In this document: one piece after another, positions 1 through 24,000 of the stretch
Layout: every line of letters begins with the position of its first letter
How positions within the stretch are numbered: the stretch's first letter is position 1
Notes under the pieces: model-generated
Databases searched by the model: none
What the model was told of the DNA's origin: nothing
What the model saw: only the letters and a program-made list of their open reading frames with translations
Translations under genes and position numbers: made by a program
From: Nitratidesulfovibrio vulgaris str. Hildenborough
GTDB taxonomy: Bacteria; Desulfobacterota; Desulfovibrionia; Desulfovibrionales; Desulfovibrionaceae
Length of the DNA stretch: 24,000 nucleotides
Direction of reading: 5' to 3'
NCBI RefSeq assembly: GCF_000195755.1
Contig: NC_002937.3
Coordinates: 2,659,175-2,683,174, forward strand

Positions 1-498
1 GACATCGAGGCCATCATCCGCAAGGCGCTGGCACTGGCAGACAACGACTACGACCTTCGCAAGCATCATGATTTCAGGTCGATACACATCTCGTTCGACT
101 GCCCGGACGACCTGCCGACCATCACCTGCGTACCCACCGAACTCGAACAGGTCATCTTCAACCTGCTCAAGAACGCCTCTGAGGCCTTCGCGGACATCGA
201 CGCCACAGACAGGCGCGAAGACCCCGCCATACACATCGCCGTCACCACCGAAGAAAGCTACGACGGGCTTCGCCTCGCCATCTCGGACAACGGCCCCGGA
301 ATGCACGAGGCCCTTCGACGCCGCGTCTTCGAGCCGTTCTTCACAACCAAGCCTCCCGGCAAGGGCACGGGGCTTGGGCTGTCGGTGTCGTACTTCATCA
401 TCACGCAGAATCATGGCGGAGAGATGTGGGTGGAGTCGCAACCCGGCGCGGGTACCACCTTCGTCATACGGCTTCCGTCGGCCTGCGCCGGGGCCTGA
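1..498 (+). CDS. Sensor histidine kinase, C-terminal HATPase_c part (5' end outside window)
   Basis: Frame 1 is open from base 1 to TGA at 496-498. The translation shows the N box ([14 protein letters not shown]), G1 (DNGPGM), F box (FEPFFTTK) and G2 (GTGLGLS). Confidence 0.85.
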
Positions 499-560
499 AG
501 CCCGCCACCACCAACGCCGTACCCCTCCGTTGAAGGCGACACCGCCCGCATCCGCCCCAC

Positions 561-610
561 CGGGTATCATCGGGCATCATCGCGCATCAGAGGACATCAG
601 AGGACATCCG
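561..610. repeat. Degenerate 10-bp tandem repeat, 5 units
   Basis: Read directly: cgggtatcat / cgggcatcat / cgcgcatcag / aggacatcag / aggacatccg. It lies in the convergent intergenic region between the kinase stop and the Crp-family stop. Confidence 0.6.
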
Positions 611-803
611 GGTAGCGCCGGGGCGTCGGGTATCACCATGGGCCGCCTCGTGTCCGCTGGTGCCTCCGCCAGCTGGCGTGCATGAAGACGACCTGTTCCT
701 GATGACTCCACCAGAAGGCCACTTGCGATGACAGACCGGCAGCAACGCCGGACATGTGCCCCCGTGGGAGGCACGACATGCGCCACGCAGACGCCTCCGC
801 GCG

Positions 804-1490
804 CTAGAGTTGCTCCGTCCCTTCGACCATGGCTTCAAGGAATGCCCTGTCGAGGATGGTGACGCTACGCCCGTCCAGGGACACAGCCCCCCGTTCGACC
901 ATCCGCGAAAGACAGCGCGAGAGCGTCTCGCGGGCCGTTCCCAGCAACCCTGCCAGCAGCCCCTTGGTGACGTCCAGCGTGAAGGTGTCGGCCCCGCCCG
1001 CCAACTCGCTGGCGTGCAGCAGATAGGCCGCCAGACGCTGCGGTGTCTCCTGCAACGTGAGGGCCTCTACCTTGTGCGTGAACTGGCGCAGCTTGCGCGA
1101 CAATGCCGCAAGCATGTTGAGCGCGAGGGTGGGGTCGCGCGAGATGCGGTCCACAAGCGCGCGCCGGGGCAGGAAGAGAACCTGCGAGGGAGTGACCGCC
1201 ATGGCGTTGGCGGGAAACCTGTCGCCCTGGAACACGGCCACCTCTCCGAAGGGTTCGCCCGGACCGAGCACATGCATGATGGCCTCGCGCCCGTCCGGTC
1301 CGGAACGGAACACCTTGATGCGCCCTTCGGCGACGACGTAGAACCCTTCCGCAGGCGCGCCTTCGCAGAAGACCATCTGCCCGCGTTCCACCTTGCGGTC
1401 GACGACAAGAGAGGCCACCCCCTCCAGTTGGCCCTGTGACAGGCCCTCGAACAGGGGTAGCCCCTCGATGAGGTCAAGGATACGCTGCAC
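804..1490 (-). CDS. Crp/Fnr-family transcriptional regulator (cNMP-binding domain plus C-terminal HTH)
   Basis: 228-aa ORF with a GTG start; GGAG lies about 10 nt upstream, inside the end of the upstream gene. Beta-barrel effector-domain pattern (FCEGAPAEGFYVVAEGRIKV, GEPFGEVAVF). C-terminal HTH (TKGLLAGLLGTARETLSRCLSRMVERG). There is no N-terminal Cys cluster, so it is not a classical [4Fe-4S] FNR. Confidence 0.85.
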   Translation of the reverse strand: MQRILDLIEGLPLFEGLSQGQLEGVASLVVDRKVERGQMVFCEGAPAEGFYVVAEGRIKVFRSGPDGREAIMHVLGPGEPFGEVAVFQGDRFPANAMAVTPSQVLFLPRRALVDRISRDPTLALNMLAALSRKLRQFTHKVEALTLQETPQRLAAYLLHASELAGGADTFTLDVTKGLLAGLLGTARETLSRCLSRMVERGAVSLDGRSVTILDRAFLEAMVEGTEQL

Positions 1491-1493
1491 GTC

Positions 1494-2123
1494 CTAGAAC
1501 TCCAGTGCCATACGGCGAGCCTGTTCCACGGCTTCGGCCCGCTTGGCCTGTGCCGTATCGGGGCCACCCGCCAGAGTGGGTTCGACCACGACGGAACGGA
1601 TGTCGGTGAAGCCGATGAATCCCAGAATGTGCTCGAGATACCGCTTCTGGAAGTCCCATCCTTCGGCCGGGGTTCCGGCGGGGTAGGCTCCGCCCCGGGC
1701 ATAGGAGACGAGCACGGGCCTCCCTGTCACCAGACCATGGTAGCCTTGCTCGTCATACGAGAAGGTCAGACCCGGCTGGATGATGATGTCGAAGAACTGC
1801 TTCAGGCGCCACGGAATGCTGAAGTTCCACATGGGCAGGGCTATGACGTACTTGTCTGCCGTCTTGAAATCCTCCACCTGCCGCTTCACGGCGGCCCATG
1901 CAGCCTCCTGTGCCGGAGAGAGGGGGTCGCCCTGCCCCGACAGGTACCGCGCCACGACAGCGTCCGTGCCGAAGGCTGGCAGGTCGGCTTCGAAGACGTC
2001 CAGTACGCGGACGACATCGCCGGGATTGGCCTCGGAGTAGGCCTTAACGAAGGCGTCGGCCACTGTCACGCTATGCGAGCGCTCTCCACGCGGGGAGGCC
2101 TTGATATACAGAATGGTAGCCAT
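1494..2123 (-). CDS. azoR: FMN-dependent NADH-azoreductase / AcpD-family flavodoxin-like quinone reductase
   Basis: 209-aa ORF with an ATG start preceded by AGGAGG 6 nt upstream. N-terminus ILYIKASPRGERSHS and core ALPMWNFSIPWRLKQFFD are typical of the AzoR/AcpD family. Its stop is 3 nt from the Crp-family start, so the two form an operon. Confidence 0.8.
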   Translation of the reverse strand: MATILYIKASPRGERSHSVTVADAFVKAYSEANPGDVVRVLDVFEADLPAFGTDAVVARYLSGQGDPLSPAQEAAWAAVKRQVEDFKTADKYVIALPMWNFSIPWRLKQFFDIIIQPGLTFSYDEQGYHGLVTGRPVLVSYARGGAYPAGTPAEGWDFQKRYLEHILGFIGFTDIRSVVVEPTLAGGPDTAQAKRAEAVEQARRMALEF

Positions 2124-2164
2124 GAGAACCTCCTGTCGTCACAGGGTCTGTTAGCCATGAGACA

Positions 2165-2178
2165 CTATCTCAAGATAG
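2165..2178. promoter_or_regulatory. Perfect 6-2-6 palindrome CTATCTcaAGATAG upstream of azoR (candidate operator)
   Basis: Read directly. It sits 42-55 nt upstream of the azoR ATG in the divergent intergenic region. No known consensus is matched. Confidence 0.25.
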
Positions 2179-2377
2179 CCAGCCCCACGCATACGCACAA
2201 GCCCCGGCGAAGGAAAAAGCGGAAAGCCGCCACAAAGATGGGCGTCGTGCCCAGCTTCCCCCCTATGCCTGTGGTGCCTTTCCGACACCTGCACGGTGAC
2301 GCGGTCACAGGTTGCGACACGCAGTGTCATGCGCTATCTGCACAGTGCGGCGCATACGCCGTCCCAAGGAGACCATC

Positions 2378-2653
2378 ATGCATTTCGGAAACGCCGTCGC
2401 ACATCGCATCGAAGAACTGCTGCGCGAACAACTCGAAGAACTCGGGGTGGATGTGTCCGCACTCGAACCGCACGAAATCGCAGCCAACATGCGCTGCGAC
2501 ATCTGGCCCGACCAGACCCTGCTCTATGCATGGAAAGAGACGCCCATCCTGCGGGTCGTACCGGAACGCTATGACGACGGCACTGTGCAGTGGCGCATGT
2601 TCACCACGGACGGCACTGAACAGCGCGGGGCCGAAGAAGAGACCGTGCAGTAG
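2378..2653 (+). CDS. Hypothetical protein (91 aa)
   Basis: An ATG at 2378 has AAGGAG 6 nt upstream, inside the longer tracked ORF 2312-2653. Third positions are GC-rich. I recognise no motif. Confidence 0.5.
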   Translation: MHFGNAVAHRIEELLREQLEELGVDVSALEPHEIAANMRCDIWPDQTLLYAWKETPILRVVPERYDDGTVQWRMFTTDGTEQRGAEEETVQ

Positions 2654-2912
2654 GCCGCGCGACCGCTGACGGCCCCCGTGCCCTTCAGGCTGGCACCTGT
2701 CCGGCGTTCCTGCCTTCAGCGGGCCTTGGCCGGGGCCCAGCCGTACAGACCCGCCACATGCAGGAATCAGAGGCCTCTCTTCGCAGACTCGAAGCGGGGT
2801 ACGGCAGAACGCCGCGGCGATGCTGCACGCTCATCTGGCAACCCGTGACAGGCCACGATTCCAGCCCGGCGAATCAGGCGTACGGCGTCCATTGCCCCGT
2901 CATCCTGCCCTG

Positions 2913-4226
2913 TCAGGTCGACTGATCGGCCTTTGCGCCCTTCTCCCCTGCGGGCTGCAACACGTCGGAAAAACGGCTGCGCGCCGCATGTTGCGCATCC
3001 AGCACCCGCCCGACCATGTCTGGATAGGACTCGGCCACGGTCTCCACAAGCTCACCATCCACGCGACCCGTCGTGCATTCGTCCCGCAGCACCCGCAACA
3101 CGCCTTCCCGCCCCTGCCCCTTCCGGTAGGGCCTGTCTTCTGCCATGGCCGTGAAGATATCGGCCACGCCGATGATGCGGGCCTGCGGGTCGAGTGCCCT
3201 GCCTTCAAGATGGAACGGGTAGCCGGAACCATCCAGTTTCTCGTGGTGATAGGCCGCCCATGCAGCCATGCCGCCAAGGCCGTCCACGCCCCGCAACAGT
3301 CTGTAGGTATGGAAGGTGTGCTGCCGCATGAAGGCGAACTCGGCCTTCGTGAGGCCTGACGGTTTCTCGAGAATGGACGTGGGCACCGCCATCTTGCCAA
3401 GGTCGTGCAGCAATCCGGCGATGCGCAGTACGACACGGCGTTCAGGGGAGAGGTCGCAATACCCGCCGAGTGCGTCGGCCGCCTCGGCGACCCCTGCCGA
3501 ATGCGCCGCCGTGAACGAAGACCTGAAGTCGACCATGCCCTGCACCAGCCCGGCATGGACTTCCACCCCACAGGCATCGAGCATCTCGCCACGGCAGGGA
3601 GAAATCGCCTCAAGATGCTGCCCGAGAGTGGGAAGCACCATCTGAAGCCAGAAATCCTCACGCCGGGCGACTTCGAGGAAGGCCCGGACGATGGAGACCT
3701 CGAAGTCGCAACGTGCGAGGTCGCGGGCCATGTCGCACATCGTGTCCGCCTGATGCAGGACGTAGCGCCCACGGTCGAGGGCACGGTCCACGAGGTCGGA
3801 AAGGTGCACAATCTGGGCGAGGCGCGCGGTGTCCTCATCGACATCGGCGAGGCTACCGTCGCGAAGTGTGGCATGATGCAGGCGCAGGACGCGCCCTTCC
3901 TCGCCGAAACCATCGACCTGATGCAGCAGCCGCGCACCGCGGATGCAATGCGTGTCGCACTCCTCCACCTTCGAGGCGTAGAGGTCCATCTTCTCTTCCG
4001 GCGACAAAGCGCCCACATCATGCAGGAGGGCCGCGACGAAGAGTCGCCGCCGCAACACCTCCGGCAGGTCGAGTACCGCTGCAATCTCGCCGGCGATGAA
4101 CGCCACACGCTTCTGATGCCCGGCAAGCGTCGGGCATGCGAGTTCCATGGCCTCCGACATGCATAGAAGCAATTGGGCCCTGTCCACTTCAAGCTGAACG
4201 TCCAAGCGCTTCCCCATATACTGCAC
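2913..4226 (-). CDS. Tandem HD-domain protein: degenerate N-terminal HD plus intact C-terminal HD-GYP (putative c-di-GMP phosphodiesterase)
   Basis: The C-terminal half has LLHDLGK and HHEKLDGSGYP plus ADIFTAMAEDRPYRKG. The N-terminal half has HQKRVA...LLHDVGA but HHATLRDGS in place of the GYP motif. The start is ambiguous: GTG at 4226 or ATG at 4217, neither with a clear SD. Confidence 0.8.
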   Translation of the reverse strand: MQYMGKRLDVQLEVDRAQLLLCMSEAMELACPTLAGHQKRVAFIAGEIAAVLDLPEVLRRRLFVAALLHDVGALSPEEKMDLYASKVEECDTHCIRGARLLHQVDGFGEEGRVLRLHHATLRDGSLADVDEDTARLAQIVHLSDLVDRALDRGRYVLHQADTMCDMARDLARCDFEVSIVRAFLEVARREDFWLQMVLPTLGQHLEAISPCRGEMLDACGVEVHAGLVQGMVDFRSSFTAAHSAGVAEAADALGGYCDLSPERRVVLRIAGLLHDLGKMAVPTSILEKPSGLTKAEFAFMRQHTFHTYRLLRGVDGLGGMAAWAAYHHEKLDGSGYPFHLEGRALDPQARIIGVADIFTAMAEDRPYRKGQGREGVLRVLRDECTTGRVDGELVETVAESYPDMVGRVLDAQHAARSRFSDVLQPAGEKGAKADQST

Positions 4227-4484
4227 CAGCTGTTTGATATGTCAGGATTCGAATCCACCCGCGATTCGAACGTATCCCCACGGTTATCGCCATCGGCTAT
4301 CCCGGAACAGACTAGGTGCCATTCTATACCCGGCACGACCACGCGGCAAGGCATGTCGGGGATGCGCGCGACTCGACATGGCGGGGCGCAGCACAGCGAA
4401 AAGGGCACCCCTAGACGGGATGCCCTTGCAATCTGACGCATGCGCTTCCGGCGCGTGCCGGAGAATCAGAGCGCGGAACGAGCC

Positions 4485-5876
4485 TTAAAGAGCCACGGCC
4501 CTGTCGAGACGCGCCAGCACGTCGTCACGTCCCAGAAGCGCCATCATGTCCGGCAAACCGGGGCCGCCCATGGCACCGACCACTGCGACACGCACCGCCG
4601 GGGCGACCTGCTTGAACTTGAGTCCGTTGCCCTCCACGTAGTCGTGGATGGCCTTCTCGCACCCCTCGCGGTCGAAGGTGCCAAGGGCGGCCAAAGCCTC
4701 GCGCACCCCCGCCACATGGCGTCTGCCCTCTTCGGTGAGTGCCTTGGCGACAGCGGCGGCATCGTACTCCACCTCGGCGGCGGGGACGAGCATGAAACGC
4801 ATCACACGGGCCAGTTCGACAAGGTTGTTCGCCCTCTCGCGGAAGAGAGGCACAAGCTGTGCGAGGCGCGAAGCGTCCACATCGAAGCCTTCGGCAGCCA
4901 CGAACGGCAACACAAGGCGTGCAAGTTCTTCGGGAGACGTCTCGCGCAGGTAATGCCCGTTGAGCCACTCCAGCTTGTCGGGGTCGAAACCGGCTGCGGA
5001 ACTGTTGAGGTTCTCGGTGCCGAACTTCTCGACCAGTTCCTCGAGGGCGAAAATCTCCTGATCGCCATGCGACCAGCCAAGGCGCACGAGGTAGTTGACC
5101 AGTGCCTGCGGCAACAGGCCGTACTGCTCGTACTCGATGACGGCCTTGGCCCCGTGGCGCTTCGAGAGCTTCTTGCGGTCGGGACCGAGGATCATGGGCA
5201 CATGCCCGAAGCGCGGCAGGTCGAAGCCGAGGGCCTGATACAGCAGAATCTGCTTGGGCGTGTTGGAAAGGTGGTCGTCGCCGCGCAGGACATGGGTGAC
5301 CCCCATGGTGGCGTCGTCCACGACCACGGCGAGATTGTAGGTGGGCGCGCCGTCGCTGCGGCGCAACACCATGTCGTCGAGTTCGGCCACGTCGAAAGCC
5401 ACGGTGCCCTTCACGAGGTCGTCGAACACGATGCGGCCTTCGGCCGGGGCCTTAAGGCGCACGACACGCCCGTCGCCGGGGCCGAGGTCGCGGCTGCGGC
5501 AGCGGCCGTTGTAGCGCGGCTTGAGTCCCTTGGCGCGGGCCTCTTCGCGCATCTTCTCCACCTCGTCGGGCGGGCATTCACACCAGTAGGCGTGCCCCGA
5601 TTCGAGCAGTCTGTCGATGTAGCTGTTGTAGATGTCGAACCGTTCACTCTGGTAGATGAGGTCGCCGTCCCAGTCGAGGCCAAGCCACTTCATGGAGGCG
5701 AGAATGGAGTCGGTGTACTCCTGCTTCGAGCGTTCGGTGTCGGTATCTTCGATGCGCAGGACGAAACGGCCCCCGAAATGACGGGCCAGCAGCCAGTTGA
5801 AGATGGCGGTGCGGGCACCGCCGATGTGCAGGTGCCCCGTGGGGCTGGGGGCGAAACGCGTCACCACGTTGCTCAT
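4485..5876 (-). CDS. gltX: Glutamyl-tRNA synthetase
   Basis: Start chosen at the internal ATG (5876), which has GGGAGAG upstream. N-terminus MSNVVTRFAPSPTGHLHIGGARTA carries the HIGH motif. KLSKR is the KMSKS-type motif. The tracked ORF extends 40 codons further upstream with no support. Confidence 0.9.
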   Translation of the reverse strand: MSNVVTRFAPSPTGHLHIGGARTAIFNWLLARHFGGRFVLRIEDTDTERSKQEYTDSILASMKWLGLDWDGDLIYQSERFDIYNSYIDRLLESGHAYWCECPPDEVEKMREEARAKGLKPRYNGRCRSRDLGPGDGRVVRLKAPAEGRIVFDDLVKGTVAFDVAELDDMVLRRSDGAPTYNLAVVVDDATMGVTHVLRGDDHLSNTPKQILLYQALGFDLPRFGHVPMILGPDRKKLSKRHGAKAVIEYEQYGLLPQALVNYLVRLGWSHGDQEIFALEELVEKFGTENLNSSAAGFDPDKLEWLNGHYLRETSPEELARLVLPFVAAEGFDVDASRLAQLVPLFRERANNLVELARVMRFMLVPAAEVEYDAAAVAKALTEEGRRHVAGVREALAALGTFDREGCEKAIHDYVEGNGLKFKQVAPAVRVAVVGAMGGPGLPDMMALLGRDDVLARLDRAVAL

Positions 5877-6049
5877 GCTCTCTCCCTGACAGGAACGGCG
5901 GGCAAGGCCCGCCGGTATGATATTGTGGAACCGGCCACGCAGGTGTCGCACTGTGGCGATGCGTCGATACGATGCCGACACGAACCGGGCAGCCACTCCG
6001 GCAAGGCGTTCTCCCGCACCACGTGCAGTTGCGTGGTGCGAATTCTACA

Positions 6050-6277
6050 TCAGGCGTCTACGGCTTCCACACGCTGCACGGCGGGCACGAATTTGAGCAC
6101 CATCTTCTCGACGCTGTTCTTCAGCGTCTTCTGCGACATGGGGCACCCCTTGCAACGTCCGGTGAGGCGCACGCGCACCACGCCTTCGGGGGTGATGTCC
6201 ACCAGTTCGACATCGCCGCCGTCCTGCTGGAGCAACGGGCGCACTATGGCGAGAGCCTGTTCGACCTTGTCACGCAT
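6050..6277 (-). CDS. NifU C-terminal-domain (Nfu-type) Fe-S cluster scaffold/carrier protein
   Basis: An ATG at 6277 has GAGGA 8 nt upstream; the tracked ORF begins at an upstream TTG. The sequence LLQQDGGDVELVDI...GRCKGCPMS carries the CxxC motif typical of the Nfu/NifU_C domain. Confidence 0.8.
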   Translation of the reverse strand: MRDKVEQALAIVRPLLQQDGGDVELVDITPEGVVRVRLTGRCKGCPMSQKTLKNSVEKMVLKFVPAVQRVEAVDA

Positions 6278-6397
6278 GGGAATATCCTCGCTCAAGCGAA
6301 TGTGGCCCCGCAGGGCCGCGCTGTTCTACGTCCTTTGCGCAGGGGGTGTCAAACGAGGGAGGCTCGCACCGTCCCCTCCGAAGCCCCCCTGACCGTG

Positions 6398-7282
6398 CTA
6401 CACGGGAGCGATGCGCACCGTGGCCTTGCGCAGGTAGTCCACAGGGTAGTAGCTCTGCTTGGCCTTGCGCAACCCTTCGTCGTCGAGGTCCTGCTCGCGG
6501 TTCACCAGACGGAAGCGGGCCCCCTCGTACTGCACGAACTGCTGGTTGATGGCCTGATAGACGCCACGGTAGTCGCCACGCCCCTTCTCGAAATGCACAA
6601 CGAGGGTCTCGTCGTCGAGGGCCTCTCCCACGGTGTAGGCCACCATGCGCCCCTCGGCATAGAGTGCGCCCCCCACGAGGCCGGGGATGCTGTCCCACTC
6701 TTCGAGCACCCGGATGACAGCCTCGTTCTCGGCCAGCAGCGACTCGGATTCGGCGCACTCGCGCCACTGGCACCATTCCTCCTGCATCTCGATGACGGCC
6801 TCGATGCAATCGGGGGTGAGGGGATGGTAGTCGATGCCATAGGCCTTGGCGTAACCGTTCACATGATTCTTCTTGCGATGGAAGCGGTTACCCTTGAGGT
6901 CGGCGAGGTCGGCGGAATCGTAGAGATAGTCCCACTGACCGGGCGTCTCCTGCACCGTCACCCTGTCGCCCAGCACCTCGCGCCAGAGGCTTGCCAGTTC
7001 TTCCGGTACGCGGATGAACTCCATCCCCTTGCCGAGACATGTGCAGGATGCCCAGTCGATGTCGCCCCACGGCCCCACGGGGGCCCAGTAGCGCACTTCG
7101 GGCAGGGTCTGCCGCAACCAGCACAGTCCGTGTTCGAACCTCCATTCGAGGCCGTAATGCTCTGCCCATCCCCACAGGTTGGTGAAGCTGTAGTCCGAGG
7201 CACGGCGTGGCGTCCGTGCGAAAAGGGCGAGATAGTCCTGCATCGCATCGAGGGTGACGGGCGAGAAATCAGTCGCGGACAT
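6398..7282 (-). CDS. DUF2156 / LPG-synthase-C-like protein (stand-alone homolog of the MprF aminoacyl-tRNA transferase domain)
   Basis: 294 aa, with an ATG preceded by AGGGAGG. I recognise family hallmarks: FTNLWGW, GNRFHRKKNHVN, VVHFEKG, and NREQDLDDEGLRKAKQSYYP near the C-terminus. There are no TM segments. The start overlaps the MATE stop by 14 nt. Confidence 0.6.
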   Translation of the reverse strand: MSATDFSPVTLDAMQDYLALFARTPRRASDYSFTNLWGWAEHYGLEWRFEHGLCWLRQTLPEVRYWAPVGPWGDIDWASCTCLGKGMEFIRVPEELASLWREVLGDRVTVQETPGQWDYLYDSADLADLKGNRFHRKKNHVNGYAKAYGIDYHPLTPDCIEAVIEMQEEWCQWRECAESESLLAENEAVIRVLEEWDSIPGLVGGALYAEGRMVAYTVGEALDDETLVVHFEKGRGDYRGVYQAINQQFVQYEGARFRLVNREQDLDDEGLRKAKQSYYPVDYLRKATVRIAPV

Positions 7283-8738
7283 TGCTATTGCCTCCCTTGT
7301 GCGTCGTACCGTTGGCGCGGCGCATCATGCTGAACCTGCTCCAGTCCTTGGTCAGGAAAAGCCAGAACATGGTCGAAGACTGAAAGACCTGCGAGACGAG
7401 CATGGCGATGAAGACCCCCGCCGCGTCGCGCCAGACCACATGCCCCATGAACCACGCGCATGGAAGGCGCACGAACCATGTGGCCGAACTGTAGACGATG
7501 AAGTTGTAGAACGTGGCCCCCGCCCCGGTCATGATGCCCCCGAGGGTCATGCTGGCGACGGTGAAGGGAATGGATACGAGGTTGTAGCGCAGATAGCTCA
7601 CCGTCTGCGCGGCCACGGCCGCATCGGGAGTGAGGATGGCGGAGAGTTCGGGCACCCACGGCCAGAGCAGGGCCGCCAGCACGGTCATGCTGCCGCACCC
7701 TATCACCAGCAGGCGCAACCCGACACGGCGCGCGTCATCGCGCAGCCCCGCTCCCAGCAGATGCCCCACGAGAATGGAGGCCGTCATGTTGAAGGCGAAG
7801 GCCGGAAGAAAGATCAGCGACTCCACGCGCATGCCCGCCGTCAGCCCCGCCAGCGCATTCACGCTGTCCGCCGGGGCGGGCAGCGACCCCGTGATGGCGA
7901 AGAGCACCAGATAGCCCATGTGCCACAGCACCTGCATGGCAGCTGCGGGTGCCGCCACCTTCACGAGGTAGGGGGCGCCGCACCGTATCCAGCGCCAGGG
8001 CGGCATCGAAACACCCTGCACCATGCCGCCGCGCCGCAGAAGCACCACATTGAGCGCAGCCCCTGCCAGCACCGACCAGAACGTCCCCCACGCGACCCCG
8101 GCATAACCGAAGTCCGGCAGCCCCCACAGGCCAAGGCCGAAACCGGCACTGGCGACGGCGTTGACGACGCTGACCACGACCATGGTCAGCAACGGGGCGA
8201 TGACATCCTTGCGCGCCCTGAAGGCGGCGTTGCTGATGGTGAAAAGATAGTGGGCGGGCAGCGTCAGCAGGTAGACATGCCAGAAATAGGAGGCCACGGG
8301 CATTATGCGTTCCGGCACCATGAGCACATGCAGCAGCGCGTCGGCAGCCACAAGGCCCGAGGCCGCCACGACGCCGCCGCACAGCGCGCCGCCCCAGAGG
8401 ATGAGCGAGACGTAACGCCGGGCCCGGGCCAGCAGGCCCGCGCCAAGGGCCTGCCCCACTGCGGCGACGGCCCCGTTGGAGAGGGCCACCGCCACCACCA
8501 GCAGGAAGAACATGCACTGGTTGACGATGCCGAGAGAGGCCTGCACATCGGGGTTGATGCGCCCCGCCACCCATACGTCGGTGAAGCCGATGATGAACTG
8601 GAAGAGCATCATGAGCATCTGGGGCCATGTGAGCCGCCAGATGCCCCTGAAGGAGGCGTCGCCCGCCGCTATGGATGATGTGACCGTCACGCCTGTGCCT
8701 TCCGCCGATGGTGCACGACTGTGTCTTGCAAGCGTCAC
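7269..8738 (-). CDS. MATE-family efflux transporter
   Basis: Very hydrophobic multi-TM protein. The N-terminal WRLTWPQMLMMLFQFIIGFTDVWVAGR pattern is typical of NorM/MATE. The start is uncertain: GTG at 8738 has no SD, while an in-frame GTG at 8690 has GGAAGG 7 nt upstream. Confidence 0.8.
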   Translation of the reverse strand: MTLARHSRAPSAEGTGVTVTSSIAAGDASFRGIWRLTWPQMLMMLFQFIIGFTDVWVAGRINPDVQASLGIVNQCMFFLLVVAVALSNGAVAAVGQALGAGLLARARRYVSLILWGGALCGGVVAASGLVAADALLHVLMVPERIMPVASYFWHVYLLTLPAHYLFTISNAAFRARKDVIAPLLTMVVVSVVNAVASAGFGLGLWGLPDFGYAGVAWGTFWSVLAGAALNVVLLRRGGMVQGVSMPPWRWIRCGAPYLVKVAAPAAAMQVLWHMGYLVLFAITGSLPAPADSVNALAGLTAGMRVESLIFLPAFAFNMTASILVGHLLGAGLRDDARRVGLRLLVIGCGSMTVLAALLWPWVPELSAILTPDAAVAAQTVSYLRYNLVSIPFTVASMTLGGIMTGAGATFYNFIVYSSATWFVRLPCAWFMGHVVWRDAAGVFIAMLVSQVFQSSTMFWLFLTKDWSRFSMMRRANGTTHKGGNSNVRD

Positions 8739-8836
8739 ACGGTAGCCGTACCATGACCGTGTCGCTGTCCGCTTCAGGGTCTCTGCTTGAAGCCCCGAAG
8801 CGCATCCGCCGTCAACCCCGTCATCAGGAGGTTGTC

Positions 8837-9205
8837 ATGTCGCACTTCAAAGAAACCCCGCAGACCCCCGCGCTCACTCTCGACATCGGTGCCGCACGCC
8901 GCGAACGCCTTGACCGCATCCTTGACACGGCACGCGAACTCGGTCGCCGCGTACAGCCCGAAGAGCACCTGTTGCGTGCGCTCGACGCATGGCTGGACGA
9001 CACCGGAAAGCAGCTTGAGAGGCTGCGCCGCGAGCGCGAACGCCTCGCGGCCGCCACCGGAGACCCCATTGTCATGGGCCCCGCGCCTTCTTCTGACGAA
9101 GCAGGGCGTCCCCCATGCCAAGCTGCCCGCGACACGCAGTGCCATCCGGGTGGACAGGGCACCGCCATCGACCTGCGCCCTGACAGATATCCCCGTCCGG
9201 CCTGA
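8837..9205 (+). CDS. Hypothetical protein (122 aa)
   Basis: An ATG at 8837 has AGGAGG 6 nt upstream. Third positions are GC-rich and it is followed by a hairpin. No motif recognised. Confidence 0.5.
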   Translation: MSHFKETPQTPALTLDIGAARRERLDRILDTARELGRRVQPEEHLLRALDAWLDDTGKQLERLRRERERLAAATGDPIVMGPAPSSDEAGRPPCQAARDTQCHPGGQGTAIDLRPDRYPRPA

Positions 9206-9208
9206 AAC

Positions 9209-9229
9209 AGGGGGCTGCAGAAGCCCCCT
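9209..9229 (+). terminator. GC-rich hairpin after the hypothetical gene (possible terminator, no U-tract)
   Basis: aGGGGGCT-gcaga-AGCCCCCt: an 8-bp stem and 5-nt loop, beginning 4 nt after the TGA at 9203-9205. Confidence 0.35.
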
Positions 9230-9356
9230 CGGACCCGGTGCCCGTGCGTGCTCGACTCATGAGGCCGAGGATACGTGCATGACGCACATCGTATGGCGCC
9301 ATGTTCTCCCGCAGCCCTGCGGAACGCATGGCTGACGCGTACGCCAGCGCCTGTCC

Positions 9357-9392
9357 GGCAGCATACATGGCAGCATACCCGGCAGCACACCC
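9357..9392. repeat. 12-bp tandem repeat x3 (ggcagcatacat / ggcagcataccc / ggcagcacaccc)
   Basis: Read directly in the convergent intergenic region upstream of the birA stop. Confidence 0.6.
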
Positions 9393-9492
9393 GGCTACTC
9401 GTCCGGTATCATGCGGGGCATCATAAGGACTCTCACGGGACGCGATGCGCGCAAGGCTTACGGGGCATCACGCGTCGGACAAAGATAGGCCG

Positions 9493-10485
9493 TCAGACCC
9501 GGCTGTCAATGACGTCTCCCGCATGCAGCCTGTGCAGCGTACCGTTTCCGGCCAGAATGCACAGCCAGCCTTCAGGGGTCATGTCCGCCACGCGCCCTTC
9601 GACAAGTTCATCGCCGTGGCGCACTCGCAGATGCCGGCCCACGATATCCGAAAGTTCCTTCCAGCGTGTGATGACGGCCCCGGTGTCTCCCTCGCGCAGT
9701 GCACCGTACCAGTGTTCGGCACGTTCCAGAAAGGCGCGGGCGACATCAGCCCTTGCGACAGGTCGGCCGCACTCCGTCTGCAGCGACGTGGCGGCGACGC
9801 CCGCATCGACGAGGGCTTCCGCCGGGGTACTCACATTCACCCCCACGCCGGTGACGACCCAGTCCACCATGTCGGCGACGAGTCCCACCTCGGTGAGGTT
9901 GCCACAGACCTTGAGCCCCGCCATGAGCAGGTCGTTGGGCCATTTGACCTCCGGCATGAGGCCCGTCACGGCCTCGACAGCCTCTGCGGCGGCGACCGCC
10001 GTCATGAGGGTCACCAGCGGGGCCGCCTGCGGAGAAAGGCGGGGACGCAGCACCAGCGACACATACACGCCACCCTGCGGCGAGACCCATGGTCTGCCCG
10101 TACGCCCTCGCCCTGCCAGCTGCTGTGCGGCCATCACGACAGTGCCTTCGCAGGCACCGCCTACGGCAAGCGCCACGGCATCGCGATTGGTCGAGTCGGT
10201 GCTCTCGTGCCAGTGCAGACCGACCTTGCCGAACACCTCTGTGGCAAGTCCGCGCAGTACCTCTGCCGCCTCGAAGGGGGCTGTGGTCCTGTCCAGCCTG
10301 TAGCCGCGCCGCGTCACCGCCTCGATGACATAGCCCGCCGCACGCAACGCCCTGACATGCTTGCCCACGGCAGCGCGACTGACCCCGAGTTCCCTTGAAA
10401 GCTCCTCGCCGGAGCACCATCCATCGGCCTCGAACAAGCGTTCGAGTACTCGACGACGGGTCCCGTTTCTGCCCCTGTCGTCCAT
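9493..10485 (-). CDS. birA: Bifunctional biotin-[acetyl-CoA-carboxylase] ligase / bio operon repressor
   Basis: Start chosen at the internal ATG 10485 (MDDRGRNGTRRRVLERL). An N-terminal winged HTH is present (SGEELSRELGVSRAAVGKHVRALRAAGYVIE). The biotin-binding loop is GRGRTGRPWVSPQGG. The tracked ORF runs 146 codons further upstream, across the bioB promoter region. Confidence 0.9.
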   Translation of the reverse strand: MDDRGRNGTRRRVLERLFEADGWCSGEELSRELGVSRAAVGKHVRALRAAGYVIEAVTRRGYRLDRTTAPFEAAEVLRGLATEVFGKVGLHWHESTDSTNRDAVALAVGGACEGTVVMAAQQLAGRGRTGRPWVSPQGGVYVSLVLRPRLSPQAAPLVTLMTAVAAAEAVEAVTGLMPEVKWPNDLLMAGLKVCGNLTEVGLVADMVDWVVTGVGVNVSTPAEALVDAGVAATSLQTECGRPVARADVARAFLERAEHWYGALREGDTGAVITRWKELSDIVGRHLRVRHGDELVEGRVADMTPEGWLCILAGNGTLHRLHAGDVIDSRV

Positions 10486-10490
10486 GATAA

Positions 10491-10523
10491 TTGTAAACCC
10501 TCTAGAGCGTCTCTCGTTGACAG
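10491..10523. promoter_or_regulatory. BirA-operator-like inverted repeat TTGTAAACC-N15-cGTTGACAg
   Basis: The left half-site matches the known BirA half-site TTGTAAACC exactly. The right half matches 6 of 9 positions of GGTTTACAA, with a 15-nt spacer. It lies 6 nt upstream of the birA start and about 45 nt upstream of the bioB ATG. Confidence 0.6.
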
Positions 10524-10567
10524 TAAGAGAAGGCACGGTTAGTCGCTCGCGATACGCGAGGTACACC

Positions 10568-11653
10568 ATGCACAACCTGCTCGAAAACCTGCGCCGCCGC
10601 CTTCTGGCGCAGCGCACCCCGGAACCGCTCCCCCCGACATCGCAGGGTCTTGCACGACCGTCCCATGACGTCGTCCGTGGGCCTTGCGATGCCGACATCC
10701 CCCCGGATGCCCGAAACACGATGCCCGAAGGCATCACCGTCGAAGAAGCGCTTGCCGTGGCAGAACTTCCGCAGAAGCACGCCCTCGACATCCTCGCCAC
10801 CGCACAGGCGATTCGTTCAGTCCACAAGGGCGGCCCCGCCGCGCTGTGCGGTATCGTCAACGCCAAGTCGGGCCGCTGCCCGGAAGACTGCGCCTTCTGC
10901 GCACAGTCCTCGCACCATGCCACGGGCAGTCCCGTGCATGCCCTTCTCGACGCGGAGACCCTTCTCCGTCGTGCAGAAGAGCTACGCCAATCCGGAGCCG
11001 AGCGCTATGGTATTGTGACGAGCGGCACGCGCCTGACCGTCCGTGAACTCGCCACGTTGTGCGAGGCGGCGGTGCGCATCCGACGCGAAACAGGCATCGC
11101 CCTGTGCGGTTCTCTGGGGCAGTTGACGCCTGACGCGGCCGCCTGCCTGAAAGAGGCGGGTTTTTCCAGCTACCACCATAACCTTGAGACTTCTAGAAGT
11201 TTCTTCCCGGCCATCTGTTCCACACACGCCTACGACGACGACATCGCCACCGTGCGTGCCGCACGGGCTGCCGGGCTGCGCACATGTAGCGGCGGCATCT
11301 TCGGCATGGGCGAGACCGACGCCCAGCGCATCGAACTCTCGGCCACGTTACGCGAACTCGACGTGGATTCCATCCCCGTCAACCTGCTGTCGCCCATTCC
11401 GGGAACCCCGCTGCAACACCGCCCCACCATGCCACCCATGCGCGCCCTTGTGAGCATCGCCATCTACAGACTCATGCACCCGGCGCGTGACATCCTCGTG
11501 TGCGGCGGCCGCGAGGCGACCCTCGGCCCGTGGCAGTCGTGGATATTCCTTGCCGGGGCCAACGGCATGATGGTGGGCAACTATCTTACAACCACGGGAC
11601 GGGATATGGCGGACGACCTTGCCATGCTCGCCACCCTCGGAGTCCGCGCATGA
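10568..11653 (+). CDS. bioB: Biotin synthase (radical SAM)
   Basis: CPEDCAFCAQSS is the radical-SAM CxxxCxxC motif. SYHHNLETS, RTCSGGIFGMGET, IPVNLLSPIPGTPL and CGGRE align with E. coli BioB. The ATG at 10568 has GAGG 6 nt upstream. An alternative ATG at 10721 would give an E. coli-like N-terminus but has no SD. Confidence 0.85.
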   Translation: MHNLLENLRRRLLAQRTPEPLPPTSQGLARPSHDVVRGPCDADIPPDARNTMPEGITVEEALAVAELPQKHALDILATAQAIRSVHKGGPAALCGIVNAKSGRCPEDCAFCAQSSHHATGSPVHALLDAETLLRRAEELRQSGAERYGIVTSGTRLTVRELATLCEAAVRIRRETGIALCGSLGQLTPDAAACLKEAGFSSYHHNLETSRSFFPAICSTHAYDDDIATVRAARAAGLRTCSGGIFGMGETDAQRIELSATLRELDVDSIPVNLLSPIPGTPLQHRPTMPPMRALVSIAIYRLMHPARDILVCGGREATLGPWQSWIFLAGANGMMVGNYLTTTGRDMADDLAMLATLGVRA

Positions 11654-13278
11654 GCACTTCTCCCTTCAACAGCCGTGTCGCGCCTATGCCGCATGATGAT
11701 GCTACCGCGCCCGTTTTGCATTACGCGCATGACGCTGCTGGTGCGCATGACGCTGCTGACGCTGCTGGTGCGCATGACGCTGCTGACGCTGCTGGCACGC
11801 CACCCTGTGCCGCCTCCCGCACAGCCCGCCTCCGCAGCCTCGACGCAGCCCATGTATGGCACCCCTTCACCCAGATGCGCGACTGGATGGGCAGTGAACC
11901 GTGCATCATCGACGCTGCCGACGGCAACCATCTCATCGACACCGACGGCAACCGCTATCTCGACGGCGTCTCGTCGCTGTGGACCAACGTCCATGGTCAC
12001 CGCCATCCGCACATCGACGAGGCCATACGACGGCAACTCGACCGCGTGGCCCACTCCACACTCCTCGGCCTTGGCGGTACGCCCTCCATCGAACTTGCGG
12101 CACGTCTCACCGCCATCGCCCCGGCAGGGCTCACACGCGTGTTCTATTCCGACAGCGGTTCCACCGCCGTGGAAGCGGCCCTCAAGATTGCCTTCCAGTA
12201 CCATCGGCAGGCCCCGGAGGGCGATGCACGCCGCACCCGCGTGATGGCCTTCAGCAACGCCTACCACGGCGACACCATCGGTTCCGTCTCGCTAGGGGGT
12301 ATGTCGCTCTTCCACGGCATCTACGGGCCGTTGCTCTTCGACCCCGTGCGCGCCCCCGCCCCGCACTGCTACCGCTGCCCTGCGGACCTCAGGCCGGAGA
12401 CATGCGGCATGGCGTGCCTCGGCGAGGTCGAACGCCTCATGCGGCACCACGGGCACGAACTGTGCGCCGTGGTCGTGGAACCACTGGTGCAGGGCGCGGC
12501 GGGGATGCTGGTGCAGCCCCGCGGCTGGTTGCGCGGGCTGCGCGACCTCTGCGACCGCCATGGCGTCTTCATGGTGGCAGACGAGGTCGCCGTGGGCTTC
12601 GGCAAGACGGGCACCATGTTCGCCTGCGAACAGGAGGGCGTCGTGCCCGACATGCTCTGCCTCGCCAAGGGCATCACCGGGGGCTATCTGCCACTGGCGG
12701 CGACCCTCGTCACGGAACACATCCACGATGGCTTTCTGGGGGGCTACGCCGACTTCCGTACCTTCTTCCACGGACACACCTACACGGGCAACGCCCTCGC
12801 CTGCGCCGCGGCCCTCGCCTCGCTCGACGTCTTCGAAGAGGAACGCACGCTGGAGACCCTGCGTCCGCGCATCGAACGACTGGCGACACTGCTGGCCCCG
12901 CTGAACGACCTGCCCCATGTGGGCGACATACGCCGCGTTGGCGTGATGACCGGCATTGAACTGGTCGCCGACCGCGAGACCCGCACCCCCTATCGCCCCG
13001 AAGAACGCATCGGCCATCGCGTGACCCTCGAGGCGAGACGGCGTGGCGTCATCGTAAGGCCGCTGGGGGACGTGATGGTGCTCATGCCCCCCCTCTCCAT
13101 CACGGAGACGGAGTTGGAGACACTGGTGCATACCGTACGCGGCGCCATCATCGCCGTCACCGAACACGGGGCGGACGGGGGATTGTGGACGAAGCGCCCT
13201 GACGGCCCGGACAACCCGGACAAGGCCAACACGCCGGACACACCGGACGGGGCTCGCACCGGGGAGACCGTGGTGTGA
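11650..13278 (+). CDS. bioA: Adenosylmethionine-8-amino-7-oxononanoate aminotransferase, with N- and C-terminal low-complexity extensions
   Basis: The ATG overlaps the bioB TGA (ATGA at 11650-11653). Motifs: HVWHPFTQM, SDSGSTAVEAALKIA, DEVAVGFGKTG, and LCLAKGITGG carrying the PLP lysine. At 542 aa it is longer than E. coli BioA (429 aa, recalled from memory). Confidence 0.9.
   Translation: MSTSPFNSRVAPMPHDDATAPVLHYAHDAAGAHDAADAAGAHDAADAAGTPPCAASRTARLRSLDAAHVWHPFTQMRDWMGSEPCIIDAADGNHLIDTDGNRYLDGVSSLWTNVHGHRHPHIDEAIRRQLDRVAHSTLLGLGGTPSIELAARLTAIAPAGLTRVFYSDSGSTAVEAALKIAFQYHRQAPEGDARRTRVMAFSNAYHGDTIGSVSLGGMSLFHGIYGPLLFDPVRAPAPHCYRCPADLRPETCGMACLGEVERLMRHHGHELCAVVVEPLVQGAAGMLVQPRGWLRGLRDLCDRHGVFMVADEVAVGFGKTGTMFACEQEGVVPDMLCLAKGITGGYLPLAATLVTEHIHDGFLGGYADFRTFFHGHTYTGNALACAAALASLDVFEEERTLETLRPRIERLATLLAPLNDLPHVGDIRRVGVMTGIELVADRETRTPYRPEERIGHRVTLEARRRGVIVRPLGDVMVLMPPLSITETELETLVHTVRGAIIAVTEHGADGGLWTKRPDGPDNPDKANTPDTPDGARTGETVV
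11725..11796 (+). repeat. In-frame tandem repeat inside bioA (18-bp partial unit plus 2 x 27 bp)
   Basis: gcgcatgacgctgctggt, then gcgcatgacgctgctgacgctgctggt, then gcgcatgacgctgctgacgctgctggc. These encode AHDAAG-AHDAADAAG-AHDAADAAG. Confidence 0.9.
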
Positions 13279-13661
13279 AGACCGTCCACGAAGGAACGTT
13301 CCTCTTTCCCGCCACCCATCCGCTCTTCGCAGACCACTTCGAAGGTGCGCCCGTGGTGCCCGGTTCGTTGCTGCTTCGCGCCTTCGTGGAGGAAGCGGGC
13401 ACCGTATGGCCCGACTTTGCGACGCAGGGCGCCACGGGCTTTCGTTTCCGGCGGTTCGTGACGCCGGGTCGTCACCCGTTTCGCATGGAACGTACCGACC
13501 TCACTGTGCGCTGTACACTCATGGACGCTCAGGGGGGCATACTGGTGCGAGGCGATCTGACGACGGCAGACGCGACGGGCGATGCCGGAACGGATAACGA
13601 CAGAACGGGCGCTGACGGAGAGGCGGCCCTGCATACCTCGCCAAGAGGAACAACGGCATGA
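13275..13661 (+). CDS. Truncated FabZ-like hot-dog protein (His motif present, catalytic Glu position is Arg)
   Basis: The GTG start overlaps the bioA TGA (GTGA at 13275-13278). [23 protein letters not shown] aligns residue-for-residue with E. coli FabZ [34 protein letters not shown] aligns with EARFKRPVVPG. It lacks the N-terminal ~40 aa of FabZ and has a D/G/T-rich tail. Confidence 0.65.
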   Translation: [128 protein letters not shown]

Positions 13662-14686
13662 CTCTGCACCAGAAGGATGGTGACGACTACGCGGGGGGCA
13701 CGCGACGCCCCACCGCCGTCGCTCACGCGCAGCATGACATCGCCCCCGGAGTGGTGCTCATCCTCGGCGGTTCCAGCACGCTGGGGCTTGCCGCAGGTCG
13801 TGCGCTACTTGCCGCGGGACATCCCGTGGCCCTGACAACCCGCAATGCCGAAGGAACAGGGCGCATCCTTGCCGCCCTCGCCCCCGGTGAAGCGGGCATA
13901 CCCGACGGCGGCACTGACTTCTCCGGCAACAGGCCTGACCTCTTCAGCAACAGGCCTGACCTGTCCAACGGCGGGGCAGACAGGTGCCGTGTCTGTAGAC
14001 ATACGGGACACGCACCGTATGCCGTGCTGCCCGTCGAGAGTGCCGAATCATTACCCGACCGGTGCGCGGACGCACTGGGGACCCCGCCCCGCCACATGCT
14101 GGACTTCATGCATGGCCGCTTCGAGACGCTGGTCGCTGCCGCCCACGTCCACGACATCGACCGGTGGGCCATCGACGACATCGCCCTGCGGGCCCGATGC
14201 CTTCGCGCCGTCAGTCGGGCGATGCTGGCGGAGAGGGCCGGACGTTGTGTCTTCGTCTCCTCGACGGCAGCAGCCATGGCAGCGCACGGGCAGGGCTACT
14301 ATGCCGCAGCCAAGGCAGCGGGCGAGGCCCTGTACCGCAGTGCGGGTCTTGAACTGGCATCACGCGGGGTGACCACCTGTTCGTTGCGCCTCGGGTGGGT
14401 GGATGCGGGGCGCGGGGCGGACTTCATACGGGGCAATGACGCGCCCTACCGAGACGGGACTGCCCACGCCGTGCCCACCCCACACACCGCCACACAGCTT
14501 GCCGATGGCGTCCCCACCGGGCGTCTCGTCACCGTGGACGAGGTCGTGGGCACGCTCATGTTCCTCCTCTCCGGGGCGGCGACATCGCTCAACGCCACCC
14601 ATATCACCCTCGACGGCGGCTTCACCGCCGGAAAGCCCCGCGCCGGAACGCCGCGCACAGGTTCAGGAACACGGCGCACGGGCTGA
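13658..14686 (+). CDS. Short-chain dehydrogenase/reductase, FabG-like (3-oxoacyl-ACP reductase candidate) with a large insertion
   Basis: The ATG overlaps the upstream TGA (ATGA), with AGAGGAA upstream. Rossmann motif ILGGSSTLGLAAG. Catalytic pattern VSSTAA...GYYAAAKAA (S, YxxxK). The C-terminus GRLVTVDEVVGTLMFLLSGAATSLNATHITLDGGF is typical of FabG-type SDRs. Confidence 0.8.
   Translation: MTLHQKDGDDYAGGTRRPTAVAHAQHDIAPGVVLILGGSSTLGLAAGRALLAAGHPVALTTRNAEGTGRILAALAPGEAGIPDGGTDFSGNRPDLFSNRPDLSNGGADRCRVCRHTGHAPYAVLPVESAESLPDRCADALGTPPRHMLDFMHGRFETLVAAAHVHDIDRWAIDDIALRARCLRAVSRAMLAERAGRCVFVSSTAAAMAAHGQGYYAAAKAAGEALYRSAGLELASRGVTTCSLRLGWVDAGRGADFIRGNDAPYRDGTAHAVPTPHTATQLADGVPTGRLVTVDEVVGTLMFLLSGAATSLNATHITLDGGFTAGKPRAGTPRTGSGTRRTG
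13926..13967 (+). repeat. In-frame 21-bp tandem repeat x2 inside the SDR gene
   Basis: gcaacaggcctgacctcttca / gcaacaggcctgacctgtcca, encoding (G)NRPDLFS / NRPDLSN inside the SDR insertion. Confidence 0.9.
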
Positions 14687-14785
14687 TGGCATCCCGAAAG
14701 CCGCCCTCCGCAGCACACACCGCAACAGACCGTCCAGACACCACGAACCATCAACAGTGGGCGGACGCCCACCCACGAGAAGCCC

Positions 14786-15193
14786 ATGCCAGAGACACCA
14801 GCATTCGACACGGTACGCGCCATCGTCGCCGACATCTTCGAGGTGGCACCCGAAACCCTCACGCCCGCGACCCGTCTCTTCGAAGACCTGCCCTGCGAGT
14901 CCATCGACCTTCTGGAAATCGGCGCGGGTCTCAACCGCCGCTGCCGCATCCCCGTGGATGACGACGCGGCCTTCCTGCGTTCACTTCGCATCCACCTCAT
15001 GGAGGCCGAGAGAGAGAGACGCGATGCGACACAGCACCTTGCCAGCGTCTACCCGCACCTCACAGCACGGCGGGTGGCATCCATCGTCGAGGCACTGCGC
15101 GCCCCCGCATCACCGCCTGTGCTCACGCTGGCTGACATCACCGCCTACGTCGACCACGTACGCAACGACGTGCAGCGCACCGGAGAGGTTTGA
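14786..15193 (+). CDS. Atypical acyl carrier protein (PP-binding domain with ~50-aa insertion)
   Basis: VRAIVADIFEVAPETLTPATRLFEDLPCESIDLLEIGAGLNRRCRIPVDDDAA aligns with E. coli ACP [53 protein letters not shown]. The Ser of CES aligns with Ser36. The SD is weak (GAGAAG). There is a 99-nt gap from the SDR stop. Confidence 0.7.
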   Translation: MPETPAFDTVRAIVADIFEVAPETLTPATRLFEDLPCESIDLLEIGAGLNRRCRIPVDDDAAFLRSLRIHLMEAERERRDATQHLASVYPHLTARRVASIVEALRAPASPPVLTLADITAYVDHVRNDVQRTGEV

Positions 15194-15470
15194 CCGGCAT
15201 GGACGGGGAAAGAGACAGGGGACAAGGGGGGCATGGACACCAGGCCCCGTCACTCCTGTCCTCTCACCGACGTGCGGGCGGCACCCCGCAGTCAAGGGAC
15301 AGGGCGGCCCCCCGGACTGGCACACAGACTGACGTGCCCACCGGCACCCCGACTGGCCCCTGCACTGCACTGACGGGCGCACAGACACCGCCTTGCGAAG
15401 TAGCCCGACAACCATCAGCACCCCGCCTGCACTCCATCTGTGGGCCCTATCCACCTGACATCGCATCGCC

Positions 15471-16919
15471 ATGAACGACTCCGCACATCACCAACGCACG
15501 CAAGACGCCACGGGCAACCGCATGCGCGTCGTCATCTCCGGCATGGACTGCGTCACGCCCTTGGGCGACGACGCCAGCCTTGCCGCCCACCTACACCACG
15601 GCACCCCGCCCTTCATGCCCGCCCCGGTGCTGCCGGGGGCCGCATGGTGCCCTGTGAACGCCTTCGACCCGGCACAGGCGACAGACCACTGGCGACACCG
15701 CCGCTATCTCTCGCGGGGCGGTCTCTTCGCGCTGGCTTCGGCCCTCGGCGCAGCACGCGATGCTGGATGGGGGGCATCGGCCCCCGACGGGGCGGCGCTG
15801 GTCACCGCGCATGGTCCCAACCTCGACATCACCTCGGACTTTCCGCACTGCCATTGCGACGTCTCCGGGACTGGCGACACACAAGGCGATGCGCCCTCTC
15901 CCTGCGCGACCTCGACGCATGGAGGCCCCACCGCCGCGCACGGCGTCAATGGCATGAATGGCGTGGATGGCCCAGATGAGGCGCGACATGGCCTCTCCCG
16001 CGATACGGCAGGACTCGACCACCCCGGACTTGATGCCCTGTGGCTGCTGCGCTGGCTGCCCAACACCGCCGCCTCGGCCATCGCGCAGCGCCTCGGCATC
16101 CATGGTGAAGGGCTGGTCGTAGGCACGGCCTGCGCCGCAGGCTTGCAGGCACTGGGAGAGGCATACCGCCGCGTGCGGCACGGTCTCGCCCCCACGGTGC
16201 TGGCTGCGGGCGGCGACTCCCGCCTCTCTGCGGGGGGGATGCTGGGCTACGCACGGGCCGACGCCCTGTGGCACTCCAACGCGCGCCCGGCCTCCCATGC
16301 CGAGGCCCTGCGTGCCATGCGGCCCTTCGACGCCGCGCATGGCGGCTTCGTCCCCGGTGAAGGCGGTGCGGCCTTCGTACTGGAGACGGAAGCCGCTGCA
16401 TGTGCGCGGGGGGCTACAATCCACGGCGAGATTCTCGGATTCGGCGCGACACTGGACGGTGCCAGCCTCACGGCCCCCGATGCCACGGCGCATCACGCCG
16501 AATGCGCCGTGCGCAAGGCCCTCGATGACGCAGGGTTCACCCCCGGCGACATCGCATGGGTGGCAGCGCACGGCACCTCGACACCGCGCGGAGACGCCGC
16601 CGAAGCCCTGCTTCTGCAACGCGTCTTCACCGACGCGGGGCACCGCCCCGCCGTCACCGCCCTCAAGTCATGGACAGGTCACCTCGCCTCCGCCTGCGGA
16701 CTCGCCGAATGCGCGCTGATGCTGCGGGCCGCCCGGTGCGGCGTGCTGCCGTCCATCCGCAATCTCGACACCCCATGTTCCCCGGCAGCGGAAGGACTCG
16801 ACCTCGTGCGCGAACCACGTCCCTTCCCGCAAGGGCCGGGACTCATCCAGAGTTTCGGCTTCGGGGGGCAGAATGCCGCGCTCATCGTCATGCCTGCCGT
16901 AACAAGGGCGGGCCAGTGA
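15471..16919 (+). CDS. Beta-ketoacyl-ACP synthase, KAS I/II (FabF/FabB) type, Cys-His-His triad
   Basis: VVGTACAAGLQALGEA carries the active Cys. AAHGTSTPRGDAAE and LKSWTGHLASACGLAE carry the two His. Also PFDAAHGGFVPGEGGAAFVLE and a C-terminal SFGFGGQNAALIV. There is a ~68-aa insertion at residues ~121-188. The start could instead be ATG 15522 (MRVVISGMDCVTPLG). Neither start has a clear SD. Confidence 0.85.
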   Translation: MNDSAHHQRTQDATGNRMRVVISGMDCVTPLGDDASLAAHLHHGTPPFMPAPVLPGAAWCPVNAFDPAQATDHWRHRRYLSRGGLFALASALGAARDAGWGASAPDGAALVTAHGPNLDITSDFPHCHCDVSGTGDTQGDAPSPCATSTHGGPTAAHGVNGMNGVDGPDEARHGLSRDTAGLDHPGLDALWLLRWLPNTAASAIAQRLGIHGEGLVVGTACAAGLQALGEAYRRVRHGLAPTVLAAGGDSRLSAGGMLGYARADALWHSNARPASHAEALRAMRPFDAAHGGFVPGEGGAAFVLETEAAACARGATIHGEILGFGATLDGASLTAPDATAHHAECAVRKALDDAGFTPGDIAWVAAHGTSTPRGDAAEALLLQRVFTDAGHRPAVTALKSWTGHLASACGLAECALMLRAARCGVLPSIRNLDTPCSPAAEGLDLVREPRPFPQGPGLIQSFGFGGQNAALIVMPAVTRAGQ

Positions 16920-17512
16920 TGCCGCGTCACGCCATGCCGACAGCACACGACGCCATCTTCACGGACGGCACACAGAGGGCCTCGCACACGTCCCCTTGCC
17001 CCCCGCATCTCCCCGGTGAAGCACTCCCCGACGACACGCCCCCCGGTTTCGTGCTTCTGGACGCCATCACGCGCTACGACACCTCGGGGTTGACCGCAGT
17101 GCGCCAGTACAGCCGCACCCCGGCATGGCACGCGGTGGAAGCCATGGCACAAGCCGGGGCCATGCATCTGCGGTTTCTGGGCGACTTCTCAGACCATGCC
17201 TTCCTGCTTGGCATCACCGACTGCCCTTGGCCCGAGACGCCGCTTGACGGCTGCTGCCGTATCGAAGTGCGCCTCACAGCCCTCACACAGGGGGCGGCAT
17301 CCTACGACATGACCCTTTCCCTCGATGGCCCTGATGAGGTGACCACAAAGCAACAGACGGTGGGGCGTACTGTAGAGCACGCGGTACGGTGGGTGGGGCA
17401 GGGTGCGATGCTCTTCGGTCGCGTCCCCTACGACAACATATACCGCGAGGCCGTCCTCGCGCCACGCTACCGGAGACTCTTCGCATGGCTCACCCGTTCC
17501 TGCACCGCCTGA
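16919..17512 (+). CDS. Second hot-dog-fold protein, FabZ/FabA-like, retaining EAMAQ but lacking the His-containing segment
   Basis: The ATG at 16919 overlaps the KAS TGA (TGATG). [22 protein letters not shown] resembles FabZ [36 protein letters not shown] matches FabZ LILEAMAQATGIL. The [14 protein letters not shown] block is absent. The N-terminal ~45 aa are low complexity. Confidence 0.5.
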   Translation: [197 protein letters not shown]

Positions 17513-18759
17513 CCCTGCGCCTCGACGCGCAACGCGCTGCGGGTCTCGACCGCACTGTCATGACACCGGAGACGCGTACGACTCGCCACGTCATCCTCGA
17601 CGGTCAGCGACTCTGCAACTTCGCCTCCAACGACTATCTCGGCCTTGCCGATGATGCGGCATGGCGTGCCGAGGTCGCCGACTGCTTCGCCCGCCACCCT
17701 GCTTCGGGCACGGCATCACGCCTTGCCGCCGGACATTCCGCGCTGGTGGCCGAAGCCGAAGCTGCATGGGCCGAACATTTCGGATATGAGAGTTGCCTCT
17801 TCCTGCCCAGCGGCTATCAGGCCAACCTCGCCGTGGTGACGGGGCTGCTGCACACGGGCGACACCCTCTTCATCGACAGGCGTATCCACGCCAGCATGGC
17901 GCGGGCAGTGCCCCTGTGTGGGGCACACCCGGTCACCTATCCCCACGGCGACCTCGCCCGACTCGACCGCAGGCTGACCGCGTGGAGACACGAAACAACC
18001 GCGGAGACGGCATCAGCCGCACCTCTCACAGAGGGGGCGCCCCTGTCGTCCCCGCCCGCGACATGTCCGACGGCATCCCCGCCGCCGCACGGGGACGCCA
18101 GCCCCGTCATACTCACCGAATCCCTCTTCAGCATGGACGGCACAGTGACCTCCATGGACGCCCTCGCCACCCTGCGGTCACGACACGGGGCCTTCGTCAT
18201 CCTTGACGAGGCCCATGCCTGCGGTGCCTTGGGGCAAGGCGGGCGCGGCCTTGCATGGGGACAAACGGAGAATGCCCCCGCCGCCGACGTCATCGTGGGC
18301 ACGCTGGGCAAGGGACCGGGATTCTTCGGTGCGTTCGTGCTCATGCCGCGCATCGTGCGCGAGTCGCTTGAGAACTTCGCCTCTGCCGTCATGCACTCCA
18401 CGGCCCTGCCTGAAGCCCACGCCGCTGCCGTGTTGCGTCTGCTGCCCCGCATGGCGGGCATGGACGACGCACGCGCACGCCTCGCCCGCAACGCCCGCGC
18501 ACTGCGCGAGGGGCTGGCCGGTTGCGGCCTGCCAGTGCATGGCGACGCCCATATCCTGTGCATTGAGACAGGTGACGAGGCACAGGCAACGCAACTGGCC
18601 CGAAGACTTCGTACCCAAGGGGTGCTGGCCCTCTCTGCGCGACACCCCACCGTCCCCCACGGGCACGCCATCGTGCGCTTCAGCGTCACCGCCGCCCATA
18701 CCGACGACGACATCACGTATTGCAAGGAGACCGTTCACACATGTCTGCACACGAGATGA
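17485..18759 (+). CDS. bioF: 8-amino-7-oxononanoate synthase
   Basis: The ATG at 17485 has GGAG 9 nt upstream and overlaps the upstream gene by 28 nt. Motifs: NFASNDYLGL, SGYQANLAV, ESLFSMDG, DEAHACG, and GTLGKGPG carrying the PLP lysine. There is an A/P/S/T-rich insertion at about residues 167-206. Confidence 0.9.
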   Translation: MAHPFLHRLTLRLDAQRAAGLDRTVMTPETRTTRHVILDGQRLCNFASNDYLGLADDAAWRAEVADCFARHPASGTASRLAAGHSALVAEAEAAWAEHFGYESCLFLPSGYQANLAVVTGLLHTGDTLFIDRRIHASMARAVPLCGAHPVTYPHGDLARLDRRLTAWRHETTAETASAAPLTEGAPLSSPPATCPTASPPPHGDASPVILTESLFSMDGTVTSMDALATLRSRHGAFVILDEAHACGALGQGGRGLAWGQTENAPAADVIVGTLGKGPGFFGAFVLMPRIVRESLENFASAVMHSTALPEAHAAAVLRLLPRMAGMDDARARLARNARALREGLAGCGLPVHGDAHILCIETGDEAQATQLARRLRTQGVLALSARHPTVPHGHAIVRFSVTAAHTDDDITYCKETVHTCLHTR

Positions 18760-19481
18760 ACCACGCGACACCACGTCTGCCTGCGCCCCTCTTCGTCACC
18801 GGTACGGATACGGGGGTGGGCAAGACGGTGGTGAGTCTGTTGCTGATGAGGGCGCTGTTCAGACGGGGGATGGTCCCCTTCTACGCCAAGCCCATGCAGA
18901 CGGGCTGCCGCGACCCGTATGACACGGACAGCGACGCAGCCTTCGTCTACCGGCATGTGCCGGAATTGGCGGAAAGGGATCCTGCGGAAGCGGTGGGATG
19001 GTGCTTCAGGGCACCCAAGGCTCCGCTCCACGCCGCGCGGGACGAACGCAACGGCGTGGAGACGGAAGACCTGATGCGCAGGTTGGCAATCCTGCGCGCT
19101 ACACATGCCTGCCTCGTTCTGGAGGGTGCGGGCGGGCTCATGGTGCCCTTCACCGCCGACGCGCTGTGCGTCGACTGCATCCGGGCGGCGGATGCGCGCC
19201 CCGTGCTTGTGGCGCGGGACGGTCTGGGAACCGTGAACCACACCCTCCTTTCCGTGGAGGCGATGACCCGAAGAGGCGTGACGCCGGCAGGGATCGTTTT
19301 CGTTGCATCCGGAAAACGCCCCACCCCTTCGGACCTTGTCCACGACAACATGGAAGCGGTGGCCATGCTGTCAGGGATATCCGTGAGCGGCATCGTGCCG
19401 CCCATCCTTGATTTTCATGCGCCGCCCGAAGCTGCGCTGACCGTTGCCGACGCCGTCATCGACGCGGCACTCGGCCTGTAG
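18741..19481 (+). CDS. bioD: Dethiobiotin synthetase
   Basis: FVTGTDTGVGKTVVS is the P-loop, nearly identical to E. coli FVTGTDTEVGKTVAS. The ATG at 18741 has AAGGAG 11 nt upstream. An alternative ATG at 18756 forms an ATGA overlap with the bioF stop. Confidence 0.9.
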   Translation: MSAHEMNHATPRLPAPLFVTGTDTGVGKTVVSLLLMRALFRRGMVPFYAKPMQTGCRDPYDTDSDAAFVYRHVPELAERDPAEAVGWCFRAPKAPLHAARDERNGVETEDLMRRLAILRATHACLVLEGAGGLMVPFTADALCVDCIRAADARPVLVARDGLGTVNHTLLSVEAMTRRGVTPAGIVFVASGKRPTPSDLVHDNMEAVAMLSGISVSGIVPPILDFHAPPEAALTVADAVIDAALGL

Positions 19482-19521
19482 TCACCCATACCCCGCGTGG
19501 CTACGGCATGGGCCGGAAGGC

Positions 19522-19560
19522 CGCCCCCGCCCCGCGGCAGGAGAATGCGGTGCGGGGGCG
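19522..19560. terminator. Strong GC hairpin between convergent bioD and lysA (candidate bidirectional terminator)
   Basis: CGCCCCCGC (19522-19530) pairs with GCGGGGGCG (19552-19560). An inner CCGC/GCGG extension is present. A second inverted repeat, CTCCGGG...CCCGGAG, lies at 19563-19591. There is no clear U-tract. Confidence 0.45.
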
Positions 19561-19636
19561 CACTCCGGGCAGACGGGGTGCACTCCCGGAGCACCCGCGC
19601 CTTTCCGGAGAAACGTCGACGTATACGTGACGGGGG

Positions 19637-20902
19637 CTAGAGCCCCAGCCCCTCGTACATGGCCACAAGGTCGTCCAGCGTCTCGCGGCGCCGCACGAGG
19701 CGAGGCCTGCCCTCGAGGTCGATGAGCACCTCGGCGGGGCGCATCCGCTGGTTGTAGGAGGAACTCATGACATAACCGTAGGCACCGGCGTCGAGAACAC
19801 CGAGGATGTCACCCTCCTCCACCGGAGGCAGGGGCCTGTTCCTGGCGATGATGTCGCCGCTTTCGCAGATGTTGCCCACAACGGTCTGCGGCAGCAGCAG
19901 GTCCGAGGGGGCTCCGTCTTCACGGTACACCTCGATGTCGTGGTGCGCGTCGTACATGACGGGACGCGCCAGCACGTTGAAGCCGAGGTCGGTACCCACG
20001 TAGCGGTTGGCACCGTTGGACTTCACCGAATGCACCGAACCGAGAAGCAGGCCGCATTCGGCCACCACGTAGCGCCCCGGTTCGACGAGGAACCGCCCGC
20101 GATAGCCGCGCCGCTGCGCCCAGCCGGAGATGAGGTCGTCGAACTGCGCCCCCATGGCGGTGAGGTCGAGACGGGGCTGGTTGTCGTACTTGTGATAGGG
20201 GATGCCGAAGCCGCCGCCGAAGTCGATGACCTCGACGTCGTCGAAGCGTTCCGCCAGCGTGAGCAGAAAACGCGCAGCCTCGACATAGCTTTCCGGTTCG
20301 AGGAAGAGCGAGCCGATGTGCTGGTTGATGCCCGCCAGCGTGAGATTGTGCCGTGCGAGGATGGTACGCACCTCATCGATGGATGCGGGGTCGACGCCGA
20401 ACTTCGTCTCCTTGCCCGCCGTGACCACCTTCTTGTGGTGGCCCGCCCCGATGCCGGGGTTGAAGCGCACCATCACGCGCCCGCCGGGGTTCACCTCGCC
20501 GTAGAGGTCAAGCTGCGAGAGCGAATCGACGCTCACCAGCAGGCCATGCGACACGGCATTGCCCAGTTCTTCGGCGGAGACGTTGTTGCACACGTAGAGA
20601 ATCTTGTCGGGGGAGAAGCCCGCCCGAAGGTTCATGAACAGTTCGCCGGGCGACATGGCGTCGACCACCAGCCCTTCCTCGCGGATGATGTGGAGCAGCG
20701 CGAGGTTGCTGTTGGCCTTGGCGGAATAGTTCACGCGGAAGCCGGGATGCGACGAGAGGGCCTTCATCTCGCGGCAACGCTGGCGGAGGATGGCCTCGCT
20801 GTAGACATAGAGCGGACTGCCATAGGTCTCGACCAGTTCGGTGGGCGAGGTGAGTCCGAAGAAGCCGACGGCGTCGGTGTAGGTGGATCGTACGTTGGGC
20901 AT
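19637..20902 (-). CDS. lysA: Diaminopimelate decarboxylase (Orn/DAP/Arg decarboxylase fold-III PLP family)
   Basis: Start at the internal ATG 20902 (MPNVRSTYTD), overlapping the upstream stop as TGATG. Motifs: YSAKANSNLALL (PLP lysine), GGGFGIPY, EPGRYVVAECG, and CESGD. Confidence 0.85.
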   Translation of the reverse strand: MPNVRSTYTDAVGFFGLTSPTELVETYGSPLYVYSEAILRQRCREMKALSSHPGFRVNYSAKANSNLALLHIIREEGLVVDAMSPGELFMNLRAGFSPDKILYVCNNVSAEELGNAVSHGLLVSVDSLSQLDLYGEVNPGGRVMVRFNPGIGAGHHKKVVTAGKETKFGVDPASIDEVRTILARHNLTLAGINQHIGSLFLEPESYVEAARFLLTLAERFDDVEVIDFGGGFGIPYHKYDNQPRLDLTAMGAQFDDLISGWAQRRGYRGRFLVEPGRYVVAECGLLLGSVHSVKSNGANRYVGTDLGFNVLARPVMYDAHHDIEVYREDGAPSDLLLPQTVVGNICESGDIIARNRPLPPVEEGDILGVLDAGAYGYVMSSSYNQRMRPAEVLIDLEGRPRLVRRRETLDDLVAMYEGLGL

Positions 20903-21606
20903 CACTCTGCTTCCTTGCCTTCGCGGATGCGGATGAGTTCCATTTCGTGCAGGATGGCCTCGCGCATGAGGTAGACGAGATGCTCGTTGCGCGAATACAG
21001 GCACCGCCCGCTCACGCCGGGTTCCAGCAGTCCCGCGATGACCTCGCTGGTGTCGGCGATGAGCTTCACATGTCCGGTGCCAGCCCGGTTCTTCAGAAAT
21101 ACGGCTCCCGCGATGGCGGGGTCGGTGTCGGAGAGGATGACGACCTTGAGGCCGCGTGCCACGCAATCCTCGAACTCACGCCGGAAGAGGGCAAGATTCT
21201 CGTGATGCAACGAGGCATAGACGCGCAGCGTCGCACCCGTCAGCATGTTGCGTATCTTGTTGGCGGTGTTCGCCAGTCCCGCGACGGTGAGATAGGGCGT
21301 CTCGTCGGGCTGTTCCTCGGGCAGGTTGGCATCGAGGAAGGCAAGCGTGGCCTCCGTGTCGCGCCGCAGGTTCCCAAGCAGTTCATGCCGGGGTACGGGG
21401 ACATAGCGGCTGGCATCACCGCTGGCGACCACAGCGCCCCCCTTCTCGACGAGGCTGGAAAGCGCGGCATAGGCGTTGGAACGCGAGATACCTGCAGCCT
21501 TGGCAGCCTCATAGCCCGTCATGGCCCCGTGGCGCAGCAGGGTGACGTAGAGCAACGACTCCTGCTGCGTGAATCCGAACTTGCGTAGTGCGAGGATGGT
21601 CTCCAT
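20902..21606 (-). CDS. TrmB-family transcriptional regulator
   Basis: The ATG at 21606 has AGGAGA 7 nt upstream. The N-terminus LRKFGFTQQESLLYVTLLRHGAMTGYEAAKAAGISRSNAYAALSSLVEKGGAV is the typical TrmB winged HTH. The tracked ORF extends 58 codons further upstream without support. Confidence 0.75.
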   Translation of the reverse strand: METILALRKFGFTQQESLLYVTLLRHGAMTGYEAAKAAGISRSNAYAALSSLVEKGGAVVASGDASRYVPVPRHELLGNLRRDTEATLAFLDANLPEEQPDETPYLTVAGLANTANKIRNMLTGATLRVYASLHHENLALFRREFEDCVARGLKVVILSDTDPAIAGAVFLKNRAGTGHVKLIADTSEVIAGLLEPGVSGRCLYSRNEHLVYLMREAILHEMELIRIREGKEAE

Positions 21607-21864
21607 CGCGCGTCTCCTCTCTCTGTGCCGCACATGCGGCGGTACCTTTCCGCATCGCCGCCAGGGTACGGGCGGTGCCCCTGCGTCATGCATATCGCAC
21701 GACCTGCCCGGGGCCGCACCATCGAGTCCGGCCTCCGGAAGGCCGCCACCGCACCTCTGACCAAGCAGATGGCAACGCACGCAGCATCGGCAGAACTACG
21801 AAGAAGGCGGAACTTGAAGACAGTCTCTGCCTGCTTCCTGTGCTTGCGGCCGACGCCGCCATGC

Positions 21865-21884
21865 GTGGTACTGATTAGTACCAC
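21865..21884. promoter_or_regulatory. Perfect 8-4-8 inverted repeat GTGGTACT-gatt-AGTACCAC
   Basis: Read directly. It sits in the locally AT-richer part of the ~600 bp gene-free region between the TrmB-like gene and the M20 gene. Its core TACT-N4-AGTA resembles the archaeal TrmB TACT-N3-AGTA site as I recall it. Confidence 0.35.
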
Positions 21885-22205
21885 TATAGCCACAAATCAT
21901 TGCTGTCAATACGGAAGCCGGGTAATTCCATACGCTGCATCCCAGTCGCCCCATACCCATTCGCACAAGCCAGCCCGCACTGGCGGCGCTCGGGTGTCCT
22001 TCTCCTCTTCACCAGTGGATGCCTGTTCCGTCGGCATCCCTCGCACCATGGCGCTGATGGACACCGGCTGCACGTCAGGGGACGTTGTGCAGAGGGACAC
22101 TGCCGCCTTACCGGCGAAGCCATGCAGGGGTGACGAGGACGACACAGCAGCGACAATACCGGAACGGGCACGCCCCGTCTTCGCAAACCGCCCACGGAGG
22201 CCAAC

Positions 22206-23444
22206 TTGTCAGGTCATACCGCACACTCCGGCACCCGCCATCCGCACACCGGGGCAACAGTGCAACGCCTTGCCGCAGAGGTCGAGTCGCACATCATCGC
22301 GCACCGTCGTGCCTTGCACGCCATCCCGGAAACGGGCTTCGAAGAGAGGTGCACCGCCGCCTATGTGGCCGAAACCCTGTCGGGGCTTGGGCTGCCCGTC
22401 CGCACCGGCATCGCCACGACGGGTGTCACCGCCCTTCTCGACACGGGACTCGAGGGGCCTGTGGTCATGCTGCGGGCCGACATGGACGCCCTGCCCGTGA
22501 CCGAGGCCACGGGGCTGCCTTTCGCGTCACGGCACGAAGGCAGGATGCACGCCTGCGGGCACGACGCGCATATGGCCATGCTCCTTGGCGCAGCCGAGAT
22601 GCTGTCCGCCATCGTCCGTGAAGAACCCGGCAGACTGCGGGGCAAGGTGCTCTTCCTCTTCCAGCCCGCCGAGGAGGGCCCGGGAGGTGCCGCCCCGATG
22701 ATAGCCGAGGGCGTTCTCGACGAACCGAAGGTGGATGTCTGCCTCGGTGCCCATGTGTGGCCCTCGCTGCCTGTCGGCACGGTGGGCGTGAAGCCGGGGC
22801 CGCTCATGGCCGCCATGGACCGCTTCGAACTTGCCGTGCATGGCAGGGGGGGGCACGCCGCCACCCCCCATCTCTGCGTCGATGCGCTGGAGACGGCGAC
22901 ACAGGTCGTGGGTGCCCTGCAGCGGGTCGTGAGCCGCATGACCGACCCGCTGGAACCCGTCATCCTCACCATCGGCGAGCTTCATGCCGGTACGGCCTAC
23001 AATGTCATTCCCGGTGAAGCGCGCATGGCGGGCACGGTGCGCACCTTCTCGCCCGATGTGCGTGCCGCATGGGAGGACCGCATCCGCACGGTGGCAGACG
23101 GCGTCTGTGCAGCCATGGGAGCCACCGCCACCCTCGACTTCCACTATTGCCACGGCCCGGTGATCAACACCCCCCGAGTGGCCGAGGTGGTGCGCCGCGC
23201 GGTGGTCGAGGCAAGAGGGGAACAGGCCGTGACGACGCCCACCCCCACGCTCGGGGGCGAGGACTTCTCATGCTTCCTCGAACGGATTCCCGGATGCTTC
23301 TTCTTCGTGGGATGCGGTGGCGACGTTCCCATCCACAACCCGCGCTTCGACCTCGACGAGCGTTGTCTTGCGCTGGGGGCCGAGACGTTCGTTCGTGCCG
23401 CACTCCTGTTCACGGAGGGCGGCGCAACGGGAATGACCGCGTAA
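22206..23444 (+). CDS. M20D-family amidohydrolase (N-acyl-L-amino acid amidohydrolase / hippurate hydrolase type)
   Basis: LHAIPETGFEE, MHACGHDAHMAML, LFQPAEEGPGGA and GGEDFS are typical of the family. The TTG start at 22206 has GGAGG 5 nt upstream. An in-frame GTG at 22260 is an alternative start. Confidence 0.8.
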   Translation: MSGHTAHSGTRHPHTGATVQRLAAEVESHIIAHRRALHAIPETGFEERCTAAYVAETLSGLGLPVRTGIATTGVTALLDTGLEGPVVMLRADMDALPVTEATGLPFASRHEGRMHACGHDAHMAMLLGAAEMLSAIVREEPGRLRGKVLFLFQPAEEGPGGAAPMIAEGVLDEPKVDVCLGAHVWPSLPVGTVGVKPGPLMAAMDRFELAVHGRGGHAATPHLCVDALETATQVVGALQRVVSRMTDPLEPVILTIGELHAGTAYNVIPGEARMAGTVRTFSPDVRAAWEDRIRTVADGVCAAMGATATLDFHYCHGPVINTPRVAEVVRRAVVEARGEQAVTTPTPTLGGEDFSCFLERIPGCFFFVGCGGDVPIHNPRFDLDERCLALGAETFVRAALLFTEGGATGMTA

Positions 23445-23513
23445 AAACGCTTTGACATGCTGCAACGGGCGGGCGAGAATGCCGCTTTACCCACCCACAC
23501 AAAAGGAAACATC

Positions 23514-23939
23514 ATGGCAATACAGAACGGCGCTACGGTTCGCGTGCACTACACCGGGACCCTTGATGACGGGACCGAGTTCGATTCGTCGCGCGACCGC
23601 GAGCCGCTCGAATTCACTCTTGGCGAAGGGATGCTCATCCCCGGCTTCGAGAAGGCCGTGCTCGGCCTCAGCAAGACAGGCGATGCCGTGAAGGTCGTCA
23701 TCCCCGCCGAAGACGCCTACGGCGAGCGCCTTGAAGAACTGGTCATCTCCGTGCCGCGCGATCAGGTTCCGCCGCACATCGAGCCCGAAGTGGGCCTGAT
23801 GCTCCAGCTCATGACCGATGGCGGCGAGATGGAAGTGGCTGTCACCGAAGTTACCGACGAAGCCGTGACCCTCGACGCCAACCACCCCCTCGCGGGTGAG
23901 ACGCTCACCTTCGACATCGAACTGGTCGAAGTGCTGTAG
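23514..23939 (+). CDS. FKBP-type peptidyl-prolyl cis-trans isomerase (SlyD-like, no His-rich tail)
   Basis: The ATG at 23514 has AAGGAA upstream. VRVHYTGTLDDGTEFDSS, FTLGEGMLIPGFEKAVLG and HPLAGETLTFDIELVEV are characteristic. Confidence 0.85.
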   Translation: MAIQNGATVRVHYTGTLDDGTEFDSSRDREPLEFTLGEGMLIPGFEKAVLGLSKTGDAVKVVIPAEDAYGERLEELVISVPRDQVPPHIEPEVGLMLQLMTDGGEMEVAVTEVTDEAVTLDANHPLAGETLTFDIELVEVL

Positions 23940-24000
23940 CCCTATACCGGGCGGCGCACCCCGCCGTCTGCCCTATGCGCAACGAACGGCGCGTACCCCA

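Follow-up and report, generated by a model that had tools for sequence, protein, structure and literature searches.

A probable dedicated type II mini-FAS for pimeloyl-ACP in the BirA-repressed biotin operon of the Desulfovibrio type

INTRODUCTION

The E. coli BioC/BioH route produces pimeloyl-ACP for BioF from a malonyl thioester in two FAS-type rounds, using a methyl-ester disguise and the housekeeping FabB/F, FabG, FabZ, FabI and AcpP. Alphaproteobacterial BioZ, a KAS III-type enzyme (CHN, FabH-type) primed by glutaryl-CoA, is a dedicated condensing enzyme that handles a free omega-carboxylate, and the reductions are performed by the housekeeping FAS. In the aryl-polyene type II PKS, two small hot-dog proteins of one FAS-like cluster, ApeI and ApeP (PDB 6qsr), form a dehydratase that is described as a heterodimer sharing one active site (PMC8041823).

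For Desulfovibrio, Rodionov et al. proposed in 2004 that five genes constitute a pimeloyl-thioester route, on the basis of regulation and position (PMC545781). In an RB-TnSeq study of D. vulgaris Hildenborough, the nine genes DVU2558:DVU2565, which include both hot-dog genes (here called G1 and G5), the SDR, the ACP and the KAS, were specifically important in the absence of biotin (Trotter et al. 2023, PMC10102598). The unlinked nitroreductase-like gene DVU1220 was likewise needed for growth without biotin, and bioC and bioH were not found in the genome (PMC10102598). All other pimelate routes are also reported missing from these genomes (PMC10102598, PMC545781).

Here we analysed a locus of this type in a 24-kb stretch of DNA (the window). 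An earlier note on this stretch had proposed a 'candidate undescribed pimeloyl-thioester pathway'. The function that it assigned is favoured by synteny over 40 loci, by the BirA operator and by published mutant fitness. The word 'undescribed' has to be withdrawn: the pathway has been in print since 2004 (PMC545781), a proposal that the note itself had correctly cited, with genetic support since 2021/2023 (PMC10102598), and the enoyl-reductase candidate, the nitroreductase-like DVU1220, is already part of this support. No biochemical study of the Desulfovibrio-type module was found in the literature searched, so the note's remark that it knew of none appears to hold. The pathway is already known, in the species where it was described, and what is new here are residue-level hypotheses on it, not its discovery.

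RESULTS

Organization of the operon

Over 17 kb, the window was 99.47% identical at the nucleotide level to an N. vulgaris genome, which identifies the locus as DVU2557-DVU2565. It is the same locus as DVU2558-DVU2565 of D. vulgaris Hildenborough, with the same gene order, BirA operator and neighbours (lysA, a TrmB-type regulator and MatE). Differences from the compared N. vulgaris genome were at the strain level only and concentrated at the KAS 3' end, G5 and bioF; protein identity was 100% for G1 and the SDR, 99% for the ACP and the KAS, and 94% for G5. The features are the following.

9493-10485, minus strand: birA, biotin-protein ligase/repressor, divergent from the bio operon (Pfam HTH_11 and BPL_LplA_LipB)
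10491-10522, unstranded: BirA operator, TTGTAAACC-N15-CGTTGACAG, in the birA/bioB intergenic region
10568-11653, plus strand: bioB, biotin synthase (TIGR00433, 374.8 bits, cut-off 225; 361-aa call on contig L001)
11650-13278, plus strand: bioA, KAPA aminotransferase (TIGR00508, 534 bits, cut-off 405)
13275-13661, plus strand: G1, small ApeI/FabZ-like hot-dog protein, DVU2560 orthologue (128 aa)
13658-14686, plus strand: SDR ketoreductase, DVU2561 orthologue (342 aa)
14786-15193, plus strand: dedicated ACP, DVU2562 orthologue (135 aa)
15194-15470, unstranded: non-coding gap between ACP and KAS (277 nt)
15471-16919, plus strand: KAS I/II-type condensing enzyme, DVU2563 orthologue (482 aa)
16919-17512, plus strand: G5, the other hot-dog protein, orthologue of DORF42491, an unannotated D. 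vulgaris Hildenborough gene (197 aa)
17485-18759, plus strand: bioF, 8-amino-7-oxononanoate synthase (TIGR00858 best match, 288 bits, in two stretches)
about 18741-19481, plus strand: bioD, dethiobiotin synthase (TIGR00347, 133 bits, cut-off 83; calls on contigs L001 and L002)

The birA gene call and its Pfam domains were taken from the identical contig L001, and its start codon lies at 10483-10485 (CAT when read on the plus strand). The BirA operator motif had one match within the window against 0 expected (100 shuffles), and its half-sites are the same as those of the D. vulgaris bioB site (Table 1 of PMC545781). The gene bioA carries an N-terminal extension rich in repeats; its start is uncertain and lies at 11650 or later (467-aa call on L001). 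The 288 bits of bioF fall below the cut-off of 426 because an insert splits the match. For bioD, the start is either 18741 or 18756, and the overlap with bioF holds with both.

On the plus strand the order is bioB, bioA, G1, SDR, ACP, KAS, G5, bioF and bioD. The earlier note had derived a hot-dog/SDR/ACP/KAS/hot-dog module between bioA and bioF from open reading frames, and all five frames were found where it had placed them. The overlaps that it listed could be read directly from the sequence: bioB/bioA (ATGA, 11650-11653), bioA/G1 (GTGA, 13275-13278), G1/SDR (ATGA, 13658-13661), KAS/G5 (TGATG, 16917-16921), G5/bioF (28 nt) and bioF/bioD. Only two junctions lack an overlap, SDR-ACP (99 nt) and ACP-KAS (277 nt). 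An open reading frame at 14686-14961 was rejected as the ACP gene; it is spurious, and the gene lies at 14786-15193. The overlaps within bioB-bioA-G1-SDR and KAS-G5-bioF-bioD fit a single, translationally coupled transcription unit.

The known pimelate systems of which the earlier note had seen no sign in the window are indeed lacking there: none of the called genes of the 24 kb is a BioC, BioH(G/K/J), BioW, BioI or BioZ, and no methyltransferase, alpha/beta-hydrolase, AMP-ligase, P450 or KAS III domain was found among them. The same holds for its list of functions that the module does without, as we observed no enoyl reductase, acyltransferase, methyltransferase, esterase or PPTase among the called genes.

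Synteny of the cassette

The order G1-SDR-ACP-[nitroreductase-like]-KAS-G5-bioF was fixed across 40 loci from divergent lineages (32-73% protein identity), and in all 40 the cassette occurred only between bio genes. G5 stood between KAS and bioF in every locus, and G1 was present in all those whose contig extends far enough upstream. Carriers of the module include sulfate reducers, syntrophs and Bilophila wadsworthia, a pathobiont of the gut. Among the 34 loci not of the Desulfovibrionaceae type, ACP and KAS are separated by a nitroreductase-like gene in all 30 whose contig reaches that place. At the corresponding position of the window, the 277-nt gap had no in-frame open reading frame bridging it, no Rfam match and no remnant of nitroreductase-like genes by tblastn.

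Sequence features of the module proteins

When the five proteins were searched against profile HMMs, the domains expected by the earlier note were recovered for the KAS (N- and C-terminal ketoacyl-synt domains), the ACP (PP-binding, 25 bits) and the SDR (adh_short, 60 bits, only aa 180-323 matched). The FabA match of G1 was marginal (23.3 bits), and G5 had no match in Pfam or NCBIfam. Both G1 and G5 scored far below the FabZ cut-offs.

The best NCBIfam match of the KAS was fabF at 228.4 bits, which is under the cut-off of 493.75 and covers only aa 195-473. It was correctly described earlier as a CHH-type condensing enzyme: alignments to PDB chains and a position table gave C221, H367 and H404, as well as K399 and F464, and the C/H/H/K/F set was present in 31 of 31 unique homologues (Lys335 and Phe400 in the E. 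coli FabF reference). In the same 31 homologues, D-S-R251 stands where E. coli FabF has E-K-A193, the last being a residue that we take to line the acyl pocket. Other changes relative to E. coli FabF are F133 to W, S136 to R/K, F202 to Y and A204 to K/R, and a lineage-specific insert is located at about aa 150-190.

The SDR is FabG-like but below every NCBIfam cut-off (65 bits versus 222 for the best FabG model). Its catalytic Ser-Tyr-Lys (S202, Y215 and K219) was conserved in 20/20 homologues, all of which have D-[FLM]-x-[QH] in place of the NNAG motif. The Gly-rich dinucleotide motif is present in a degenerate form, GGS[CS]xx[LM][AG], and an insert of about 45 aa is specific to the lineage. 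R252 lies in the loop that follows the PG motif and is invariant in the family.

Aligned to E. coli AcpP, the ACP has its predicted phosphopantetheine serine at Ser39 in the motif ESID, and this serine is invariant among the homologues compared. The family itself numbers at least 1095 clusters, with proteins of about 123 aa, in a protein database that includes metagenomes. Three extra helices, formed by some 45 inserted residues that are conserved in the family, precede the last helix. The AF2 model (pLDDT 89.1, 8 helical elements) comprises the four-helix ACP core, in which Ser39 stands at the start of helix II, plus these three helices, and its Foldseek matches were ordinary or 'specialized' ACP cores only.

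G1 and G5 as a proposed hot-dog pair

A protein identical to G1 has a precomputed assignment to Pfam ApeI-like, and the G1 family profile matched FabZ (E 4e-7) and the ApeI chain 6qsr_A (E 0.0015). In alignment to E. coli FabZ, G1 keeps the catalytic His as H21, and R35 occupies the position of the Glu. The His was found in 21 of 21 unique homologues; the acid position varied in these (H in 7, Q and D in 3 each, R, E and N in 2 each, G and S in 1 each). A few homologues (Bilophila, L014) carry His and Glu together, and in these a homodimer of G1 might be active.

The hot-dog fold of G5 was seen only through its AF2 model (pLDDT 81.7) and the Foldseek matches of this model to FabZ and ApeI:P. 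Chain 6qsr_B of the ApeI:P heterocomplex ranked third (E 1.2e-5). The family comprises 206 clusters at 50% identity, drawn from 1.84 billion proteins. G5 retains the Glu of the FabZ 'xEAMAQ' motif as E74, conserved in 36/36 homologues, and in profile alignment to FabZ 14 residues with the His motif are missing, so that the His loop is lost. R85 is invariant in the family, and H83 and H93 nearly so. Neither G1 nor G5 combines the FabZ-type His (HxxxxGxxxxP) and Glu (xEAxAQ) in one polypeptide. Each of the two resembles one subunit of the solved ApeI:ApeP heterocomplex, G1 by profile and G5 by fold. The complementary conservation of His and Glu would imply one active site per heterodimer and fits a G1:G5 dehydratase of the ApeI:ApeP kind.

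DISCUSSION

We consider it probable, at roughly 0.7, that the five genes make up the pimeloyl-ACP module of the Desulfovibrio type in a biotin operon repressed by BirA, that is, a dedicated type II mini-FAS with its own enlarged ACP. The gene content, catalytic residues, synteny, operator and complementary His/Glu pattern are observed here; in the following scheme we infer the primer, how many rounds there are, the pairing of G1 with G5, what the arginines do and which enzyme serves as enoyl reductase. Malonyl-ACP(bio) would be produced by host AcpS and FabD. The Cys-His-His KAS would join a dicarboxylic primer with a free omega-carboxylate (malonyl, then glutaryl) to malonyl-ACP, the SDR would reduce the 3-oxo group, and the 3-hydroxy intermediate would be dehydrated by the G1:G5 heterodimer at a composite site of His21 (G1) and Glu74 (G5). 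A flavoprotein from elsewhere, either DVU1220-type nitroreductase-like or a housekeeping enoyl reductase, would reduce the enoyl intermediate. After two rounds, pimeloyl-ACP would be converted to KAPA by BioF, whose gene is translationally coupled to G5, and the methyl-ester disguise of the BioC/BioH style would not be used. KAS R251, SDR R252 and G5 R85 are candidate binders of the free omega-carboxylate, and may hold it and limit the chain length.

It counts against this best explanation that malonyl, when used as the primer by a CHH KAS, would tend to decarboxylate. The awkward first condensation is avoided if the KAS, in a single BioZ-like round, condenses a ready-made C5 primer (glutaryl-CoA or glutaryl-ACP derived from the breakdown of lysine or aromatics) once with malonyl-ACP, and the SDR, G1/G5 and the reductase act on 3-oxopimeloyl-ACP alone. 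The odd-carbon arithmetic fits this as well, the invariant Arg residues would suit a glutaryl omega-carboxylate equally, and BioZ sets a precedent for a biotin-dedicated condensing enzyme. We nevertheless regard a single round as unlikely. The KAS is of the CHH KAS I/II type and not a CHN KAS III with CoA primers; a whole KR/DH/ACP set is kept, plus a dedicated flavoprotein in most lineages, whereas alphaproteobacterial BioZ passes its product to the housekeeping FAS; and none of the 40 loci has a glutaryl-CoA-forming gene linked to the cassette.

Less likely still is a role of G5 as a thioesterase of the hot-dog type, an acyl-transfer protein or a gatekeeper that releases pimeloyl from ACP(bio) or passes it to BioF, with G1 as the sole dehydratase. 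The Foldseek list of G5 does include 4HBT-type thioesterases (PA1618 and Arthrobacter 4HBT) at E-values similar to the other matches, its invariant Glu occupies the N-terminal end of the central helix, a feature of some hot-dog thioesterases, and its gene always adjoins bioF, overlapping it. However, the sequence profile of G5 resembles FabZ and not thioesterases, and G1 mostly lacks a conserved catalytic acid, so that alone it would be inactive. Free pimelate would also call for a ligase of the BioW type, and no gene for one is linked. The heterodimer is favoured by the complementary losses in G1 and G5 and by the precedent of ApeI:ApeP. The RB-TnSeq phenotypes upstream of bioF/bioD could partly be due to polarity, since the operon is tightly coupled, with G5 overlapping bioF. 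That the module only hitch-hikes in the operon, making another acyl product (a lipid or other cofactor precursor), with a biotin phenotype arising from polar transposon insertions, is nonetheless very improbable: in all 40 loci the cassette is confined to bio-gene surroundings, it is under a BirA operator, and all other pimelate routes are reported to be missing. Moreover, the biotin phenotype is shared by DVU1220 (PMC10102598), a member of the family to which the in-cluster nitroreductase-like gene of other lineages belongs. As DVU1220 is unlinked, polarity cannot account for this.

The proposed two-round mini-FAS shares its overall logic with the E. coli BioC/BioH route. Unlike that route, it has no methyltransferase or esterase; it has its own ACP with the three-helix insert, a KAS and KR below the FabF and FabG cut-offs, a putative split dehydratase, and Arg residues that are invariant at positions where small or hydrophobic ones would otherwise stand. 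Compared to ApeI:ApeP, the proposed product is a saturated C7 diacid and not an aryl polyene, the G1 and G5 genes are non-adjacent and bracket SDR-ACP-KAS, G5 has the additional R85, H83 and H93 and lacks a Pfam assignment, and the heterodimer is predicted. In contrast to BioZ, the KAS is of the CHH FabF type and is accompanied by a dedicated KR, DH and ACP.

Taken further, and only tentatively, the module and the flavoprotein of nitroreductase fold found between ACP and KAS in other lineages may jointly be a self-contained mini-FAS for free dicarboxylic chains. Its Arg-lined KAS, KR and DH pockets would hold the omega-carboxylate and so take the place of the BioC/BioH methyl ester, its G1/G5 dehydratase would be split with a single His/Glu site, and its enoyl-ACP reductase would be of a new class, from the nitroreductase superfamily. 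These three features are so far undemonstrated in any biotin pathway.

Within biotin synthesis, bacteria differ most in how they supply the pimelate moiety, and the Desulfovibrio-type route is the one recognised pimelate route without biochemistry behind it. Working out this module would reveal by what means enzymes of the FAS type deal with a free omega-carboxylate that is not disguised as a methyl ester, and a new class of enoyl-ACP reductase might emerge from it.

Layout of the bio operon and its FAS-like module

With a GC content of ∼65%, the window yields noisy mechanical ORF lists. ORF calls combined with domain searches gave a single coherent plus-strand gene series running from bioB to bioD:

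9493–10485, minus strand: birA, divergent from the bio operon
10568–11653, plus strand: bioB
11650–13278, plus strand: bioA
13275–13661, plus strand: G1, hot-dog protein, 128 aa
13658–14686, plus strand: SDR, 342 aa
14786–15193, plus strand: ACP, dedicated carrier protein, 135 aa
15471–16919, plus strand: KAS, 482 aa
16919–17512, plus strand: G5, hot-dog protein, 197 aa
17485–18759, plus strand: bioF
∼18741–19481, plus strand: bioD

The five-gene module that the earlier note had placed between bioA and bioF agrees with the ORFs and the domain calls, the hot-dog nature of G5 being taken from its structure model. The junctions it described are all exact (ATGA at 11650, GTGA at 13275, ATGA at 13658, TGATG at 16917–16921, the 28-nt G5/bioF overlap and the bioF/bioD overlap). 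Two further junctions are uncoupled, with 99 nt lying 5′ of ACP and 277 nt 5′ of KAS. ORFs at 14686–14961 and 15190–15474 were rejected as genes: their translations are Arg/Pro-rich, of low complexity and without homologues, and they are not called on identical contigs.

The four late biotin genes are present, as had been claimed. bioB, bioA and bioD score above their equivalog cut-offs; the bioF model is the top match for its ORF, yet its score stays under the cut-off because of an insert. Four of the module proteins receive Pfam or NCBIfam domain assignments and G5 receives none. Where the models cover only part of a protein, the reason lies in lineage-specific low-complexity inserts, which enlarge the N. 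vulgaris proteins and do not occur in homologues from Bilophila and metagenomes. Inserts or extensions were seen in five operon proteins: BioA (e.g. HDAADAAG twice), SDR (NRPDLFS/NRPDLS), KAS, G5 and BioF. The low-complexity stretches are:

11650–11900: N-terminus of bioA
13930–14060: SDR
15920–16040: KAS
16919–17040 and 17320–17390: G5
18000–18100: bioF

A BirA operator, TTGTAAACC-N15-CGTTGACAG, lies at 10491–10522, where none is expected by chance; Rodionov et al. (PMC545781) list this same site for bioB of D. vulgaris. In keeping with what had been read from the sequence, the 24-kb window holds no lookalike of BioC, a BioH-type esterase, BioW, BioI or BioZ. An enoyl reductase, an acyltransferase and a PPTase, said to be missing from the module, were likewise found nowhere in the window.

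An Rfam scan of 9000–20000 returned just two sub-threshold matches, both in coding sequence and taken as chance. One, to the Guanidine-II riboswitch (17394–17462, minus strand; 26.3 bits, gathering score 32, E 0.057), is antisense inside the G5/bioF coding overlap and most likely fortuitous. Directly downstream of the bio operon and convergent to it are lysA (diaminopimelate decarboxylase; 19637–20902, minus strand) and a TrmB-family regulator (∼20902–21606, minus strand), the LysX-lysA pair treated by Rodionov et al. (PMC545781); a link to pimelate supply is not evident. Further away, a 437-aa ORF (2913–4226, minus strand) with the HD-GYP-like motifs LLHDLGK and HHEKLDGSGYP probably encodes a cyclic-di-GMP phosphodiesterase.

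Genetic evidence for a role in biotin synthesis

The window locus is DVU2557–DVU2565 of Desulfovibrio vulgaris. An RB-TnSeq study by Trotter et al. (PMC10102598; preprint 2021) found nine clustered genes, DVU2558:DVU2565, to be specifically important without biotin, among them DVU2560, DORF42491, DVU2561, DVU2562 and DVU2563, so that both hot-dog genes have biotin phenotypes in D. vulgaris Hildenborough. The unlinked nitroreductase-like gene DVU1220 was likewise specifically important when biotin was withheld (PMC10102598). Other Desulfobacterota and Chrysiogenetes were reported to have related clusters, and some of these include a nitroreductase-like gene (Trotter et al., PMC10102598).

The pimeloyl-thioester pathway proposed in the earlier note therefore stands as to its function, but the word ‘undescribed’ has to be dropped: the pathway is already described and genetically supported, for D. 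vulgaris itself (PMC10102598). The 2004 proposal of Rodionov et al., cited there as assigning such FAS-like genes to pimelate synthesis, was represented accurately (PMC545781). Literature searches turned up no later biochemical work on the pathway, matching the statement that no biochemical characterisation was known. We consider it highly probable (∼0.9) that the module takes part in pimeloyl-thioester supply, most likely as a dedicated mini-FAS.

Related loci share one gene order

An exhaustive HMMER search was needed for relatives of G5, because word-indexed protein searches found few (4, then 38) compared to the 206 that it recovered. These 206 are clusters at 50% identity in 1.84 billion proteins, mostly of 145–160 aa. 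A G5 pattern ([VLI]EA[AML]AQ...) derived from an 11-sequence alignment matched predominantly ordinary FabZ genes and added two loci. Of the 40 loci in the final set, 35 are metagenome contigs, and the other five are the window, N. vulgaris, a related Desulfovibrio-like contig, Bilophila wadsworthia and a Desulfovibrio MAG. G5 lies between KAS and bioF in all 40, and on every contig long enough to show it the gene order reads (bioB)(bioA)-G1-SDR-ACP-[nitroreductase-like]-KAS-G5-bioF-bioD. G5 is a good marker of the system. This comparative anatomy of the loci is new in the present analysis. In the human gut pathobiont Bilophila wadsworthia ATCC 49260 (L007), a compact five-gene module precedes bioF at 7311–11661.

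A nitroreductase-superfamily flavoprotein of ∼215–224 aa has a conserved position between ACP and KAS in the non-Desulfovibrionaceae cassettes. It is encoded in 30 of the 30 loci that reach this position, among 34 loci of non-Desulfovibrionaceae type, and the six Desulfovibrionaceae-type loci lack it (the window, the N. vulgaris reference contig L011, L007, and contigs L013, L008 and L049). Its genes lie, on contigs bearing related loci, at:

3755–4402 of L012
4481–5155 of L014
7466–8140 of L015
6568–7212 of L016
3753–4427 of L017
with counterparts in L020–L047

The nearest PDB relatives of the protein are NfnB, a BluB-like protein and iodotyrosine deiodinase. We regard this flavoprotein as a candidate for the enoyl-ACP reductase of the pathway.

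At the exact site of this gene, the window has a 277-nt non-coding gap (15194–15470) that interrupts the otherwise tightly coupled operon and is identical in sequence in the reference strain. The gap contains no ORF and no Rfam match, and a search for a decayed nitroreductase gene in it and in the rest of the window gave nothing above noise. It might be an internal promoter site or a deletion scar.

The window and L011 are 99.47% identical over 17 kb, with the same neighbours, and the KAS protein occurs verbatim on many public contigs. The differences cluster strongly at 16000–18760, in the 3′ end of KAS, G5 and bioF (69 of the 90 nucleotide differences in 17 kb). G5 differs at 42 positions per kb and its protein is 94% identical, whereas no difference falls in birA, bioB or bioA. 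The pattern resembles a recombination tract or a local relaxation of constraint.

G1 and G5 as a predicted split dehydratase

G1 aligns with FabZ over the catalytic His motif (ADH21FEGAPVVPG) and has Arg35 where FabZ has its catalytic Glu. The G5 family profile shows the complementary pattern: relative to FabZ, a 14-residue deletion takes out the His motif, while xE74AMAQ is kept. The His of G1 is present in 21 of 21 unique sequences; its acid position (H7, Q3, D3, R2, E2, N2, G1, S1) is unconstrained across loci. The Glu of G5 is conserved in 36 of 36, and a conserved His is absent at the FabZ position. In FabZ-type dimers, each active site combines a His from one chain with a Glu from the partner chain; therefore, a G1:G5 heterodimer would have exactly one complete site. 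That the catalytic acid is missing from G1 universally did not hold, as a Glu was found in Bilophila G1 and in one metagenome G1. The Bilophila protein, unlike most G1 proteins, keeps both the FabZ His and Glu.

The predicted one-site heterodimer resembles the ApeI/ApeP dehydratase of aryl-polyene clusters, which is described as a heterodimer having one active site (PMC8041823). G1 is ApeI-like by precomputed Pfam annotation and by a profile match to 6qsr_A (E 0.0015). The AlphaFold2 model of G5 (pLDDT 81.7) is a hot-dog fold; in the PDB it is matched best by FabZ enzymes and by chain B of the ApeI:P heterocomplex (6qsr_B). G1 and G5 together probably form one split dehydratase.

Proposed mechanism and alternatives

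We lean slightly towards malonyl-primed, two-round chemistry. Malonyl would be loaded onto ACP(bio), the carrier protein of the module, by host AcpS and FabD, and KAS would carry out the condensation of malonyl-ACP with a primer whose omega-carboxylate is free. To finish each round, the pathway would use SDR, G1:G5 and an enoyl reductase whose gene lies elsewhere; candidates for this reductase are housekeeping FabI/K and the DVU1220-type flavoprotein. After two rounds starting from malonyl, the product would be pimeloyl-ACP, the substrate for BioF, whose gene overlaps G5. A BioZ-like route, with one round from glutaryl-CoA or glutaryl-ACP, appears unlikely, and it is less likely still that G5 serves as a thioesterase or hand-off protein instead of a dehydratase subunit. 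That the module makes an unrelated product, the published phenotypes reflecting polarity, is very improbable because its bio-operon context is exclusive in 40 loci and the unlinked DVU1220 also shows a biotin phenotype.

Conserved residues of KAS, SDR and ACP

KAS is of the CHH type, as the note had it: Cys221, His367, His404, Lys399 and Phe464 align to FabF C163, H303, H340, K335 and F400, and all five are invariant in 31 unique homologues. An invariant D-S-R of the family replaces E-K-A193 of E. coli FabF, and alignments place Ala at the A193 position also in T. thermophilus and B. subtilis FabF. Ala193 of E. coli FabF is located in the pocket. Further family replacements are F133 to W, S136 to R/K, F202 to Y and A204 to K/R. 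In SDR, Ser202, Tyr215 and Lys219 are kept in 20 of 20 sequences, the NNAG motif is replaced, and Arg252 is invariant in the loop following the PG motif. ACP has an invariant Ser39 and a conserved insert of ∼45 residues modelled as three extra helices (pLDDT 89.1); at 90% identity, its family splits into at least 1095 clusters.

The invariant arginines KAS R251, SDR R252 and G5 R85 are candidates for binding the omega-carboxylate and for setting chain length. As such, they would give residue-level form to the less hydrophobic active sites suggested by Trotter et al. (PMC10102598).

Follow-up and report, generated by a model that had tools for sequence, protein, structure and literature searches.

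The extended bio operon of Nitratidesulfovibrio vulgaris str. Hildenborough encodes an acyl carrier protein (ACP) that is far longer than usual and that carries its putative phosphopantetheine serine behind a glutamate, which raises the question of whether these deviations are genuine and, if so, what they may be for. The window analysed here is a stretch of 24,000 nucleotides from contig NC_002937.3 (positions 2,659,175 to 2,683,174 of the forward strand), and all positions below refer to it. The dedicated ACP gene lies at 14786..15193 on the plus strand and was delineated from its open reading frame, the translation, a PP-binding match and a conserved family. ATG is the sole start within its open frame, and the translated product has 135 amino acids, in agreement with the length that the original prediction had set against less than 80 amino acids for E. 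coli ACP. The reading frame is almost certainly DVU2562 of N. vulgaris Hildenborough, with the same operon content and a divergent birA.

The gene and its role in biotin synthesis are already known (predicted 2004; RB-TnSeq 2021/2023). In 2004 Rodionov et al. assigned synthesis of the pimeloyl precursor, by prediction, to the FAS-like genes of the operon (PMC545781). Using RB-TnSeq, Trotter et al. (2023) found that DVU2558-DVU2565, together with the unlinked nitroreductase DVU1220, are specifically required when biotin is lacking, and that the fitness defects of DVU2560-DVU2563 and the bio genes are confined to biotin-free medium (PMC10102598). In the same study DVU2562 was named an alternate or "specialized ACP" for a route that proceeds without methyl esters and without bioC or bioH. 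The proposal that the operon has a dedicated, divergent carrier, separate from the one housekeeping ACP that the genome encodes, is supported, and it had already been published for DVU2562 (PMC545781; PMC10102598). Both papers cover genetics and context only, and neither mentions the insertion, the Glu-Ser motif or the changes in helix II; the fold, the insertion, its conservation and the gene context described below come from the present analysis. A literature search, with most subscription journals outside its reach, brought up neither biochemical nor structural work on DVU2562 or the carrier of the pathway, and a search of the same reach on segments inserted between ACP helices III and IV gave nothing relevant. 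The Glu-Ser motif and the 50-residue helical insertion are real, conserved and apparently undescribed. We regard the conserved architecture, the family-wide signature, the linkage between ACP and nitroreductase, and a second group of long ACPs as useful additions to the published work.

DVU2562 is encoded between the SDR and the KAS of the extended bio operon. Upstream, bioB (longest ORF 10361-11653, plus strand, true start further in; Radical_SAM and BATS) is followed by bioA (longest ORF 11500-13278, plus strand, true start again further in; Aminotran_3), by the first FabZ-like hot-dog gene (HD1; 13275..13661, plus strand; PF07977, 23.3 bits), whose position upstream of the SDR is conserved, and by the SDR or 3-oxoacyl-ACP reductase-like gene (13658..14686, plus strand; adh_short), directly upstream of the ACP gene. 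On its other side a spacer of 277 nt (15194..15470) separates the ACP gene from the FabF-like KAS DVU2563 (15471..16919, plus strand; PF00109 and PF02801). The second hot-dog gene (HD2; 16919..17512, plus strand), with its ATG overlapping the KAS stop codon (TGATG), has a conserved place between KAS and bioF and gave no Pfam match. The operon continues with bioF (17485..18759, plus strand; Aminotran_1_2 and translation), which most likely starts at ATG 17485 and not at GTG 17389 of the longest ORF, and with bioD (18720..19481, plus strand; AAA_26).

Divergent from bioB, on the minus strand, lies birA (9493..10480, start approximate, longest ORF 9493-10923; HTH_11, BPL_LplA_LipB and BPL_C). The longest birA and bioB ORFs overlap head to head, and the birA HTH domain begins at residue 153 and the bioB radical-SAM domain at residue 171; from these domain positions the true starts lie well inside the ORFs, leaving a divergent control region near 10480-10700. 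The flanking genes, a MatE transporter (7269-8738, minus strand), an Orn/DAP/Arg decarboxylase (19637-21166, minus strand), a TrmB-type regulator (20902-21780, minus strand) and an M20 peptidase (22206-23444, plus strand), have no visible link to the bio operon. An Rfam search of the whole window, ACP-KAS spacer included, gave no match.

The general fold of the N-terminal part was supported by the PP-binding profile (PF00550), which matched DVU2562 with 25.1 bits against a cut-off of 20.8 (25.7 bits in a whole-genome profile scan). Residues 8-62 (14807..14971, plus strand) correspond to profile positions 1-54 of 67 and, by the AlphaFold2 model and profile alignment as well, to ACP helices I-III, so that the expected likeness of the first ~55 residues to these helices is borne out. 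The match stops at helix III, and the last ACP helix does not follow directly. The NCBIfam ACP models match the N-terminal part only, far below their cut-offs (TIGR00517 and NF002148-51, best 24-29 bits versus cut-offs of 65-106; TIGR00517 24.4 versus 70.45). By these scores, by its E-S-I motif and by its 135 residues, DVU2562 falls outside the housekeeping AcpP type.

The AlphaFold2 model of DVU2562, built with 18 homologues, reached a pLDDT of 92.9 and a pTM of 0.87, with helices at residues 5-18, 39-53, 59-62, 67-76, 81-88, 94-103 and 115-132. It exhibits the four-helix bundle of a carrier protein with Ser39 at the N-terminus of helix II. Residues 63-112 (14972..15121, plus strand) fold confidently into three short helices (67-76, 81-88 and 94-103), and helix IV occupies residues 113-132 (15122..15181, plus strand). 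An exhaustive structure comparison with the model returned carrier proteins for all of the best 50 matches, with Z up to 10.8. Whole ACP chains of 74-80 residues span the model from about 1 to 128 with just 74-80 aligned residues (AntF, 6sm4_A: 77/78 aligned with an rmsd of 1.3 and Z 10.1), and thus about 50 residues are looped out; Foldseek displayed the same pattern, with ~120 alignment columns against targets of 75 residues. Moreover, positions 112-123 of the family profile (tlgDlaaYve) align with helix IV of a Thermotoga ACP, the corresponding stretch of DVU2562 being LTLADITAYVDHV (residues 113-125). The predicted helices, the superpositions and the profile alignment, together with conservation, thus place residues 63-112 between helices III and IV, where the model presents them as a true three-helix insertion. 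The original description of a ~50-residue segment followed by a helix IV-like stretch can thereby be given exact numbers. A C-terminal extension, with 'LRSLRIHLMEA' right after helix III as helix IV, was also considered; the known chains superpose only with residues 115-132 as helix IV, and the helix IV sequence motif, which aligns in the same region, likewise contradicts it.

That the extra segment might be an artefact, through a mis-called frame, a sequencing error or fusion with a neighbouring ORF, was a danger named from the outset. The gene lies in a region of 68% G+C, within a window of 63-71% G+C that contains many long spurious ORFs, some of which overlap the ACP gene in other frames. 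However, an identical protein has been recorded from 177 contigs, orthologues down to ~30% identity are co-linear along the whole length, the model is confident throughout, and helix IV, which is needed to complete the fold, comes after the insert. With the superpositions of known ACPs added, an artefact is ruled out, and we give it practically no chance.

The attachment motif DLPCESIDLLEI (residues 34-45; 14885..14920, plus strand) contains Ser39, with its codon at 14900-14902, and the putative phosphopantetheine serine does lie in the non-canonical Glu-Ser context that had been pointed out. Ser39 is invariant in alignments of 18 (A1) and 40 (A2) sequences; in the larger one E38 and D41 are invariant as well, and E44 is nearly so. 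The family-wide motif, derived from 130 aligned members and distant orthologues from related genomes, is [DE]L-x-x-E-S-I-D. The Pro-Cys before Glu-Ser is confined to a Desulfovibrionaceae subset, with GA, DA, ET and so on elsewhere.

Helix II of DVU2562 reads ESIDLLEIGAGLNRRC. Its front acidic triad, E38, D41 and E44, is kept, and LNRRC takes the place of the MEEEF of the AcpP from the same genome. Among the 130 members, N/S/G, R/S/A and R/E/A predominate at family positions 50-52, which are thus mostly non-acidic, and judged from the aligned sequences the rear acidic patch (a Glu cluster) of the recognition helix is lost in the DVU2562 family. In ACP recognition, AcpS contacts the front acidic triad, and FAS enzymes bind the acidic helix II as a whole. 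By analogy, a kept front triad and lost rear acids would fit a carrier that can still be modified and yet is a poor partner for bulk fatty-acid synthesis. Glu in place of Asp before the serine is an uncommon arrangement, which we assume AcpS can accept. The window encodes no phosphopantetheinyl transferase, as had been noted, and the single PF01648 match of the genome is located ~0.7 Mb away (C1:1984474). A PP-binding scan of the genome identified one housekeeping AcpP (C1:1297095), likewise far from the window, with 76 aa and the motif DLGADSLD.

The insertion is conserved far beyond N. vulgaris. In 34 close homologues of 121-150 aa, co-linear with DVU2562, DLPCESIDLLEI is invariant, and homologues of 114-154 aa carry the insertion co-linearly. 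An HMM search of 1.84 billion representatives gave 88 clusters (50% identity, E<=1e-10), mostly of 110-140 aa and with end-to-end matches. When ORFs were picked by the Ser motif alone, 80/80 were 114-154 aa long and had the insert. The length of the insert across the family ranges from 26 to 76 residues, and variation is free at the majority of its positions. The conserved ones are F63, L64, L67, R68, L85, Y89, P90, L92 and R96, with F63, L64, P90, L92 and R96 as the most strongly conserved core, and L113, D117 and Y121 can be added in helix IV. R96 is present in 108/130 sequences and R68 in 90/130, with 22 gaps. The insert had been described as Arg-rich, which holds for DVU2562 (net charge +3, pI 11.2) and is lineage-specific: the mean net charge over the 130 family members is -0.3 +/- 2.9, and the insert is therefore not generally basic. 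DVU2562 carries the [DE]L-x-x-E-S-I-D motif and an insert of ~45-50 residues with F63, L64, P90, L92 and R96, a signature that was defined in the present analysis and not taken from the literature. A bacterial-type long ACP, 52% identical to DVU2562, was also found on a contig of a MAG labelled Methanosarcinaceae archaeon (L059, JBQVLY010000058.1), probably because the contig was misbinned rather than because an archaeon encodes the protein.

The gene context in other genomes was assessed by scanning a genome collection with the pattern [DE]LGAESIDL. The scan gave 324 related loci, of which 80 were kept (from Syntrophales, Syntrophobacterales, Desulfobacterales, Desulfarculales, Desulfohalobiaceae and others) and 73, being full-length, were analysed for gene order. 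The order is HD1-SDR-ACP-nitroreductase-KAS-HD2-bioF-bioD. The ACP gene is directly preceded by the SDR in 65/73 loci, and directly followed by the nitroreductase in 64/73 and by the KAS in 4/73. Among 41 related genomes the HD2 gene turned up in none that lacked the long ACP, and no short ACP was seen inside a biotin-type cluster in the genomes searched. The conserved order, the uniformly long motif-picked ORFs and the co-occurrence with HD2 thus make the long ACP a constant of the pathway in these genomes.

Compared with this arrangement the N. vulgaris operon is a derived form, which lacks the in-cluster nitroreductase exactly at the 277-nt spacer, where most other species have that gene. 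When four cluster nitroreductases were compared with the spacer by tblastn only noise was obtained; the position would fit a decayed nitroreductase gene, but with no residual similarity this origin is unsupported. N. vulgaris relies on the unlinked nitroreductase DVU1220 (PMC10102598).

In two small Desulfobacterota genomes of low G+C (G147 and G113) the unit is minimal and consists of the long ESID ACP, a nitroreductase and bioF, with or without bioD (L047:8325-10397 and L048:4520-7356). With the queries used, neither a private KAS nor a hot-dog gene was found in them, and their single FabF-type KAS adjoins the housekeeping ACP. These minimal units suggest that the route has its core in the carrier, the nitroreductase and BioF, and since the ACP travels with the nitroreductase and bioF alone, those two are presumably its most important partners.

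A second kind of long ACP, here called group B, was encountered in six other Desulfobacterota genomes (L050-L055), in the form of 132-aa proteins with DLGAESLD and a co-linear insert of ~50 residues with a different sequence. Similar Glu-Ser proteins of 127-154 aa, with DLGAESIDLLD and inserts containing LPEVD or MPYADL, occur in Ozemobacter, Planctomycetota and Verrucomicrobia MAGs (L131-L137), and the ESM Atlas added only generic long PP-binding clusters, among them ones from Planctomycetota, Verrucomicrobia and Ozemobacter. With DVU2562 these proteins share a Glu-Ser motif, in their case DLGAES[LI]D; they measure 127-154 aa, their co-linear insert of ~50 residues again precedes helix IV, and hhalign paired group B with the biotin family at 98.8% over 126 columns. 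The insert sequence differs, however (with MPEVD in group B), and the likeness is one of position and not proven homology of the inserts. A core-only maximum-likelihood tree (72 columns) gave no resolved branching that would bear on a single origin of the two kinds of insert, and the AlphaFold2 model of group B, from 6 sequences, was poor (pLDDT 63). Unlike DVU2562, the group B ACPs are unlinked to bio genes. The cluster at L050:2110-14107, a non-biotin multi-KAS cluster of type-II FAS/PKS-like character, comprises five KAS, a shikimate-DH-like gene, an SDR, the 132-aa long ACP, three FabA-like genes and an epimerase-family reductase.

We consider it likely that DVU2562 is the private carrier of a pimeloyl-ACP module, with helix II and the insert as its identity marks. 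Ser39, at the start of helix II, would be the phosphopantetheine site and would be charged by the only AcpS-type transferase of the genome. Holo-DVU2562 would then take intermediates that derive from malonyl and have a free omega-carboxyl group through the KAS, the SDR and the split hot-dog dehydratase of the operon, present them to the unlinked nitroreductase-like enzyme as well, and finally hand pimeloyl to BioF. Its presumed identity marks versus the housekeeping ACP are E-S-I-D on a helix II without rear glutamates and the three-helix insertion, which, going by general ACP topology, should adjoin the attachment end of helix II. As a best guess, the insertion serves as a docking and specificity module for the carrier's own enzymes, above all BioF and the nitroreductase, and insertion and altered helix II together may keep the carrier apart from bulk fatty-acid synthesis. 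Insulation of its intermediates from the housekeeping system, which the original prediction had suggested, may hold, and the missing rear acidic patch on helix II supports it. If G147 and G113 do lack the private KAS and hot-dog enzymes, the long ACP works with housekeeping fatty-acid synthesis there, which would weaken insulation as a general purpose.

The insert and the Glu-Ser context lend themselves to other explanations as well. In canonical ACPs helices III and IV join close to the mouth of the acyl pocket, at that end of the bundle which has the serine. The insertion enters at this junction and could by analogy form a lid on, or an extension of, the pocket, in which the charge of the free omega-carboxylate on malonyl, glutaryl and pimeloyl chains would be neutralised by R68 and R96; no methyl-ester disguise by BioC/BioH would then be needed. 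This explanation is possible but unlikely. The two arginines do belong to the few conserved polar residues of the insert (90/130 and 108/130), and the published model has no methyl esters, bioC or bioH (PMC10102598), but the near-neutral family average of the insert (-0.3 +/- 2.9) does not favour a site for carboxylates. Furthermore, a co-linear insert is also present in the non-biotin multi-KAS long ACPs, and the insert is therefore not specific to BioF or to dicarboxylate cargo, which tells against the docking reading too. It is quite unlikely, in turn, that the insertion is a well-folded decoration, kept by inheritance and without part in catalysis or recognition, specificity residing in helix II and the private enzymes alone. 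The range of insert lengths (26 to 76 residues), the free variation at most positions and the mostly hydrophobic core character of the conserved ones would be in line with mere decoration; on the other hand, the insert is retained in 80/80 motif-picked ORFs and in ~88 clusters at 50% identity, R68, Y89-P90 and R96 are conserved, and the biotin-type clusters of the genomes searched exhibited no short form.

Very improbable indeed is a role of DVU2562 as a carrier-like scaffold without phosphopantetheine, serving BioF or the KAS as an adaptor or a regulatory subunit. A Glu-Ser motif where Asp-Ser is canonical could be so interpreted, as could the scores far below the NCBIfam cut-offs (24.4 versus 70.45 bits for TIGR00517). 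But invariant Ser39, E38 and D41, with E44 nearly invariant, is the pattern expected of a modified serine on a recognition helix, and without DVU2562 the KAS, SDR and dehydratase set of the pathway would have no private carrier. A bolder proposal, which we rate as distinctly unlikely, is that E-S-I-D and the three-helix insert define an undescribed class of 'long' ACPs, in which the insert caps the pocket and R68 and R96 bind the omega-carboxylate, on a scaffold re-used by type-II FAS-like clusters of several phyla. If true, the carboxylate-binding insert would explain how these anaerobes assemble pimeloyl-ACP without the methyl-ester disguise of BioC/BioH.

To our knowledge, genetics has named the parts of the pimeloyl route of anaerobes without BioC/BioH, BioW, BioI or BioZ, and none of its enzymes or carriers has been characterised. 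With DVU2562 as its private carrier, this route has an ACP of distinct structure, in which a subdomain is inserted and conserved and the recognition helix is re-charged. This architecture is constant for the pathway in more than 300 species, and the most faithful neighbours of the carrier are the nitroreductase-like gene and bioF. The motif [DE]L-x-x-E-S-I-D in a protein of ~120-140 aa can serve as an annotation signature for the pathway; the existing NCBIfam and Pfam models cover such long ACPs only in part, with NCBIfam scores below the cut-offs.

Among known carriers E. coli AcpP (PDB 4ihf, 1l0i; TIGR00517) shares with DVU2562 the four-helix fold (4ihf_G, 75/76 residues superposed, Z 8.8), the serine with which helix II begins and the acidic positions at the front of that helix. 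DVU2562 differs from it in having 135 versus ~77 aa, E-S-I versus D-S-L, a 50-residue insert between helices III and IV and no rear Glu cluster, and its core charge is -9 versus -13 in the AcpP of its own genome. The best structural match is RPA2022, a 'specialized acyl carrier protein' of Rhodopseudomonas palustris (PDB 2kw2, 3lmo; Z 10.8, 92 residues, rmsd 2.5). RPA2022 is likewise a longer than usual, pathway-dedicated ACP. It has 101 versus 135 aa and 22% identity, leaves ~40 insert residues unmatched and belongs to a different pathway; its profile match (AcpXL-like) covers only residues 7-58 of DVU2562 (E 3.9e-4), the structural alignment covers 92/135 residues, and we do not place DVU2562 in the AcpXL-like family.

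Pimeloyl-ACP is known to be supplied by BioC and BioH, acting on methyl esters on AcpP, or by BioI through cleavage of acyl-ACP. The ACP complexes 4etw and 3ejb are among the fold matches of the DVU2562 model. Like the route of DVU2562, the BioC/BioH and BioI routes provide pimeloyl-ACP for BioF by FAS-like chemistry on a carrier protein. In contrast, they borrow the housekeeping AcpP, whereas the DVU2562 route has a private, modified carrier and no bioC or bioH (PMC10102598).

Follow-up and report, generated by a model that had tools for sequence, protein, structure and literature searches.

The synthesis of the pimeloyl moiety of biotin in bacteria without BioC/BioH, BioI/BioW, BioZ or BioE is only partly solved, and the locus considered here raises a question of just this kind: what is a FabF-like beta-ketoacyl-ACP synthase (KAS) doing in the middle of a biotin operon, and does the loop insertion that it carries contribute anything to its work? 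The window, by which we mean the whole 24,000-nucleotide stretch of DNA that was analysed, holds the operon. We consider it highly probable that chain elongation in the Desulfovibrio-type biotin operon is the dedicated task of this KAS and that its insertion is a disordered loop.

The biotin operon and what is already known of it

The KAS gene belongs to a cluster with the gene order bioB-bioA-hotdog-SDR-ACP-KAS-hotdog-bioF-bioD, the elements of which are as follows:

10361..13278, + strand: bioB and bioA, given as maximal ORFs, the true starts being later (TIGR00433 and TIGR00508, both above their cut-offs)
10491..10523, + strand: BirA operator, TTGTAAACC-N15-CGTTGACAG, an exact match to the published D. 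vulgaris site
13275-13661, + strand: FabZ-like hot-dog protein, 128 aa (Pfam/NCBIfam, synteny)
13658-14686, + strand: SDR/FabG-like reductase, 342 aa (Pfam/NCBIfam, synteny)
14786..15193, + strand: operon-dedicated ACP, 135 aa, immediately upstream of KAS (Pfam PP-binding)
15471..16919, + strand: KAS of the biotin operon, FabF-like beta-ketoacyl-ACP synthase, 482 aa (ORF, Pfam, AlphaFold2)
16919..17512, + strand: second hot-dog gene, about 197 aa, between KAS and bioF (tblastn)
17389-18759, + strand: bioF ORF, with a likely start near 17485 (NCBIfam TIGR00858)
18720-19481, + strand: bioD (NCBIfam TIGR00347)

The BirA operator occurs once in the window and in none of 100 shuffles; Rodionov et al. 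2004 (PMC545781) give the identical sequence, in their Table 1, as the BirA site of Desulfovibrio vulgaris. The order of the biotin operon, this exact operator and a 99%-identical protein on record together mean that the KAS corresponds to DVU2563. Orthologues of the operon ACP lie upstream of KAS in 8 related loci, and also in distant ones. The ATG of the second hot-dog gene overlaps the stop codon of KAS; its product has no Pfam match, and the C-terminal 150 or so residues are kept at the same position in 9 related loci (L003, L004, L007-L010 and L034-L036; tblastn). The 277-bp gap between ACP and KAS (15194-15470) is filled by a 94-codon ORF (15190-15474), which we rejected as probably not a gene, being of low complexity, with no Pfam or NCBIfam family match and no tblastn match in 30 related loci.

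A role for DVU2563 in making the pimeloyl precursor was predicted in 2004, the genes of the operon being proposed as a new pimeloyl pathway (Rodionov et al., PMC545781), and the RB-TnSeq study of 2023 found DVU2558-DVU2565, along with DVU1220, to be specifically needed without biotin, transposon mutants in the cluster growing poorly only when biotin was absent (Trotter et al., PMC10102598). The authors of that fitness study offered the speculation that hydrophobicity is lower in these active sites than in those of fatty-acid synthesis, and favour an elongation starting from malonyl-ACP (PMC10102598); a carboxyl-terminated primer for DVU2563 is likewise a published hypothesis (PMC545781, PMC10102598). 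The Desulfovibrio-type cluster is a genetically supported pimeloyl pathway, known from genetics and sequence, and our literature searches found no biochemical characterisation of it after PMC10102598. A preliminary description of this DNA had proposed a KAS dedicated to biotin synthesis, and the operon, its synteny and the published RB-TnSeq phenotype bear this out; on that same phenotype (PMC10102598), loss of the gene is not without effect on biotin synthesis. The assignment is correct but not new, and since the role has been published already, finding it again adds little.

A FabF-like enzyme with an elongation-type active site

The KAS protein matches both ketoacyl-synthase domains in Pfam, PF00109 and PF02801. 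Its best NCBIfam model is fabF (TIGR03150), at 228.4 bits against a curated cut-off of 493.75 and so below it, and no FabH or KAS III model is found among its family matches. In Thermus and Bacillus FabF the catalytic Cys, His and His are matched, residue for residue, by the motifs TACAAG, AHGTSTP and GHLASACG of this protein, and an alignment with E. coli FabF and FabB gives the same correspondence for E. coli FabF. The principal active-site features are given here, with FabF residues numbered, as throughout, according to mature E. coli FabF:

16131..16133, + strand: active-site Cys221, equivalent to FabF Cys163 (alignment; 118/118 family members)
16569..16571, + strand: His367, equivalent to FabF His303 (alignment; 118/118 members)
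16665-16667, + strand: Lys399, equivalent to FabF Lys335 (alignment; 118/118 members)
16680..16682, + strand: His404, equivalent to FabF His340 (alignment; 118/118 members)
16857..16874, + strand: GFGGQN gating loop, its Phe464 equivalent to FabF Phe400 (alignment)

The full set of catalytic and malonyl-handling residues (C221, H367, H404, K399, T369, T371, D329, T334 and F464) is present in each of the 118 members, and with these invariant the enzyme would be expected, from its sequence, to perform a normal decarboxylative condensation with malonyl-ACP. An AlphaFold2 model built on an 80-sequence alignment has a mean pLDDT of 87.7 and a pTM of 0.87, and its top PDB matches in Foldseek are all FabF, with a TM-score of 0.89 normalised to the target. 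The earlier assignment to the elongation type, Cys-His-His rather than KAS III, was sound, as the aligned triad and its three motifs attest.

Phylogeny and linkage to the biotin genes

A maximum-likelihood tree was built from 77 sequences, including E. coli FabF and FabB, the FabF of the same genome and 15 housekeeping FabFs of related genomes. The operon KAS family forms a separate clade on a long branch with 100/100 support, and E. coli FabF and FabB, the own-genome FabF and all 15 housekeeping FabFs lie outside it; the own-genome housekeeping FabF, which is encoded elsewhere, groups with E. coli FabF. This supplies the phylogenetic placement among KAS I and KAS II enzymes that had been suggested as a check on the gene: the KAS stands in a fully supported clade of its own, apart from housekeeping FabF and from FabB.

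The gene order is kept in the three relatives that were fetched in full. A wider linkage scan took one genome per species. Its top 10 KAS loci, those above 200 bits, are the ones that belong to the family; the 70 lower-scoring loci are mostly unrelated FabFs of Planctomycetota and Chloroflexota that have GFGGQN in common with it. All 10 of the high-scoring loci have the operon ACP or SDR upstream and/or the hot-dog gene, bioF or bioD downstream, as far as the flanks reach, and the operon context is found in 0 of the 70 others. The 10 are labelled as Desulfovibrionaceae, Desulfobacteraceae, Syntrophobacteraceae, Desulfoluna, Syntrophales, Elusimicrobia, two "Proteobacteria" MAGs and one Methanosarcinaceae MAG. 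The family signatures G-D-S-R, ALWxLRxLPN and GFGGQN, which are invariant columns of the family alignment, are all present in the KAS described here. Within the Desulfovibrionaceae the distribution is patchy, with an orthologue in only 8 of 120 other genomes sampled, the remaining matches being ordinary FabF.

Two loci deserve separate mention. The MAG labelled as a Methanosarcinaceae archaeon (L045, JBQVLY010000058.1) has a hotdog-SDR-ACP-KAS arrangement with a KAS 37% identical to this one, complete with the DSR and ALW signatures; the locus could have been acquired horizontally, or its contig could have been wrongly binned. From the genus of the window genome a single genome was sampled (G044, 98% complete in 240 contigs), and it gave no KAS match at E <= 1e-40, a threshold at which its housekeeping FabF also went unmatched; the biotin operon may be absent from some close relatives.

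The loop insertion

The feature that drew attention to this gene is an insertion ahead of the active-site Cys. Its bounds were taken from an alignment with 79 other family members, as the columns in which 80% or more of these have gaps, with these results:

15843..15857, + strand: PHCHC (residues 125-129), outside the insertion; it belongs to the ordinary family loop and varies there (relatives)
15858..16007, + strand: 50-aa lineage-specific low-complexity loop insertion, residues 130-179 (family alignment, AlphaFold2)

It had been described as an insertion of about 68 residues (15831-16034), rich in Cys, His and Gly. The insertion is real, but its flanks TSDFPHCHC and AGLDHPGLD align with the ordinary family loop, and it is therefore 50 residues long rather than 68. 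The other residues without a counterpart in the 79 members are 1-13, 271-276, 438-440 and the last four of the protein. As to composition, the richness in Gly stands, and Asp and Thr are enriched with it, giving the segment a low-complexity character; that in Cys and His came from the flanks. Together these two make up 9 of the 68 residues of the longer stretch, as against 6.8% elsewhere (p = 0.04), but only 4 of the 50 in the insertion proper (8%, the remainder of the protein having 7.6%; binomial p = 0.54).

Counted between the fixed anchors Pro125 and Leu187, the loop has 8-11 residues in most of the 118 family members, 9 in E. coli FabF and in the own-genome FabF and 11 in E. coli FabB. 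It has 61 in the query and 28, 40 and 77 in the query's nearest relatives; the range across the family is 8-77. The expansions fall in two clades that are separate on the tree, one with loops of 23 and 33 residues and the other with loops of 20-77, and their inserted sequences cannot be aligned with each other. The sequence is no more constant than the length: in place of PHCHC the closest distinct relative (72% identical) has PRCGRH, and the one after it PRAGHP, the relatives overall having FPRCGRH, FPRAGHP, FPAACGR, FPEIQDG and CPRIENG at this position, and no Cys/His pattern is kept in the nearest relatives, at 72%, 64% and 62% identity. Even a 99%-identical strain has two substitutions in this segment, Cys in place of His and Lys in place of Asn, though this is no significant excess (Fisher p = 0.16). 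In the AlphaFold2 model, pLDDT is below 50 at residues 136-170 and 172-175, and there is no secondary structure in residues 136-175, which is the outcome of the structural modelling of the insertion that had been proposed.

Metal binding by the PHCHC element had been suggested. A functional or metal-binding role finds no support in a segment that has no conserved Cys/His pattern, is absent from most family members, shows no enrichment in Cys and His and comes out as disordered in the AlphaFold2 model; where orthologues have the insertion at all, it is hypervariable in both length and sequence. Absence or variability in orthologues had been named beforehand as an observation that would count against the idea. 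Because it is disordered, fast-changing and missing from most relatives, a functional metal site in it is very unlikely. Most likely it is a disordered low-complexity expansion of a surface loop, arisen within one sub-lineage, still changing in length and with no specific function. It ends about 6 residues before the ACP-docking segment, which puts it on the surface near the ACP site, but since its sequence is not conserved we assign it no docking role. Disorder, as predicted, would still be compatible with a conditional role, such as partner binding, in this one species.

The 177-nt stretch of DNA holding the insertion is unique in the genome, without a second copy apart from a 24-nt chance match. 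An origin as a mobile or repeated element was considered and rejected, there being no second copy and the repeats found being weak. A weak 9-nt tandem repeat in the region is probably chance. An imperfect 21-nt direct repeat, 76% identical (15830-15850 and 16020-16040), brackets the insertion with its copies in different reading frames; this too is probably chance, though it could also have been left by whatever event gave rise to the expansion.

Similar features are seen in the neighbouring genes. The SDR (13658-14686) has low-complexity segments absent from its orthologues, including a 21-bp tandem repeat at 13914-13967; BioF (17389-18759) has a segment rich in Pro, Ser, Ala and Thr, with 41 gap positions relative to its relatives; and the second hot-dog protein has gaps or insertions relative to its orthologues. 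Loop expansion therefore appears to be general in this operon.

Family-specific residues at the putative acyl-pocket and ACP-docking positions

The family alignment gave a by-product of more use than the insertion, namely a set of positions that are fixed within the family and unlike FabF:

16215..16223, + strand: Asp249-Ser250-Arg251, at the position of FabF Glu191-Lys192-Ala193 (118/118 members)
16248..16250, + strand: Tyr260, at the FabF Phe202 back-gate position (117/118 members)

Trp191, at the position of FabF Phe133, is also invariant, and Gln467 replaces FabF Thr403 in all members; the position of FabF Leu342 is Ala, Ser or Thr in the family (Ala406 here). In FabF, Ile108 and Phe202 form the back gate of the acyl pocket (10.1101/2021.02.13.431092), the alignment around Ile108 being ambiguous for the present family. 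Our literature search found no published list of FabF pocket residues with Ala193 in it, and the equivalence to KasA was used instead, in which Glu199-Gly200-Pro201 form the acyl site and contact bound ligand (PMC5025758). The phmmer alignment to KasA starts at query residue 193 against KasA 143, which sets Cys221 on KasA Cys171; Asp249-Ser250-Arg251 would then lie on Glu199-Gly200-Pro201, assuming no gap between, as in the ungapped Thermus alignment. It is plausible, on this residue correspondence, that the invariant Arg251 would serve as an anchor for the omega-carboxylate of a dicarboxyl primer.

A second group of changes concerns the docking of ACP. FabF contacts AcpP through Arg127, Lys128 and Arg206 and through the segment from Ile129 to Phe132 (PMC7138838). 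The three basic residues are Pro185, Gly186 and Asp264 in the KAS, and across the family these positions are variable and often acidic or neutral; the segment is represented by the family motif L-x-A-L-W. Tyr79, in place of FabF Lys69, is invariant. The operon ACP, for its part, has N-R-R or neutral residues where E. coli AcpP has Glu47 to Glu49, a counterpart to the disappearance of basic docking residues from the KAS. It also has an insertion of about 45 residues after helix III that, unlike the one in the KAS, is conserved in all 8 aligned orthologues. Taken together, Asp249-Ser250-Arg251, Tyr260 and the lost docking residues suggest, as far as sequence can indicate, a pocket that would bind an omega-carboxylate and an enzyme that would work with a dedicated ACP.

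Proposed role and alternatives

In the mechanism that we propose, the KAS, with the operon ACP, the reductase and a split dehydratase, would carry a malonyl thioester through two condensations with malonyl-ACP, from C3 to C5 to C7, to give pimeloyl-ACP with no methyl ester of the kind that E. coli BioC/BioH use as a disguise. Arg251, Ser250, Asp249 and Tyr260 occupy acyl-site positions where FabF has small or hydrophobic residues; they would bind the primer by its free omega-carboxylate and probably set a limit to chain length. The replacement of FabF Arg127, Lys128, Arg206 and Lys69 would fit the atypical operon ACP as partner, rather than housekeeping AcpP. The complete scheme has Asp249-Ser250-Arg251 and Tyr260 turning the acyl pocket into an omega-carboxylate site, free dicarboxyl-ACPs being elongated iteratively from malonyl to glutaryl to pimeloyl with a stop at C7, the lost basic docking patch and an ACP lacking the acidic end of helix II separating this mini-FAS from housekeeping synthesis, and the insertion non-functional. 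We put it forward tentatively, as a serious possibility that is somewhat more likely to prove wrong than right.

The number of condensations is where another reading comes closest. The enzyme might, like BioZ, perform just one, between a pre-formed glutaryl thioester and malonyl-ACP, in place of two rounds from malonyl; BioZ itself is a precedent for a glutaryl primer (PMC7645780, PMC12625853), and a pocket with one fixed Arg would be better suited to primers of a single length than of two. We think this unlikely, given that the complete reduction and dehydration set of the operon and its own ACP suit an iterative cycle, that no source of glutaryl-CoA is encoded in the cluster, and that the fitness-study authors, too, favour elongation from malonyl-ACP (PMC10102598).

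Two other readings are less likely still. That the KAS is simply a second housekeeping FabF, in the bio operon by chance and with ordinary fatty-acyl specificity, would agree with its best family matches, which are fabF models, and with its FabF fold. It is hardly credible for a protein that scores so far below the fabF cut-off (228 against 494 bits) and sits on a long, fully supported branch of its own, in a genome with a normal FabF elsewhere, and that combines invariant polar or basic substitutions at acyl-site and ACP-docking positions with a linkage to bio genes across phyla and a biotin-specific mutant phenotype (PMC10102598). That the Cys/His-rich insertion is a module which binds metal or senses redox state, and so regulates the KAS or supports it, is only slightly less improbable. 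The PHCHC motif and the further His and Cys residues of the 68-residue stretch (p = 0.04) speak for it, as does a host that is an anaerobe rich in metalloproteins; against it, the 50-residue insertion is not enriched (p = 0.54) and is absent from most of the family, no Cys/His pattern survives even in the relatives at 72%, 64% and 62% identity, the 99%-identical strain has already exchanged a His for Cys and an Asn for Lys there, and AlphaFold2 gives the segment no structure.

Comparison with known systems

With the FabF/KAS II enzymes (E. coli FabF; Thermus 1J3N; Burkholderia 4DDO), the KAS has in common the thiolase fold, the Cys-His-His triad, the Lys, the Phe gate and the GFGG loop, and the 9 residues of FabF at the insertion site compare with 8-11 in the baseline members of the KAS family. 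It differs in being only some 25-30% identical, in a separate clade and below the equivalog cut-off; in the changes Ala193 to Arg, Phe202 to Tyr, Phe133 to Trp and Thr403 to Gln, with the loss of the basic ACP-contact residues; and in being dedicated to the bio operon with an ACP of its own.

BioZ, a KAS III of alpha-proteobacteria, is likewise a condensing enzyme dedicated to the pimeloyl moiety and takes a primer with a free carboxyl. Unlike the present KAS, however, it resembles FabH and has a Cys-His-Asn triad; it carries out one condensation, on glutaryl-CoA that comes from lysine catabolism, and lacks both a dedicated ACP and a reductive set. The BioC-BioH route of E. coli resembles the proposed one in taking a malonyl thioester to a pimeloyl thioester by two FAS-type elongation rounds, but there the carboxylate is masked as a methyl ester and the housekeeping FabB/FabF are borrowed, whereas neither bioC nor bioH occurs here and the KAS, ACP, KR and DH make up a private set.

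The closest comparison is with DVU2563 itself, in the extended bio operon DVU2558-DVU2565 of D. vulgaris Hildenborough, where the gene order is the same and the operator identical; the KAS is either DVU2563 or its copy in a nearly identical strain. There is no substantive difference from what was published on it (PMC545781, PMC10102598), the loop insertion and the invariant Asp-Ser-Arg and Tyr being features that those papers do not discuss. Of these, it is the family-invariant residues unlike FabF, namely Arg251, Ser250, Asp249 and Tyr260 along with Trp191 and Gln467, that make the most useful lead: if the proposed role is true, they would explain how a FabF-type enzyme can handle substrates with a free carboxylate.
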